From: Frankiales bacterium
GTDB lineage: Bacteria; Actinomycetota; Actinomycetes; Mycobacteriales; SCTD01
Assembly (NCBI GenBank): GCA_025352005.1
Contig: JANXUE010000159.1
Span: 1-52,390, forward strand
DNA length: 52,390 nt
Direction of reading: 5' to 3'
In this document: positions 1-52,390 of the stretch, piece by piece
Layout of the letters: the number at the start of each line of letters is the position of its first letter
How positions within the stretch are numbered: position 1 is the first letter of the stretch
Notes under the pieces: model-generated
The model's database searches: none
Told to the model about the DNA's origin: nothing
What the model saw: the letters and a program-made list of their open reading frames with translations, nothing else
Position numbers and translations under genes: made by a program

Positions 1-661
1 CCCGCATCGGCAGCACGACCCTGCGGAGCAGCACCAGTGACTTGCGCACCTCGAAGCTGCGGCGTTGCAGCTCGCGCGAGCGAGGGTTTTCGTCGAACAG
101 CACGTCCTCGAGGGAGTCCAGTTGCTCGTCAAGGACCTGCACTGCCTCGAAGTGGCCGTCGACGACCTGGTCGAGCAGCCCGTGCAGCAGGTAGGAGACA
201 CCCGAGCCGGCCAGCTTCTTGGCCGAGTCCCAGCGGTCGAGCAGGACACGGACGTCGAGCCCGTCGCTCTTGCGGATCGTGACGAGGGCGTTGGGTGCGA
301 TGAACGCGCCGATCTCGTGCACCTCGAGCTCAGCGGTCTGCTCGTCCAGGGTGGCGACATAGGCGGCGAGGTAGAGGTGGTCGTCGTAGGCGTCGAGCTT
401 GGGTCGCTGCCGCGCGTTGACTGCGTCCTCAACGGCCAGCGGGTGCAGGCCGAACTCCTCGACGACAACCTCGAGATCCCCATGCGAGGGCTTGAGCAGG
501 TCGAGCCAGACGACGGTCCCCTCGACCTCGAGGTGGTCGCTGACGAGGGCCACGTCGAACCCCTCCTCGACGAGGACGCCGCCGCGGTAGGCCCGGGTGT
601 GGGCGACGCAGGTCGTGCCGTTCGACGCCTTGCACGCCAGCGGACCTTCGGTCACGGTCAC
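1..661 (-). CDS. corA: Mg2+/Co2+ transporter CorA family, N-terminal cytoplasmic part; the 3' end lies beyond the left edge
   Basis: My own minus-strand translation from GTG 661-659 stays open to position 1: VTVTEGPLACK...VVWLDLLKPSHGDLEVVVEEFGLHPLAVEDAVNARQRPKLDAYDDHLYL... The LHPLxxED..QRPK block is typical of CorA. It is absent from the ORF track because no stop lies in the window. The start overlaps the uppP stop (GTGA). Confidence 0.75.
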   Translation of the reverse strand, partial: MTVTEGPLACKASNGTTCVAHTRAYRGGVLVEEGFDVALVSDHLEVEGTVVWLDLLKPSHGDLEVVVEEFGLHPLAVEDAVNARQRPKLDAYDDHLYLAAYVATLDEQTAELEVHEIGAFIAPNALVTIRKSDGLDVRVLLDRWDSAKKLAGSGVSYLLHGLLDQVVDGHFEAVQVLDEQLDSLEDVLFDENPRSRELQRRSFEVRKSLVLLRRVVLPMR

Positions 662-1488
662 GACCTGTTCACGGCGACCGCGATGACAACCCCGACGCCC
701 ACGAGCACCCGGTAGGGCACGAAGGCGGAGATCTTGTGGGTGGACACAAAGCGGATCAGGAACGCGATCGAGGCGTAGCCGACCACGAAGGAGACCAGAG
801 TCGCGACGGCCGTTGCCGTGGCGCCGGTGGTGTTGCCGGTGGCGTCCTTGAGCCCGAGGGCGCCGGCGCCGAGCAGGGCCGGGATGCCGAGCAGGAACGA
901 CAGGCGGGTCGCGGAAACGCGGTCGAGGCCGCGAAGCAGGCCGGCCGAGATCGTCGCCCCGGACCGGGAGACCCCAGGCACCAGGGCGATGCACTGGGCG
1001 AGCCCGATCAGCAGCCCATCCTTGACGGTGAGGGAGCGCTCCTCTCGCTCCTGGGTGGCCCGCTTCTCGGCGAACACGAGCACCGCCGAGAACGCGATGA
1101 GTCCGATGGCGACGCTGATGAGCTGCTCGTCGATGCTCTTGACCACGTCCTTGAGGGCGAGGCCTACGACGGCGATCGGCAGAGATCCGACCACGACGGC
1201 AAGGGCGAAACCGAAGTCGCGCTCGGCCCGTTTGGGGCCCGAGGCCAGCCCGCCGCAGAAGGACGTGACCAGCCGGAGGATGTCCTTGCGGAAATACAAC
1301 ACGGCAGCCAGGATCGCGCCGGTCTGGATGACCGCGGTGAAGCCGATCAGGGAGTCCTTCTGCTCCTGGTTGCCCATGGGCAGGCCCAACAGCCGCTCGG
1401 CGATGAGCAGGTGCCCCGTGCTGGAGACGGGAAGGAACTCGGTGAGGCCCTCCACCACGCCCAGGACGATGGCCTGTCCGATGTTCAC
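658..1488 (-). CDS. uppP: Undecaprenyl-diphosphate phosphatase (UppP/BacA)
   Basis: Last 276 codons of track ORF 658..2634, starting at GTG 1488: VNIGQAIVLGVVEGLTEFLPVSSTGHLLI... and ...PGVSRSGATISAGL. Both BacA signature motifs are present and the protein is hydrophobic throughout. The rest of the 658-aa ORF is Arg/Pro-rich read-through. Confidence 0.9.
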   Translation of the reverse strand: MNIGQAIVLGVVEGLTEFLPVSSTGHLLIAERLLGLPMGNQEQKDSLIGFTAVIQTGAILAAVLYFRKDILRLVTSFCGGLASGPKRAERDFGFALAVVVGSLPIAVVGLALKDVVKSIDEQLISVAIGLIAFSAVLVFAEKRATQEREERSLTVKDGLLIGLAQCIALVPGVSRSGATISAGLLRGLDRVSATRLSFLLGIPALLGAGALGLKDATGNTTGATATAVATLVSFVVGYASIAFLIRFVSTHKISAFVPYRVLVGVGVVIAVAVNRS

Positions 1489-2234
1489 ACCGTCCCCCTC
1501 CTCAGGCGCGCGGCAACCGCCAAGGCCAAGCCGAAACGGTAGAGGGCTGAGCCTGACACGAACCTGGAAGACCCCGTGTCCAGCCACGCCGCAGTCGCGT
1601 ACGACGTGACGCCCGCCAGGGCGGTCGGCAGCAGCGGGGGCAGGAGACCGGCACGCCGGACGCTCAACGCGGCCGCCCCGGCTGTGACAGGCAGCGACAT
1701 GAGCATGGAGTACCGGAACGCCTCTCGGCGCGGGAGGCGACCGGCTCGCAGCGCCGTGAGGGTCGCCCCCGCGCGGGACACCCCGGGGGCGAGCGCGACG
1801 ACTTGGGCGGCCGCGGCGGTGGCCGCCTCCCGGGTCCCGAAGGCACGGTCCTGGGGCCGACGGTCGGCGAGCCAGAGCAGCCCACCGGCGCCAGCCAGCA
1901 GGGCTGCGGTCGGTCCTGGCCGGCCCAGCCGGACCTCGACGGCGTCCTGCGCGAGCAGGCCCGCCACCCCTGCCGGGAGGCTGGTCAGCAGCAACCGAGT
2001 CGCCGACGGTCGGTCGAGGGCGACGAGGTCGCGTCGCAACGCCAGCATCACGCCGATGCAGGAGCCGGCGTGCAGCGCCGCGGTGAAGCCGGTTCGGTCC
2101 TGAGGCGGCGGCCACCGAAGCAGCCAGGGCAACAGGGTGAGCTGGGCGGAGGAGGACACCGGGACGACCTCTGCGACGCCTTGCACGACGCCGAGCGCTG
2201 CCAACTGCCAGGGCGCGAGCCCCGGGCTGGTCAG
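1485..2234 (-). CDS. UppP/BacA-family paralogue with altered motif 1; start uncertain (CTG 2234 or TTG 2204)
   Basis: C-terminal part of track ORF 1485..3740: ...QLAALGVVQGVAEVVPVSSSAQLTLLPW...APGVSRAGATLTAL... This is a BacA-like layout but lacks the His of SSTGH. The stop overlaps the uppP start (TGA/GTG at 1485-1488). No ATG or GTG lies near the expected N-terminus. Confidence 0.6.
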   Translation of the reverse strand: MTSPGLAPWQLAALGVVQGVAEVVPVSSSAQLTLLPWLLRWPPPQDRTGFTAALHAGSCIGVMLALRRDLVALDRPSATRLLLTSLPAGVAGLLAQDAVEVRLGRPGPTAALLAGAGGLLWLADRRPQDRAFGTREAATAAAAQVVALAPGVSRAGATLTALRAGRLPRREAFRYSMLMSLPVTAGAAALSVRRAGLLPPLLPTALAGVTSYATAAWLDTGSSRFVSGSALYRFGLALAVAARLRRGTV

Positions 2235-3280
2235 CTGCCGACGCCCGAGAGCTCGAGCGCCTCGACAGCTGTCCGCAACGCATCCTTGCGGCCGTCGAGC
2301 GTCGGGGCGGCCGGCGACACGGTGAGGGTCGTGACGCCGCTGGCAGCGAGCACCTGCATCCGCTCCGCCATCCGCTCCTTGGACCCGAGCAGGGCCGTCT
2401 GGTCCAGGAACTCGAACGGCACGGCCGCTGCCGCGTCGTCGTACTTGCGGTCCAGGTAGAGGTCCTGGATCGTCTTGGCGGCTTCGTCGTAGCCCATTCG
2501 GACCGCGAGCTGGTTGTAGAAGTTCTTCTCGCGTGAGCCCATGCCGCCGACGTAGAGCGCGGCGTACCACCGGATGGGGTCGGCGCAAGCTCGGACGTCG
2601 TCGCCGACGACCATCGGCATCGACGGGACGACATCGAAGCCCTCCAGGGTCTTGCCGACCTTCGTCCGGCCGGAGGAGATGCTCGCCAGGGACTCGTGTG
2701 CGTAGTCGGGGCTGTAGAAGATCGCCAGCCAGCCGTCGAACTTCTCGCCGGTCAGCTCGAGGTTCTTCGGGCCCACCGCAGCCAGGTACGTCGGGATGTG
2801 GTCGCGCACGGGGTGGACCGTCAGCTGCAACGCCTTGCCTGGCCCGTCGGGTAGGGGCAGCACGTAGTGCTGGCCGTCGTACCGGACCTTCTCGCGCGAC
2901 AGGGCCAGGTTGACGATGTCGATGTACTCGCGGGTGCGTTGCAATGGCTTGTCGAAACGGACGCCGTGCCAGCCCTCGCTCACCTGGGGGCCGCTGACGC
3001 CGATGCCGAGCCGGAACCGGCCGCCGGACAGCGAGTCGAGCGTCGCCGCCGTCATCGCGCAGTTGGCAGGGGTGCGGCCGGGGATCTGGAAGATCGCCGA
3101 ACCGATGTCGATCCGGGTGGTCTGCGCCGCGACCCACGACAAGATGCTGACAGCGTCCGAGCCGTACGCCTCCGCGACCCACGCGACGTCGTAGCCGAGC
3201 CGGTCGGCCTCCTTGGCGAGCTCGAGGTTGTCGGCATCGTTGCCCATGCCCCAGTAGCCCATGTTGAGCCCCAGCTTCAC
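2231..3280 (-). CDS. LLM-class (luciferase-like) F420-dependent oxidoreductase
   Basis: 349 aa from GTG 3280: VKLGLNMGYWGMGNDADNLELAKEADRLGYDVAWVAEAYGSDAVSILSW...RFRLGIGVSGPQVSEGWHG... This matches the family pattern. GGAGG lies about 6 nt upstream of the GTG on the minus strand. Confidence 0.8.
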   Translation of the reverse strand: MKLGLNMGYWGMGNDADNLELAKEADRLGYDVAWVAEAYGSDAVSILSWVAAQTTRIDIGSAIFQIPGRTPANCAMTAATLDSLSGGRFRLGIGVSGPQVSEGWHGVRFDKPLQRTREYIDIVNLALSREKVRYDGQHYVLPLPDGPGKALQLTVHPVRDHIPTYLAAVGPKNLELTGEKFDGWLAIFYSPDYAHESLASISSGRTKVGKTLEGFDVVPSMPMVVGDDVRACADPIRWYAALYVGGMGSREKNFYNQLAVRMGYDEAAKTIQDLYLDRKYDDAAAAVPFEFLDQTALLGSKERMAERMQVLAASGVTTLTVSPAAPTLDGRKDALRTAVEALELSGVGS

Positions 3281-3326
3281 GCTTGCCTCCACGTCGGTCG
3301 GTGCTGCGGACGGTAGCGTCCGAGCC

Positions 3327-4328
3327 GTGAAGCAGCGCCACCTGGGCCGTAGCGGCCTCATCGTCTCCCGCCTCGCCCTCGGCACCATGACCTGGGGCGG
3401 CGACACCGACGAGGACGACGCGGCTGCGCAGTTGATCGCCTTTCGCGAGGCGGGCGGCACGTTGCTCGACACCGCCAACTCCTACGTCGGGGGCGAGAGC
3501 GAGCGGGTCGTCGGCCGGCTGCTCAACGACCTCGTGCCGCGCGAGGAGGTCGTGCTCGCCACCAAGGCTTACAGCGTGACCGGTCCCGGGCCTATGGGAC
3601 GGGGTACATCGAGGGGCCATCTGCTGACTGCCCTCGATGCGTCGCTCCGCCGGTTGCAGACCGACTGGATCGACCTGTGGCAGCTGCACGCCTGGGACCC
3701 GGTCACTCCCTGGGACGAGGCGCTCGCCGCGATGGACCACGCCGTGCAGTCCGGCCGGGTGCGCTACGCCGGCGTCTCCAACTACAGCGGTTGGCAGCAG
3801 GGGGCCTGCGCGGCCTGGCAGCGGGCCGTCCCCGGGCGGGCGCCCCTGGTGTCCAACCAGGTCGAGTACTCCTTGTTGCAGCGCGGCGTCGAGCGGGAGG
3901 TCGTCCCGTCGGCTCTCGACCAGGGCCTGGGGTTGCTCCCGTGGTCACCGCTGGGCCGGGGCGTCCTGACCGGCAAGTACCGCAACGGGGTCCCCGGTGA
4001 CAGCCGTGGCGCGTCGCAGCACTTCAAGGAGTGGATGCAGCCGTTCCTCACCGACGCCGCTGCCTCTGTCGTCGACGCTGTCCTCACCGCCGCCGACGGT
4101 CTTGGCGTCTCGCCGGTCGCCGTCGCCCTCGCCTGGGTCCGGGACCGGCCCGGCGTGGTGGCCCCGATCGTGGGGGCCCGTACCAACGCCCAGCTCCAAG
4201 CCTCCCTGGCGGCCGAGTCGGTCGTCTTGCCCGACGTGGTGCGGGAGGCGCTCGACGATGTTTCGGCGCCGCCGGTCGGGTACCCCGAGCAGATGCCACG
4301 CTGGTCCTCAGCGGACCTCGAGCGCTAG
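3327..4328 (+). CDS. Aldo/keto reductase
   Basis: From GTG 3327: VKQRHLGRSGLIVSRLALGTMTWGG...LDTANSYVGGESERVVG...DLWQLHAWD...RYAGVSNYSGWQ... This is a canonical AKR N-terminus and motif set. The track start at 3261 overlaps the divergent LLM gene. Confidence 0.85.
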   Translation: MKQRHLGRSGLIVSRLALGTMTWGGDTDEDDAAAQLIAFREAGGTLLDTANSYVGGESERVVGRLLNDLVPREEVVLATKAYSVTGPGPMGRGTSRGHLLTALDASLRRLQTDWIDLWQLHAWDPVTPWDEALAAMDHAVQSGRVRYAGVSNYSGWQQGACAAWQRAVPGRAPLVSNQVEYSLLQRGVEREVVPSALDQGLGLLPWSPLGRGVLTGKYRNGVPGDSRGASQHFKEWMQPFLTDAAASVVDAVLTAADGLGVSPVAVALAWVRDRPGVVAPIVGARTNAQLQASLAAESVVLPDVVREALDDVSAPPVGYPEQMPRWSSADLER

Positions 4329-4339
4329 AGCAGGAGCTG

Positions 4340-4534
4340 ATGGCGGACTACGAGCACCGGGAGCTGAAGCTTCCCCGCGGCGTCAGCAGCGGCCACGCCC
4401 GCGAGGTCCTGGGCATCCATGCGGAGTACGGCGGCTGGGAGCTCGCCCACCACGCGGTCTGGGCCGACGGCCGCCGCACCGTCACCGTTCGCCGCCGCCT
4501 CCAGGCCGACCCCCTCCCGCCGCTGCCCTCCTGA
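4340..4534 (+). CDS. DUF5703-family small actinobacterial protein
   Basis: ATG 4340 preceded by AGGAG: MADYEHRELKLPRGVSSGHAREVLGIHAEYGGWELAHHAVWADGRRTVTVRRRL... It resembles the conserved ~65-aa DUF5703 proteins. It lies inside the longer artefactual ORF 4031..4534. Confidence 0.6.
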   Translation: MADYEHRELKLPRGVSSGHAREVLGIHAEYGGWELAHHAVWADGRRTVTVRRRLQADPLPPLPS

Positions 4535-4564
4535 GTACCCCTTCCTCGGCCCACCCAGACAAGC

Positions 4565-5866
4565 TCAGCTGGCGTCGAGGAAGCGGTCCAGCACGCGCGT
4601 TCCGAAGCCGAGCGCGTCGAGCGGGACCCGCTCGTCGACCCCGTGGAACATGCCGCTGAAGTCGAGGTCCGCGGGCAGCCGAAGCGGTGAGAAGCCGAAG
4701 CAACGGATCCCGAGCCGGCTGAAGCTCTTCGCGTCGGTACCGCCTGACAGCGTGTACGGCACCGGCCGCGCTCCCGGGTCCTCGGCCCGCAGTGCCCCCG
4801 CCATCGCGTCCACCAGCGCCCCCTCGAAATCGGTCTCCAACGCGATGTCGTAGTGGACGTACTCGCGGGTGATTCCCGGTCCGATGGCCGCGTCGATTTC
4901 GGTCTCCCACTCCTTCTCGAACCCGGGCAGGAAGCGGCCGTCGATCATGGCGTGCGCTGTGCCGGGGATGACGTTGTGCTTGTAGCCGGCGTCGAGCATC
5001 GTCGGGTTGGCCGTGTTGCGCAGCGTCGCACCCACGATCCGGGCGAGTGGCCCGAGCTTCGCGACGGTGGCCTGCATGTCGTCGGGGTCGAGCTCGATCC
5101 CAAACGCCTCGCTGGTCGCGTCCAGGAACGCCCGGACCGTCTTGGTGACGTGGATCGGGAACTCGTGCCGCCCGACCCGCGCGACCGCCTCGGCCAGCCG
5201 GGTGACGGCGTTGTCGTCGTTGATCATGCTGCCGTGCCCGGCCGTCCCCGCGGCGGTGAGGCGCAGCCACGCCATTCCCTTCTGGGCCGTCTCGATCAGA
5301 TAGAGCCGCAGGTCGTCGTTGACGCTCAGGCTGAACCCACCCACCTCGCTGATCGCCTCCGTGCACCCCTCGAACAGCTGTGGCTGCTTCTCGACCAGCC
5401 ACTGCGCGCCGAAGACCCCACCTGCCTCCTCGTCCGCGACGAACGCGAGGACGACGTCCCGCGGCGGCTTGCGGCCAGCTCGCAGCCGATCCCTGACGAC
5501 AGCGAGGGTCATCGCGTTCATGTCGAGCATGTCGACGGCTCCGCGCCCCCAGACGCACCCGTCGGCCACCTCGGCAGCGAACGGGTCATACGTCCAGTCC
5601 TTCGGCTGTGCCGGTACGACGTCCAGGTGGCCGTGGATCAGCAGGCCGCCTCGGCTGCTGTCCTCACCCTCGATCCGCGCCACCACGCTCGTCCGGTTGC
5701 GGGCGCTCTCGAACATCTGAGGTTCGAGGCCGACGTCGGCGAGCTTGCCGGCAACGTACTCCGCAGCTTCGCGCTCCCCCTTGCCTTGCCCCGTGCCGTC
5801 GTTGACGCTTTCGAACCGGATCAGGTCGCGCAGGATCTCGACGGCCTCGTCCTGTGGGGTGGTCAT
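4565..5866 (-). CDS. M20/M25/M40 family metallo-hydrolase (DapE/ArgE-like peptidase)
   Basis: MTTPQDEAVEILRDLIRFESVN...LLIHGHLDVVPA...WTYDPF...GRGAVDMLD...ADEEAGG... GGAGG lies 6 nt upstream of the second ATG (5866), so I prefer it over the track start at 5881. Confidence 0.85.
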   Translation of the reverse strand: MTTPQDEAVEILRDLIRFESVNDGTGQGKGEREAAEYVAGKLADVGLEPQMFESARNRTSVVARIEGEDSSRGGLLIHGHLDVVPAQPKDWTYDPFAAEVADGCVWGRGAVDMLDMNAMTLAVVRDRLRAGRKPPRDVVLAFVADEEAGGVFGAQWLVEKQPQLFEGCTEAISEVGGFSLSVNDDLRLYLIETAQKGMAWLRLTAAGTAGHGSMINDDNAVTRLAEAVARVGRHEFPIHVTKTVRAFLDATSEAFGIELDPDDMQATVAKLGPLARIVGATLRNTANPTMLDAGYKHNVIPGTAHAMIDGRFLPGFEKEWETEIDAAIGPGITREYVHYDIALETDFEGALVDAMAGALRAEDPGARPVPYTLSGGTDAKSFSRLGIRCFGFSPLRLPADLDFSGMFHGVDERVPLDALGFGTRVLDRFLDAS

Positions 5867-5980
5867 CGGTTCCTCCTGCATGAGCCGTGCGGGTGGCGGT
5901 CCGTGAACGTTAACGCTCCGTCCCCGCCGCGGCTTTCGCTATAGTCAGTTTGTCGTTCGGGGCCTCCTCGAGCACACCCT

Positions 5981-6069
5981 GTCCGGGTGGCGGAATTGGT
6001 AGACGCGCTAGCTTGAGGTGCTAGTTCTCAGTGATGGGATTGGGGGTTCAAGTCCCCCCTCGGACACCA
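5981..6069 (+). tRNA. tRNA-Leu, anticodon GAG, long variable arm, CCA encoded
   Basis: GTCCGGG...CTCGGAC forms a 7-bp acceptor stem. The anticodon stem is CTAGC/GCTAG with loop TTGAGGT (anticodon GAG). The T arm is GGGGG-TTCAAGT-CCCCC, followed by discriminator A and CCA. Confidence 0.9.
6012..6067 (+). repeat. attL core: 3' part of tRNA-Leu, identical to 27441-27496
   Basis: cttgaggtgctagttctcagtgatgggattgggggttcaagtcccccctcggacac was checked base by base against the second copy. Confidence 0.9.
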
Positions 6070-6154
6070 CGCAAGGGAGACCACATCCCCTGATCGACAG
6101 TTACTCTCACTCGCGGCAGCTGAGTGAAGTGCCTGTCTGCGTGTTCGGGTGAGG

Positions 6155-6263
6155 ACTAGGGCAGTGCCCTACGTGACCGAGCTTTCCACGCTCAACGCGC
6201 TCCTTGCCCTAGTCCCTGCCCTAGTGGGTGCCCTAGTCTTGCCACAATAGTAATTGCCCTAGT
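6155..6263. promoter_or_regulatory. Array of TGCCCTAGT 9-mers upstream of the integrase gene; candidate arm-type recombinase binding sites
   Basis: Perfect direct copies at 6205, 6217, 6229 and 6255. An inverted copy ACTAGGGCA at 6155-6163 is followed by near-copy TGCCCTAC at 6165. Two more copies lie at the other end of the element. Confidence 0.55.
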
Positions 6264-6282
6264 AGTACGCTCGCCACATTCG

Positions 6283-7578
6283 GTGCAGGTGGCCTCGGGA
6301 GTAGCAGTGGCGATCAACCGCGACGGGGACAAGTACGACCAGCAGGGCGTCCCGATGTACCGAGTGCGGGTGTACGACGCACAACTGCGCAAGCAGGTGG
6401 AGCATCGGGTCGCGGGTGAGGACCAGGCCCGGTCTGCCGAGGCCGACCTGCTGGCCCAGGTGAAGGTGCCGCTAGAGCACCGCGGTGCGACCGCAGACGT
6501 CATCGCGGCCGCAGTGGCGCAGGGGCGTCCGGTCGTGACGACCACCAACAAGATCACGGTCCGTCAGTGGGCCGAGCAGTACTTGGAGCTGTTCAAGCGA
6601 CGCCCCGACGGCGGGGTCCGGCCGTTCTCCTCATGGGACCACGACCGGCGATGCCTGGAGATCTACATCCTGCCGCACATCGGTGAGCGCTCCCTGACCT
6701 CACTGCGGCTGCACGAGCTGGAGGACCTGGTCTCCTGCTCGACCAAGCGCGACGGCATCACGCCGCTGGCGGGGGCGACCAAGGAGAGCATCGCAGGAAC
6801 GATCAAACGCGTCTGGAAGATGGCCGAACGCCGCACCGACATGCTCAGAGCACAAGGCAACCGGGCTGCTGGGCTGTCCACCTCCTGGGGTGGGCAGTCG
6901 GAGGAGCGGGCCGCTATCGTGCCGAGCATTGAGGACGTGTTCCGGCTTTCGGCTTGCATCGAGCAGCGGTCCGCCGGCTACGGCGACATCGTGGAGCTGA
7001 TCGCCTTCACGGGACTGCGCTGGGAGGAGATCAGCGCCCTCCCGGTCCACAACGTGAGCTGGGACGACATGCGCGTGCATGTGGAGTGGTCTGCGACCTT
7101 CTCGGGTGGCAGACGCACCTTGCGTCATGAGACCAAGTCCAAGGCCGCGAACCGGTTCGTGCCGATCCCCGTCCAGGCGGAGGCTCCGCTGCGACGGTTG
7201 ATGGCTGCCAGCGAACGTCGTCGCCAGCAGCACCCGGGCTTTGGGGACGAGGTCCTGGTGGTCACCAACACCATGGGTGCGGCGTTGCACTACAACACCT
7301 GGCGGATCGCCCTGGACAAAGCCCGTGAGGCCAGCGGCGTGGCCTACACAGCTCACCCACTGCGGCATGTCGCCGCCAGCCTGGCGATCAGCTCAGGTAT
7401 GAACGACGTCGAAATCGCGGCCATGATGGGTCACCGCAACAGCGACTACACGCGCAAGATTTACGGGCACCTGTTCCCCTCGGACGGTCGCGAGGTGGCG
7501 GCGCGGATGACCAAGGCCATCGAGGCGGCGGTGGCGCAGGAGCAGGCGCTGGCTAAGCGAGGGTTGACGCTCGCCTGA
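6283..7578 (+). CDS. int: Tyrosine-type site-specific integrase
   Basis: 431-aa ORF with FTGLRWEEISAL (Arg I) and HPLRHVAASLAISSGMNDVEIAAMMGHRNSDYTRKIYGHL (H-x-x-R, H, Y). It sits next to the tRNA att site. The start could also be ATG 6355. Confidence 0.9.
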   Translation: MQVASGVAVAINRDGDKYDQQGVPMYRVRVYDAQLRKQVEHRVAGEDQARSAEADLLAQVKVPLEHRGATADVIAAAVAQGRPVVTTTNKITVRQWAEQYLELFKRRPDGGVRPFSSWDHDRRCLEIYILPHIGERSLTSLRLHELEDLVSCSTKRDGITPLAGATKESIAGTIKRVWKMAERRTDMLRAQGNRAAGLSTSWGGQSEERAAIVPSIEDVFRLSACIEQRSAGYGDIVELIAFTGLRWEEISALPVHNVSWDDMRVHVEWSATFSGGRRTLRHETKSKAANRFVPIPVQAEAPLRRLMAASERRRQQHPGFGDEVLVVTNTMGAALHYNTWRIALDKAREASGVAYTAHPLRHVAASLAISSGMNDVEIAAMMGHRNSDYTRKIYGHLFPSDGREVAARMTKAIEAAVAQEQALAKRGLTLA

Positions 7579-7863
7579 TCACGGGTTGTAGGTCGCCCGC
7601 AGCGTGCGCCCGGTACGTGGTCTTGGCCTGGCTGGGACCTGCCGCACCGGAATGTGCAGGGCAATCACGTCACCGTCCTTGGCCTTCGGGCGGGACCACT
7701 CCTCCAGCTCGGCCTCGGGAAAGCGCAAAGCCTGACCTACCTTGCGGTACGGGATGCTGCGTCGGTCGACCATGCCACGCACGGTCTTCCCAGGAAGCTG
7801 GAACCACTCACAGACCTGCTCGAGTGTGAGCATGCGCGTGCCGGCGCCGTAGGGCAGCGTCAT
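7579..7863 (-). CDS. xis: Excisionase/AlpA-like helix-turn-helix DNA-binding protein
   Basis: From ATG 7863: MTLPYGAGTRMLTLEQVCEWFQLPGKTVRGMVDRRSIPYRKVGQALRFPEAELEEW... This is the HTH_17-type pattern. The gene is convergent with int. Confidence 0.65.
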   Translation of the reverse strand: MTLPYGAGTRMLTLEQVCEWFQLPGKTVRGMVDRRSIPYRKVGQALRFPEAELEEWSRPKAKDGDVIALHIPVRQVPARPRPRTGRTLRATYNP

Positions 7864-7870
7864 CCGGCAC

Positions 7871-8365
7871 TCATTCGATCCTCGGGCGGCGGACGCAGCG
7901 AGGTCGGGAACAGTGACACCCACACCACAGGTCAGCTTCGCTCGCTGCCGTCTGCATCACGCCGACCCCGGCGTGTTCCCAGCAGGTGTGCACGAAGCAG
8001 GTGGCGCACGAGTGCATCCGCAGCTCGGCCCACCACACCCCGATGCCGACGCCGTCCACCACGGTGTTGGCCGGGACGAGCTGGCTGGCGAAGCAACTGG
8101 CGCAGGCCAGCCGCACAGGTCGTCGCTCCACTTCGCGCGCAGGGGAATCGCCGACCCTGAGCGCTACGAGCCGCCGCGACCGTCCACCGCCAGAGGCTCT
8201 CGGCTGCCCTAGGACAGGGCTGCCGTCGATGACGTGTCGAACGACGCTCCGCCTGATGCGAACCGTTTTGTCGACGCTAACCGACGGAAGGTCCCCGGCG
8301 CTGGCGTGGCTGTCGACGAACTGCACAGTGACGCGGAGAACTGCGGCGACTTCGTCCACGGTCAT
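7871..8365 (-). CDS. Hypothetical protein: N-terminal excisionase-like HTH plus Cys-rich (CxxC...CxxC) C-terminal segment
   Basis: MTVDEVAAVLRVTVQFVDSHASAGDLPSVSVDKTVRIRRSVV... then ...LACASCFASQ...HSCATCFVHTCWEH... An alternative GTG start lies at 8395. The function of the C-terminal half is unknown. Confidence 0.45.
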   Translation of the reverse strand: MTVDEVAAVLRVTVQFVDSHASAGDLPSVSVDKTVRIRRSVVRHVIDGSPVLGQPRASGGGRSRRLVALRVGDSPAREVERRPVRLACASCFASQLVPANTVVDGVGIGVWWAELRMHSCATCFVHTCWEHAGVGVMQTAASEADLWCGCHCSRPRCVRRPRIE

Positions 8366-8570
8366 CAACGCCTCAAGGTTTTCGAATCCATGCACACCGT
8401 GCTTGGTGGCGCGGGCGCCTGTGCTTCCCTGCGCGCTCGGGCCCCGGGGGCGTTTTCTACATGCACGCCGCGACCGCCTGAGCTGGTCCCCGGATCTGGC
8501 TGGGCAGGAGTGGGCGCCCTAGAGGCTTGGTCACGGTGTCTAGGTTCCCAAGGCTGAGCCCTTCGCCTTG

Positions 8571-8963
8571 TCATGGCTCGATCGCCTCTCGGTTCAGGAC
8601 ATCTGTGTGGATCGCGACCTCGCGGGGGGCCAGGTCGGTGTCGTCCTGGACCAGCACTACTGGCCGGTGGTGCCCGCATGCGACCGCTGCCTCCGCCTCC
8701 AGAAGCCGCAGGTGTTGGAGAAGTCGCTGCCGGTTGGCGGGGGTGAGGAAGAGCTCGGGCTCGCTCATGGGGTCAGGCTGGTGATCGACCCTGCTCGGGA
8801 CTGTTGCCGGAGCCCGTCCTTCGGGACGTACGGGCCGTGCCGGGTCCGTGACGCGGCGCGCCGGTACCCGCCGACAAGGCGTGTCGCGGCTGTCATTGGG
8901 GCCTTGGGGCTGCGGAGCGTGAGGCCTGGCCGCGCTGTCGTGCTCATCCGAGGACCTAGCCAT
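8571..8963 (-). CDS. Hypothetical protein; possibly only the 65-aa version from ATG 8768
   Basis: ATG 8963 overlaps the stop of the upstream hydrolase gene (ATGGCTAG). The N-terminal half is Pro/Arg-rich. The C-terminal MSEPELFLTPANRQRLLQHLRLLEAEAAVACGHH... looks protein-like. Confidence 0.3.
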   Translation of the reverse strand: MARSSDEHDSAARPHAPQPQGPNDSRDTPCRRVPARRVTDPARPVRPEGRAPATVPSRVDHQPDPMSEPELFLTPANRQRLLQHLRLLEAEAAVACGHHRPVVLVQDDTDLAPREVAIHTDVLNREAIEP

Positions 8964-9993
8964 GGGCGGCGTAGAAGGCGATGGGGTTCACAGGGGTGTC
9001 GTTGGGGCGGGTCTCAAAGTGCAGGTGGGGTCCGGTGCTGTGGCCTTCGTTGCCGCTGTAGGCGATGAGCTGGCCGGGCTGCACGGCTTGGCCGACGGTG
9101 ACGGCCTCACGGCTGAGGTGGCCGTAGACGGTGGTGATGTTGCCGGGGTGCCGGATCTTCACCCACTGCCCGAGGCCGCTGGCGGGGCCGGCGTCGATGA
9201 CGCTGCCGTTGCTGGCGTCGTAGACCGCTGTGCCGATGGGGGCGGCGAAGTCGATCCCGGCGTGCAGCCGACCCCAGCGGTAGCCGAATCCGCTGGTGAT
9301 CTGGGCGCCGTGGATGGGATGGACCCAGCTGCCGGGGGGTCCATCGCCGGGGGCGCTGGCGGCCGGGTCGGCGTAGCGGGCGGACAGGGTCCGGATCCGC
9401 CGCACGTATGCCTGGGTCTTGGGGTAAGGCGCGATGCCGTGGTGTTGCTGGACGGCGCCGAGGCCGGCGTTGTAGGCGGCGAGCGCGAGGTCGATCGGGT
9501 CGCCGGTCAGGCCCTGGTCGGCGGTGACGGCGGCCAGGAGTTTGCACATGAAGGCTGCCTGGCTGGCGATCGCGTCGGCCGGGTTGAACGGATCCCGGAT
9601 GCCGTCGTCGTCGCCGTCGACGCCCTCACTCGCCCAGGTGCCGGGCAGGAATTGCGCGAGTCCTTGGGCGCCGGCGGGGCTGATGGCTTGCGTGTTCCAG
9701 TTGCTCTCGGCGTCGAGCTGGGCGGCGAGCAAGGGTGCAGTGATGCCGGCGCAGGTTCCCGCGGCGCGCAGCACCATCTGCTGGTAGGCGGCTGGGACGG
9801 TGCCGGGGCGAAGGGTGCCGGCCACACCGACCCTGGCGCCAGCGCAAGCGGCGTCGAGCCCGCCGCTGAGCAGGATCAGCAGCATGACGACGAGCAGGAC
9901 CGAGGAGGCGACGACCGCAGTGAGGACCCAGCGCAGCAGTGGCGAGCGCGCCGCGTTGCTGGCCGCTGCTGCGGCGAGCAGTGGCGGCGCCAT
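8956..9993 (-). CDS. Membrane-anchored cell-wall hydrolase: lytic transglycosylase (SLT) domain + M23 peptidase domain
   Basis: N-terminal TM helix (VVASSVLLVVMLLILL). SLT block: LLAAQLDAESNWNTQAISPAGAQGLAQFLPGTW. M23 block: HAGIDFAAPIGTAVYDASNGSV...YGHL...YSGNEGHSTGPHLHFE. This is typical of conjugative and mobilisable elements. Confidence 0.85.
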   Translation of the reverse strand: MAPPLLAAAAASNAARSPLLRWVLTAVVASSVLLVVMLLILLSGGLDAACAGARVGVAGTLRPGTVPAAYQQMVLRAAGTCAGITAPLLAAQLDAESNWNTQAISPAGAQGLAQFLPGTWASEGVDGDDDGIRDPFNPADAIASQAAFMCKLLAAVTADQGLTGDPIDLALAAYNAGLGAVQQHHGIAPYPKTQAYVRRIRTLSARYADPAASAPGDGPPGSWVHPIHGAQITSGFGYRWGRLHAGIDFAAPIGTAVYDASNGSVIDAGPASGLGQWVKIRHPGNITTVYGHLSREAVTVGQAVQPGQLIAYSGNEGHSTGPHLHFETRPNDTPVNPIAFYAAHG

Positions 9994-10310
9994 CAGCCGG
10001 CACCTGCGGACACGTCGGCGGACTGCTGCTTGGCCTGGACATCAGGGTCGTTGTGCGGGCGACGGTACGGCTGCCTCCGCGCGCGCGAGCCGCAGGCTGG
10101 ACCGGGTTGCGCGGGTGGCCCGGGCTCGGTGGACGTTGGATCTACCTGGGCCATGCAGGGACCGTTGGCTCTCGCAGCGGGCGCCGGAAGCACTGCCCGT
10201 GCCGCGACGCATCGTGCGGTGCCGAGGCGGCCGATGACAGGAGTCGGAGCCGCGGCGTGGGGAGGTGCGGGCGCGTCAACTCCGAGGCGGGCAGGGGGCT
10301 GCAAGCTCAT
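9993..10310 (-). CDS. Hypothetical Pro/Ala-rich ORF, translationally coupled to the hydrolase gene
   Basis: The stop TGA overlaps the hydrolase ATG (TGATG at 9991-9995). The composition is low-complexity and there is no family match by eye. Confidence 0.2.
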   Translation of the reverse strand: MSLQPPARLGVDAPAPPHAAAPTPVIGRLGTARCVAARAVLPAPAARANGPCMAQVDPTSTEPGPPAQPGPACGSRARRQPYRRPHNDPDVQAKQQSADVSAGAG

Positions 10311-10428
10311 ACCTGCTGTAGGTGCGTTCGCCGGGCAGTCTGTGACCGACCGCCGTCATGATCTTTCCCGGTGGTTCGGCCAGCCACTGCCCCGTCCGGG
10401 CTTCGGTCGCGCTCAGTAGTCAGCGCGC

Positions 10429-10756
10429 CTTGCCCGCCGGCGGCCCAAAGGAGAATGGTCAGTCTTGCCCGCGAGCGTGCGGGCAAGACTGAATGCTCCG
10501 GCGCTCCGGTCGCAATCGGATGACGGTCGGCCACCACCGCAACCGCCAGCCACCGGATTTGCTCGGCAACCCGGACACCTGATCCGACACGTCTCGTTTC
10601 GAAGGCTGGCCAACTACCCGTGGCCCGGTGGTCGTCGAGCGGGCGAACGGCGACGGTTCGTCTTGCCCGCGCTGAACGGGCAGGGGTGTCGGGCGAACGG
10701 GCAAGGGTCGGGGCTGTTGACAGCCCCGGTCGGGCAAGACGATGGGCAAGGGTCGG
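10429..10756. promoter_or_regulatory. Cluster of CGGGCAAG/CTTGCCCG 8-mers with a perfect 12-bp inverted repeat; candidate operator/iteron region
   Basis: CTTGCCCG occurs at 10429, 10464 and 10662. CGGGCAAG occurs at 10480, 10698 and 10731, and TGGGCAAG at 10743. The palindrome AGTCTTGCCCGC-6 nt-GCGGGCAAGACT spans 10461-10490. A 13-bp direct repeat GGGCAAGGGTCGG occurs at 10699 and 10744. The hairpin GGGGCTG-TTGA-CAGCCCC spans 10710-10727. Confidence 0.5.
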
Positions 10757-10808
10757 TGAGCAGCGTGGCGAGCACCTGCTGCTGAAGGAGCTCGCCGTGA
10801 GCTTGGCC

Positions 10809-11012
10809 ATGCTTGTCCGTGCCCCCCGCGTGTACACCGTCGACCAGGACGGTGTACCGGTCGACGGCCGCGTCATCGCCAACGAGGAGGGCATCTCCTG
10901 GTCGACGTTGCGTCAGCGTTGCAACCGACTGGCGCATCGACTGGGGGCAGCGGCAGCCAACTCAGGGGCCAGTCCTTGCCCAGGGCGCTCCCCCGAGGCC
11001 GTGGCCGCATAG
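10809..11012 (+). CDS. Hypothetical small protein (67 aa)
   Basis: MLVRAPRVYTVDQDGVPVDGRVIANEEGISWSTLRQRCNRLAHRLG... is the only protein-like translation in this stretch. It lies just downstream of the 8-mer cluster. No family assignment. Confidence 0.25.
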   Translation: MLVRAPRVYTVDQDGVPVDGRVIANEEGISWSTLRQRCNRLAHRLGAAAANSGASPCPGRSPEAVAA

Positions 11013-11140
11013 ACCGCCGCAATCGGCAGCGGTCCCAACCCATCCGATGCCGGTGTTCCCACCGTCGGCGGATCTCCGGCTGCTCCTCACGGCGCACTTG
11101 GAACGGCGCTCAGCGCAGATGGGCCACGGACAACCGTTGC

Positions 11141-12502
11141 TCATCCCGACCGTTTTAAGGAAAAGCCGACATACCCACATTGCCCTTGTTCACAGCAAAG
11201 GTTAGTTTGTCCCCCGAGACCACCGTCGAGGTGCTTCGAGCACGAACGGCACGTCCAGCAGCCAAGGCTGCGGCGCGGTCGGGTCGAGCGCGGTTCTGGC
11301 ATCTGACGAGGCTCCCGGCAGGCAAATCGCGGCCGGCCGGCCCGACCGGGCCGGTCGGCCGCACCGCACCGCACCGCACCAGCGATAGCAGCGCCTACCC
11401 GCACCCGGCGCCGCCCGGGGCTTCTCGGCATCGGCGTCGCACTGATCGCGCTGGCCGCGTTGGCAGCCGCTGACCTGACCCAGGTCGTGGGCAGCACCCT
11501 CCCGGTGGGTGCAGCTCTCGGGTCGGGGGCGAATGCCTTACCAGCCGCACTTGGCACTCCGGCGGACCCGGTGTCCTGCCATCGCCGCTGCAGTTGCGGG
11601 AGGGTCAGGTCGGGTGCGAGTTTGCCGCCCCCAAAGTAGATCGGCTTGCCGCCGTTGTCGTAACGGTCCGGCAGCGCCACTGCGTAGCCGGTGACCTCAC
11701 CGGGGGTGCGTTCGCTCATCCGCGCACGGACCAGCAGCCCGTCGGACCGCAACCGGGCGAAGAACTCGGTCAGGTCACCGGCGCCAGCTGCTGCGGTCCG
11801 TACGTGTGGGCGCAGCACCTCCCGGTCCGGCGCCGCCGGAGCGGGCAGCCCCTCTGCGCTTCTGCGCCGCGCAGTCGCCTGGTGCTTGCGGCTTTCTGCC
11901 CGACTGGTCGACGGTGCCCCAGTGCGGCCGTTGGCGCTGGTCGCGGTGAGTCCGTACTTGCTCTCCAGGAAGCGGCTCGCCTCCATCGAGCGGTACCGGT
12001 CGTTGAACAGCCGGGGGCGCCGGCCGTCCTGGCGCGCCAAGGTCGCCACGATGTGGATGTGATCGGAAGCGTGCCGGACCGCGACCCACCGAACCCCCGT
12101 GTCCTCCACCCGTTTGGCCAGTCCCATCTGGTCCATGTACTCGCGGGCGATGTCGGCCCACTGCTCATCCGACAGGTAGCGGTCGACCAGCTGCCCGGTG
12201 TCCGGGTCCTTCGCCGCAGCAACCGTGAGGTGATACACCGGCTTGTACTTCTTGAGCTGGTCGCGGTCGAGGGCCAGCACCGGTTCGTTGAGCCGGCTGA
12301 CCAGCCCCCGGAAGTCTCGCTGGCCGCCTGCGCACGCCGGCGGCTGCAATCCCTCCAGATCCGCCGTGTCGTCCCAACCGGCGATGACCCTGGCGTCGGC
12401 GTGGGCGGATTCCAGCCCCTTCTCCCCTGCCAGGCCCTCCGTGAACAGGTAGTAGAGCAACCCGCGCACCGAGCCACCGCGCGGCAGTACCTGACCGATC
12501 AC
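11141..12502 (-). CDS. Relaxase/mobilisation nuclease (MobA/VirD2-type domain); 3' third of doubtful integrity
   Basis: GTG start. N-terminus reads IGQVLPRGGSVRGLLYYLFTEG... The histidine triad region reads VAVRHASDHIHIVATL. A later segment reads LTEFFARLRSDGLLVRARMSERTPGEVTGYAVALP. After about residue 330 the translation becomes low-complexity and ends in an AT-rich patch. Confidence 0.75.
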   Translation of the reverse strand: MIGQVLPRGGSVRGLLYYLFTEGLAGEKGLESAHADARVIAGWDDTADLEGLQPPACAGGQRDFRGLVSRLNEPVLALDRDQLKKYKPVYHLTVAAAKDPDTGQLVDRYLSDEQWADIAREYMDQMGLAKRVEDTGVRWVAVRHASDHIHIVATLARQDGRRPRLFNDRYRSMEASRFLESKYGLTATSANGRTGAPSTSRAESRKHQATARRRSAEGLPAPAAPDREVLRPHVRTAAAGAGDLTEFFARLRSDGLLVRARMSERTPGEVTGYAVALPDRYDNGGKPIYFGGGKLAPDLTLPQLQRRWQDTGSAGVPSAAGKAFAPDPRAAPTGRVLPTTWVRSAAANAASAISATPMPRSPGRRRVRVGAAIAGAVRCGAADRPGRAGRPRFACREPRQMPEPRSTRPRRSLGCWTCRSCSKHLDGGLGGQTNLCCEQGQCGYVGFSLKRSG

Positions 12503-12521
12503 CTCAACCCGCCGCTGGCGC

Positions 12522-13028
12522 TTAGGCCAGCCGGCGCGCGAGCGCTGCTGCGGCCGTGTCGACCCGGGCCACCGCTCGGTCGCCGCCGGCGATCGACTGC
12601 TCGAGCCACACCGGCGCGTCCGCCCCGCTGTTGAGTACAGCAGCGGCCTGGTTGACGTTGACCCCGTACCGGCGCAGCGCCAGCCGCGCCTGGATCAGCT
12701 CGGCCAGCAGCTCGCGGTCCTCACGGTCCGACCAGGAAACCACCGCCTGCCGGACTTCGGTTGCACCGTCCTGAACCACATCGCCGCGCGCCTCCAAAAC
12801 CCGCCGCGCCATCCGAAGCGCCGCCGTCGCCACGTAGCTGCTGGGCCGAAGCCCCGCCACCTCCGCAGCCCGCTCCACGGTGTCCCGCTCCTCCTCGCTG
12901 TAAAGCACCTTCACCACATGACCCCGAGCCGGAAACAGGTGCGGGCGATGCCGCCCCAGCAGCACCGCCGCTTCGACCTCCAGCGGAAGCGCCAACCCAT
13001 CTGGCCTCACCACCTGCTGCTCAGACAT
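12522..13028 (-). CDS. mobC: MobC-family mobilisation (relaxosome accessory) protein
   Basis: ...VKVLYSEEERDTVERAAEVAGLRPSSYVATAAL... is RHH-like, and ...LIQARLALRRYGVNVNQAAAVLN... is the MobC signature (LRRxGxNxNQxA). The gene lies 19 nt upstream of the relaxase. Confidence 0.8.
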   Translation of the reverse strand: MSEQQVVRPDGLALPLEVEAAVLLGRHRPHLFPARGHVVKVLYSEEERDTVERAAEVAGLRPSSYVATAALRMARRVLEARGDVVQDGATEVRQAVVSWSDREDRELLAELIQARLALRRYGVNVNQAAAVLNSGADAPVWLEQSIAGGDRAVARVDTAAAALARRLA

Positions 13029-13435
13029 TCGCCGTCACCGTCCTTCTGAAGAGGACGGACGCCGCTCGCTCGCCCTCACCCCTGGTAGGTGCGACAGACC
13101 CCTCGTCTGTGACGAACGATCTTGATGTTTCCTCTCCGGGGCTCACCGCAGCGACCCACCTCCGTGGCCCCGCTTGGGCTTTTGCGAGCCCGCGCCCGGG
13201 CGAACAACCTGCCCTGCCGCGACCCGCCGGTCGCCTCCGCTCGGGTACCGGGCCGGCCGCGCAGCGGCCGGTTCGGTAACCGAACGGAATACCTTGCTCC
13301 ACGACCTACTCCTCCGCGGGCGAGACTCACGCGGCCGCCTCGTACGAAGCCACAGCCGACCCTCCCAGCGAACTCATCACCCTCGAGCGCCAGACGAGTC
13401 AGCCGCCGATTGATCTTGAAACGCGAGCACGGTGC
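13029..13435. promoter_or_regulatory. Non-coding region upstream of mobC-relaxase; candidate oriT/promoter
   Basis: About 400 bp with no convincing ORF. CCGTCCT-7 nt-AGGACGG spans 13038-13058. A 15-nt palindrome GTTCGGTAACCGAAC spans 13271-13285. The position upstream of mobC is the usual oriT location. No nic consensus was identified. Confidence 0.3.
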
Positions 13436-13795
13436 CTACCGCTCAGGCCACAGCTCGCTGGGCTCGAAGTACTCGCCCTCGTCCTCGACCTGAACGCAGA
13501 CACCAGCGACGACGTAGCCCTCGTAGGAGGCGCCCGTCACGACGTAGAACCGGACCTCGTCGTCCGGGAGCAGACCAGTCGCGTCGACGATCCGTCGCTG
13601 CTGTTCTTCGTCGGCCTCCGTGACCGTCAAGCCGGGCAGCAAGGTCGCAAGATTGAGCACTTTGACGTTCTGGAAAAGGACGTCAACCCGCGTTGTGCAC
13701 CCCTCACCCTTCGTGCTGCGCAAGAGCAGGCGGCGCATGCCCACCGTGTAGGCCCAGACTTGGAAGACCCGGGCCGGCTGATCGACGAGCGTCAT
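13436..13795 (-). CDS. Hypothetical cytoplasmic protein (119 aa); candidate immunity partner of the upstream secreted protein
   Basis: MTLVDQPARVFQVWAYTVGMRRLLLRSTKGEGCTTRVDVLFQNVKVLNL...YEGYVVAGVCVQVEDEGEYFEPSELW. The composition is clean coding and acidic. Its ATG overlaps the upstream stop (ATGA at 13792-13795). Confidence 0.6.
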   Translation of the reverse strand: MTLVDQPARVFQVWAYTVGMRRLLLRSTKGEGCTTRVDVLFQNVKVLNLATLLPGLTVTEADEEQQRRIVDATGLLPDDEVRFYVVTGASYEGYVVAGVCVQVEDEGEYFEPSELWPER

Positions 13796-14442
13796 GGCGC
13801 CCATGGGTTCTCCACTGGCACGCCCCCACGAACGAATGTCGCGGAGCCCAGACGGTCGGCGTCGTACAGGAGTGACATCTCCCAGTCGGTGTACCCGCCG
13901 ATGCCCGCTGCTCCCCGCTGAGCTGCGCCTGCGATCTGCGAGTAAGTCGAAGAGCCACTCAGACCATCGAGGCTGACGGTGAACTTCGTAGAAGAATCAC
14001 CCACAGCACGCTGAAGCGTCCCCATCCATTCCGGGTCGCTGAGCAAGGTTCGACCACCGACCTTTGCCGCAGTCGCCTCGAGGCCATGGGCCTCCAAACC
14101 AAGCACGATGTGGTCGCCAGCGCCGCCTGCTGCTTCTGCGGCACCAGAGGAAACCGGCTTGTGGCGAACGACCCAGATTTCCCAAGGCGCCCGGGCCGCG
14201 CTTGACCTGCTGGAACGATCTTGTGGGTTCGTTGCGCCCGGCGTGTCTGACAACTGTTGAGTGGCGCGGTCGTAAACGTGACTGGCCTTACCAAAGGTCG
14301 TCGTAGGTGCAGCCAACGCTGGGCCAGCTCCTACGGTTGAAGGCCCCATTTGCGCGAAGAAGACGAGCAGACCGGACATGACCGCCATCACCCAGGGCGT
14401 GACCCAGGGCAGCCATCGACCACGGGCCGAGATGTGGGTCAT
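13792..14442 (-). CDS. Secreted/membrane-anchored protein (216 aa) with an unassigned ~110-aa C-terminal domain; candidate toxin
   Basis: From ATG 14442: MTHISARGRWLPWVTPWVMAVMSGLLVFFAQMGPSTVGAGPALAAP is signal/TM-like. A low-complexity linker follows. The C-terminal domain reads DHIVLGLEAHGLEATAAKVGGRTLLSDPEWMGTLQ...KFTVSLDGLSG...GGYTDWEMSLLYD... ATGA overlaps occur at both ends. Confidence 0.6.
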   Translation of the reverse strand: MTHISARGRWLPWVTPWVMAVMSGLLVFFAQMGPSTVGAGPALAAPTTTFGKASHVYDRATQQLSDTPGATNPQDRSSRSSAARAPWEIWVVRHKPVSSGAAEAAGGAGDHIVLGLEAHGLEATAAKVGGRTLLSDPEWMGTLQRAVGDSSTKFTVSLDGLSGSSTYSQIAGAAQRGAAGIGGYTDWEMSLLYDADRLGSATFVRGGVPVENPWAP

Positions 14443-14684
14443 CCCTGCTCTGACTCCACGAGCAAGTTCGACGGCAACACCTTGCTCGCGCCGAGAATTT
14501 CGATTCCCACTATTCCGTCGGTGGCGTCGAGACCAAGGATGACAGCCGAGCCTTGCAACCCGACGTCGCAAAACTTCGTTCTAGCGACCGTGCGTCCTGG
14601 CCCGAGTCCCACGACGTAGATGTAGGCGGCATCGGCCTCTGGGTCGTACTGGATCTCAAGGCTTCGACTTACCATCCTGACCAC
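14439..14684 (-). CDS. DUF2283-family small protein
   Basis: ...SLEIQYDPEADAAYIYVVGLGPGRTVARTKFCDVGLQGSAVILGLDATDGIVGIEILGASKVLP matches the DUF2283 pattern (YDxEADALYI...GxlvGIEIL.AS). The start may be ATG 14675. The stop overlaps the next ATG (14439-14442). Confidence 0.65.
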   Translation of the reverse strand: MVRMVSRSLEIQYDPEADAAYIYVVGLGPGRTVARTKFCDVGLQGSAVILGLDATDGIVGIEILGASKVLPSNLLVESEQG

Positions 14685-15373
14685 CCGTTGCTCCTCGCCA
14701 TTCCAGCCACGTCACTTAGGGGCCATCCCCGGTGCGCCGTTACGATCGCCCCGTCCGCGTTCTGAATGATCAGGTTGTAGCTGTCCTTCCCAGCTTGGGC
14801 GACGTAGGCGAATGCGCCGTCGGCCTGTTCGTATTTGCTTCCGGCTCGAATGATCGCCACGTCAATATCATCGAATCCAGCCTCGCCGATGCGGATCGCC
14901 CCGTGGGCAGTGGTGTTCCCCGAGAAGCCGCCGAGCGAGCCGCCACGATCAGGATTCAGCGTACGGTCCATCCTCGCGCGTGCAAGGCGCCCGAACCCAC
15001 CTGCACCGTCTTCTGCGGCAACGCGAGACAGGTGAACAACGGTTGATTGGCGCAACAAGCCCACGGGAGTCACCGACGAGCCTGGAGTAGGCGTCTTTGC
15101 CGAGGCGTGTTCCGCGTGCTCGTCGAAGGTGTACTCGCCGGCCGTCGTAGCGGCAGATGGCGAATCGCAAAGGACCACCTTCAGCCGCGTCGGCGGCCGG
15201 CCCGGCGGATGCTCTGCTCCGATGTGCTCTGCGACCGAGAGCGTCGTCGAGTTCCCGGCCTCAACGCAAGATCCAGCGACGGGAGAGGTAGCCGCGGATG
15301 CCATCCCGGTAGGCAAGAGCACCGCCAGGACGGTCGCAACGATCGCGACGAGGAGCAGCCGCAAGCGCGCCAT
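14669..15373 (-). CDS. Sec-signal protein (234 aa) with C-terminal DUF4258-like (RelE/BECR-type) domain; candidate secreted RNase toxin
   Basis: From ATG 15373: MARLRLLLVAIVATVLAVLLPTGMASA is a signal peptide. The C-terminus TAHGAIRIGEAGFDDIDVAIIRAGSKYEQADGAFAYVAQAGKDSYNLIIQNADGAIVTAHRG resembles the DUF4258 pattern H-A-x-x-R-x-x-E-R-G-I...G...VV...I-I-T-x-Y. The assignment is by eye only. Confidence 0.55.
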   Translation of the reverse strand: MARLRLLLVAIVATVLAVLLPTGMASAATSPVAGSCVEAGNSTTLSVAEHIGAEHPPGRPPTRLKVVLCDSPSAATTAGEYTFDEHAEHASAKTPTPGSSVTPVGLLRQSTVVHLSRVAAEDGAGGFGRLARARMDRTLNPDRGGSLGGFSGNTTAHGAIRIGEAGFDDIDVAIIRAGSKYEQADGAFAYVAQAGKDSYNLIIQNADGAIVTAHRGWPLSDVAGMARSNGWSGW

Positions 15374-15402
15374 CGCGACCCTTGAGCCCCTCACACCGTG
15401 AA

Positions 15403-15696
15403 TCATTGCGACGCGTTGCCGTTTGGAGGATCCGCCCATGGGTCGCCGAGTAGGTACGGGACGGATACGTCCAGCACGTCGCCAAGCGCCTCCAGCGCCT
15501 CGCGCTGCGTCGGGGTGACCTCGATGTCGTACTCATAGACCTGCGTGCAAAGCGTCTCAAGAGCGATCTGCAGCTCGCCGGCCGCGATGAGGACCCTGAC
15601 CTGCTCAACATCCGCCAGGGGCAAGCCGGCGGCCGCGTCTACCGCTTGCTGGAGCATGTCCGCGGCGACGGCGCGGTCCACCGACTGGCCGCTCAT
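15403..15696 (-). CDS. MafI-like immunity protein for the Rhs C-terminal toxin
   Basis: 97 aa: ...[47 protein letters not shown]... resembles the MafI-family core (E-W/L-x-x-A-L-E-x-L-C-x-x-L-Y-E-x-x-I/V). Its ATG overlaps the Rhs stop (ATGA at 15693-15696). Confidence 0.6.
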
Positions 15697-18600
15697 GGGA
15701 GCGGGAATCCGGTGATGATGCCTTCGCCGCCGGGTTCGACGATGACGCGCATTGGAACACCGTCGCGAACGCCGTCGACGTAGAACCGGACTGGGGCACC
15801 GTTCTTTGTGAAATCAGCCCCCAGCTTCCCGGTCTGCTGAACCCAAGTCAGGCTCGGGTCGGTGGCGATGTCGGAGACGTTATGCATGATCTGGCCCGGC
15901 GACCAGCTACTCGGGAAGAGCGTGTTCCCAGCCTCACCAGGCGGCATGTGTCCGTCGAGGATGTGCGAGGTTCGCGACTTGCTTGCAAGGTTGACGAGGC
16001 CACTATCCGCTTCTGCGGCGCTGTGCGCGTCGCTCGGCTGCAGTGCTCTAAGTGTGGCTCGTTCGGCATCTTCGGCCCCTTGGAGTGCGCGCTCTCCACG
16101 TTTGAAGCCTTGGAAGGCGTCAATAGCATCGCCCATCAGTGACCACAGGCGCTTCGCGAGGCGGGCGCCAGCCTTCCAGCGCCATGGTGCTCCGTACTTC
16201 TCGATGATCTTCCCTACCGCGCCGCCAACTGCGGCAAGCAGGACGTTGACGGCGGTCTCAGCGCATCCCCCGATGTTGCCCTGCAGGCAGCTAATGCCCG
16301 CGCTGACGCCGGTGAGGTCGGCGACGATCTTGACGATGCCCTTGACGTGCTTGATGACTTGCGACTTGGCCTCGTCGCGGTCGTGGCGGGCTGCCTCAAC
16401 GACGGCGTGCGCGTTGTCGCTGCTGACTTTCTTGGAGACAGCCTTCTCCATGGTCGCGCTCTGGACCTTGCCGTAGTACTGGTCCTCCGTGCGCAGTCCC
16501 GAGGCGTCGCTGAAGGTGATGGGGCTGTTGTTGGCGTAGCTGTACGCGGCGAGTTGCTGGGGGTCGGTCGGGTCGATGATGCGGTCGACGCTGATGAACC
16601 GTCCCTGGGTGGGGTCGTACTCGCGTGCTCCGAGCCGGGTCAGGCCGGTGCTGGGGTCGTTGGTGCCGCCGACGAACCCCTTGTCCCCTGCTGGCCAGGA
16701 TGCTGCGGAGCCACGGGCTCCCCCGAAGGGCTGGATGTAGCGCTTGGTGACAGCGTTCGTGGCGTTGTTGATCGACACCAGGGGCGTGCCGTTTGGGTCG
16801 TTCGCCAGGGTGCTGACACCGCCACCGCCGCTGTTGCGCTGGGCGACGATGTGGCCACCGAACTCGTAGTAGCGCTGGGCACTCAATGACCCGCTTGCCT
16901 TGTCCAGCGTCAGTTCGGTGCCGTCGAGGTACAGCGTGGTGTTGGTGGGGGTGCGCCGCAGCAGCCGTTCACCGTTGGCGTCGTTGAGGTAGCTGGAGGT
17001 GCCGGCGCTGGTGGTGACGGTGCTGAGGGTGTCCTCGGTGTTCCAGGTGAGGGTCTGGGTGGGCTGGCCGGCGAGTGCCCGCTGCGTGGTGTTGCCCGCG
17101 TTGTCGTACTGGAACGCGTCGGTCGTGATTCCGGCTAGGCCGGTGCTGGTGACGTTGGCGACGGCGTGCGGCCGTGCTTGGCCGGCAGGGGGGTAGGCGT
17201 AGGTGCGGGTGGTGTCCCCCGCGCTGCCATGGTTGACCTCGCTGGTGCGGTTGCCTAGGACGTCGTACCCGAAGGACTGCCAGTAGGGGGAAGGTCCGCC
17301 CAGGGTGATGCTGCTTGGCGCTGCGTTGCAGTCGGTGGTGGTGGGGGTCCAGGCTTGGGTGAGGCGCCTGTAGTTGTCGTACTGATAGCACTGCGTGTCG
17401 ACGGCACCGGGGGTGTTGTCGCCCATGCTGGTGACGTTGCCGGCGGGGTCGTAGGTGAGGTTGTAGTCCGCCGCGCCGGGCAGGTTCTGCCGGTCTACTT
17501 TGATCTCGTTGAGGCGGCGGGTGGCCTGGTCGTAGAAGAAGGTCTGGTAGTTGCTGTAGTTGACCGTGTTGCCCATGGTCAGCTGGGTCGTCTCACCGTA
17601 CGGGCTGTAGGTGGCCCCGGCGACGTAACTGCCGACGCCTGCGAGGGTCTTGGGCTGTCCGAGAGTGTCGTACCCGTAGGTCAGGGTCTCAGCCGGCAGG
17701 CCGGTGACGGCAGGCAGTCCCATTCGTTGGACGCTGCCGTCGGCCCAGTACAACAGGTTGGTTGTGTACGTCCCTGCCAGTGCGCCTTCGATGGCGGGGA
17801 TCGTCAGGCTGTAGCCGGTGGGCTTGTAGTCGACGTCGTAGCCATTGACGGTCGTGGTGTAGTCGGCTCCGTTGACGCTGCGCGTTGCGGTGTCGACCTG
17901 GCCTAGGGCCTTGCTGTCGTAGGTCCACTTGGCTGTGATGGGTGCGTTGCTGTTCGGGCCGTCGTACTGCGTGGTGCGGCGGCCGATGACGTCGTAGGCC
18001 CACGTCTGGCTCTGCGAGTTTGCGTTGGTGCTGGTAACGAGCTGGTCGGCGTTGTCGTAGACGCTGCTGCTAACGCCCTTGTCGGGGTCGTTGGCCTGGA
18101 TGCGCCGCCCGAGTCGGTCGTAGGTGTAGGTCCAGATGTTGTTCTGCGGGTCCTTGACGGTCGCGAGCTGGTCGGCGGGCGTGTAGCTGTACCGGGTGCT
18201 GTCGAACGTCCCCGTCGGGGTCGCGCCGGCGTAGACACGCTTCTCGCTCAGCCGTCCCCGCACGTCGGTGTAGGTGCTGCTCGCGGTGCCTCCAGGTGGG
18301 GGGGTCACGGCGGTGACGTCACCGTCGTAGCTGATGCTGCTGCGCCACTTCTCGACAGCGTTGCTGTAGAAGATGTTCAGCGTGGGCCGGCCTACGCCGT
18401 CGTAGTTGGTGACCGTCTGGGTCGGGATGGCGCCGTCACCGGTGGGCTGGAAGATGGTGCCGGCTGGGGCTCCAGTGGTGTAGTAGGGACCGTTCTGCTT
18501 GGTGACGAGCCCACGTTCGTCGTAGATGGTGTCGGTGATGACCCGGTTGCCGGTGCCGTCCAGCGCGGTCGATTGGGTCTGGCGGGGGCGTAGGAGACCA

Positions 18601-21600
18601 TCGAGGATGCTGATGTTGCGGGTGTAGGTGCCGTCGTTGCGGACCTCGTTTGTCGTGACGTACGTCGGGGCGCTCTGGCTCAGTGAATAAGCGAACGTGG
18701 CCGTTGCGGTCGCGCCCCCAGCCTTGCTCCGGTCGGGCATCCACGCCGCCGTGATCCGGCCGAGGCCGTCGTAGGTGAGCTCGGTGCGGCGGTTGTTCAG
18801 GTCAAGCTGGCTGTCGGGGGTGCCCCAGGCGGCGTTGAGGTTGGTCGTGCTGGTGAAGGCTTTGCCGGCGGGGTCCTGGATCTCCTTGACCTGGGTGACG
18901 GGTCCACCGGCGGCGGGGGTGTAGCTCGTAGTCGTGAGCCGGTTGAGGCCGTCGTAGCTAGCGGTAGTGCGGCCGTTGCCGTCGTAGATGTACTGCTCAC
19001 GGGTGACGTAGACGGGCCCGGTCGTCCAGTCGCTCATCTCGTCCTTGCGGACGAGCAGACCTCGGGTCGGGGTCGCGCCGAACGTGGTGGCGTCGTCGAA
19101 GTAGCTCCGACTGTCGGTGATGATGTCGGCGGGTCGCGTCGGCGTGACGTTGCAGGCCACCGACACGGTCTCGGTGTGGCTGATGAGCGAGACGAGATAG
19201 CTGCTGGTGTTGCGCGTGTAGTCGTACCGGCTGCACCTGTCGTCGGTGCTCAGGCTGGTGTCGCCGAGGTCTTCGACCTGGGTCGGGTCGCCGTAGGTGT
19301 CGTCGTAGGTGGTTCGGGTCTCGGTGTTGCGGAATCCTCCGGTACTGACGGCCTCGCGGCTGCGGACGTTCGCGGTCCGGAGCATCAGGGCTTGAACGCT
19401 TCCGTTCGTGGCGGTCGCGGCACTGATCCACGGGTCGTTCACGGTGCTGTTGACCTCGGGGCCGCCGACGCCGTTCAGCGTGATCATCTCGCGTTCGAAC
19501 CCGGCGAGGCGATCGCTGTCAGCCAGCACTTCGCCGCGGGAGTCGGTGATGCTCACCGATCTGGTCGTCCCGCCAGGCAGGGTGTCACCGTCCATGCCAC
19601 GCATGAACAGGTGCTGGGTCGCCAGTCTCGGTCCGCCGGGGTTTCCAACGATCTCGGTGACCTGGCTGTAACCCCTGGCCTGGCCGTACGTCCGGAACTT
19701 GGCCGGAGTGAGCTCGTTGTTGTCGTAGTGCCAAGCGAGGGTGTCGGCGTAGGCGTAGGTCGTCTGCTTGGTGGCGACCAACGTGGTCTGGTCGTAGTCG
19801 GTGACGAAGTCCACCGGGTACTTGTGGAAGTAGTTGAGCGTCGGCGTCACCGTGCCATCGGGGGCGTAGTAGACCGGGAAGCAACGCTTGTTGTCCGTTG
19901 ACGGGCTCGCGGGGATGTTGCTGCTGCTGCACTCAGCGGCCCTGTAGCTGATGCCGGTGACTCCACCGGTCTCACTGGTGATCTTGTTCAGGCGGTACTT
20001 GATCATGGCGGGACCCAGAGCCGGGTCGACTCGGTTGGGCAGTTGGGTGTAGCCGAAAGTCACGGGCGGCAGGGCGACGGCTGTTCCCACGTTGCCCGTA
20101 TGAGTGATCTTCGTGAGCCGCAGGGCTTTGCTGGTGCCGTCACCCGGGTCGGGGAAGTCCTGCGTGAGCGTGTAGGTGTCGACGGGGGTGTAGGCCGACC
20201 CGCTGTAGACCTGGGTCTGGACTTGGGTGACTCGCTTGCGGCTGAAGAAGGTGGGAGTGGTGCGGTTGGCGCAAGTGGACTCGGCTGAGGTGCAGACGCG
20301 ATCGACCGGGACATCGGGCCAGTAGGCAGCGTTGGCGGTGGTGAACTGCGCGTCGCTGCAGGTGATGGTCCCGCTGGGCAGGCAACGTTCAGCGACGGTG
20401 AAGGCGACGTGCTGCGGGGCGGTCGTGGTGGCTTCGCCGCCAGCGCGTTCACCGAAGTCGATGCCCGTCAGGTAACCGCCGCGGTAGTAGGACGCCTTGG
20501 TGGTGTTGTTGTTCTGACCGTAGTAGTTGATCTCTCCGGTGTACTGGTAGGTCATAGTGTTGCCGTGCGGGTCCACGACGTAGCTGAGGTTCCAGCGCCA
20601 CGGCTGCAGGCAGAAGGAGGAGGCGTACGCGGCGTTGTAGCAGCGCTCTGCACTCTGGTTGCCACTGACGGGTACGGTCCAGATGCTGCTGTTGGTGGCC
20701 GTGTCCCCGCTGTAACGGGTGTTCAGACCGAAGTAGTAACGGGTCCCGTCACTTGTCGTAAGAACCCACGAGGCGGTGTCGGCACCGGTGGCCGCCGGGG
20801 CGTGCGTCATGCGGCTGCCGTCGTCGTCCTTCAGGCGCCACAACCCTGTGGTCGCATCATGGACGAGCTCTCCGCTGTGTCCGGGCAGGCTCAGCGTGGC
20901 GTTGTCGTTCTTCCAGCACAGGTCCCCGGTGCTCAGGCTGGCGGTGTTCCCGCCTGCCTTGTCGTCGTTGCACGAGACGTAACGACGCTCGATGAACCCG
21001 CTGCTGAGGTCGTGGCCTTCACCCACCCAGCTGGGCTGCGCGTTCGTGGAGGCAACCCGCCCGTCAACGCTCTGCGATGAGTAGTCCAGTGACAGGCTCG
21101 GAGCCGGTCCCCCTTGGGTGGGTGGCACGCGCAGCGGGTAGCTCCACTGGAAGTCACCGGTGTTGAGCCCCACCGTCCACGTCGACGAAGGAGCCAAACT
21201 CGTGGCGGCGTAGCTGCCGCTACTTCCCGACGCGCCAGCCGCGGCTGCCAAGACGACCGCCCCGGAAAGGGTCCGGGGCATCTGAGCGATCAGGACCTGG
21301 TTGCTGGTGTCGTTACGCGTCGCTACCGGTGTTGTCGTCTGACACCTAAGCACCGCTGGCGTGCTCAGGAAGCAGGCCGGGAGCGCGACCAGCGACAGTC
21401 GCTGCGCGTAGTCACCTCCGAACCCCCCTGCCCAGCTCCGATAGCTCACACTGATCCGAGGGCGCTTGGTCAGCTTCGTCCTGTCCGACAGGGTGAAGAC
21501 GAGACCACGCATGATGCGTGCCTGGGGACTGGCCTGGCCGAGCAGCCGCGCGCTCAGCCCTGTCGCGTCAGATCCGCGGCCCACCGAGACCGGGTGGGCG

Positions 21601-21857
21601 GCTGTCGGCGCGCCTCCAGTCAGGGCCCAGCTCGCAGCCGCCGGCATCTCGACATGCCCCGGCACGGGCTCGGCACCTGCAGGCGCAGGTCGGGGTTGCG
21701 AAACACGCAGTGTGCTGCCGGGAACTACTCGTTCCCGTTTCACGACTGGCTTGCGAAATGATGCTCTGGAGTTGTCCGCGACGGCAGGCGTGCCGTAGGC
21801 CATCACCGCCAAAGCGGTTGCCTGGGCGATCAGAGCGACAGCTGCGCGTCGACGCAT
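15693..21857 (-). CDS. RHS repeat-associated core domain polymorphic toxin (2054 aa): signal peptide, SpvB/TcB-like N-region, YD repeats, EndoU-type C-terminal nuclease
   Basis: Signal: [28 protein letters not shown]. SpvB-like block: [33 protein letters not shown]. Many YD/YxYDxxGR repeats are present ([27 protein letters not shown]). Core end: [15 protein letters not shown]...[17 protein letters not shown] (about 16494-16508). C-terminal end: [31 protein letters not shown]...[17 protein letters not shown]. Confidence 0.9.
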
Positions 21858-21899
21858 GGGGTTCCTTCGAAGAGGGCCTGGTTGGAGGGTGGCCGACGG

Positions 21900-24620
21900 C
21901 TAACCGGCGAGGACGTTCAGGGTCGTGTCGTCGAAGGAACCCTGAAACAGCCGCACGTCGTCGACATAGCCCGGGAAGCGTTGGGCGCCGCCGGACGCGG
22001 CACCGATCCGGAACTCGCCAGCGCTGCTGTAGTTCACCCGTCCTGCGGGCGCGATGGCGAGCTTGCCAACGTTCATTCCTGCTACTGCCAGCGAGAGGGT
22101 CGGGCTGTCGTCGGCCTCGTACTGGGCGCACACGCTCTCCCAGCCGACGCCAGACACCAGGGTGCTCGTAACCCGTGCGACAGGTCCCGTCGCGCTGTTG
22201 GTTGTGTGCAGGGAGATCTGATAACTCCCGGCCCCGCCGCTGACGGCGTACTCCAGTTGCCATGCGTACGTGGCCGAGGTGCTTTGGTGGGCGACGACGT
22301 ACGTTCCGTCAGCAAGGCCGTTCATGGCCTGCACGTAGGCGCAGACTGTGAAGTTGTTGCTTACCGAGAGCAATGCCGTTGTTGGTACCGCCGACAAAGA
22401 GCCGCCGGCCGTCAGGTCTACGGCTCGGTCCCCGAGCGTTGCTGAGTTGTTGGGATCGTAGAGCCGTCCAACAGTCAAGGGGACAGTCGTTGTCGAACTG
22501 ACAGCGACCGAGCCGACGGTCCCGGAATCGGGTGACGTGTAGGGACTTGCGCCGTCCACTGAATCCAGCTTGTACCGGTGCGTGGAGTCCGCGACGGTCC
22601 CGTAAACGTTGAAGCGGTAGACCGTCTGTGGGCTGACGTTGCCAGCAAGGTCCTTGGAGGAAACCTTCAAGTAGTGCGGGCCGAAACTGGGCGGCGCGAA
22701 GGTGGCGTTCGCTGCGGAACCCGAGGCTGTCACGGGGATAGTCGGGGTATCCACGTCAAAGCCGTAAATGAAGCTCACCGCCCCGGTGGCGCTGAACGCG
22801 AACGTGCCAGCGATGCCGGATCCACCATGCGAGGCACCGTCAGATGGATAAGCGATGGAACTGACGCTTGGGGAAGGAGGCGCGCTCGTGTCAACAGTGA
22901 ACTCGCACGTCGCCGACGCCGCAGACGTGGTGTAGCTGTCGATGGCAACTGCATAGAAGCTGTACGTAGTTCCGTTGACCACTTGGACGGCGGGCGACAC
23001 ATGTGTCCCTGGCGACTGTGCGCTGGCCGTTGCATACGATGAGTAGGTAGTCGACTGCGACCCCTTGTAGAACCAGCGGATCGCGTCCATGTCGTCGCTG
23101 GAGTCCGCTGACGTTGCCTGGAAGACCACTGAATTCGCGCTGATAACGGGCCGGGTCGATCCGGTCACGCAGGTCTTGCTCGGGGTGCTGAGCCTGTTGC
23201 CGCTGATGGTCGGCTTCACGTCGAAGGTTACGCTCAGCGTCGCATCGTACCTGAAGCGCTTCCAGTTGAGCGGATCGGTCTCGCTTGCCTGCAGACTCAG
23301 AGTGATCGAGGAAGCGCTGGAGTCTGCTGCCGCTTGCAATCCCGCTGTCGCCGTAAAGGCCACGTGAGGAGTGGTACCTCCGCAGGTGTCGCCGCCGGCG
23401 AAGGTTTGCACGTCGAGCGCCGTCAGGTTGGCGGGCTTGCTGTTCCAGTTGGTACTGCTGGTGAAGCTGTTCGTTCGGTACAGCGTGACAGCACGCGCGG
23501 TGCAGTAGGCCGAGTGCGTGTTGTAGGCGAGAAATTTAGCGGAAGTGATCTTCGTCCCGCGCCACGTCGTGGAGCCATTGATGCTGGTGAAGGTGCTCGG
23601 GAAAGTCCAGTAGAGGCGCTTCGTGCTCTGACCGCTGTAATTCTGATAGCCAACGCCCTGATCGTTAGCCCAGTTGTAGTAGCTAACGTCCGGGTAGTAG
23701 CCGTCCACCATGAGGCGTGCACTCTGGCCTGGTCCGACCGTGGGATCGATGTACACGGGGTATCGAGTCGTCACCGCGTCGAGCAACGTCGCGTTGGGCA
23801 CGAGGTTCAGCACGCTATCGGCGAGCGTCATGCCGACAGCACGGACAAGGTCACCCTCGACCGGACCCCGCAGTCGGTCGACAGGTCCCGGTACCGGCAC
23901 AGCGCGGGCGTCGGCGGCTCCGGCGCTTGAATCCCACATCGCGGGCGGCGGGACACTCAACAGCTCATTCTTGGCGTTGTTGACAAACCCGATCCGGCCC
24001 GTTGCGTCCTGCTTGGCAGTGAGGCCGCTGGCCTGCATCCCCAGCGACAGGGCGCGCAGCTGCGGGTTCTTGCCAGCTTCGAGCGTCTTGACGACGACGA
24101 CCTCCCCAATGCCGTCACTCTTTGCAGTGACCTGGAGGTCGACGCCAGGCAAGACGTCGGCGAAGGTCGCCGTATCACCGGTCAGTTGCGGAGTGGGAAG
24201 GGCCGTCGGCCAGGACATAGCCACCGATCCGCGATCGCCTGGCACACCGATGCCGTATACGAGCCTGTCCCCGCCACCGCCGATGCGTTCAGCGAGCAAC
24301 GTCGCGCCCGGCTCGACCGTGCCATCGCTGCTGCGGCGCAGAGTCGTGTCGATGGCGGTCCACCCACCGTTGCGCTCAACGCGCGTCGGCACCGCCGAGG
24401 CATCCACCGTCGTCGTGCCGTCGGGGTTCGACCAAACCGTCGAGTACGGAGTGCGTGCTGACAGCACCTCAACCCGCTGACCCGTGCTGCTGGCCTGTGC
24501 AGCTGGGTCACCCGTCGCGGTGGTGCTGCCCGCCGCATGGGTCTGCGATGGCATTAACGACAACGTTACGAGGCTCAGCGTAGACACAAAAAGAGCCGAC
24601 CTGCGACGGCGAGCAGCCAT
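21900..24620 (-). CDS. Secreted 906-aa protein with central DNRLRE/CBM-like region and C-terminal LamG (concanavalin-A-like lectin) domain; Rhs-associated
   Basis: Signal: MAARRRRSALFVSTLSLVTLSLMPSQTHAAG. Central region: ...VTLYRTNSFTSSTNWNSKPANLTAL... The C-terminus ...FRIGAASGGAQRFPGYVDDVRLFQGSFDD is the classic LamG ending. A 42-nt gap containing GAAGGAA precedes the Rhs ATG. Confidence 0.8.
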   Translation of the reverse strand: MAARRRRSALFVSTLSLVTLSLMPSQTHAAGSTTATGDPAAQASSTGQRVEVLSARTPYSTVWSNPDGTTTVDASAVPTRVERNGGWTAIDTTLRRSSDGTVEPGATLLAERIGGGGDRLVYGIGVPGDRGSVAMSWPTALPTPQLTGDTATFADVLPGVDLQVTAKSDGIGEVVVVKTLEAGKNPQLRALSLGMQASGLTAKQDATGRIGFVNNAKNELLSVPPPAMWDSSAGAADARAVPVPGPVDRLRGPVEGDLVRAVGMTLADSVLNLVPNATLLDAVTTRYPVYIDPTVGPGQSARLMVDGYYPDVSYYNWANDQGVGYQNYSGQSTKRLYWTFPSTFTSINGSTTWRGTKITSAKFLAYNTHSAYCTARAVTLYRTNSFTSSTNWNSKPANLTALDVQTFAGGDTCGGTTPHVAFTATAGLQAAADSSASSITLSLQASETDPLNWKRFRYDATLSVTFDVKPTISGNRLSTPSKTCVTGSTRPVISANSVVFQATSADSSDDMDAIRWFYKGSQSTTYSSYATASAQSPGTHVSPAVQVVNGTTYSFYAVAIDSYTTSAASATCEFTVDTSAPPSPSVSSIAYPSDGASHGGSGIAGTFAFSATGAVSFIYGFDVDTPTIPVTASGSAANATFAPPSFGPHYLKVSSKDLAGNVSPQTVYRFNVYGTVADSTHRYKLDSVDGASPYTSPDSGTVGSVAVSSTTTVPLTVGRLYDPNNSATLGDRAVDLTAGGSLSAVPTTALLSVSNNFTVCAYVQAMNGLADGTYVVAHQSTSATYAWQLEYAVSGGAGSYQISLHTTNSATGPVARVTSTLVSGVGWESVCAQYEADDSPTLSLAVAGMNVGKLAIAPAGRVNYSSAGEFRIGAASGGAQRFPGYVDDVRLFQGSFDDTTLNVLAG

Positions 24621-25260
24621 CGTTCCCCCCTGGGTCAGCGAAGCGATGCCGAAAGGTAACAGCAGATGTGACTAGGCGCACTAGCCCGGCAGAACCTGGA
24701 TTGATTACGCGCCGAGCACTCGATGCTGCTGTCGCGGGTAGTTCTGCCACACACCGCTGGCGCCCGCAGCCCTAGGCGATGCTGCTGTGGCTGGCCCATT
24801 GAACAGTGGCTCGCTCGACGGGCGCAAGGACGCTGCTACCGGTTAGGGCCGCCAGGAGCGATGTCGAAGGCCGCAGGACCAGCCTACGGTCAACCGCTTC
24901 ACCCAGCTGACGGGCGAAAGTGGGCACCGTTCGCCGCGCACCCTGAGGCTTGCTGGACCTGCTCGTCGCCGGCTTTGCTAGCCGGCTGCGAGACGCCCTT
25001 GCCCTCACCGCTTCGCGGTCCCCGTGGGGAACCCCACTGTCCATGTCAACCGCAAAGAGCCCCCGTTGTGGATTGCTCGACAGGAATCGTGATCACCTGC
25101 CACCATCATTCTGAGTGGTGTGCGCAGGCTGGCGTTGGTCGTGGCGGTGCTGGCGGTCCTCACGGGTGGACAGCCCAACCCAGCTCGTGCAGACGATCCG
25201 CTGACCGCGCTGCTGGTGCCCGGGACGCTGGCCCCGGGAGCGAGCAGCGTGCGGGTCCTG

Positions 25261-26963
25261 CTAGGACCCCGAGTCCGTAACGGTTGACGTGCTGCCGGGC
25301 GGCCACGGCGGTGGCGCCTTTGCCGGATGTTGCGTCAGAGGCCTGGCGAAGGTGTGGCGCCATGGTCGTGAAATTGCTTGAGGCCGGTCGACGGGGCAGC
25401 CCGTTTCGTGTCGCGGGGTGACCCCAGCACCTTTAGTTGGTGGCCATCTGGGTGGTTGTCCATCCGGACCCTGCGAGTTTGCGGAAGTTGTGGCGGGCCA
25501 GGTGGAAGGTCCACTCGATGTCGGCTTTGACCTGGCCGCGGAGCCGTAGTTGATGGCCGCCTTGGGCGACGTTGATCTGACCGAAGACCGGTTCCACGAT
25601 CGCCTTGCGCCTGGCGTAGTCGGCCTTGCCCTTCTTGGTCCGTAGTTTGCGGCTCATCCGCTGTTTGGGGGTCAAGGCCGCCGGGATCTGCCCACGTGGC
25701 GCCGCTGGTGGTCTCTCGCCGTGCTTGAGCCGCCCGGTCGCCAGCAGTGGGTCGATCCCCGCAGCGGTGACCGCCTCGACGTTGTCGGCGGAGAAGTACC
25801 CAGCATCGGCCAGTAGCGTGCGGGGCGTGCCGTCGATGCCGGCCGCGGCCAACGAAGACGCCAGCTCGGTGAGCATGTCCGGCAACGCCGAGCAGTCCGC
25901 ACCGGACTGCCGCAGCGACGCGGCGAGCACCACCTGACTCTTCTCATCCACCACCGCCTGACCGTTGAAGCAGTAGTGGAACGACCCGTCCGAGGTCTTC
26001 ATGATCCGCGCGTCCGGGTCGGTGAACGAGCGTTGCGCCCGGTCGGGGACGACCGCGACAGCTTCGGCCGCGTCACCAGCCTCGATGACCTGAGCCGGGT
26101 CCTGACCCCTGTTCGGCTGCCGCCTGTTCAGCCTGCGCACGGGCCTTCGCGGCGTGCTCGGCCTCCAGGGCGGCCTTGGCCTTGCGGATCGCGGCCAGCC
26201 GGCCTTCCCGGCGGGCCAGCTCAACCGGCTGTTCATCACCGCGCCAGTCGGTGCCGTAAGCGGCATCCTCGGCAGCGTCCAATCGCTCCGCGTCGGCCAG
26301 CAACGCATCGACCTCATCTGCGAGTTCGCTTTCAGCTCGCACCATCCGGTCGTAGCTCATCGCCCGATGCCGGCTCGCGGCCGCCCGCACCTTCGTCCCA
26401 TCCAGGGCGACCCGGCCAAGCGACACCAAACCGGCCTGCGCCCACAACGTCAACGACTGGGTGAACAACGCCTTCAGAGCGGCCCCGTGCCGGGTCCGGA
26501 ACCGGCTGATCGCCACGAAGTCCGGTGCCACCTGAGCGGTCAGGAACCGGTACGCGATGTCGTCGTGGCAGCGACGCTCCAACGCCCGCGAGGAGGTGAT
26601 CCCATGGGAGTAGCCATAGATCAGAATCTTCAACGTCAGCCGCGGGTCATACGGCGGCGCACCCCGCACCTCGGTGTAGTCGGCGTAAACCGCGGACAGG
26701 TCCAACCCGTGCTCAACCAGATCATCGACCCAACGCGCCGGATAACCGGCCGCCAACCAGTCCCGAAGATCAGGAGCCAACAGCATCGGCTGGTCCTGGT
26801 CATAACGCCGAAACGTCCTATCCACAGCCGATTTCGCCTGTCCCGACCCCGCTGAGACCGGCTTCACGACCATCAACACCGATTGTTGGGCGACCTGAGG
26901 CTTCGACATACCCCATTCACCTGTAACCACAGGCCTTTACGTGTTACCGACACGGGGTCCTAG
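25261..26963 (-). mobile_element. IS1182-family insertion sequence (~1.7 kb)
   Basis: Terminal inverted repeats are CTAGGACCCCGAGTCCGTAAC (25261-25281) and the reverse complement of 26943-26963, CTAGGACCCCGTGTCGGTAAC, matching at 19 of 21 positions. The transposase ORFs lie inside. Confidence 0.8.
25433..26909 (-). pseudogene. IS1182-family transposase, split into two overlapping frames (frameshift between 26073 and 26317)
   Basis: The N-terminal frame (to 26073) reads MSKPQVAQQ...YGYSHGITSSRALERRCHDDIAYRFL... (DUF772-like). The C-terminal frame reads ...FTDPDARIMKTSDGSFHYCFNGQAVVD...ADAGYFSADNV...VEPVFGQI... (DDE). Family members normally carry one ORF. Confidence 0.75.
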
Positions 26964-27377
26964 GGCAGGGGCGCGTCCTCAAGGAGCGTTTCGGTCTCGT
27001 TCCGGATGAGCGTGGGGTAGGAGAAAAAAACTAAGGTAGCCATAGTCCGTTTCCGCATAACCGCAGGTCAGAGGGGGATTTTTGCTTCCCTGACACGGAA
27101 GCCGCCCGCCGTGACGCGGTGCGGCGAGCTGATTACCACCCGGGTCTCCGCATCCGACGCATCGAGCCTGCGACCACGACCTCCGGATGCATAGTTGACC
27201 GAACTACCTCAGGCGCTCCCCCTCCCCCGGCTGCGAGCGATGACTCATGAGCAGCCAACGTCTGTCATCACCGATCCGCGCAGACGGACCTCACACGTCA
27301 GATGCCGAGTAGCGAGTGTTCGCATTGCCCAGCCGTGCACGTCGGGGGACCAAGTCTGTCTGGGACCTCGGACGTTC

Positions 27378-27398
27378 TGCCCTAGTGGCTGCCCTAGT
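27378..27398 (+). promoter_or_regulatory. Two further TGCCCTAGT 9-mers, 12 bp apart, just inside the right end of the element
   Basis: Copies at 27378-27386 and 27390-27398. The 9-mer and the 12-bp spacing are the same as in the array at 6205-6237. Confidence 0.5.
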
Positions 27399-27440
27399 CC
27401 CGTAACACATAACCGCAGGTCAGAGGGCATGCCCGGCTAC

Positions 27441-27496
27441 CTTGAGGTGCTAGTTCTCAGTGATGGGATTGGGGGTTCAAGTCCCCCCTCGGACAC
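27441..27496 (+). repeat. attR core: displaced 3' fragment of tRNA-Leu (no 5' half)
   Basis: Identical to 6012-6067. The upstream sequence (gcccggctac) cannot form the acceptor or D arms. Confidence 0.9.
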
Positions 27497-27503
27497 ATTG
27501 CCA

Positions 27504-27541
27504 GAAGGCCTCTGACCTGCGAGTTTAGGTCGGAGGCCTTC
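27504..27541 (+). terminator. Strong hairpin directly downstream of the tRNA fragment (possible native tRNA terminator or att-flanking structure)
   Basis: GAAGGCCTCTGACCT / AGGTC(G)GAGGCCTTC forms a 14-bp stem with one bulge and an 8-nt loop. No T-tract follows. Confidence 0.35.
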
Positions 27542-27557
27542 GTCATGCCAGGCGTAG

Positions 27558-27641
27558 GGCCTAACCGTGGCCTAACGGATGCGCCGTGCTGGACCGTCAG
27601 TGCGGCATCTGTCGTGGCCTAACCGACTCGCGTGGCCTAAC
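27558..27641 (+). promoter_or_regulatory. Four GGCCTAAC repeats upstream of the second integrase gene; candidate arm-type sites
   Basis: GGCCTAAC occurs at 27558, 27569, 27616 and 27634. Three copies are GTGGCCTAAC. They lie between the att copy and the int start at 27668. Confidence 0.45.
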
Positions 27642-27667
27642 CACTTCGAGCGTGCGGGAGACCCTTC

Positions 27668-29095
27668 ATGGCGACGATCAAAGTCCGGACAAAAGCTGAT
27701 GGCAAGCCGTCCTTCCGGGTGGTGTGGAAGGCCGGTGGTGGTCGGGATGGGAACTGGGAGTCCGAAACGTTCGGCGTACGAAGCCACGCGGTCCGGTTCC
27801 GCCGAGACGTGGACGACGCGGACCAGAACTGGCCGGACGGCTGGACCAAAGGGCTCGGCTACCAAGGCGCAGCTGCTCAGGAGGTCGAAGGGCCGGAGGA
27901 CCCGACGTTCATGGAGTTCGGCCGTAGCTACGTCCGGGACCTGACCGGGATTACCCCCGCTACCAGGCACCGGTACGACCGGCAGGTTGCCTTGGTCGAC
28001 GTGCAGCTGCGACAGGTGCTGCGACAGGCCGTGACGATCAATAACGTTGAGGACGTGCACATCCGACGCTGGGTCAACGGGCGCGAGGCGGCCGGCGCGC
28101 GTCCCAAGACGATCGCGAACTACCACGGGCTGCTGTTCATGATCATGGCCTGCGCGGTCGGCCGCGGCCTTCGACCGGGTAACCCGTGCGCTGGCACCCG
28201 TCTGCCAGACCGCTACTCCCCCGATGCCGAGGGCGACGGTGATGTCGTCTTCCTGACCGAGACGCAATTCGCGTTGATCGCTGACGCCATGTTTCCTGAT
28301 GCCCAGGTCCCGGACCTGGTCGGCCGGCGGTCCGGGCGGCTGCCCCAGGCCTCGGTGGGCGCCTGTGCTGGCACCGTGGAGGATCGGATGCTGCTCCAGG
28401 TTGCGGTCGGGACGGGGCTGAGATGGTCGGAACTCACCGCGCTGCAGGTCCACGACCTGGAACTCGACGGGCCGGTAGCCCGGCTGTCGGTGCGGCGAGC
28501 GTGGAAACGCAACCCCAAGGGTGAGTTTGCAATCGCAGGTGAGGGTGCCTTCTATCTCGGCAAGCCCAAGTCGAAGAAATCCCGCCGACGCATCACGCTG
28601 TCACCAACCGTTGTCGTCCTGTTGCGGCAGATAACACGCGGCAAACTGCCGGGTGACCTGGTCTTCACCGCGCCACAGGGCGGACGTCTCAACCAGGCCA
28701 CGTTCTATGAGGACCGCTGGAAGAAGGCGGTGGCGCTGGCGCACGCCCGGGGTGTCACCGTCAGCCCGCGCTTTCACGACTTGCGTCACACGCACGCGGC
28801 CTGGCTGATCAGCGCGGGGGTTCCACTGCCCGTCATCCAGCAACGACTCGGCCATGAGTCGATCACGACCACGGTGGACACCTATGGCGGCCTGCTGCTC
28901 CAGGCCCATGACGTGGCCGACGCCGCGATCGACGCGGCGCTGGCTGGAAGACCCGTCCCGGCACCTCGCCCGATCAGCGCGTCGGCTGGTCACGTTCTGG
29001 CGGCCGATAACCAGGTCTGCGATGACCCGGTCTTGGACGCCGACCTCGTCGAACCGGGTCCCGACAACCCCGACGACAGCGCACCTGAACGTTGA
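27668..29095 (+). CDS. int: Tyrosine-type site-specific integrase (second, unrelated copy)
   Basis: 475 aa: MATIKVRTKADGKPSFRVVWKAGG...; GTGLRWSELTAL; HDLRHTHAAWLISAGVPLPVIQQRLGHESITTTVDTYGGL. It starts 172 bp after the att copy. Confidence 0.9.
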   Translation: MATIKVRTKADGKPSFRVVWKAGGGRDGNWESETFGVRSHAVRFRRDVDDADQNWPDGWTKGLGYQGAAAQEVEGPEDPTFMEFGRSYVRDLTGITPATRHRYDRQVALVDVQLRQVLRQAVTINNVEDVHIRRWVNGREAAGARPKTIANYHGLLFMIMACAVGRGLRPGNPCAGTRLPDRYSPDAEGDGDVVFLTETQFALIADAMFPDAQVPDLVGRRSGRLPQASVGACAGTVEDRMLLQVAVGTGLRWSELTALQVHDLELDGPVARLSVRRAWKRNPKGEFAIAGEGAFYLGKPKSKKSRRRITLSPTVVVLLRQITRGKLPGDLVFTAPQGGRLNQATFYEDRWKKAVALAHARGVTVSPRFHDLRHTHAAWLISAGVPLPVIQQRLGHESITTTVDTYGGLLLQAHDVADAAIDAALAGRPVPAPRPISASAGHVLAADNQVCDDPVLDADLVEPGPDNPDDSAPER

Positions 29096-29118
29096 CCAGG
29101 CTGCCCTGTTCATACCTA

Positions 29119-29433
29119 CTAGCTCCGTCGTGGGCGACGGGCGCCGGTCGGGATTGGCGTTGCTCGCGGCGACTCTTCTCCACTTGCGATGATCTGTCCC
29201 AGGTGCGCTGCGGTGAATCGGACGTGGCGTCCCAGCCGGGTGTGCGGCACCTGCCGGGCTGACACCCGATCACGAAGCCAACTTCGGGGAACGCGGAGGA
29301 ACGAGGCGGCCTCATCAATGGTGAGCAGACCGGCATCGTGCTGCACCGACGCCGCGGCGGGGTCTGCAGACGGCTTCGGGGCGGGAGTCGGAATGGCAGG
29401 GCGCGTCCGCACCAATGCAGGAGGCTCGGGCAC
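29119..29433 (-). CDS. xis: Excisionase-family helix-turn-helix protein
   Basis: ...LLTIDEAASFLRVPRSWLRDRVSARQVPHTRLGRHVRFTAAHLGQII... The gene is convergent with int, the same layout as int/xis at 6283-7863. Confidence 0.65.
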   Translation of the reverse strand: MPEPPALVRTRPAIPTPAPKPSADPAAASVQHDAGLLTIDEAASFLRVPRSWLRDRVSARQVPHTRLGRHVRFTAAHLGQIIASGEESPRATPIPTGARRPRRS

Positions 29434-30023
29434 AGCTCAGCACCCGCCGACGTCGATCGTGGTCACAACCGCAGATGTGCCGGACGGCAGGGCCGGGTCA
29501 GACGAGGGCTTGGTGGGGCTGCAGGCGATGTGGGTCCCACGCGTGATCTCCTGATCCGACTTCCCTGCCGCATGATCAACGGCCGCTGCGCGTCCGTCGA
29601 GTTCTGCCTGCCTCAAGAGTTTGCTGACCGCTGACAAGGCGGCGGGCGAGAAGGCCCGGGTGGGCTCGTTGGCTTGCCCCGGAGCTTGGAGCACGGCGGC
29701 GTCTGGCTTGGATGCGCCAACAGCGGGGACCGAACGCTGAGGGGATCGGGGCCGCTGCTGGTTGGCTGGCACTAGTGCCCCGGTGTGCTGGTGCAGGTGG
29801 AGAGCTTTCAGGCCCTGCCGACCGGTCGGTGTAGCCGGCCGCGAGAGACACCCGACGCGACGGACGCAGCGCTTTGCCTCGGGCTGGTGCCGGTGTCGCC
29901 ACGCGGCCCCGCTGTTCCTCGGCGACGTCATAGCTGGGACAGGTGACAAACGGGACGTCGGAGTCTCCCGCAATGTAGGCACTACCGGCCAGGGTCACCC
30001 CGACCGGCAACCCACGACAACCT

Positions 30024-30347
30024 TTGCGCGCGAGGCCCCGGCCCGAGCCCCCGGGCACCTCCATACCGTCTAGCAAGTGGAACAGGATCGAGCACAGGCT
30101 GTTCGCGCATATCACGATGAACTGGCGTGGCCGGCCGTTGACCAGCCACGACGTGATCATCGAACTCATCGGCGCCACCACGACCAGAGCCGGGCTCACC
30201 GTGCACGCCGAAGCCGACACCAACAACTACCCACGCGGGATCAAAGTCACCGACGCCCAGATGGCGGCCATCAAGCCTCAGATCAAACCCCACACCTTTC
30301 ATGGCGAGTGGAACTACACGGTCCGACCCAGAACTACACGAGTCTAA
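30024..30347 (+). pseudogene. ISAzo13-family transposase, C-terminal fragment only
   Basis: ...PPGTSIPSSKWNRIEHRLFAHITMNWRGRPLTSHDVIIELIGATTTRAGLTVHAEADTNNYPRGIKVTDAQMAAI..HTFHGEWNYTVRP matches the conserved C-terminus of this family. No upstream DDE region is present. Confidence 0.7.
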
Positions 30348-30844
30348 TTCACAACACCGCATTTGTTTCTTGGTGGGCCCTTAGCATCGATCACCGTTGA
30401 TCTCGAAGGTCGTGCGGTGAAAGCTGGTCGGCCAGCGTCCTGGCCCTAGCCCGGAGGAGGGCAGGGACAAGCGGTGCGGGTGAGGCACAGGTCGTGCAGG
30501 GCGCCTCAGCTTCCGGGCCGGCGGAAGACAGCGGGGTACATCGCCGCTACGAGGCCACCGGAGATCGCACCCGCGGCAGCACCGTCAACCCATGAACCTG
30601 CGACTGCGCGGATCAGCAGGACCACCAGGCAGGTCGTGACGATGACGAGCACCGTGAACGCGCCGATCCTTCGCGGCTCAGGGCCTGCTTGGCGCGTAGC
30701 GCCTGGTGGTAGCGCCAGTCCATCTTCTTGGTAGCGCTGTTCTGGGAACTTGGTAGCACTGCGGCGGGTACGCCGTCGGGCCTGCTCTGCTGAGGGCGGC
30801 GACACGCTGGGTGTCGCCGTTCTTTGCGTTGGAGGACGAAGTTC

Positions 30845-32494
30845 GTGACGGACTATCGCAGGATCGTGGTCCTGCTGTTTGAGGGCCGGAGCTATCGCGA
30901 CGTTGTCGAGGTGGTCGGCTGCTCGCACCGCGACGTGTCGCGTGTGCGGAAGGTGATCGAGGAACGCGGCGTGACCGCGACGACGGTGGTGAGCGAGCAG
31001 GACCTGGCGGGCTGGTTCCCTGATGGTCGCCGGCTGGTGTCGGCGACGTACGAGCAGCCCGACCTTGCTGCGGTGCTGGCTGGGATGAAGGCTCAGCGGC
31101 ACTTCACGTTGCTGATGGCGTGGCGCCGCTACGCCGACACGACGACGTCTGTGGGGGCGCGGAAGTACGGGTACGCGCAGTTCTGTGCGTTGTTCGCCGA
31201 CTACGTGCGGACCAACGACCTGGTGGCGACGTTGCGTCACGAGCCTGGGCGGGCGATGTTGGTCGACTGGGCCGGTGACACCGTCGATCTGGTCGACGCC
31301 GCCAGCGGGGAAGTGGTCCGGGCGGTGCTGTTCGTCGCGGTACTGCCCTACTCGGGTGTGCTGTTCTGTCGCGCTTACCTCGACATGAAGTCACCGGCGT
31401 GGCTCGATGCTCACGTTCGTGCGTTCGGGTTCTTCGGCGGCGTCAGCCAGATCGTGGTCCCGGACAACCCGACGACCTCAACCCATCAGCGGGTCAAGGG
31501 CGAGGCTGAGCGGGTCGTCAACGTTCGCTACCAGCAGCTGGCTGACCACTACCAGACCGCGATCGTGCCAGCCCGAGCTCGCAAGCCTCGGGACAAGGCC
31601 GCGGTCGAGAACGCCGTCAACGTCGTGAACAAGCGGGTCATCGGCTACCTCGAGGGTGAGGTGTGGACCACGCTGGCGGAGCTGAATGAGGCCGTCGAGG
31701 AGCGTGTCGCCGAGGTCAACCACGACCTGCGCCGCGCGGATGGCACCACCCGCTGGGAGCAGTTCGTCGTCGAGGAGCAGCCGCTGCTGGCAGCCCTGCC
31801 GGCGAGCCGGTTCGAGGAGGTCGAGTGGAAAGAGTGCAAGGCCGGGCGGAACTACCACATCTCGTGTGACTACCAGCGCTACTCGGTGCCCTACCGGCTG
31901 GCCGGACAGCTGTTGCGGGTGCGGCTGACCGCGACCCGGGCGACGATCTTCGACGGCCACGACCTGGTGTGTGAGCACCGGCGGCTGACCGGGCGCAAGG
32001 GCCAGTACTCCACCCTGGCCGAGCATGTGCCGCCGCAGCATCAGGGCATCGACGGACTGTGGTCCCGGCGCTGGTTCACCGACCGGGCCCGCTCGTTCGG
32101 GCCCGCGACCGTTCAGGTAATCGAACAGATCCTGGACCGCCACGCGATCGAGGCCCAGGGCTACCTGGACTGCCAAAACATCCTGTCCGGCCTGGGCAAA
32201 GCCAACCGGGAACGGCTCGAGGCCGCCTGCCAGGAACTGCTCAACAACCGCGGGCAGGCCTCCTACACGATGCTGAAACGGCTGATGGCAGCGATCAACT
32301 CCGACGCCAACAAGGCCCGCAAGATCACCCCGGCACCCTCGACACGCAAGCGCAGCAGCACCACCGGTGTCGGGGGCACCGGGAGCGTCGAGTTGGGACC
32401 GGACGTCTACGTCCGCGACGCCTCCCACTACGAGCTCACCTCTGCCCCCGCCCTGTCCAACCTCGCCGACGGCCAGCAGGGGGTGGGTCGGTGA
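30845..32494 (+). CDS. istA: IS21-family transposase IstA
   Basis: VTDYRRIVVLLFEGRSYRDVVEVVGCSHRDVSRVRK is the HTH. LVDWAGDT...LPYSGVLF...VPDNPTTST... is the DDE region. GTG 30845 is preferred over the track TTG at 30824. Confidence 0.85.
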   Translation: MTDYRRIVVLLFEGRSYRDVVEVVGCSHRDVSRVRKVIEERGVTATTVVSEQDLAGWFPDGRRLVSATYEQPDLAAVLAGMKAQRHFTLLMAWRRYADTTTSVGARKYGYAQFCALFADYVRTNDLVATLRHEPGRAMLVDWAGDTVDLVDAASGEVVRAVLFVAVLPYSGVLFCRAYLDMKSPAWLDAHVRAFGFFGGVSQIVVPDNPTTSTHQRVKGEAERVVNVRYQQLADHYQTAIVPARARKPRDKAAVENAVNVVNKRVIGYLEGEVWTTLAELNEAVEERVAEVNHDLRRADGTTRWEQFVVEEQPLLAALPASRFEEVEWKECKAGRNYHISCDYQRYSVPYRLAGQLLRVRLTATRATIFDGHDLVCEHRRLTGRKGQYSTLAEHVPPQHQGIDGLWSRRWFTDRARSFGPATVQVIEQILDRHAIEAQGYLDCQNILSGLGKANRERLEAACQELLNNRGQASYTMLKRLMAAINSDANKARKITPAPSTRKRSSTTGVGGTGSVELGPDVYVRDASHYELTSAPALSNLADGQQGVGR

Positions 32495-33261
32495 TCTTCA
32501 CCAGCGTCGACTACGACAAGTTCCGCGCCCTGCGCGTCACCCACGTCGCGACCCGGTTCGAGGAGCTCGTCAACGATGAGGCCAACGACGACCTCACCCC
32601 CGAGAGTCTGTTCCTGACCGCGGTCGACGACGCGCTGGAAGCACGGCGGGTCAACAAGATCGAGAAACTGATCCGTGCCGCGGGATTCCCGATCCCCGGG
32701 GCCACGATCGCCGAGATCGACTACCGCGAAGGACGCGGGGTCAACCCAATCAGGATGAGGCGCTACGCCGACCACGAATGGCGAGCCGACCCCGTCAACC
32801 TGTTGATCATCTCACCCACCGGTGGCGGGAAGACCTACCTCGCATCAGCCCTGGGGATCGCGGCCTGCCACAACGAGCACACCGTCACCTACGTCCGCAT
32901 GGACGACCTCGCACGCCGACTCGTCCTGGCCCGGGCCGACGCGATCGCCCACCAACAGATGCTCAACGCACTGTCCAACGTGGACCTGCTCGTGATCGAC
33001 GACTTCCTCACCGTCGGCATCGACCACGACGCCGCAGCCGACCTGTTCGCCGTCCTCGCCAACCGCGACCACAGGCTGCCCACCATGATCGCCTCCCAGA
33101 CCGGGCCCGCCCACTGGGTCGCCGAGCTACCCGACCGGATCGCAGCCGACTCGATCGTGAATCGACTCGCGAACCGAGCCCGCACAATCACCCTCGGCGA
33201 CATCGACATGCGCAAACTCCGCCACGACCAGCACCGCACCCACGAGACGTACTGGGAGTAG
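32491..33261 (+). CDS. istB: IS21-family helper ATPase IstB
   Basis: GTG 32491 overlaps the istA stop (GTGA). Walker A: ISPTGGGKTYLASALG. Walker B: VDLLVIDDF. The protein is 256 aa. Confidence 0.85.
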   Translation: MIFTSVDYDKFRALRVTHVATRFEELVNDEANDDLTPESLFLTAVDDALEARRVNKIEKLIRAAGFPIPGATIAEIDYREGRGVNPIRMRRYADHEWRADPVNLLIISPTGGGKTYLASALGIAACHNEHTVTYVRMDDLARRLVLARADAIAHQQMLNALSNVDLLVIDDFLTVGIDHDAAADLFAVLANRDHRLPTMIASQTGPAHWVAELPDRIAADSIVNRLANRARTITLGDIDMRKLRHDQHRTHETYWE

Positions 33262-33572
33262 CCGCGCCACAGCGGCCCCGGCGAAACCCAGCGTCGGGGC
33301 CGCTACCGAATCCGCCGAGCAGCGCTACCAACTACCCGGACCGCCGCTACCGCCCGGAGCTATGCGCCACCTGCTCTCATCGAGTCCGCCTAGCGAGCAC
33401 GAAAGACCGCAGCCCAGCTGCACAGCGATCCGATTAGGAGCACCAGCAGCAGGTAAGTGAACGCGTCGGACGCCTTGACCGCGCCACTGAGGCTCCCAGA
33501 ATCGTCAGCGCCCAGATCAACGCGCTAAAGATCTGCAAGCGTCCAAAGGACTGATCGGGCTCAGTGCCTAGC

Positions 33573-33604
33573 GCCATGCAGCCATGCAGCCATGCAGCCA
33601 TGCA
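33573..33604 (+). repeat. Tandem repeat (GCCATGCA) x4
   Basis: gccatgca gccatgca gccatgca gccatgca is read directly. It lies in a non-coding gap downstream of the SRPBCC gene. Confidence 0.9.
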
Positions 33605-33714
33605 GGTACCGCGATTGGCAACCTTCGCCCGGAAGGCGGCTGCGAGGACAGCTGGCTTCAGATCGCGTTCCGGCCGAACGACTCGACTGAACGACTACCG
33701 GCCAATCGCTCGGC

Positions 33715-34152
33715 TCAGGGCTGGGCTGGCCCTTCAGCGGCCTGGCCGTCGGTGACGACGTCGTGTCGGGCGCTTCGCCGAGCCAGGGCACCGAACAGCC
33801 GGCCGATCCCTGACGTTTCGAAGTCGATCTCTATGTCGACCTGCGTCTGTGTCCCGCGCTCGTAGGGCACGAGCGTCATCGTGACAACGGGGCGGACTGG
33901 TCCATCCACGCCACGGAATCCGTACCGATGGCCCGGCTCGTAGTCGGTGACTTCCCAGGTCGCCGTCATCGATCGTCCTTGCACCCGCCGGGTCTCCCTG
34001 ACCCGGGTGCCCCGCCCCTCCCCGGTACGGTGCTCGATCTCGATTCGCTGGACGGCGTCCTGCCACTCCGGGCGCCGCGTGGGGTCGACGATGTAGTCAA
34101 AGACGTCCTCCGGCGTTCGGCGTATCCGTACTGACCCGGTGATCGAGGACAT
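33715..34152 (-). CDS. SRPBCC-family protein (polyketide cyclase/dehydrase-like)
   Basis: MSSITGSVRIRRTPEDVFDYIVDPTRRPEWQDAVQRIE...WEVTDYEPGHRYGFRG... is the typical SRPBCC pattern. Confidence 0.8.
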   Translation of the reverse strand: MSSITGSVRIRRTPEDVFDYIVDPTRRPEWQDAVQRIEIEHRTGEGRGTRVRETRRVQGRSMTATWEVTDYEPGHRYGFRGVDGPVRPVVTMTLVPYERGTQTQVDIEIDFETSGIGRLFGALARRSARHDVVTDGQAAEGPAQP

Positions 34153-34377
34153 GGGTGCCTCCTATCGCAGCAGCAAGTGATCTTCTACCACGACCGAGCC
34201 CTGGACCGGTGTCCCTGAAGGGCCGTTCAGGGCGAAGGTTGCCGGTCTCGATACTAGCCGCGGACACGACCTGCAACAGAGTTCAACGTCCTGCTCGGCG
34301 GCCTGAGCCGGACAACGGTGTCCCGCTGGCCCTTCCACTTGCGGACACGGCACCGCGGAGTCCGGTAGCGTCGCGGA

Positions 34378-34779
34378 GTGGCCGGCTACTCAGCAACCCC
34401 GCAGGCGCGCAAGCTCGGCCTGAAGTCCGGGGTGCGGTTCGCCGCGGTTGCAGTCCCGGCTGGCTGGGACCTGGACGAGCCGCCACACCTCGACGTTGCC
34501 GCGGAGGGTGCAGGCCGTGCCGACGTGCTGCTGCACTTCGTTCGCTCGGCGGCCGAGATCCCGTCCGCGGTTGAGTCTGCCGCACCACGGATCTTCCCTG
34601 CCGGAGCGTTGTGGATTGCTTGGCCACGCAAGGCTGCAGGGCATGTCAGCGACGTCACCGAGAACGCTATCCGCGACGCCGCGCTCGCGCGCGGCCTGGT
34701 CGACGTGAAGGTGGCAGCGATCGATGAGGACTGGTCCGGCTTGAAGATCGTCTGGCGGAAAGAGCTTCGGAAGTCGTGA
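34378..34779 (+). CDS. DUF3052-family protein
   Basis: GTG start: (M)AGYSATPQARKLGLKSGVRFAAVAVPAGW...ALWIAWPKKAAG-type core (ALWIAWPRKAAGHVSD). Confidence 0.7.
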   Translation: MAGYSATPQARKLGLKSGVRFAAVAVPAGWDLDEPPHLDVAAEGAGRADVLLHFVRSAAEIPSAVESAAPRIFPAGALWIAWPRKAAGHVSDVTENAIRDAALARGLVDVKVAAIDEDWSGLKIVWRKELRKS

Positions 34780-34958
34780 CAGCGCAGACGACGAGTAGGC
34801 GAGGTATCGCTCTTGACCTGACTTGCTCGTTTAATGGGCCAATGGTCGCTTGGGCCACCGCGCCCAGCAATCCCGCAGGCCGAACCGGCTTGCGGCACGT
34901 CGACCACCGGCGCTCGGGCGAGCGGCAAAGATAAACTCAGATGTCGTACACCGATCCG

Positions 34959-35297
34959 TCAGCGGACAAGCGCGATCGTGGTCCCGTTGAGGCGCGCGCT
35001 GCCCCATTGGGCCATGGCCGCGAGGATCGGTCGTACGGTGTCGCCCGATTCGGTGAGTGAGTAGCGGACGCAGGGCACGGCGCCCGTGCCGATCTCGCGC
35101 TCGATCAGGCGCTGCGCTTCGAGGTGGCGAACCGTCTGGGTGAGCACCTTATGGCTGACTCCGGGCGCCAGACGCTGGAGCTCGTTGAAGCGGCGCGGCT
35201 GCTGCGCGAGCGCGTAGAGGACGATGAGATGCCACCTGCCGCCAAGGACCTCCAGCGCGGTGGTCAACGGGCAGGGCGTCGAAGTTTCCTCGCTCAT
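34959..35297 (-). CDS. HxlR-family winged-helix transcriptional regulator
   Basis: MSEETSTPCPLTTALEVLGGRWHLIVLYALAQQPRRFNELQRLAPGVSHKVLTQTVRHLEAQRLIER...YSLTESG. It is divergent from the NIPSNAP gene. Confidence 0.85.
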   Translation of the reverse strand: MSEETSTPCPLTTALEVLGGRWHLIVLYALAQQPRRFNELQRLAPGVSHKVLTQTVRHLEAQRLIEREIGTGAVPCVRYSLTESGDTVRPILAAMAQWGSARLNGTTIALVR

Positions 35298-35370
35298 CGC
35301 GACATTCTCGCGCACGCGACACGGTAGGCACCTCAGAGTGCGTTCTTGTGGGCGTCGCACGCGTTGCCCG

Positions 35371-35739
35371 ATGATGATGATCATGACGCCAGAGATCGAG
35401 GTGAGGACCTATCGCGCGAAGCCCGGGTTGCGAGAACCACTGCTCGAGCTGCTTCGCGCGCGGGCCTTTCCGCTGCAGCGCAAGCTCGGCATGAAGGTTC
35501 TCGGACCTTTCCCGAGTCAAGAGGACGACACCACATTTGTGTGGCTGCGCGGCTTCCCAGACGAGGCCAGCCGCGAGCCGCTCAAGGCAGCGTTCTACGG
35601 GGGCGAGGACTGGCTGAATGGCCTGGAAGACGACGCGATGCCGATGCTCGACCAATTTTCCGCCGTCGTCGTGCACGACGCCGCCGACCTCTGGTCACGC
35701 TGGCCCGCCGACACAACGGCCAGCGACGAGCTCGGGTAG
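35371..35739 (+). CDS. NIPSNAP-family protein
   Basis: MMMIMTPEIEVRTYRAKPGLREPLLELLRARAFPLQRKLGMKVLGPF...FVWLRGFPDEASREPLKAAFY... Confidence 0.65.
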   Translation: MMMIMTPEIEVRTYRAKPGLREPLLELLRARAFPLQRKLGMKVLGPFPSQEDDTTFVWLRGFPDEASREPLKAAFYGGEDWLNGLEDDAMPMLDQFSAVVVHDAADLWSRWPADTTASDELG

Positions 35740-35746
35740 GGCAGGC

Positions 35747-36055
35747 ATGGCCAACTTCGCCGTCACGCTCGTCCCCGGACCCAGCTGGGACGAGTCGCTG
35801 GCCATCCGCGACCAGCAAGCCTGGCACGCGCACGCGGCGTTCATGGACTGCCTGGTCGAGGACGGGTTCATCCTGCTCGTCGGCCCGGTCGGCGACCATC
35901 GCCAGACGCTCCATGTCGTAGAAGCGCCCGATGAGGCCGAGGTCCGACGGCGTGTCGGACAGGACCCGTGGGCGCAAGCCGGGCTGCTACAGATCGGCTC
36001 CATCCGGCCGTGGGCGCTTTGGCTCGACTTTCGCACCACCGGGGTCAACGCCTGA
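35747..36055 (+). CDS. YciI-family protein
   Basis: MANFAVTLVPGPSWDESLAIRDQQAWHAHAAFMDCLVEDGFILLVGPVGD...DPWAQAGLL... It begins 8 nt after the NIPSNAP stop. Confidence 0.7.
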   Translation: MANFAVTLVPGPSWDESLAIRDQQAWHAHAAFMDCLVEDGFILLVGPVGDHRQTLHVVEAPDEAEVRRRVGQDPWAQAGLLQIGSIRPWALWLDFRTTGVNA

Positions 36056-36510
36056 TCACTGCCAGGGTCAGCGTCGGCCCGTAAGCCGAACGGCTACCGG
36101 TGACACATCAGCCGGCGAGTCGTTGCAGGCGGTTGTCTCGCGTGGGTCGCGTTGTGGGATGAGCCTTAGGCGGTGGGGAAGCGGGTGACGTAGCGGCGCT
36201 GCCAGGGAGTCTCGCCTGCCCGCGAGTTGTAGTGCTCCCGGACGAAGGCCACGGCCGCCCGCGGGGGTACCCCGTCGAGCTTGCCAAGGGGAGCCGTTAC
36301 CCCATGTGCGCGAGATCCGCCGCCAAACGTGAGTAATGACTGTTCTCCATCAGAGCCAGATCGCTTCGCGCGACCAGCGGCATGGTCGGACGCTACCGAG
36401 CGCCCCGACAGCGGCATGGTCGGACGTCCGCCGGACACCGCACGCCCCACCCGAGTGGCGCACGCCCTGCACGTTCGTGTCTCCGGCAGGTGGATCCGAA
36501 CGCGTGGCCC

Positions 36511-37011
36511 TCATTCGACGACGGGAGGGCGCGGCGGCGACTCCAGCAGCGTCTTCAGCATGTCCAGATCGGCTCGCATCGCCGGTCGCGGGTCGAGATG
36601 CTGAGGCATGAGCGTCCGGTAGATCACGGCGAACAGGCGCAACGGCGGCAGAGTCATCTCGAAAGCGTGGGTGACGCGCGTTGCGGTTCCGTCGGTGGTG
36701 AACAGGTAGGCCCAGGTGATCGAGTCTCGTCGGCTGAGGTCGAGATGCTCCGGGACTGTCCGAAAGGTGAACTCCTTCCCGGGGTCGGCGCGGATGACCT
36801 CGCACACGCGCGACCAGCGAAAGATGCCTGACTGGTTGCGGCCGCGGAAGCGTGCTCCGACCTGTCCGGCGGGCTTCCCGGGGAGCCAGGAGGCACTGCG
36901 GCACTCTGGGCTGCGTTGGCCGATGCTGGTGACATCGGCCACCACGTCGTACACGTCCCTGCTGGGGGCCTCGATCAGTGCGCTGACGGATCCCGACCTC
37001 AGTTGCCTCAT
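36511..37011 (-). CDS. SRPBCC-family protein
   Basis: From ATG 37011: MRQLRSGSVSALIEAPSRDVYDVVADVTSIGQRSPECRSASWL...GKEFTFRT... Its ATG overlaps the upstream hemerythrin stop (ATGA at 37008-37011). Confidence 0.75.
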   Translation of the reverse strand: MRQLRSGSVSALIEAPSRDVYDVVADVTSIGQRSPECRSASWLPGKPAGQVGARFRGRNQSGIFRWSRVCEVIRADPGKEFTFRTVPEHLDLSRRDSITWAYLFTTDGTATRVTHAFEMTLPPLRLFAVIYRTLMPQHLDPRPAMRADLDMLKTLLESPPRPPVVE

Positions 37012-37730
37012 CTCGAGGAACGCGAACGGCCAGCTCCGCGCATGGCTTCCTGGGGGCCGACCGAGACAGCCGCTCCCCAGCGAGCTGCGCACTCTCGGCG
37101 GTACCGCCGGGCGAACGCGTGCAGCAGCACAAACCGCTGCACCGGCGGCACATTCCCGACGACGACTTGATACCGCTCCGAGTCAACGCCGTCGAGCAGC
37201 CAGTGCCCCTCCATCCCCAGCTCGGGGAGAGGCTTCGGCTTGACGTAATGCTCCTGGTTGAAGGCTTCCCACTCCGCCTGGCTGAGGGTGGCGCCGACGA
37301 CGGGCATCATCTCGCCTTCCTCATGCAGCAGGTGGGGGTCGAGGACCTCACGGAGCTCGGCGAGGGCGGCAATGAGCTGGCGCCGCACAGCATCAGAGCC
37401 GTCCCGCTCGTAGCTGGCGTTGGCTGCTACCAGCCGGTCGATTCGAATGCCGATGACGTCGTGTTCCGAGGACATCTGGTCGAGGAGGCTGCCGACGGAA
37501 GGGTCCAAACGGCGGACGAGGGGCCACAGGCCGTCGTCCTCGCCGGCGTGGTGACGGTGCAGGAAGTCCATCATCCAGCGGAGGTGCGCCGCGAGCGCTG
37601 CTCGTTGAGCCGTTGGTGGCGGGGTCGCAGCTGACACGGCTGCTGCCGTGCGGGTGAGGTCACGACGTAGGGCGTCATGGACGACGCCCATCATCCGGGT
37701 GTCTGTGCCAGAAGCCTGTGAGTGCTCCAT
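37008..37730 (-). CDS. Hemerythrin (HHE cation-binding) domain protein
   Basis: From ATG 37730: MEHSQASG...VHDALRRDL...HHAGEDDGLWPLV...SSEHDVI...HLLHEEGEMMP... Confidence 0.75.
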   Translation of the reverse strand: MEHSQASGTDTRMMGVVHDALRRDLTRTAAAVSAATPPPTAQRAALAAHLRWMMDFLHRHHAGEDDGLWPLVRRLDPSVGSLLDQMSSEHDVIGIRIDRLVAANASYERDGSDAVRRQLIAALAELREVLDPHLLHEEGEMMPVVGATLSQAEWEAFNQEHYVKPKPLPELGMEGHWLLDGVDSERYQVVVGNVPPVQRFVLLHAFARRYRRECAARWGAAVSVGPQEAMRGAGRSRSSR

Positions 37731-37744
37731 CTGTGCTCCGTTCT

Positions 37745-38395
37745 TCAGTCGATGTCCGCACTGCGGTTCACGACGTCGACGATGCGCTGGGCCAGCCATC
37801 GTTCGTACCGGGGCCGGCTCCACGCCGACCAGTGGCAGAGCTGCTCGTAGACCCCCGCGCCAGCGAGCGTCCACAGCTCGTCCACCTCGACTGACGACAC
37901 TTGCCTGCCGGCCACGAGCCGGGCCGCGTCCGCGACGTTCGCCCGGCTGTCGGCCTGGGTCTGTTCCAACCTCTGGGCGAGGAGCGGCTCCACCGCCGCG
38001 CCCTGCACAAGAGCCCGGCGCAGCGGCGTTACCCGCTCGTTGATCGTCGCGGCCACCTTGGCCGCCCGGCGGGCGCGTGACGTCAAGCTCGACCCGGCCC
38101 CCAGACCTCGCAGGTCCTCGCGGGAGGCGAGTGCGATGGGCTCGTCGTCGCCGACGACCGCGACGTTCAGCACCACCTCCAGAAGCTGGGCCTTAGATCC
38201 GAACCTGGCGTACAACGTCTCCACCGACGTGCCTGCTGCACGGGCCACGTCACGCATGTTGGTCCTCTCCCAGCCGCGCTCGGAAAAGAGCCGGTCCGCC
38301 GCGAGGAGAACAGCGGCGCGGGTCTGGGCGGACTGCTGCTGGCGAAGTGCAGAGCGGTAGGGACGCGGCGGCGGGACGTCCTCGGCGGAGCTCAC
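37745..38395 (-). CDS. TetR/AcrR-family transcriptional regulator
   Basis: GTG start. ...TRAAVLLAADRLFSERGWERTNMRDVARAAGTSVETLYARFGSK... is the canonical TetR HTH. Confidence 0.85.
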   Translation of the reverse strand: MSSAEDVPPPRPYRSALRQQQSAQTRAAVLLAADRLFSERGWERTNMRDVARAAGTSVETLYARFGSKAQLLEVVLNVAVVGDDEPIALASREDLRGLGAGSSLTSRARRAAKVAATINERVTPLRRALVQGAAVEPLLAQRLEQTQADSRANVADAARLVAGRQVSSVEVDELWTLAGAGVYEQLCHWSAWSRPRYERWLAQRIVDVVNRSADID

Positions 38396-38583
38396 GGCAG
38401 CAGGGTAGAACGACCGTGTAGTGAATACAACTCTGTTAAGGCTAACTTCGAAAGTCGCCGTATGCCCCGCGCCCGCACCACGGCCCGTTGCCGCTCTGTC
38501 CTAGACCGCGCGGTTCGGCGAGGCGGCGTCAGCGCAATCGAACCCGCTCATCGGCATTATGTGGGTGATCGTTGTCAAGGGGC

Positions 38584-38886
38584 TCATGGTGTTCTGCGTC
38601 TGAGCCGGGCGGCGGTGCTGGGTGAGACGCCGAGGAGCTGGGCGATGTCGGTCCAGGTGAGCTCTTGGTCGCGGGCGTCGTCGATTGCTGTAGGGAGCAT
38701 CTGGTGGGCTTGGCTGATGAGGCTGGCCAGGGCGTGTAGTCGGACGCCGCTGTCGCCGAGCCAGTAGGCGGTGCGCAGTCGCGCGAGGTCGTCGAGGGCC
38801 TGTGCCAGCACGAGCGCGCTGTCGTCGTCGGCACGGGGTGCGGGCAGGTCGTCGGCGCTGGTCAGGCGCAGCGCGGGGCGGGTCAT
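38584..38886 (-). CDS. Small protein (100 aa) with C-terminal HTH; TnpC-like third gene of a two-recombinase module
   Basis: ...ELTWTDIAQLLGVSPSTAARLRRR. Its ATG overlaps the stop of the upstream recombinase (38883-38886). Confidence 0.5.
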   Translation of the reverse strand: MTRPALRLTSADDLPAPRADDDSALVLAQALDDLARLRTAYWLGDSGVRLHALASLISQAHQMLPTAIDDARDQELTWTDIAQLLGVSPSTAARLRRRTP

Positions 38887-40124
38887 GACGCGTCCTGGTC
38901 AAGGTCGGCGAGGAGCCGTCCGAAGAGCTGCTGACGGTGGGCTTGGTTTTTGGCCGCGGCGTCGTCGTGCTGGTGTTGCAGGGTCGGTCTGAACTCGATG
39001 CTGGTCTGGAAGAACGTGCAGGTCTCGCAGACGCTTTCGAAGGCGCAGTCCAAGTGCTGAGGTCGGGCGCAGTAGCCGTTGCCCAGCATGCGGTGGTGCT
39101 CTCGACGGAGCCGGGACAGGGTCGGACCGAGGGTGTCCGCGGGCAACGGGGTGTTGCTCGCGTAGAGGGCCTCGACCTTCTCGGTGACCGCGAAGTACTG
39201 CTCGGCGACGGTGCGGTTGGCGATCTTGGCGTAGCGAAGGGTCATGTCCATGCTGTGGTGGCCGAGCATCGCGGCGATGGCTTCCAGGCTCATGCCTCGG
39301 TTGATGGCCTGGGTGGCCAGGGTGTGGCGCATCTGGTGGGGGTGGACGTGGCCGATCCCGGCGGCTTTCGCGGCAACGTTAAGCAGCCGGGTGATGGTGT
39401 GGCGGTCCAGCGGGGTGCCGTTCTCCCGCGGCAACAGCAGCGGATGGGCTGGGTCGACATGCGCAGTGCGGTACTCGCCAATGAGGGTGACCAGCTGCGG
39501 GTGCAGGGGCAGGTAGCGGTCGTCGTGGAGCTTGCCGACGGGGACGTGCAGCCAGTGCCCGTCGCCGATGAGCACGACCGCGTCGGCGCGCAACCCGATG
39601 AGCTCCCCGACGCGCAGCCCGGTGCGCAGCAGGACCTCGCTGACGACCCGGATCAGCAGCCGGCGTTGTGCTTGGGCGGCGCGCAGGAACTTCGCAGCGT
39701 CGGCGTCGTCGAGGGCCTTGGGCAGCGCTTTGTCCTGCCGGGGCAGGTCACCGGTGATGATCGGGATCCTGGCGGGGGCGTCAGCCCAGCCCCACTCCTC
39801 GATGCGGATGAAGAACATGCGCAAGGTCCCGAGGCGGTGAGCGATCGTGTTCACGGTCACCAGTCCTGAGGTCCGTCCGGGTCGTTTCGTCAACCAGGGC
39901 TTGAAGTTCTCGATGTGCTCGCGTTCGACCGCGGCGACGGTCCTGACCTCGGGGTGGGCTTCGGCCAGGAACGCCGCGAAGCAACGAAGCGCCAGGTCTG
40001 CGCCGCCGACGCTGCATGGGCGCAGGGTGCAGGCGACCTGCTCGAGGTAGCGGCCCATCGTGGCGACCATGACCGGGCGGCCCACGGCCAGCTGCTCCCA
40101 GTCGGGCAGCAGCAGCGCGCTCAC
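38883..40124 (-). CDS. Tyrosine-type recombinase/integrase (413 aa)
   Basis: ...RTGLRVGELIGL...; HPHQMRHTLATQAINRGMSLEAIAAMLGHHSMDMTLRYAKI. 4-nt overlaps with both neighbours. Confidence 0.85.
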   Translation of the reverse strand: MSALLLPDWEQLAVGRPVMVATMGRYLEQVACTLRPCSVGGADLALRCFAAFLAEAHPEVRTVAAVEREHIENFKPWLTKRPGRTSGLVTVNTIAHRLGTLRMFFIRIEEWGWADAPARIPIITGDLPRQDKALPKALDDADAAKFLRAAQAQRRLLIRVVSEVLLRTGLRVGELIGLRADAVVLIGDGHWLHVPVGKLHDDRYLPLHPQLVTLIGEYRTAHVDPAHPLLLPRENGTPLDRHTITRLLNVAAKAAGIGHVHPHQMRHTLATQAINRGMSLEAIAAMLGHHSMDMTLRYAKIANRTVAEQYFAVTEKVEALYASNTPLPADTLGPTLSRLRREHHRMLGNGYCARPQHLDCAFESVCETCTFFQTSIEFRPTLQHQHDDAAAKNQAHRQQLFGRLLADLDQDAS

Positions 40125-40916
40125 CGCTGGCCTCCGGCCGCGCGGGGGTGGGGGTGGTCGGCGAAGACCTGGGCGTCGATGACCTCAGCGGCGCGACGGT
40201 ACTGGGCCGCGAGCCAGTCATCACCGAGGTGCAGGTAGATCCGGGTCGACTCGATCGACGCGTGCCCAGCTTGGGCCTGGATCGCTTCCAGCGCCATGCC
40301 GGCCTCCCGCAAGCGGGTCAGGCAGGTGTGGCGCAGCTCGTGGCACGTCGCGTGCACAAGCCCGGCCCGGCCGCGCGCCCCGTCCATCACCGTGTCGACC
40401 CCGGCGGCGGACAGTGCCTGACCACGGCGAGGGCCCTTCAGGACGACGAACAGCCGCTCGGTTCTGGCCTCGGCGGGTCGTTCGGTGTCGAGGTAGGCAC
40501 CGACGCTGGTGAAGAACCGGCCCGAGACTGGGACCTGTCGCTGATGGCCGCCCTTGCCCTGGGCGATGAACACCTTCCGGGCACCGGCCCGGATGTCTTC
40601 CATGCGCAGGCCGAGGACTTCGCAGCGGCGCAACCCGCCCAGGACCATCGCCTGGAACATCGCCCGGTCCCGGTGGGTGCTCGCTGCGGTGAGCAGTGCG
40701 TCGACCTCGGCGGGTTCCAGCACTCGTGGCAGCGTCCGCGGGCTGCGCACCAGCGGCACTCCCTGGCGGGGGCGGGAGACCTCACGTCGAGTCGGCAGCC
40801 CGCGCGGCACGGGGTTGGCCAGCACGTCGCCCCGGACGGTGAGGTAGGAGAACAGCCCTGAGATCGTCGACAGTCGGCGGCGGACCGTGCGGGCGCTGAC
40901 TCCGGCTCCGTCGTGG

Positions 40917-42393
40917 GAGGTTGTCCCGAGTTCCGTGGAACTTCGGTGGCGGCCCAATGATGCTCAGGCTGCGTTGACCTCCTGATCATGGCAGGTGGCT
41001 CCGACAGTTTTGCTCGTCTCGCGTTCGAGGGCGGCGCGGAGGGTCTGGAGGTGCATGTGGCCGTTGACGCGACGGAACTGCTTGCCCGCCTCGATCATCC
41101 CGGCGGCGCACCAGCGCAGTGCCATCTGGCCGTCTCGCCAGCGCTTGACGTTCTTGGCGTGTTCCCGGCAGATCCCGATCATGCTTTCCACAGCGTTGGT
41201 GCTGCGGAACGTACGAGCCAGGGTGGGTGGCAGGTTCAGCCGCAGCACGGTCAGGGTCTCCTCGAGCCCTTCACGCAGGCTCCCCGCGGCGCCGGGGTGG
41301 GTCTTGCCGAGCTCCCTGGCCAGGGCCTCGAGCTCGACCTGGGCGACCAGTGCACTGTCGGCGTGGTGGGCGGCGCGCATCTTCTTGCTGACCGTGGGAC
41401 GCAGGTGCTTCGGGAGCTTGTCGGTCACGTTCCGGATCTTGTGCAGTTGGCAGCGAGCGATCACCGGCTTGTCGAACACGTCCAGGACGGCCCGGCGCAG
41501 CGCGGGCGAGCCGTCCAGGACAGCCAAGATGGGCTTGGTCACGTCCAGGCCGCGTTCCCGCAAGCCGACGATGAGATCCCTGACTACGGTGGCGTTCTCG
41601 GTCGATCCCTCGACCAGCCCGAGGGGGTGCTTACGGCCGTCGATGTCGATGCCGAGCGCGACGACGCACAGGTGCTCGGCGAAGTACACGCCGTCGACCA
41701 TGAACGCGACCAGGTCCAGCGTGGACAGGTCCGCGCCCAGCAGGTCCGCGAGGGCAGTCTCGGTCATGGCCACGAACTTGCGCGACACCGCCGACTTGCT
41801 CGTCGCGGTCGAGCTCGCCGTCACCTCTGCCCCGACCGGCTCCAACCCGATCTGGTAGCGCCGCGTCGACAGGCCGCCGAGCATCCGCTGCATGGCCATC
41901 TGGCCCAGCACCTCGGTGGAGGAGAACAGCTCATAGGCCGGCAGTGCAAGTTCGCCGCTGCCGTCCGCGGCGCGGACGCGTGGGCGCTGCACGGGCACCC
42001 GGCGGCCGCCGAGGGTGACCGACCCGGCCTCAGTGCCGTGCCGGTAGCCGGCCCCGGCCGGGGTCGTGCTTGCCCTTCGCGCCGCACAGCTCGGCGACGT
42101 TCTCGGTGAACATCGCCTGCATCACCTGCAAGCCAGCGCCGACAGCCAACGCCAGCAGCCCTTCCTGCATGTCGGCAGCGATCTCGTTGAGCGCGACCGT
42201 GACGTGCTCGGGCACGACCATCGCGGGCGCGTCCGGAGCGACCTTCCGGGTCTTGTTCTGGTAGTTCTTGTTCACAGCGGTCCCCTTCTTGAATGGTGTG
42301 TCTTGGCGGACGCCCAACTCCTACCGCGAGGCAGGACTCAGGCGGGGGACCGCCACCTCAAAGCTCAAGTTCTACGAGACCCGGGACAACCTC
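40917..42393 (-). mobile_element. IS256-family insertion sequence (~1.48 kb)
   Basis: The left end is GAGGTTGTCCCGAGTTCCGTGGAACTT (40917-). It matches the reverse complement of the right end, GAGGTTGTCCCGGGTCTCGTAGAACTT (-42393). It is flanked by CGTGG on both sides (40912-40916 and 42395-42399). Confidence 0.8.
40964..42272 (-). pseudogene. IS256-family (mutator-type) transposase with a frameshift near 42048-42064
   Basis: The N-terminal frame reads ...ALNEIAADMQEGLLALAVGAGLQVMQAMFTENVAELCGAKGKHDPGRG... and stops at 42030. The main frame reads ...GYRHGTEAGSVTLGGRRVPVQRPRVRAADGSGELALPAYELF...DGVYF...STNAVES... The switch lies in a CCCCGGCCGGGGCCGG run. Confidence 0.75.
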
Positions 42394-42872
42394 ACGTGGA
42401 ACGCCAGCCGTTCGAAGCTCGCCGCGACCGACTTCAACCGGGCCTGACGACTCACCGCTGCGGAAGCTGTCGCCGCGAGGTAGGGGTCGGCGCTACGGCT
42501 CACTACAGCGCCCGGGCGTCCGAGTTTCCAGCGTCCCCACTCCTCCCCCGCTACGACGCTAGGATGGTCCTGCCACCGGGTAGCACCGAGCCGCACGACA
42601 CCTCGCGCCTTCGCGCACGTCATGCGGGCTCGAGCTCGTCGGGACGGTCCAGCCGGGAGGCCGGACGGGGCGGTCGACCTCGACGGTGCTGTCGCCGAAC
42701 GGTTGGCCGGCAGGCGTCGTGCGGGACAGAACCCGGCAGTCGCCGGGCGCAAACGGTCGGGGTACGTCGAAGGAGAAGGTTCTTGGCTACACGAGGTGGG
42801 CGGCCCGCGGGCGCCTCCCGGTCCGCCCCGCGGCAGCAGCAGCGACCCCGGGCTCGCACCGAGGAGGGCCTG

Positions 42873-44924
42873 GTGCCGGTGCTGTCCAAGCACGTCCGGG
42901 ACGTCGACCTGGCCGTGCAGCGTGGGCAGATCGGTCCGTCGGTCCGTACCCGCTTCCAGGCGGTCGCGATGCTCGTCCGCGAGGAACGTAGCCGCATCAA
43001 AGCCGCCCCGATCAGCGAAGGCCGGCGTACCGAGCAGATGAAGCGGATCGACGGGCTTGCCACGACGCTGGCTCGGACGGCGGCACGCGACGGGTCCCTA
43101 CTCGTGCTGCTCGCCGACGACGCGGCGCTGCTCGACGGCGCGAGGGTCCTCATGCGCGAACTACGTGGCGCAGGCGGGCTGGAGCAGCCCGTCGAGGCGG
43201 CGGTCGAGGGCCAGGCGGTGACCGAGAGATCCGCGGCCGCGCCACGAGCCGAGCGCAAGGTCGTGCCGAAGTCGGTGGTCTCCCGCCAGCTGGCCAACCC
43301 GTTCCTCGAGCCGGACTACACCGCCGTCGCACCGAGGGCCGCAAGGCCACGGATGCTGACGACCTGGGAGCTGCTCGGCCCGCTGCTGCGAGCCTTCGAG
43401 GAGGCTTCCGGTGGCGCGACGTCCTGCATGGACCTGCCGGAGGCCGGCTCCCTGCAGGCCGCCGGCGGCCGCGAGCTGATGCCGCACCAGGCGCAGGTCA
43501 TCGAGGCCGCCGCCGAGGGGCATCGGACCTTCCTGCTGGCTGACGAGCCCGGCCTGGGCAAGACGGCCCAAGCGCTGCTCGCGGCCCAGGCTGCGGACGC
43601 CTACCCGCTGCTTGTCGTCGTACCCAACGTCGTGAAGACCAACTGGGCGCGGGAGGTCGACCTGTGGACCCCCCGGCACCCGGCGACGGTGGTGCACGGT
43701 GACGGCGACACGGTCGACGGGTTCTCAGACATCGTGATCGTCAACTACGAGGTCCTGGACCGGCACGTCGGCTGGCTCGGCTCGCTCGGCTTCCGGGGGA
43801 TGGTCGTCGACGAGGCGCACTTCATCAAGAACAAGACGTCGCAGCGTTCGCGACATGTGCTGGAGCTGTCCAAGCGGATCCAGGCCCGGACGATGCGGCC
43901 GCTGCTGATGGCTCTCACTGGCACCCCGCTGATCAACGACATCGAGGACTTCCTCGCGATCTGGGAGTATCTCGGCTGGATCGACGACAAGGAACCCCGC
44001 GCCGAGCTCATGGAGTCCCTCGAGGACAACGGCCTCACCCCGGTCGACTACGACTTTTACCCGGCCGCACGGTCCTCCGTCATCGACCTCGGCATCGTTC
44101 GCCGTCGCAAGGTCGACGTCGCCGCCGACATCCCGGCGCGCCGGATCGCCGACTTGCCGGTCGAGCTCGAAGGGGTCCTCGGCCGTTCCATCCTGGCCGC
44201 CGAGAAGGCCCTCGCCCGACGGCTCGTCAAGCGGTACGACAGCGCCTTGGCGGCCCGCTCCGACGGCAACCAGGTCGTCGGTATCGACCACGCCCTCGTA
44301 CGTCAGGTCGCGACCTGGGAGCGCCGGGACGCGGACGAGACCAAGACCGAGGACAACGTCTTTACGATGATGCGACGCATCGGCCAGGCCAAGGCGGGCC
44401 TGGCTGCGGACTACGCGGCGCAGCTCGCCCGCAGCGTTGGCAAGGTCGTGTTCTTCGCCAAGCACATCGACGTGATGGACGCTGCCGAGAAGGTCTTCGC
44501 CCAGCAGGGGTTGGGTTACACCTCTATCCGCGGCGACCAGACCTCCAAGAACCGCCAGCAGAGCATCGACGCGTTCACGAACGACCCAGGGGTCTCGGTC
44601 GCGGTCTGCTCGCTGATGGCCGCGGGCGTGGGGCTCAACCTGCAGGTGTCGTCGAACGTCGTGCTCGCCGAGCTGTCCTGGACAGCGGCCGAGCAGACGC
44701 AGGCCATCGACCGGGTACATCGAATCGGTCAGGACCAGCCGGTCACTGCCTGGCGGATCATCGCGGCGCAGACCATCGACGCCCGCATTGCCGAGCTCAT
44801 CGACGAGAAGGCCGGCCTCGCTGCCCGTGCCCTCGACGGTTCCGACGAGCAGGTCACCTCCTCGGTGGACGTGCAGCTCGAGGCGCTGGTCGCGCTCCTG
44901 ACGGATGCCCTCATCGAGGGCTGA
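42873..44924 (+). CDS. SNF2-family DEAD/DEAH-box helicase
   Basis: GAGGAGGG lies 5 nt before GTG 42873. Motif I: LADEPGLGKTAQAL. Motif II: VVDEAHFIKN. Also LTGTPLINDIEDF. Motif VI: QAIDRVHRIGQ. The track ORF start at 42066 is read-through across the IS and the recombinase 5' end. Confidence 0.85.
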   Translation: MPVLSKHVRDVDLAVQRGQIGPSVRTRFQAVAMLVREERSRIKAAPISEGRRTEQMKRIDGLATTLARTAARDGSLLVLLADDAALLDGARVLMRELRGAGGLEQPVEAAVEGQAVTERSAAAPRAERKVVPKSVVSRQLANPFLEPDYTAVAPRAARPRMLTTWELLGPLLRAFEEASGGATSCMDLPEAGSLQAAGGRELMPHQAQVIEAAAEGHRTFLLADEPGLGKTAQALLAAQAADAYPLLVVVPNVVKTNWAREVDLWTPRHPATVVHGDGDTVDGFSDIVIVNYEVLDRHVGWLGSLGFRGMVVDEAHFIKNKTSQRSRHVLELSKRIQARTMRPLLMALTGTPLINDIEDFLAIWEYLGWIDDKEPRAELMESLEDNGLTPVDYDFYPAARSSVIDLGIVRRRKVDVAADIPARRIADLPVELEGVLGRSILAAEKALARRLVKRYDSALAARSDGNQVVGIDHALVRQVATWERRDADETKTEDNVFTMMRRIGQAKAGLAADYAAQLARSVGKVVFFAKHIDVMDAAEKVFAQQGLGYTSIRGDQTSKNRQQSIDAFTNDPGVSVAVCSLMAAGVGLNLQVSSNVVLAELSWTAAEQTQAIDRVHRIGQDQPVTAWRIIAAQTIDARIAELIDEKAGLAARALDGSDEQVTSSVDVQLEALVALLTDALIEG

Positions 44925-44940
44925 GTCCTGCGGCGGCGAC

Positions 44941-46239
44941 TTACCGGGCCGGCTCCTCGGTGGTGACGGCCAGCGTCCGGCCGGCTTTCGTCGGACTGTG
45001 ACCCGCGGCCCCCAGGTCGAGGCCGGACCGCTGCGCGGGGGGGTGCGAAGCAGCGTGCGCGACCGGACCGAGGTCAGCAGCCGGACCTGGCCGTCCGAAG
45101 TGCCAGCCCTGGCCGTAGCCGATCCCGCACTCTCGGAGGGCGTTCGCGTCCTCGATGTCCTCGATGCCCTCTGCGACCACAGCCGCCCCCAGTCCCGTAG
45201 CGAACTCACCGAGCGAGGCGACCAGGGTCCGCAGCACCTTGTCGTGATGCACCCCGTCGACCAGGCTCCGGTCGATCTTGATGACGTCGGGGGCGGTCAG
45301 CACGATGTGTCGCAGCGAGGAGAAACCCGCGCCCACGTCGTCGATCGCCAGCCGCATCCCCCTTGCCCGTAGCGGCCGCAGGACGTCGTGGAGCGCGTCA
45401 TAGTCCTCGACCCGGTCGTGCTCGGAGAGCTCCAGCAGGACTCGGTGGAGCGGCAGAGCACCGAGCACCTCGCTGCAGGCCGGGGTCAGCAGGGTTGCCG
45501 GCGAGACGTTCATTGACACGTAGCCGTCCACCTCGGCGAGCAGCTCACCGGCGCGGACCAGGGCCAACAGCTCCAGGCGGTCACCCTCACCGATACTGTG
45601 CGCCTGGGCGAACACCACGTCCGGCGCCATCCCCCACTCCGCCGGGAACCGGCTCAGCGCCTCCGCACCGACCCGCCGGCCGGCCTCCAGGTCGACGATG
45701 GGCTGCAGGAACACCACCGGTCCGCCGGCGTCCATCAGCGGCCCGAGCCGACGCTCCACTTCCTCGCAGCGGGCCCGCTCGCGCACGTCCGGCTCGAGCA
45801 GCACTGCAGCCGCACTGGCCAATACCTCCATGAGGGTCTGGTCCCGGCGGGACAGCGCCTTGTCGGTGGTGAGCCCGGCGGCGCAGAACGTGCCGTACAG
45901 CTCCCCGTTGCTCAGCCGAACCGGCACCGAGACGTAGCTGCGAATCCGTGGCAGCCGCGAGGCGGGCAGCTTCATCGCTTCGGGATGCTTGCGCACGTCC
46001 GGGATGACGGGGGGTAGCCGTCCGTCCAGGATCGCCTGGCAGAACGTGTTCGCCTGGTCGGTCTCGTACCCCTCCTTGAACAGGAGCGAGGCCGGCCCGG
46101 AGGACTCCACCACCTCCAGGTACTGCGTCGTGCCGTCCAACCGGGACAGGAACGCCACCGACAGGTTCAGTCCTGCCTTTGCGGTTTTCAGAAGGTCACC
46201 AATCTGGTCACCCACTGCGCTGCGCGATTGCTTGGCCAC
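44941..46239 (-). CDS. GAF-domain + EAL-domain protein (putative c-di-GMP phosphodiesterase)
   Basis: The N-terminal part is GAF-like (...LNLSVAFLSRLDGTTQYLEVVESSG...YVSVPVRLSNGELYGTFC). EAL motifs: GAEALSRF, LAIDDVGAGFSSL, IKIDRSLV, VAEGIE, GQGWHFGRP. Confidence 0.85.
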   Translation of the reverse strand: MAKQSRSAVGDQIGDLLKTAKAGLNLSVAFLSRLDGTTQYLEVVESSGPASLLFKEGYETDQANTFCQAILDGRLPPVIPDVRKHPEAMKLPASRLPRIRSYVSVPVRLSNGELYGTFCAAGLTTDKALSRRDQTLMEVLASAAAVLLEPDVRERARCEEVERRLGPLMDAGGPVVFLQPIVDLEAGRRVGAEALSRFPAEWGMAPDVVFAQAHSIGEGDRLELLALVRAGELLAEVDGYVSMNVSPATLLTPACSEVLGALPLHRVLLELSEHDRVEDYDALHDVLRPLRARGMRLAIDDVGAGFSSLRHIVLTAPDVIKIDRSLVDGVHHDKVLRTLVASLGEFATGLGAAVVAEGIEDIEDANALRECGIGYGQGWHFGRPGPAADLGPVAHAASHPPAQRSGLDLGAAGHSPTKAGRTLAVTTEEPAR

Positions 46240-46379
46240 GGCACCTCAGTCTCCCGATGGCCCCGGGGTGGTCCGCGGCCGTCGTTCGTTCTATCGGCCG
46301 AGACGAGGCTCAACTGCAGTGCGACACCAGTCGCCGCCAAGCCAGAGTCACGAGTCTCACCCTGGACTGATCGGGCCGA

Positions 46380-48827
46380 CTACGCGCGAGCAGTGGCCTG
46401 GCGGGCGGGCGTGGCGCTCACGGCCTCGCCGTCGGTCTTGTCGCGTGAGCTGGGAATGCTGCGCGGGCTGGATTCGGCCTTCAACCGAGCGGTCCAGGTC
46501 GCGGCCTTGGCCGGACGGCCGAGCAGGTAGCCCTGGACGCGTTGACAGCCGAACTCACGGAGCAGCTCCAGCTGCTCGAGGCGCTCGACCCCTTCGGCAA
46601 TCACGTCGAGGCCGAGGTCGGCTCCGAAGCGCAGGAAGGCGTGGATGAATCGCGACCGGCCTTCGTCGCGACCGAGACCGCTGATGAACACCCGGTCGAT
46701 CTTCAGGAACTGCAGCGGAATCTGGCTCAGATGCGTCAGTGAGGAGTAGCCGACGCCGAAGTCGTCAAGGGAGAGCCGGATGCCGCTGGCGTTCAGACGT
46801 GACGTGACGTCCCGAGCCGCCTCGAGATCGGTGAGCAATGCTGACTCGGTGATCTCCAGGACCAGCCGCAGGGGACTCACGCCGTGGCGGGCGAGGGCGG
46901 CCAGAACCTCGTCCGGGAAGGTGCGGTCGACGACCTGTTGCGGTGAGATGTTCACGGCCACGGTGAAGTCAGTCCGACTTCCTTCGAGGTCCCACGCAGC
47001 GATCTGACTACAGGCCTGGTCGAGCACGAGGTGGGTGAGATCGCCGATCAGGCCGGTCCGCTCAGCGCCAGGGATGAACACGTCCGGCGCAATCGTCATG
47101 TCACCGACGCGCCACCGGGCGAGCGCCTCGAATCCCACAACGGTGCCGGTCGCCAGATCGGTGATGGGTTGGTACTCCAGGGAGAGCTGCCGTTCGGTGA
47201 TCGCGGAGGACAGCCGCAGGCGCAGCCCCTCATCGGTGACCTCGGTGAGCTCCATTCCCGGCTCAAATGCACGGAAGCCGCCCTTGCCGGTGCGCTTCGC
47301 CGCGTACATCGCGGTGTCGGCCTGCATGAGCAGATCGCTCGCCGTCGGCGTCGCCGCGTCACTGGCGACGATGGTGAGGCCAACGCTGGCCTGCACGTCG
47401 ACCTGGCGTCCTCCAACCGCGTACGAGGCGTGAGTCGCGGCGATGATCTGACGGGCCAGGATCCGGGGGTCACCGCCGTCCTCGATGAGGATGGCGAACT
47501 CGTCACCGCCGAGGCGGGCCAGTGTGTCTCCAGCGCGCAGGGCGCCACGCAGGCGTTCGGCGACCCGGACGAGCAGCTCGTCGCCGGCGGCATGGCCGAG
47601 TGTGTCGTTGACGAGCTTGAAATCGTCCAGGTCGCAGAACAGCACGGCGAGGCCTCGCCTGTCGCGTTGGTGCAGATCCAGGGCATGGGCGACCCGATCC
47701 TGGAACAGGGCCCGGTTCGCAAGCCCGGTCAGGCCGTCGTGGAAGGCCTGGTGATGGAGCTGTTGCTCACGCTCTGACAGCGTGGTCACCAGCCTGCTGT
47801 TCTCGCGCACCATCAAGTACTGCCGAACCAGCACGAGGACGACCGTGACGGCGGCGAGAGTTGCTTCGACGACGTCGATCTTTCGTCCCAGGTACATCTC
47901 CACCGAGACGGCTGCCGTCGCGACCAGCACCGGCACGTACGGCAGCTTGCTGGGCGCCTCCAGGGGGCGTATCCGCGTCGCGTCGGGCACGGGTGTTGCG
48001 CTCAGGAAAGGAGCGACAGTCAACACGGCGAAGCCCACCACCCATCCCAGATCCGCCGTCGCGCCCGTTGCGTAATTGCCCGTTGCTGTCAGGTAGGTGA
48101 ACGAGCTGTCCGCGACCGCAATGGCCATGACACCGAAGGCGAGCAGAGCGAGCGTCTCCCGACTTCCTGTTGCGTGACTGAGCACGATGCACAACAGGGA
48201 CAGCACAACCAGGTCCAGTACGGGGTAGCTCAGCGACACGACGAACGCCAGCGAGCTGTCCGATGCTGCGTGTGCCACCGCGCCCAGCACCGTCGTCCAG
48301 GAGACGAGCGCAAGGGCAGCCGTGACCGTGAGGCTGTCCAGGACGCTTCGCCGACGGGCTGCCTGACTTCGGGACACCGGGTACAACCACAGTGCCACCG
48401 ACGCTCCAACGGGGAACAACAAGTAGCCGACATCGGCGATGGACGGAAACGGTGTGGCCCTTCCGAGCACCAGCTCGAACCAGCTCCAGATGGCCTGCCC
48501 GATGGCCCACGCCGCGCAGCCCGCCGCCAGCGCGGCCAAGCTTCGGCGTAGTCGACCGCTCGATGTCCGTGCCCTCCAGCCTGCCGACACTGCAGCCGTC
48601 GCGGCGAAAACCACCTCGCTGAGGTCGGCCACCACTCGGACGACTTGATGGCCACCCAGGCCGAACAGCAGCACGACAACAACGACGGTTACCCCCGCGG
48701 CGGCGGCGGCGCAGGCGACACGCTGGAGTCGCGACAGGGCTATGAGGGCGAGCAGTCTGTGCCTCACCCACCACCTACCGGTGCCAAGCGGCACAGCGAC
48801 CCGCGGGGACGGTCCATGCCTGTCCAT
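46380..48827 (-). CDS. Integral-membrane GGDEF + EAL domain protein (diguanylate cyclase/phosphodiesterase)
   Basis: From ATG 48827 there are multiple TM helices. Then HDGLTGLANR...RLGGDEFAILI (GGDEF). EAL motifs: FEALARW, LSLDDFGVGYSSL, LKIDRVFI, IAEGVE, QGYLLGRP. Confidence 0.85.
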   Translation of the reverse strand: MDRHGPSPRVAVPLGTGRWWVRHRLLALIALSRLQRVACAAAAAGVTVVVVVLLFGLGGHQVVRVVADLSEVVFAATAAVSAGWRARTSSGRLRRSLAALAAGCAAWAIGQAIWSWFELVLGRATPFPSIADVGYLLFPVGASVALWLYPVSRSQAARRRSVLDSLTVTAALALVSWTTVLGAVAHAASDSSLAFVVSLSYPVLDLVVLSLLCIVLSHATGSRETLALLAFGVMAIAVADSSFTYLTATGNYATGATADLGWVVGFAVLTVAPFLSATPVPDATRIRPLEAPSKLPYVPVLVATAAVSVEMYLGRKIDVVEATLAAVTVVLVLVRQYLMVRENSRLVTTLSEREQQLHHQAFHDGLTGLANRALFQDRVAHALDLHQRDRRGLAVLFCDLDDFKLVNDTLGHAAGDELLVRVAERLRGALRAGDTLARLGGDEFAILIEDGGDPRILARQIIAATHASYAVGGRQVDVQASVGLTIVASDAATPTASDLLMQADTAMYAAKRTGKGGFRAFEPGMELTEVTDEGLRLRLSSAITERQLSLEYQPITDLATGTVVGFEALARWRVGDMTIAPDVFIPGAERTGLIGDLTHLVLDQACSQIAAWDLEGSRTDFTVAVNISPQQVVDRTFPDEVLAALARHGVSPLRLVLEITESALLTDLEAARDVTSRLNASGIRLSLDDFGVGYSSLTHLSQIPLQFLKIDRVFISGLGRDEGRSRFIHAFLRFGADLGLDVIAEGVERLEQLELLREFGCQRVQGYLLGRPAKAATWTARLKAESSPRSIPSSRDKTDGEAVSATPARQATARA

Positions 48828-48886
48828 CGTCCGTTCGGGCTGACCGCTGTAGGGCACGTTCTCACCCGGTCGACCATCATGGTCGG

Positions 48887-50626
48887 GTGACCGAGCCCTC
48901 CCACGCCGACCGGGCCGGAATGCGCAGCCTCGGACACCTGCTACGCCCGCACCGCAAGTCGTTGGCAGCCGCCGGCCTGCTGGCGCTCCTGAACGCGGCC
49001 GCCGCGCTGGCACAGCCCCTACTGGTACGCCGGGTGATCCACGACATCCAGACCGGTCGGCCCCGGGCCGCGGCCGTCACCGTCCTGGTGTTCGCGCTCG
49101 TCGTCGCCGCCGTCCTGTCCGGACTGCAGAGCTACCTGCTGCAGCGCACGGGCGAGGCGGTCGTCCTGTCCACCCGCGTGCAGCTGGTACGCCGGTTGCT
49201 GCGCCTGCCGGTGACGGAGCTCGACCGGCGTCGTACCGGCGACCTGATCTCCCGGGTCGGCGCCGACACGACGCTGCTGCGCACCGTCGTCACCTCGGGG
49301 CTCGTCGACGTGGTCTCGGGGTTGCTGATCGCCGTCGGTGCCCTGGTCGCGATGGCCACCGTCGACCTGCTGCTGCTCGGGATCACCGTGGTCGCGGTGA
49401 CGGTCGGCTTCACGGGGGCCATCGTCGTCGTGCGGCGCGTGCGCCCGGCCTCCCTGGCAGCCCAGACGTCGGTCGGCACCATGACGTCAGGCATCGAGCG
49501 GGCACTGTCCGGCGTGCGGACGATCCGGGCTGCTGGGGCCGAAGAGCGGGAAGAGGCGGCAGTCACGGTCTTCGCCCGGGACGCCTTCACGGCGGGGCTG
49601 CAGCTCGCCCGGTTACGGGCCCTGCTCGGTCCGCTGGCAGCGGTCGCGGTGCAGGGAGCCTTCCTGGCCGTACTGGGCGTCGGGGGCGCGCGGGTGGCAA
49701 GCGGGACCATCAGCGTCGGGGACCTCGTGGCCTTCGTGCTGCTGCTGTTCCTGCTCGTCCAGCCGTTGGCACAGGGCATCCAGGCGCTCACAGCGGTCCA
49801 GACTGGGCTCGGGGCGCTGTCCCGGATCCAGGAGGTGCTGGACCTGCCGGCCGAGAGCGCCAGCGACGTCGTCATCGCCGACCTGCCGGTCAGCGCGTCG
49901 GTAGAGGTGCGCTTCCAAGACGTCGACTTCGCCTATGCCAAAGGAGGAAGTGTCCTTCGCGGCACGACCTTCGTCGCGCCGACCGGCCGGCGTACGGCGC
50001 TCGTCGGGCCGTCCGGGGCCGGGAAGTCGACGGTGTTTGCTCTGATCGAGCGGTTCTACGAGGTCAGCTCGGGTGCGGTTCTCGTCGGCGACCAGGACGT
50101 GCGCAACCTCGATCGCGCCCAGCTTCGGAACCGGATGGCCTACGTCGAGCAGGACGCCCCGGTCCTGGCCGGGACCCTGCGCGAGAACCTGCTGCTCGGA
50201 CGCCCCGGTGCCGTCGACAGCGAGCTGCTCGCGGCGCTCGAGCAGGTCAACCTGCTCGAGCTGGCCGTACGGAGCGTCGAGGGGCTGGACGCACAGGTGG
50301 GCGACGACGGGATCTTGCTGTCCGGCGGGGAGCGCCAGCGGCTCGCGATCGCCCGGGCCCTGCTGAGCCGGCCCGCGCTCCTGCTGCTCGACGAGCCGAC
50401 GTCGTCCCTGGACGCGCGCAACGAGCACGCGCTGTCCCGGGCGGTCGCCGCCATCGGGCCCGGCACGACCGTTCTGGTGATCGCGCACCGGCTGTCGACG
50501 GTCGTTGACGCCGACCAGATCGTGGTGCTGGACCGTGGGACGGTCGTGGCGACGGGAACTCACGACGAACTGGTGGCCTCCTCACCGCTCTACCGCGACC
50601 TGGCCGCCCGTCAGCTACTCGTCTGA
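48887..50626 (+). CDS. ABC transporter, fused permease/ATP-binding exporter (MdlB/MsbA type)
   Basis: Six-TM N-terminal half. Walker A: GPSGAGKST. Signature: LSGGERQRLAIARAL. Walker B: LLLLDEPTSSLD. The start may be ATG 48920 (MRSLGHLLRPHRKSL). Confidence 0.9.
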   Translation: MTEPSHADRAGMRSLGHLLRPHRKSLAAAGLLALLNAAAALAQPLLVRRVIHDIQTGRPRAAAVTVLVFALVVAAVLSGLQSYLLQRTGEAVVLSTRVQLVRRLLRLPVTELDRRRTGDLISRVGADTTLLRTVVTSGLVDVVSGLLIAVGALVAMATVDLLLLGITVVAVTVGFTGAIVVVRRVRPASLAAQTSVGTMTSGIERALSGVRTIRAAGAEEREEAAVTVFARDAFTAGLQLARLRALLGPLAAVAVQGAFLAVLGVGGARVASGTISVGDLVAFVLLLFLLVQPLAQGIQALTAVQTGLGALSRIQEVLDLPAESASDVVIADLPVSASVEVRFQDVDFAYAKGGSVLRGTTFVAPTGRRTALVGPSGAGKSTVFALIERFYEVSSGAVLVGDQDVRNLDRAQLRNRMAYVEQDAPVLAGTLRENLLLGRPGAVDSELLAALEQVNLLELAVRSVEGLDAQVGDDGILLSGGERQRLAIARALLSRPALLLLDEPTSSLDARNEHALSRAVAAIGPGTTVLVIAHRLSTVVDADQIVVLDRGTVVATGTHDELVASSPLYRDLAARQLLV

Positions 50627-51412
50627 CCGGACGGACTGCTCCCTGGGTGGGTGGATGTCCTCAGCGACGGTTGTGACCCGGTGCGGCACGGCGATGTGGA
50701 CCTTCACCCCGCGGGAGTAGTGGGCCAGCGGAGCGCCGACCGGGCGAGGCAGGCCCGCCGCGGTGACGAGGCTGTCGTCGCATGCCTCCACGACGGCGCG
50801 CTGCAGCGGCCACGGGGCGTGCGCCACCTCGCCGTACCGCAGGCCTGCGTCTCGTGCCTGGCTGAACAGCCGCCACCGCGCGCTCAGGAAATGCTCGAGC
50901 TCCGTGACCTCCTCGGGAGCGATCAGCGCCCCGGGACGGACCACGATCGTGCCGCCCGCGCCACGTGGACCTGGCCACCTGCGTCGCGTCGTGTAGACGA
51001 GCCGGTCGGGTCCGCCGCTGAGCCGCATCGACGCCCAGTTGTACGGCAGTCGGAAGGTGACCCGGGCCGTCACCACTGCGGCGAGGCGGGCCGCTTCCAA
51101 CGAGAAGAACCACACACCCGCCCGGCCGTGGCCGTCCCGGACGTAGGTCCGCACGTTCGTCTCGGCAAACCGCCCCAGCCACGGCGGCGCGGGGAGCCGG
51201 GGCGGCGCGACGGACATCTGGAAAGGGATCAGACCGACCCAGGCCCGGCCGTCGAAGGTGTCGACCGTCAGCCCCGCCGGGAGCAGGCCCTGTACGACGC
51301 TCGGCTCGTACGACCAGTGCAGGTAGGTCAGCTGCTCCCAGCGGTTGACCATCACCGGATGGCGGACGCTGAAAGGGCACGTGCCATCGGGAACGACAGA
51401 ATCCACCCCCAT
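50615..51412 (-). CDS. DUF2071 (YqjF-like) family protein
   Basis: From ATG 51412: MGVDSVVPDGTCPFSVRHPVMVNRWEQLTYLHWSYEP...GRAWVGLIPFQM...ETNVRTYV...GVWFFSLEA... Confidence 0.7.
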   Translation of the reverse strand: MGVDSVVPDGTCPFSVRHPVMVNRWEQLTYLHWSYEPSVVQGLLPAGLTVDTFDGRAWVGLIPFQMSVAPPRLPAPPWLGRFAETNVRTYVRDGHGRAGVWFFSLEAARLAAVVTARVTFRLPYNWASMRLSGGPDRLVYTTRRRWPGPRGAGGTIVVRPGALIAPEEVTELEHFLSARWRLFSQARDAGLRYGEVAHAPWPLQRAVVEACDDSLVTAAGLPRPVGAPLAHYSRGVKVHIAVPHRVTTVAEDIHPPREQSVRSDE

Positions 51413-51483
51413 AGGATGCCGGTCGCATGGAGCGTCTGCACTGCGGAGGGAGTGTCGGCCGCCTCGCGATGGCAGCATCAGTG

Positions 51484-52368
51484 CTAGCTCAGGGCACCAC
51501 TCGAGGTGCCGGTGCCGTGCAGGTGGTCACACAGCCGGACCTGGTTGGTGGCGATCTGGCCGCCAGCGATGCCTTCGAGGGCAGCGAACGGGCCGCACGG
51601 GTTGGGAGTGATCCAGACGTGGAGCATCGGGACGGGCTGCGGCTTGATCTGCCCGTTGGGGCAGCTGCCTGAGCTGTTGGTCAGGCCCTGGATGAACCCG
51701 CTCGCGGAGAAGCACAGGTTGTCGTGGATATGCCACTGGATCAGGCTTCCGCCGAGCGGGGGCACCGCCGACAGCGGGGTACCTGGCGTGAGCATGAACA
51801 TCGCCGCGACCAGGCGACGGCCGCCGCCGGTGGTGTCGTAGACCAGGGACTCGGGGCGGTCGGGGTCAAGGGTGGTGCTGTCGTTCTGGAACGTCCGGTT
51901 CATCAGGTGCTCCGTGCCGGTGAAGCCGTCACCGATGCTGCGGAAGCCGGCTTTCTCGGCGACGGCAGCGTCGGACCACTGCGGCAGCCGGGCCAGGGTG
52001 AGGGAGACGAGATTCTCGGCCTCCGCCTGCTGCCTGGGGGTGACCCCGGGCGTCCCGCCTAGGTCGATCGGCAGGGTCGGGTCGTAGGCCCGCGCCGCCG
52101 TGTGCGTGTGCCCGCTCGCGGCCGTTCCGTGCGCGTGCCCGTCGGCGTGGACGTGCTGGGCTGTGGCGACGGTACCCATGACGGTCACGGCGGACACCGC
52201 GAGGACGAGGGCTGACGAGCTCAGCCGCGGGCCGAGGACGGACCTCAGCGCGAGGGCGGCGAAGATCGTGGCGCCGAGCGCCAGGGCAGCGGCCAAGCCG
52301 TCGGCAAGCTGGATCGGCTCGGGGACGTTGAGCCCGTCGACGCCGGGCAGGCCCACAACCTTGGCCAT
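51484..52368 (-). CDS. Hypothetical membrane-anchored protein with His-rich linker; the frame stays open upstream to the window edge, so the 5' end may be outside
   Basis: TM segments (LAAALALGATIFAALAL; ALVLAVSAVTVMGTVA), then HVHADGHAHGTAASGHTHT. The C-terminal domain reads ...LIQWHIHDNLCF...PMLHVWITPNPCGPF... No stop lies between ATG 52368 and position 52390 in this frame. Confidence 0.55.
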   Translation of the reverse strand: MAKVVGLPGVDGLNVPEPIQLADGLAAALALGATIFAALALRSVLGPRLSSSALVLAVSAVTVMGTVATAQHVHADGHAHGTAASGHTHTAARAYDPTLPIDLGGTPGVTPRQQAEAENLVSLTLARLPQWSDAAVAEKAGFRSIGDGFTGTEHLMNRTFQNDSTTLDPDRPESLVYDTTGGGRRLVAAMFMLTPGTPLSAVPPLGGSLIQWHIHDNLCFSASGFIQGLTNSSGSCPNGQIKPQPVPMLHVWITPNPCGPFAALEGIAGGQIATNQVRLCDHLHGTGTSSGALS

Positions 52369-52390
52369 CCCCCAGCCAGCGAGCGCGCCG

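Follow-up and report, generated by a model that had tools for sequence, protein, structure and literature searches.

The locus considered here raises the question of what a cluster of small genes is doing downstream of a large Rhs toxin gene on a mobile element: whether these genes encode exported weapons with their own immunity proteins, serve the Rhs system beside them, or simply stabilize the element. The DNA examined, hereafter called the window, is the whole 52,390-nt stretch of a contig from a Frankiales bacterium, and the families of its proteins were searched for in Pfam and NCBIfam. We consider it quite probable that the clustered genes form a single translationally coupled operon with three polymorphic toxin-immunity modules, carried as cargo by a mobilizable island integrated at tRNA-Leu, and this reading is built on the observed gene order, domain identities, conserved toxin-partner pairing, tips shared with Rhs proteins, and point of tip exchange.

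Results

The island and the layout of the operon

The island of this high-GC actinobacterium, ~21 kb (21.5 kb) long, lies between two 61-nt tRNA-Leu direct repeats, and an exact 23-mer of the repeat is present at the two island ends only. The first-pass annotation had described a tRNA-integrated mobilizable element, and the att repeats, the integrase, the relaxase, and the NikA-like gene bear this out (Table 1). The NikA/MobC-like protein scores slightly under the cutoff for PF21983 (E 1.2e-5, 25.7 bits, cutoff 27) and slightly over that for PF08681 TacA1 (E 1.2e-4, 22.4 bits, cutoff 21). For the M23/SLT gene the minus-strand ORF was preferred because of its GC3 of 0.89; cell-wall hydrolases of this kind are typical of transfer modules. 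The transposase of the insertion sequence is divided between two overlapping ORFs. None of the 37 window ORFs scanned matched T6SS, T7SS, LXG, or WXG families, as had been noted before.

Table 1 Features of the island, in order of position in the window.
Feature	Coordinates	Strand	Basis or remark
tRNA-Leu(GAG)	5981..6069	+	ARAGORN; 3' 61 nt (6007-6067) = attL
Tyrosine integrase of the island	6283..7578	+	PF00589, E 4.7e-14
M23 peptidase/SLT lytic transglycosylase	8956..9993	-	PF01551, E 3.7e-31; PF01464, E 6.5e-14
MobA/VirD2-type relaxase	11141..12502	-	PF03432, E 1.5e-9
NikA/MobC-like relaxase accessory protein	12522..13028	-	PF21983, PF08681 TacA1
Acidic cytoplasmic protein, 119 aa, pI 4.5	13436..13795	-	Gene immediately follows Ntox27-like tips
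Mini polymorphic toxin 2, 216 aa	13792..14442	-	38 homologues; Ntox27-like C-terminal domain 13795-14151
DUF2283 protein, 78 aa, pI 4.3	14439..14675	-	PF10049, E 3.2e-10
Mini polymorphic toxin 1	14669..15406	-	Homologues; 245 aa (ATGA start) or 234 aa (ATG 15373)
MafI-family immunity protein, 97 aa, pI 4.05	15403..15696	-	NCBIfam NF033691
Rhs polymorphic toxin, 2054 aa	15693..21857	-	RHS_repeat, EndoU_bacteria (Pfam); Rhs_assc_core, YD_repeat_2x (NCBIfam)
LamG-family secreted protein, 906 aa	21900..24620	-	PF13385, E 6.6e-12
Insertion sequence between toxin operon and attR	25433..26930	-	DUF772 N terminus, DDE_Tnp_1 C terminus
attR, 61-nt repeat of the 3' end of tRNA-Leu	27436..27496	+	Direct repeat, 60/61 identical to 6007-6067

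The toxin cluster comprises seven co-directional minus-strand genes (13436-24620) in the order LamG protein, Rhs-EndoU, MafI, toxin 1, DUF2283, toxin 2, and 119-aa protein. It occupies 11.2 kb, or 52% of the island, in line with the earlier description of seven minus-strand ORFs filling half of the element, and the matches in Pfam and NCBIfam support the identities proposed there for the LamG, Rhs-EndoU, MafI, and DUF2283 proteins. Genes 2 to 7 each overlap the neighbor, and the LamG and Rhs genes, 42 nt apart, are the sole separated pair. The three ATGA overlaps reported previously (15693-15696, 14439-14442, and 13792-13795) are exact in position, but their count is not, since a fourth, at 15403-15406, joins the MafI stop to the toxin-1 start; the toxin-1 stop and the DUF2283 start share a 7-nt ATGGTAA overlap (14669-14675). 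A search of the operon for promoters or terminators identified none, and we infer a single transcript because the genes overlap. Judged from inspection and hydropathy only, hydrophobic N-terminal segments of export type are present in the LamG protein, the Rhs protein, and both small toxins, while the immunity candidates are acidic and carry no signal segment.

The LamG-Rhs-EndoU-MafI module

The Rhs protein consists of a signal-type N terminus, YD repeats, a core (16494-16733; Rhs_assc_core, 53 bits) ending in ...SDASGL, a pre-toxin segment of ~170 aa that includes a pair of hydrophobic helices (about 16200-16340), and, as its tip, an EndoU RNase domain (15699-15956; EndoU_bacteria, E 9.8e-10). 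Alignments with 70 actinobacterial Rhs homologues end at residues ~1786-1800, that is, at the core end. The MafI gene, with an ATGA overlap at either end, encodes a protein that matches NF033691 (42.2 bits, cutoff 31) and nothing in Pfam, and it is the candidate immunity partner of the EndoU tip.

The LamG-family protein has a conserved N-terminal region of ~700 aa followed by a C-terminal LamG jelly-roll, and some of its 133 homologues carry FG-GAP, ricin, or B-lectin as the C-terminal module; one (P0163) may be a fusion because it is listed with RHS Pfam domains. The family is found at no fewer than 592 genomic loci, of which 80, each from a different actinobacterial genome, were sampled for their neighborhoods. 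A homologous Rhs gene lies within 10 kb in 71 of the 80, directly downstream in 61 and upstream or divergent in another 10, where a downstream Rhs was counted as a full-length homologue scoring >1000 bits and aligned up to the core end. The LamG-Rhs pair is thus a conserved actinobacterial module, and the LamG gene is not incidental but the conserved partner of this actinobacterial Rhs class. Judged by synteny alone, the LamG-family protein may be a surface-binding or targeting partner of Rhs. Across the 80 loci, ORF clustering yielded no further conserved neighbor and profile searches yielded no small-toxin-type gene; in the literature searched, no description of the LamG-Rhs pairing was found.

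Two miniature toxins and their partners

Both small toxins (about 220-245 aa) are built in the same way, from a putative signal peptide, a short linker running to a V-A-A-[E/N/K] motif, and a C-terminal toxin domain. The hydrophobic N-terminal segment and the linker recur in most full-length relatives, among which the junction motif is sharply conserved.

In toxin 1, a linker of ~90 aa leads to VAAE (15011-15022) and to a 118-aa C-terminal domain (14672-15025; pI 6.1) with the signature T-x-H-G-A...Q-x-D-G...T...G-W. This tip has 247 library matches and is C-terminal in all of the 150 best, among them Rhs proteins of 1597-1932 aa and one PT-HINT protein. The DUF4258-like end noted previously holds only in part: the tip of the window protein has no Pfam match even at E<=10, while DUF4258 is the commonest subthreshold Pfam match among its relatives (8/40), weak support at the level of the family. 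An AF2 model (pLDDT 67.8) predicts an alpha-alpha-beta4-alpha core whose fold matches are weak (best E 0.4-1.4) and include colicin D, CdiA-CT, and BrnT, and when its profile was compared with that of a DUF4258-type tip, only a 21-residue motif aligned, at 6.7% probability. The domain is possibly an uncatalogued RNase of the BECR type related to DUF4258. The partner is more regular. A DUF2283 gene (52-73% identity) directly follows toxin-1 relatives in three of three other loci (L001, L002, and L003), in each with the same 7-nt overlap, and in a further contig (L091) a tip just below the DUF4258 cutoff, mounted on the toxin-2 N terminus, precedes a DUF2283 gene. The DUF2283 protein is accordingly listed as a candidate immunity protein for toxin 1.

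In toxin 2, the linker from the hydrophobic export segment to GAAE (14134-14145) is ~55 aa long. Its C-terminal domain (pI 4.6) had been left unassigned in the first-pass annotation, which described a second signal/TM protein, and it can now be placed: 24 of 26 family tips match Ntox27 (PF15531) at E<=1 (best 1.1e-5), although the window copy itself scores 14.8 bits, under the Pfam cutoff of 24. The AF2 model is of higher confidence (pLDDT 88.8) and its fold matches are weak (best E 0.02). By sequence, the tip appears to be a divergent Ntox27-like alpha/beta domain. It also occurs behind Rhs cores (P0022, P0025, and P0035), and a tip of this type is carried by a LamG-type Rhs in Nonomuraea (L077). 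The 119-aa protein matches nothing in Pfam, NCBIfam, or the PDB and seems to represent a new family. A homologue follows toxin-2-type tips in five of five other contexts, two of them Rhs-fused (41-62% identity in L004, L005, L006-8, and L009; E 3e-23 after the Nonomuraea Rhs), which makes the protein a candidate for the immunity partner of this tip. The small partners, earlier called cognate-looking, have thus kept their pairing in every other context found for them.

Tip exchange at a fixed junction

The first-pass annotation had proposed comparing copies of the same element that carry other cargo tips, and in two metagenomic contigs the swap is visible. The DNA of L090 is 99.5% identical to window positions 14762-14133 and that of L091 is 99.0% identical to positions 14516-14120; at the GAAE codons both diverge completely from the window and continue with different tips and different partners. 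In another locus (L007), two tandem toxins share an identical 89-aa N terminus up to VAAEAG and differ in their tips, and L002 holds an array of at least eight small toxin-partner pairs. An integrase gene is present in all eight loci in which small-toxin relatives have multi-gene flanks (L001-L008). Both tips, being also C-terminal on Rhs or PT-HINT proteins, are real polymorphic-toxin domains, and the small toxins seem to form a little-described miniature class that exchanges tips at a fixed junction.

Discussion

The proposed mechanism is as follows. Module 1 would be a two-component secreted Rhs system, in which the LamG-family protein contributes a variable lectin-like end and the Rhs cage bears the EndoU RNase tip, neutralized in the producer by cytoplasmic MafI. 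Modules 2 and 3 would be mini toxins, each made up of a signal peptide, a short linker that is probably disordered, and a toxin domain of ~115 aa, countered by small acidic cytoplasmic immunity proteins, DUF2283 for toxin 1 and the 119-aa family for toxin 2. Recombination at VAA[E/N/K] would exchange tip and immunity gene together and so diversify the arsenal. On this model the toxins would be Sec-exported and toxic, the partners would protect, and the small acidic toxins would enter target cells; a putative role is the killing of neighbors that do not carry the island, which, if true, would also stabilize the island within the population. The earlier proposal of three exported effectors with partners gains support from the conserved pairing, the Rhs-shared tips, and the tip swapping. 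To our knowledge, a single model is established for how small Sec-exported toxins of Gram-positive bacteria enter their targets; it depends on cationic domains together with protease activation and is not obviously applicable here because the domains of the small toxins are neutral to acidic.

It is very improbable that both small pairs are cytoplasmic type II toxin-antitoxin addiction modules of a DUF4258/DUF2283-like kind that stabilize the island rather than act as exported weapons, even though DUF4258 is catalogued as a TA toxin of the RelE/ParE superfamily (PMC11980606), the mobile element carries the pairs beside its relaxase genes, and the partners are small, acidic, and encoded by genes overlapping those of the toxins. 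The toxin gene precedes its partner, the N termini are strongly hydrophobic and of export type with linkers of 55-90 aa, as in most relatives, and the tips are both C-terminal on Rhs and PT-HINT proteins and exchanged behind a constant N terminus. These features characterize secreted polymorphic toxins rather than toxin-antitoxin systems. The position directly downstream of an Rhs-immunity pair, together with the occurrence of the same tips on Rhs proteins elsewhere, might also suggest tip cassettes, silent or orphan, that are held in reserve for recombining with the Rhs gene upstream. However, there is no Rhs-core remnant (TIGR03696 matches the large protein only), the junction is VAAE and not DPxGL, each small toxin has its own ATGA-overlap start and signal-type N terminus, the N terminus is kept at 99% DNA identity as the tip changes, and similar arrays have no Rhs gene nearby in L002, L004, and L005, so that we regard such cassettes as extremely improbable. 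The first-pass annotation, pointing to the signal-type N termini and the missing Rhs core, had already set this idea aside.

Two further readings concern delivery. The small toxins might be cargo or co-effectors that depend on the LamG-Rhs pair of the operon, as their place among seven co-directional genes of which genes 2-7 overlap, their small acidic nature without an evident entry module, and the relatives near Rhs-type genes in L003 and L006 would allow; this is quite unlikely, given that the pairs in L001, L002, L004, and L005 have no LamG or Rhs gene in their flanks (up to 8 kb on each side) and that in the 80 LamG-Rhs loci profile searches revealed no small-toxin-type gene. Alternatively, they might be diffusible pro-toxins like those of ABP/S8-PTS, from which an unlinked secreted protease, cutting near VAA[E/N/K], frees an entry-competent fragment. 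In overall design the two agree (a Sec signal, then a short N-terminal module and a polymorphic tip, with immunity in the cytoplasm), processing could take place at the junction motif, which is sharply conserved, and ABP systems have been reported from Actinomycetota (PMC9424270; PMC13460014). We still hold this to be unlikely: no S8 protease is found in the operon, among the 37 window ORFs scanned, or beside the relatives, the linker is short and of low complexity rather than a BetaH-sized domain, and neither toxin domain is cationic, their pI values being acidic or neutral.

Comparison with known systems

The preferred reading, three exported toxin-immunity modules, finds its closest parallels in several described systems. 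With the Rhs/YD-repeat toxins of Sec or TcdB/TcaC type, such as WapA, the window Rhs shares the signal-type N terminus, the YD-repeat shell, a core end of D-x-x-G-L, a variable C-terminal toxin, and an adjoining downstream immunity gene (PMC3482391), but it differs in having a conserved LamG-family upstream partner in most actinobacterial genomes sampled and no T6SS or T7SS context. The EndoU-type RNase tip and the MafI-family immunity protein are common to Neisseria MafB-MafI and EndoU CdiA-CT. MafB proteins are polymorphic toxins with a Sec signal and a lineage-specific constant N terminus (PMC3482391), whereas the window, which is actinobacterial, has its EndoU tip mounted on an Rhs scaffold, without a MafB-N (DUF1020) domain or a MafA gene.

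The ABP/S8-PTS systems (AbpT-AbpP-AbpI) are likewise small Sec-exported Gram-positive polymorphic toxins with cytoplasmic immunity and with C-terminal tips that are interchangeable and in many cases BECR RNases (PMC9424270; PMC13460014). The small toxins described here lack an adjacent S8 protease, have non-cationic domains (pI 4.6-6.1) and a short linker in which the motifs Y-x-Y-D and V-A-A-[E/N/K] occur (the comparison with BetaH being by size only), and form arrays on integrative elements. With DUF4258 (PF14076) toxins of the BECR class, which have DUF2283 partners, toxin 1 shares the motif T-x-H-[AG]-x-x-R-[LM]-x-x-R-G, the alpha-alpha-beta4 topology, and a downstream DUF2283 gene, and DUF4258 itself serves as a polymorphic-toxin tip, as in DUF4258-type CdiA-CT (PMC11630599). 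The toxin-1 domain is nevertheless below every Pfam threshold, with a weak profile comparison, has an extra conserved C-terminal helix that ends in N-Y-G-W, and belongs to a protein that is putatively exported, not cytoplasmic. Finally, Ntox27 (PF15531) was described as an alpha+beta tip that in Actinobacteria forms part of Sec-type, RHS, and HINT architectures and for which no immunity family was given (Zhang et al. 2012, PMC3482391). The toxin-2 family matches this model as a divergent subfamily, and to that description the present analysis adds a conserved 119-aa partner.

Results

Architecture of the toxin operon and its mobile island

All seven co-directional genes claimed in the first-pass annotation were found as minus-strand ORFs in the window and are listed in the table with the mobile-element features around them. 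The three ATGA overlaps reported for the operon are present in the sequence, but the total is four, with the additional one at 15403-15406. A 7-nt ATGGTAA overlap was also read at 14669-14675, and the 42-nt gap between the LamG and Rhs genes is the sole non-overlapping junction of the operon. Because every junction among genes 2-7 overlaps, these genes are probably translationally coupled. The GC content of the window is 62-72%, with the toxin region a little below its flanks, and a promoter and terminator scan of this high-GC DNA gave no informative signal. The three partner proteins, which are candidate immunity proteins, are acidic (pI 4.05-4.5). As had been stated, no T6SS, T7SS, LXG or WXG family occurs among the 37 window ORFs scanned.

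Features of the toxin operon, its island and the adjoining DNA (forward-strand coordinates)
Feature	Position	Strand	Evidence or remark
LamG protein	21900-24620	-	ORF; Laminin_G_3 E 6.6e-12
Rhs toxin	15693-21857	-	ORF; RHS repeats, Rhs_assc_core, EndoU_bacteria
97-aa MafI-family gene	15403-15696	-	ORF; NF033691
Small toxin 1	14669-15406	-	ORF
DUF2283 gene	14439-14675	-	ORF; PF10049 E 3.2e-10
Small toxin 2	13792-14442	-	ORF
119-aa gene	13436-13795	-	ORF
tRNA-Leu(GAG)	5981-6069		3' 61 nt = repeat copy
Island integrase	6283-7578		
IS transposase, two overlapping ORFs in different frames	25433-26930		DUF772 part 26073-26930, DDE_Tnp_1 part 25433-26317; between LamG gene and attR
Second repeat copy (attR)	27436-27496		60/61 identical to tRNA-Leu(GAG) 3' end
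Second tyrosine integrase	27668-29095		Starts directly after attR
IS21-like pair	30824-32494, 32059-33261		Mu-type transposase, IstB
Two adjacent tyrosine recombinases	38883-40124, 40121-40957		
Mutator transposase	40964-41998		

The operon makes up 52% of a 21.5-kb island. The description of this island as a tRNA-integrated mobilizable element is borne out by the 61-nt tRNA-end repeats and by the integrase, relaxase, NikA-like protein and wall hydrolase found in the window, from which excision and transfer are predicted. The repeat has only two copies within the window, and family searches placed the MobA/VirD2 relaxase, the NikA-like protein and the M23/SLT wall hydrolase between them. The hydrolase is encoded by the minus ORF at 8956-9993 (GC3 0.89), which is overlapped by a plus ORF at 8962-10419 (485 aa, the longest) with no family match; gene calling at 8956-10419 by ORF length alone would therefore select the wrong gene. 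Just inside both island ends lies a 23-nt motif, CTGCCCTAGTGG(G/C)TGCCCTAGTC, at 6204-6238, where it is in tandem, and at 27377-27399, and a further 37-nt repeat occurs at 27039-27075 and 27391-27427; both may be arm-type binding sites of the integrase. A programmed frameshift could explain the split IS transposase, or the gene could be a pseudogene. The tRNA-Leu site appears to carry a second element in tandem with the island, and no third att copy was found in the window. Because the second integrase adjoins attR and more recombinases and transposases lie beyond it, tRNA-Leu can be regarded as an insertion hot spot.

The Rhs-EndoU-MafI module and the LamG protein

The Rhs toxin consists, in order, of a signal-type N-terminus, YD repeats, a core, a pre-toxin stretch of ~170 aa and an EndoU tip, where tip denotes the C-terminal toxin domain. 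The YD/RHS repeats matched PF05593 (E 2.3e-8) and TIGR01643 (E 3.6e-12), with PDB matches to Rhs and teneurin, while the Rhs-associated core TIGR03696 scored 53.4 bits over residues 1709-1788 and ends in ...SDASGL, which fits the D-x-x-G-L cleavage motif. The EndoU tip (PF14436) scored 39.3 bits against a cutoff of 25.3 (E 9.8e-10), with profile positions 63-128 covered and an H-I-L-D-G-H motif just upstream of the match. The candidate immunity gene directly downstream, whose start forms an ATGA overlap with the Rhs stop codon, was identified as MafI by the NCBIfam model NF033691 (42.2 bits; cutoff 31); it has no Pfam match, so that Pfam alone misses it. Two Gly/Ala-rich hydrophobic helices at about 16200-16340 of the window (Rhs residues 1840-1886) lie between the core cleavage motif and EndoU, a possible segment for membrane entry once the tip is released. 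As a C-terminal domain, the Rhs tip spans 15699-16490.

The LamG protein has 133 homologues of ~1100 aa, annotated as "LamG-like jellyroll" or "DNRLRE domain", from hosts that include Nonomuraea, Micromonospora, Streptomyces and Cellulomonas. An FG-GAP, ricin or B-lectin module replaces LamG in some of them, and one homologue listed with RHS Pfam domains (P0163) may be a fusion. A genome scan for the protein gave at least 592 loci, and Rhs was searched for in the best 80, all from different species. In 61 of these 80, a full-length Rhs (>1000 bits, N-terminus to residues about 1786-1800) lies directly downstream on the same strand; elsewhere it is upstream (3/80) or divergent (7/80), and the remaining nine loci have no Rhs or a weak match only, three of these nine contigs ending near the LamG match. 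The Rhs alignments end at the start of the polymorphic tip. Because Rhs homologues adjoin LamG in most of the 80 loci, LamG-Rhs is a conserved two-gene module, and the LamG protein, as judged from this gene order, is not incidental to the operon. The two proteins showed no mutual homology when compared, and ORF clustering of the loci, which was swamped by antisense shadow ORFs, yielded no third conserved neighbor beyond the pair. Read together with the synteny, from which the role is deduced, the variable lectin-like end suggests that the LamG protein is a binding or targeting subunit. The public gene call for it (P0048, NCBI source) has 772 aa, compared with 906 aa for the ORF in the table, and its start is probably too far downstream because the 906-aa ORF has a signal-type start and homologue alignments reach residues 1-45.

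A family of small, putatively exported toxins that exchange tips at a fixed junction

Judged by hydropathy, each of the two small toxins has an N-terminal hydrophobic segment preceded by basic residues; the Kyte-Doolittle maximum over 12 residues is 3.1 for toxin 1 (taken as P0039) and 2.5 for toxin 2 (taken as P0001). Relatives of both, from Nocardioides and Nostocoides, have a signal segment followed by a linker of the T-R-V-G-A...A-G-Q-R-x-G or Y-x-Y-D...E-R-G-P-P type. These linkers are 55-90 aa long, of low complexity and poorly conserved except for short motifs, and in the relatives compared they always end in V-A-[A/T]-[E/N/K/D], directly ahead of the tip.

The comparison proposed in the first-pass annotation, that of the same element with different tips, could be made with two other contigs, L090 and L091, which have 99.5% and 99.0% DNA identity to window 14762-14133 and 14516-14120, respectively. 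In both, the identity ends at the G-A-A-E codons of toxin 2, beyond which both the tip and the partner gene are different in each contig. At another locus (L007), the N-termini of two tandem toxins are identical over 89 residues, up to V-A-A-E-A-G, but their tips differ, one being of the toxin-1 type and the other Ntox27-like. A third case (L002, 7248-15897) has at least eight mini toxins with a signal peptide and a VAAN junction in a row, each with a small partner, among which are DUF7957 and DUF7674; one pair is exactly duplicated in tandem (13481-14430 and 14427-15376), and a Pfam scan of seven of the tips gave no significant match. Tip exchange at the junction is thus shown directly by L090/L091, L007 and L002.

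An integrase gene is present in all eight loci with several kb of flank (L001-L008). The arrays of L002-L008 share one recurring backbone, composed of a divergent HTH gene, a Zn-ribbon/Toprim primase-like protein of ~850-1050 aa and a tyrosine integrase, of which L001 has the integrase only. The window island, which bears a relaxase, belongs to another family of integrative elements.

Toxin 1 and DUF2283

In proteins closely related to toxin 1, which are ~200 aa long, the N-terminus is hydrophobic, the linker varies and a C-terminal domain of ~115 aa is conserved. In toxin 1 itself this domain, the tip, spans 14672-15025, and H, Q and D-G are among its conserved residues. A profile search with the tip against 1.84 billion representative proteins gave 247 relatives, and the domain forms the C-terminal end in all of the best 150 of these 247 matches, the carriers including Rhs proteins of 1597-1932 aa and a PT-HINT protein. 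Because it is C-terminal throughout, even on Rhs and PT-HINT proteins, the domain is a genuine polymorphic-toxin tip. The suggestion that the toxin has a cognate partner gained support from three independent contigs (L001-L003), in which a DUF2283 (PF10049) gene directly follows the toxin-1 relative with the same 7-nt overlap and 52-73% identity to the window copy.

The DUF4258-like end ascribed to toxin 1 did not reach the gathering score, and the window tip has no PF14076 match at E ≤ 10; indeed, neither the tip, even at that threshold, nor its close family matched Pfam, and PDB sequence searches with the tip profiles gave nothing meaningful. DUF4258 is the commonest subthreshold match among the relatives (8/40, all subthreshold, best E 0.0013). 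When the family was aligned with a DUF4258-type tip by hhalign, the probability was 6.7% over 21 columns, and the domain was not filed as DUF4258 because only a short motif, T-x-H-x-x-x-R-M-x-x-R-G, was matched. The AF2 model of the tip (pLDDT 67.8 overall) has an alpha-alpha-beta4-alpha core at pLDDT 80-90, with weak fold matches to colicin D, CdiA-CT 8ey4 and BrnT (E 0.7-1.4, TM 0.35-0.48). The L091 tip falls just below the DUF4258 cutoff and is followed by a DUF2283 gene. Four lines of evidence, namely the subthreshold matches, the AF2 core, the weak fold matches and the DUF2283 gene of L091, suggest an RNase of the BECR type that is akin to DUF4258, each of them short of conclusive. DUF4258 domains serve in one setting as TA toxins (PMC11980606) and in another as the tip of CdiA (PMC11630599).

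Two sequences break within the toxin-1 tip. A BamD/TPR-like lipoprotein (P0047; ENA, 16 member sequences) has its last 33 residues identical to the toxin-1 end, with 5 near-identical residues before them, and L090 changes abruptly inside the tip at window 14762. Either a chimeric metagenome assembly or genuine recombination inside the tip would account for this.

Toxin 2 and the 119-aa protein

The C-terminal domain of toxin 2, regarded as unassigned in the first-pass annotation, can be read as Ntox27-like. Thirty-eight relatives share it, 24 of 26 family tips match Ntox27 (PF15531) at E ≤ 1 (best 1.1e-5), and one relative (P0030) is already annotated with PF15531; the window tip itself, at 14.8 bits, does not reach the cutoff of 24. 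Ntox27-like tips follow Rhs cores in P0022, P0025, P0035 and a LamG-type Rhs of Nonomuraea wenchangensis (L077), and most others sit behind signal-peptide linkers. The pairing with the 119-aa protein recurs in every context examined (L004, L005, L006-8, L009 and L077), where a relative with 41-62% identity, or E 3e-23 in L077, is encoded directly downstream. This acidic family matched nothing in Pfam, NCBIfam or the PDB, and no immunity family was listed for Ntox27 by Zhang et al. 2012 (PMC3482391).

The AF2 model of the tip (13795-14151; pLDDT 88.8) is a three-layer alpha/beta domain whose best PDB matches are SEFIR/TIR proteins, namely IL-17R/ACT1, TIR-1, SPARTA and MyD88, all of them weak (E 0.02-0.4, best TM 0.5). 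Within the family, W-E is invariant and D-H nearly so. The modeled SEFIR/TIR resemblance serves as a lead only, and no activity is assigned to the tip, although one directed at nucleotides or NAD is conceivable.

Discussion

The model best supported by sequence and synteny, the basis of all functional statements made here, is that the operon would encode three exported toxins, each neutralized in the producer by its small acidic cytoplasmic partner. The toxins would be used on neighbors without the island, by which retention of the island would also be favored. A joint reading goes further, combining an undescribed class of mini toxins with the LamG protein as an obligatory targeting subunit of Rhs; we hold it tentatively and lean slightly against it. 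The mini toxins would be mainly actinobacterial and Sec-exported, with a signal peptide, a short disordered linker and V-A-A-[E/N/K] as a recombination or processing junction, and they would diversify by replacement of the whole tip with its immunity gene and spread as arrays on integrative elements. The LamG protein would be the variable-lectin subunit of a two-component secreted Rhs toxin widespread in Actinobacteria. Under the same joint reading, the tips, being acidic, would enter targets by a route unlike those of the ABP and Rhs/CDI models.

Secreted protein weapons of Gram-positive bacteria, especially actinobacteria, are far less understood than those of Gram-negative bacteria. The present locus offers several leads within a compact operon of three different toxin-immunity pairs. 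The 119-aa protein is a candidate immunity family for Ntox27, and DUF2283 becomes a candidate immunity protein of an exported toxin, beyond its role as a TA antitoxin. V-A-A-[E/N/K] is a defined point of tip exchange between near-identical elements, and the mini-toxin arrays, many tips of which have no Pfam family, are a source of uncatalogued toxin domains. The LamG-Rhs pair, with its at least 592 loci, may explain how Sec-exported Rhs toxins in Actinobacteria find their targets. How acidic or neutral tips cross the target envelope is the main question that the locus raises, and the main reason why it exceeds the routine. The Rhs-EndoU-MafI module is of a known type; what sets the locus apart is the VAA-junction mini toxins, their partner families, the directly seen cassette swap and the LamG-Rhs pairing. 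No description of either the VAA-junction mini toxins or the LamG-Rhs pairing was found in open-access papers, an absence that counts as weak evidence.

The small toxin genes could be thought of as orphan tip cassettes of the Rhs gene upstream, but they have no Rhs_assc_core or RHS match that would mark a core remnant, and each has its own ATG, within an ATGA overlap, and a hydrophobic, export-type N-terminus, so this origin was rejected, as it had been in the first-pass annotation. A reading as type II toxin-antitoxin modules was likewise rejected, given the N-terminal hydrophobic segments of both toxins. Among systems studied by experiment, the small toxins come nearest to the ABP / S8-PTS system of small Sec-exported toxins (PMC9424270, PMC13460014). 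Membership in that system is argued against by the absence of an S8 protease, which was found neither in the operon and the 37 scanned window ORFs nor next to the small-toxin relatives, by the short linker that forms the pre-toxin part, and by tips that are acidic or neutral (pI 4.6 in toxin 2 and 6.1 in toxin 1) rather than strongly cationic.

The locus extends the polymorphic-toxin framework and does not overturn current concepts. Toxin 1 shares its DUF2283 partner with DUF4258 BECR toxins, although the window tip does not reach the score of that family. Toxin 2 agrees with Ntox27 in its use as a C-terminal tip on Sec and RHS scaffolds in Actinobacteria, with the window copy under the Pfam cutoff.

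Follow-up and report, generated by a model that had tools for sequence, protein, structure and literature searches.

The window, by which we mean the whole 52,390-nucleotide stretch of Frankiales bacterium DNA that was analysed, contains a toxin locus on its minus strand. A gene for a large Rhs protein with an EndoU-type C-terminal toxin stands at the head of this locus, as the upstream neighbour of the genes described here. The assigned features, each with its basis, were as follows.

15693..21857, minus strand: 2054-aa protein of the Rhs/YD-repeat type, ending in an EndoU-type toxin (Pfam matches to TEN_YD-shell and, with E=6.5e-10, to EndoU_bacteria)
15403..15696, minus strand: 97-aa MafI-family gene, putative immunity gene for the Rhs EndoU tip (NF033691, immunity_MafI)
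14669..15373, minus strand: gene for a predicted 234-aa small secreted toxin precursor (ORF list and sequence; architecture common to seven homologues)
15293..15373, minus strand: predicted Sec signal peptide, aa 1-27, MARLRLLLVAIVATVLAVLLPTGMASA (n/h/c-region heuristics)
15020..15292, minus strand: variable linker, aa 28-118 (alignment A1; motif comparison across toxin arrays)
14672..15019, minus strand: swappable C-terminal toxin module, aa 119-234 (BLASTP identity of 116/116 to the tip of Rhs protein P0010; DNA junction)
14672..14920, minus strand: predicted folded toxin core, aa 152-234, DUF4258-like (AlphaFold2, column conservation, Pfam matches of relatives)
14133..15019, no strand assigned: 887-bp block that matches the 3' end of L008, an unrelated Rhs locus, at 99.9% identity (blastn)
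14439..14684, minus strand: DUF2283 gene, predicted cognate immunity protein (PF10049; conserved downstream partner)
13792..14442, minus strand: third cassette, 216-aa small protein (sequence; architecture comparison)
13436..13804, minus strand: 122-aa ORF, putative immunity protein (position alone)

The genes flanking the 234-aa toxin gene appear to be further toxin/immunity pairs. The MafI-family ORF matched NCBIfam NF033691 with E=5.4e-11 and 42.2 bits (cut-off 31). The 216-aa protein combines a hydrophobic leader with a YD motif and a GAAE junction, and its start overlaps the DUF2283 stop (ATGA); its C-terminal toxin gave only a weak match, to Ntox27 (E=0.046). The 122-aa ORF overlaps the end of this third toxin gene and matched no Pfam or NCBIfam family. 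The toxin cassette lies in an Rhs toxin island, itself part of a mobile element that is integrated at tRNA-Leu and carries an integrase and a relaxase. A megablast search of 10-26 kb against plasmids returned no meaningful match. A scan of 13-16 kb for promoters and terminators found none, which is consistent with a single operon but uninformative.

The toxin ORF runs from an ATG at 15373 to a TAA at 14669-14671 (the coordinates include the stop), and this start codon is served by AAGGG, a plausible ribosome-binding sequence. A longer, 256-aa reading from an ATG at 15439 would begin 37 bp within the upstream immunity gene, and its extra N-terminus is matched by no homologue. The three homologues whose N-termini can be aligned with the window toxin (P0003, P0004 and P0006) start directly at the signal peptide. 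The toxin N-terminus (MARLRLLLVAIVATVLAVLLPTGMASA, with Ala as the next residue) contains two arginines (MARLR), a 15-residue hydrophobic core and an A-x-A motif (ASA) at positions -3/-1. By heuristic call, these are the canonical n-, h- and c-regions of a putative secretion signal; inspection of the sequence revealed neither a lipobox cysteine nor a twin-arginine motif, and cleavage is predicted after ASA, which would give a mature protein beginning ATSPV. Five of the six close homologues (P0002-P0004, P0006 and P0007) likewise begin with a hydrophobic stretch, with almost no sequence identity among them; the exception, P0005, begins at a contig end. An equivalent leader was found in about 20 more distant members of the family. 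These heuristics and the conservation among homologues uphold the first-pass annotation in its description of a 234-aa protein with a Sec-like leader and a C-terminal toxin-type domain.

Between leader and toxin domain lies a poorly conserved linker, marked by a Y-x-F/Y-D motif (EYTFDEH) and ending in a junction motif, RVAAE. The N-terminal region matched no Pfam family. No recognisable domain for receptor binding or translocation was found in the toxin of about 21 kDa, whose carrier portion is just ~120 residues.

The C-terminal module is well conserved and mobile among carriers. Residues ~125-234 are 61-73% identical across seven proteins, with 48 invariant columns. In nearly all of about 150 proteins, ranging in length from 60 to 1932 aa, the tip match ends no more than about 10 residues from the C-terminus, and the preceding N-terminal contexts include RHS repeats (14 proteins), PT-HINT (10), DUF6531, PT-TG and a signal peptide only (about 20). 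Thus, as in polymorphic toxin systems, the domain occupies the extreme C-terminus of unrelated carriers. In the 1597-aa Rhs protein P0010, the tip is identical to residues 119-234 of the window toxin at 116/116 positions (BLASTP) and is followed by a DUF2283 protein that differs from that of the window by one residue (99%). At the DNA level, the 887-bp block shared with L008 covers the tip and the DUF2283 gene and reaches ~100 codons into the gene that follows; identity between the two loci breaks off exactly at codon 119. This block marks a recent cassette exchange. The possibility that P0010 is the window's own Rhs protein with a swapped tip was rejected, as P0010 and the Rhs protein of the window share only ~28% identity. 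Comparison of toxin arrays revealed that the VAAE/AAE motif at the junction recurs before different tips. At six loci, homologues of the cassette sit in arrays alongside Colicin_D/Colicin_immun, Ntox21, PT-HINT and RHS genes; at L007, a Colicin_D/Colicin_immun pair stands beside the homologue of the window cassette. At L001, L004 and L007, whole arrays of small leader-bearing toxins were found, and the DNA examined there contained no Rhs gene. A genome locus search with the close-homologue set returned three loci, all from Actinomycetota MAGs.

Coming straight after an Rhs gene with its immunity gene, the cassette occupies the classic position of an Rhs orphan module, and elsewhere an identical module is joined to a full Rhs protein, the DNA junction falling exactly on the VAAE/AAE motif that also recurs ahead of other tips. 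The 234-aa ORF could therefore be a silent reservoir, storing a tip and its immunity gene for recombination onto Rhs proteins and not deployed on its own, with the DUF2283 gene retained as immunity against kin that express the tip. Classic Rhs orphans, however, are 5'-truncated fragments that carry no secretion signal, whereas the window toxin gene is complete: it has a start codon of its own, preceded by a plausible ribosome-binding sequence, and encodes a well-formed leader. Moreover, leader and linker persist in five of the six homologues and in about 20 distant relatives despite near-complete divergence of these two parts, which implies selection on export, and leader-bearing arrays occur in stretches that lack an Rhs gene. 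We therefore regard a purely silent role as unlikely, while noting that storage and export are compatible and not mutually exclusive.

The gene that follows the toxin encodes a DUF2283 protein, as originally proposed: the 81-aa ORF matches PF10049 over positions 2-49 of 49, with 40.5 bits (gathering cut-off 23) and E=3.2e-10, and all 14 homologues of the protein carry a precomputed match to the same family. The ORF has 81 codons when read from a GTG at 14684 and 78 from an ATG at 14675, and with either start (14439..14684 or 14439..14675) it overlaps the 3' end of the toxin gene, again as first described. The ATG is the more likely start, because the same 7-nt overlap with the toxin gene (ATGGTAA) occurs in five homologue loci; in L003 the overlap is 4 nt. 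DUF2283 lies directly downstream of the toxin in all seven loci examined, comprising six close-homologue loci and the Rhs locus, and the identities of the two proteins co-vary (r=0.90 over 21 pairs). The DUF2283 proteins of L001-L007 are 53-73% identical to that of the window. Adjacency and co-variation are characteristic of immunity genes in polymorphic toxin systems, a role in which the DUF2283 protein would bind the toxin. The partner is a bare domain, with no HTH or RHH match in Pfam.

More distant, stand-alone relatives of the tip are instead followed by a ~60-aa Cys-rich partner, and DUF2283 is therefore not a universal partner or inhibitor of the fold. Two distant DUF2283 loci showed a toxin remnant beside a transposase, and an unassigned 50-aa ORF. 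The regulator FseA is a member of another DUF. A 2015 ICE paper that names 'DUF2283' was judged irrelevant, as its subject is the FseA/QseM regulators.

Assignment of the toxin core to a known family was less direct. The C-terminal ~70 aa had been called DUF4258-like by eye, and the comparison proposed at the time, of residues ~150-234 with PF14076, did not bear this out: Pfam and NCBIfam scans of the toxin (as 234 or 256 aa) and of residues 145-234 gave no relevant family match, and neither the full toxin nor residues 145-234 matched PF14076 (DUF4258) even at E<=1. The tip-family consensus reached only 15.9 bits (E=0.017), below the 25-bit gathering cut-off. Because of the missing match and the consensus score, the window toxin is not a Pfam DUF4258 member; it belongs, as far as the profiles indicate, to a sister family that has diverged from DUF4258 and meets it at the margins. 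A profile of the toxin C-terminal domain recovered at least 252 clusters (50% identity) at E<=1e-3, nearly all labelled 'hypothetical'. Among 122 relatives scanned, 21 matched DUF4258 at E<=1 (best E=3.9e-6), and no other family was matched by more than four; Colicin_E5, another BECR RNase, was matched by three. One relative, P0150, aligned with profile positions 1-70 of 71 at 24.0 bits, and another, P0196, has a precomputed PF14076 match; both are at or near the threshold. When domains of relatives were concatenated, E-values against DUF4258 fell as low as 3e-16, with the T-x-H-G motif always at the start of the match. The likeness to DUF4258 thus survives transitively only, through relatives that match in the same register and place the family as a remote homologue within a DUF4258-like superfamily. 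In a profile search of a large protein database, all matches were tip-family members, and one carried a PF14076 flag. Searching PDB chains by sequence and by profile, with alignments A1 and A4 and the DUF2283 protein as queries, gave only noise, and hhalign comparison of the tip-family profile with Colicin_D, Ntox21 and EndoU tips and with the neighbouring toxin gave probabilities of 3% or less.

An AlphaFold2 model of the toxin core based on an alignment of 122 sequences had a pLDDT of 95.1 and the topology a1-a2-b1-b2-b3-b4-a3 (H12-21, H25-32, E35-38, E44-51, E54-60, E66-73 and H75-85 in model numbering). It supersedes an earlier model from seven sequences, in which pLDDT was 73 and the N-terminal third was disordered. 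BECR domains are defined by N-terminal helices followed by a four-strand meander with a conserved Ser/Thr in strand 4, and some clades also have an N-terminal His (PMC3482391). The predicted model has this topology, a helical N-terminus and then a four-stranded antiparallel meander, and the expected residues are in place: His157 in helix 1 is present in 121/122 relatives, and strand 4 carries Thr212 (115/122, with Ser in 5 more) together with Arg or Lys at position 215 (111/122), an alcohol plus N-terminal His and basic residues as described for BECR tips (PMC3482391). Gln183 (121/122) and Asp185 (113/122) are likewise conserved, and the window toxin keeps all five. Together with Arg161, these residues form the candidate active site.

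Foldseek searches of both models against the PDB, and of toxin models against BFVD, returned nothing at E<=1e-3. Sub-significant matches were to BrnT (3u97, E=0.63, TM 0.40/0.46) and colicin D (1tfo, 1tfk and 1v74, E 0.67-1.0, TM 0.32-0.40). The initial proposal of a BECR-type fold is accordingly supported by the topology and motif positions of the model, but not by a significant structural match.

The toxin core is a probable RNase. The activity of DUF4258 is given as unknown in one source (PMC11980606) and as 'tRNase (?)' in another (PMC11630599). A secreted polymorphic toxin with DUF2283 immunity whose tip merely resembles BECR, and which acts on DNA, the ribosome or a nucleotide, would fit several observations: characterised RNases gave no significant structural match in the PDB or BFVD, the comparison with Colicin D, Ntox21 and EndoU tip profiles yielded nothing, DUF4258 members are without demonstrated activity (PMC11980606), and, according to the same source, some RelE/ParE-fold toxins, ParE among them, poison gyrase rather than attack RNA. 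Nevertheless, the invariant helix His with strand-4 Thr and Arg/Lys is the pattern described for BECR RNases, and the weak matches that were obtained are confined to the RNase families DUF4258, Colicin_E5, colicin D and BrnT; a non-RNase tip thus appears quite improbable.

It is very improbable that the pair is a cytoplasmic type II toxin-antitoxin (TA) module that stabilises the integrated element, the usual assumption for DUF4258/DUF2283-type pairs, with the hydrophobic N-terminus a mis-called start or a membrane anchor: DUF4258 is catalogued with RelE/ParE-superfamily TA toxins (PMC11980606), an E. coli TA survey placed the DUF4258 partner strictly downstream, in the order seen here (PMC10790755), the locus is on an element with integrase and relaxase, and some relatives are stand-alone proteins of ~95 aa followed by a small partner gene, but the conserved domain begins only at residue ~119-150 with no internal start in the window for a stand-alone toxin, five of six close homologues have the leader, the tip ends both a 1597-aa Rhs protein (there with DUF2283) and PT-HINT proteins, which are export architectures, the neighbours are secreted-toxin/immunity pairs rather than TA modules, and the layout departs from that of type II modules, in which the toxin is cytoplasmic and stands alone and the antitoxin usually has a DNA-binding domain as well.

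Together, these observations make it likely that the toxin gene and the DUF2283 gene constitute a polymorphic toxin/immunity cassette, in which we infer that the toxin is exported, acts as an RNase and is neutralised by DUF2283. The exported toxin and immunity pair of the first-pass annotation gains support, at the level of sequence, from the Rhs, PT-HINT and signal-peptide carriers, the P0010 tip and the pairing at six loci. The 234-aa precursor would be exported through Sec with removal of the 27-residue leader, releasing a protein of ~21 kDa that consists of a variable linker of ~90 residues ending in VAAE and a C-terminal module of ~115 residues. The toxin would then enter a competitor cell, where the core would most likely cleave RNA (tRNA, rRNA or mRNA) in a metal-independent manner. 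Catalysis may involve His157 of helix 1 and Thr212/Arg215 of strand 4, in a site that Arg161, Gln183 and Asp185 would also line. The DUF2283 protein, whose translation is coupled to that of the toxin, would bind and block the toxin core in the producing cell and its kin. Through recombination at the junction, the toxin-plus-immunity module passes between small carriers with a signal peptide and large ones of the Rhs type.

Much of this organisation resembles known systems. BECR RNase tips on polymorphic toxins with only a signal peptide were catalogued in 2012 (Zhang et al., PMC3482391), and DUF4258 already figures among the CdiA-CT types of E. coli (PMC11630599), so that the newness implied at first was overstated, as was the proposed direction of recruitment from TA modules. 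As in the systems of Zhang et al. (PMC3482391), one tip is found on signal-peptide, Rhs and PT-HINT carriers, cassettes are arranged in arrays and exchanged through recombination, delivery would be of the signal-peptide-only ('T2SS') or Rhs type, and the tip is predicted to combine helices and a four-strand meander with a His and a strand-4 Ser/Thr. Unlike the tips in that catalogue, the tip family of the window is recognised by no Pfam model, including the Ntox families held in Pfam. One clade in it, Ntox49 (signature 'H, [KR]'), may represent this very lineage, and a text search of PMC3482391 did not find 'DUF2283'.

Like DUF4258 (PF14076), the tip family has a T-x-H-G-x-x-R helix, a second helix, four strands ending in V-I-T and a downstream partner gene; it differs in having a further helix at the C-terminus, in which one Trp is invariant (L-A-x-N-Y-G-W), and in a Q-x-D-G-A turn, and, unlike the cytoplasmic DUF4258 TA toxins, the window tip would be exported. 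The S8-PTS of Gram-positive bacteria combine a signal peptide, a BetaH domain and a toxin with an S8 peptidase, and nine BECR families are among their tips (PMC9424270). The window cassette shares with them the Sec leader, short N-terminal region, tip and immunity gene, whereas its N-terminal region has no Pfam match, no S8 peptidase was found among the window ORFs scanned, and its type of junction motif (VAA[EKN]) and its high-GC Actinomycetota hosts are different. By analogy, the small adjacent pair may also be likened to colicin D/ImmD and colicin E5/ImmE5, each a metal-independent BECR tRNase with a tight immunity protein. In contrast to these, there is no significant match in sequence or structure (TM ~0.32-0.40), the putative catalytic residues and the immunity fold are different, and the toxin is without colicin translocation or receptor domains.

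Tentatively, the cassette could represent an undescribed actinobacterial 'mini' class of polymorphic toxins, with a Sec leader, a short region bearing Y-x-Y-D motifs, a VAA[E/K/N] junction and a freely swappable tip. On this speculative reading, arrays on integrative mobilisable elements would supply both free secreted bacteriocins and a pool of donor tips for Rhs proteins; DUF2283 would count as a new fold among immunity proteins, one that cytoplasmic TA modules also use; and the tip would be a new BECR clade bridging DUF4258 TA toxins and exported effectors.

The advance is incremental, because BECR tips with adjacent immunity genes on Sec and Rhs carriers have been established since 2012. 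If the cassette functions as proposed, it would nonetheless define an unannotated toxin domain family of at least 252 clusters that links uncharacterised DUF4258 TA toxins to exported effectors, and it would give DUF2283, a domain of unknown function, a testable role in immunity, at least for the branch seen here. It would also provide a clean natural example of polymorphic toxin diversification, in which a carrier protein of ~230 aa and one of 1597 aa share a module with a motif-defined breakpoint. Finally, the pair, with a toxin core of ~85 aa and an immunity protein of 78 aa, would be suited to the study of DUF4258-type function, its small size making it an easy system for this domain.

The overlapping minus-strand gene pair reported in the first-pass annotation was recovered from the open reading frames and the DUF2283 match. 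It belongs to a toxin island headed by an Rhs-EndoU gene and its MafI partner, followed by the toxin/DUF2283 pair and then by a third cassette.

Features of the toxin island and its surroundings
5981..6069: tRNA-Leu(GAG)
6283..7578: tyrosine integrase, directly after the tRNA
11141..12502: MobA/VirD2 relaxase
12522..13028: NikA-like protein
13436..13804, minus: 122-aa partner ORF, overlapping the end of the third toxin gene
13792..14442, minus: third small protein, 216 aa, with hydrophobic leader, HVYD motif and GAAE junction
GTG 14684 (81 aa) or ATG 14675 (78 aa) to 14439, minus: DUF2283 gene
ATG 15373 to stop TAA at 14669-14671, minus: toxin gene, 234 aa
15403..15696, minus: MafI-family immunity gene, 97 aa (NCBIfam E=5e-11)
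15693..21857, minus: 2054-aa Rhs/YD-shell protein with bacterial EndoU nuclease tip
21900-24620, minus: 906-aa protein with C-terminal Laminin_G_3 (concanavalin-like lectin) domain
25433-26317, 27668-29095, 30824-32494, 38883-40124: DDE transposase, two more integrases, Mu-type transposase

To the left, the chromosomal flank encodes BacA and an M20 peptidase; to the right, it encodes an SNF2 helicase and a GGDEF-EAL protein. GC content is 64% over the cassettes versus ~70% in the flanks. The island appears to lie on a composite integrated mobilisable element at tRNA-Leu, spanning roughly 6-40 kb with an approximate right end. In the third cassette, the ATG of the small protein overlaps the DUF2283 stop (ATGA at 14439-14442), its tip gave only a weak Ntox27 match (E=0.046), and the 122-aa ORF had no family match. 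The gene for the 906-aa protein lies directly upstream of the Rhs gene, likewise on the minus strand, and its product may have an accessory or adhesive role in the Rhs system.

The toxin start at ATG 15373 is preceded by AAGGG. Starting instead from an in-frame ATG at 15439 would lengthen the protein by 22 residues (256-aa version); that codon sits 37 bp within the upstream gene with no Shine-Dalgarno-like sequence, and the extra N-terminus had a counterpart in no homologue. From ATG 15373 the protein begins MARLRLLLVAIVATVLAVLLPTGMASA/A, with two arginines, a 15-residue hydrophobic core and A-x-A at -3/-1; neither a lipobox cysteine nor a twin-arginine motif was found in this leader. Judged by eye, it appears to be a textbook Sec leader, in agreement with the earlier claim, and the 234-aa protein would be exported by the Sec route.

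The second gene matched DUF2283 in Pfam (40.5 bits, cut-off 23, E=3.2e-10), bearing out the family proposed previously for the 81-aa ORF. Its start is more likely ATG 14675 than GTG 14684; read from this ATG, the gene shares 7 nt (ATGGTAA) with the end of the toxin gene. Across the six loci of close homologues the overlap is also 7 nt, except in L003, where it is 4 nt. DUF2283 lay directly downstream of the toxin in all six loci, where the neighbours were Colicin_D/Colicin_immun, Ntox21, PT-HINT and RHS genes, adjoined by primase and integrase genes. Toxin and partner identities co-varied (r=0.90 over 21 pairs, which are not phylogenetically independent). In the literature searched, no paper that mentions DUF2283 gives it an immunity role, and its predicted function as an immunity protein is new here. 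Upstream of a more distant, orphan DUF2283 gene (P0226; L018 ~2050-2455, and L019), all that is left of a family toxin is its final ~15 residues, the LARNYGW helix, cut off beside a DDE transposase gene (DDE_5); this locus looks like a decayed cassette in which the immunity gene was kept.

The toxin C-terminus had been likened by eye to DUF4258 (PF14076). No Pfam match to DUF4258 was obtained for the full protein, the 256-aa version or aa 145-234, even at E<=1, and an NCBIfam scan of the toxin returned noise only; by the Pfam rule, the sequence is not a DUF4258 member. A word-indexed search covering 5.8 billion proteins recovered only seven relatives, which are alike only over the last ~110 residues, at 61-73% identity with 48 invariant columns. 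In five of six homologues the N-termini ahead of this conserved region are hydrophobic and unrelated to one another; the sixth, P0005, begins at a contig end. The same search returned P0008 (288 aa), a lipoprotein-like TPR protein whose last 36 residues are those of the window toxin, YNLLIQNADGAIVTAHRGWPLSDVAGMARSNGWSGW; encoded on a 2.4-kb contig, it is probably an assembly chimera and not a real fusion.

A profile of the last ~110 residues, scored against 1.84 billion cluster representatives, gave 252 matching clusters at E<=1e-3, of which 63 reached E<=1e-10. Almost all relatives lacked a Pfam match and were named hypothetical. [quoted passage not shown] One relative, P0150, scored 24.0 bits against DUF4258 over profile positions 1-70 of 71, and another, P0196, carries a precomputed PF14076 match and ends in the family signature LARNYGW. 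When ten domains were artificially concatenated, DUF4258 was the top match in 8/10 sets (E down to 3e-16), anchored in all cases on a T-x-H-G motif; the family consensus alone reached 15.9 bits. Given these DUF4258 matches among relatives and the Pfam miss for the window toxin, we place its domain in a sister family that has diverged from PF14076 and meets it at the edge. The likeness seen by eye thus reflected a real signal, detected through relatives, that holds at the superfamily level only. The tip family itself is without a model and is new here.

Stand-alone family members without a leader (~95-157 aa) were observed at L013 1447-1930, L016 3864-4338 and L015 1953-2652. A DUF4417 gene precedes them in L013 and L016, a ~60-74-aa Cys-rich protein (CxxC...CHxxC) is encoded downstream in place of DUF2283, and one of these loci also contains spore-coat genes. 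They may be a cytoplasmic, toxin-antitoxin-like branch of the family.

In the ~150 best relatives, proteins of 60 to 1932 aa, the domain ends no more than ~10 residues from the C-terminus. The N-terminal carriers included RHS repeats (14 proteins), PT-HINT (10), DUF6531 and PT-TG, and about 20 relatives had a leader and short linker only, as in the window toxin. The last 116 residues of P0010, a 1597-aa Rhs protein, were 100% identical to window toxin 119-234, the remainder being unrelated to the window Rhs protein (~28% identity); its gene is followed by an 81-aa DUF2283 protein one residue different from that of the window. The underlying DNA is an 887-bp block, 99.9% identical between window 14133..15019 and 7162-8048 of the otherwise unrelated Rhs locus L008, that begins exactly at toxin codon 119, runs through the tip and the DUF2283 gene, and takes in ~100 codons of the third toxin gene that follows. 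Because the block ends within that third gene, the exchanged unit was larger than one toxin/immunity pair. The block records a recent exchange of a toxin/immunity cassette, with a small leader-only protein as one carrier and an Rhs protein as the other, and a swap caught at this identity with a defined junction is new here.

Arrays of three to five small proteins (~170-250 aa), each followed by a small ORF, were observed at L001 6001-11484, L003 4945-7483, L004 4213-6821 and L007 16-3692. They share a scaffold in which a leader precedes at least one Y-x-Y-D motif, which recalls a single YD repeat, and then a G/R-VAA-[E/K/N] junction; the C-terminal tips beyond it are unrelated. The VAA[E/K/N] junction occurred in 13/123 family members versus 2/174 background windows. 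The array proteins look like a family of mini polymorphic toxins, of which we found no description; the scaffold shared across arrays ahead of unrelated tips is new here.

The location after an Rhs gene and the swap with an Rhs protein would both fit a silent orphan cassette whose sole role is to feed Rhs diversification. We consider this unlikely: the gene is complete, most homologues keep a leader despite near-total sequence divergence, which argues for independent deployment, and arrays of such genes occur with no Rhs gene within the examined DNA. The two roles can, however, coexist.

An AlphaFold2 model built from 122 aligned relatives (mean pLDDT 95.1, pTM 0.86) contained, counting from residue 145, helices 12-21, 25-32 and 75-85 and strands 35-38, 44-51, 54-60 and 66-73. 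Zhang et al. (PMC3482391) define the BECR fold by a helical segment at the N-terminus and a four-stranded meander after it; strand 4 bears a conserved S/T, and some clades have one N-terminal histidine. In the model, near-invariant family residues occupy exactly these places, and the window toxin retains all of those listed.

Conservation among 122 relatives (window numbering)
T155: 111/122, before helix 1
H157: 121/122, helix 1
G158: 119/122, helix 1
R161: 102/122, helix 1
Q183: 121/122, b1-b2 turn
D185: 113/122, b1-b2 turn
G186, A187: 116/122 each, b1-b2 turn
T212: 115/122, Ser in 5 more, strand 4
R/K215: 111/122, strand 4
W231: 122/122, extra C-terminal helix

Residues 119-150 (nt 14921-15019), AAEDGAGGFGRLARARMDRTLNPDRGGSLGG, are conserved in close homologues and on the Rhs-borne copy, missing in distant relatives, and disordered in the model except for one short helix; possible roles are those of pre-toxin linker, processing site or entry element.

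Foldseek searches of the toxin models against PDB and BFVD gave no significant match, with BrnT (3u97) and colicin D (1tfo, 1tfk, 1v74) among the top matches for both models (E~0.5-1, TM 0.32-0.47). PDB sequence searches with the toxin were empty, as were local hhalign comparisons with Colicin_D, Ntox21 and EndoU tips. Since no structural match was significant, the predicted BECR fold of the core rests on topology and motif geometry. DUF4258 activity is listed as unknown (PMC11980606) or entered as 'tRNase (?)' (PMC11630599), and we put RNase activity of the core at about even chances. With no significant match to any characterised enzyme, the protein could instead be a secreted toxin of another activity, which seems distinctly improbable.

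Taken as a whole, the pair is likely to be a polymorphic toxin/immunity cassette. The analysis establishes the gene structure, the DUF2283 assignment, the modular C-terminus, the Rhs swap, the kept and co-varying pairing, and the topology and residue placement of the model. The mechanism that we infer spans export, entry, RNase chemistry and substrate, and neutralisation. Sec would export the precursor and the leader would be removed, giving a mature ~21-kDa protein in which a variable linker, with RVAAE at its end, leads into a ~115-residue tip. After uptake by a competitor, the core would work as a metal-independent RNase, using His157 together with Thr212 and Arg215, and the translationally coupled DUF2283 protein would bind the tip, protecting the producer and its kin. 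A cytoplasmic toxin-antitoxin module stabilising the element would suit the gene order and mobile context, but is very hard to reconcile with the leader, the lack of an internal start in the toxin gene, and the Rhs fusion and PT-HINT fusions among relatives.

The central idea of the first-pass annotation was a toxin-antitoxin-type RNase fold put to use as an exported effector. A 2012 catalogue already contained BECR RNase tips carried by Sec-only ('T2SS'), Rhs, HINT and other proteins, accompanied by neighbouring immunity genes (PMC3482391). A Gram-positive class in which a signal peptide and a short N-domain precede a BECR tip followed in 2022 (PMC9424270), and DUF4258 is one listed E. coli CdiA-CT type (PMC11630599); the arrangement is therefore not new in kind. 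The Ntox49 clade of Zhang, which has the signature 'H, [KR]' and is also present in phages and archaea (PMC3482391), may form one lineage with DUF4258 and the toxin family. On a less likely reading, the small leader-bearing proteins could make up a distinct actinobacterial class of mini polymorphic toxins that also serves Rhs proteins as a reservoir of tips; DUF2283 would then be a new immunity fold.
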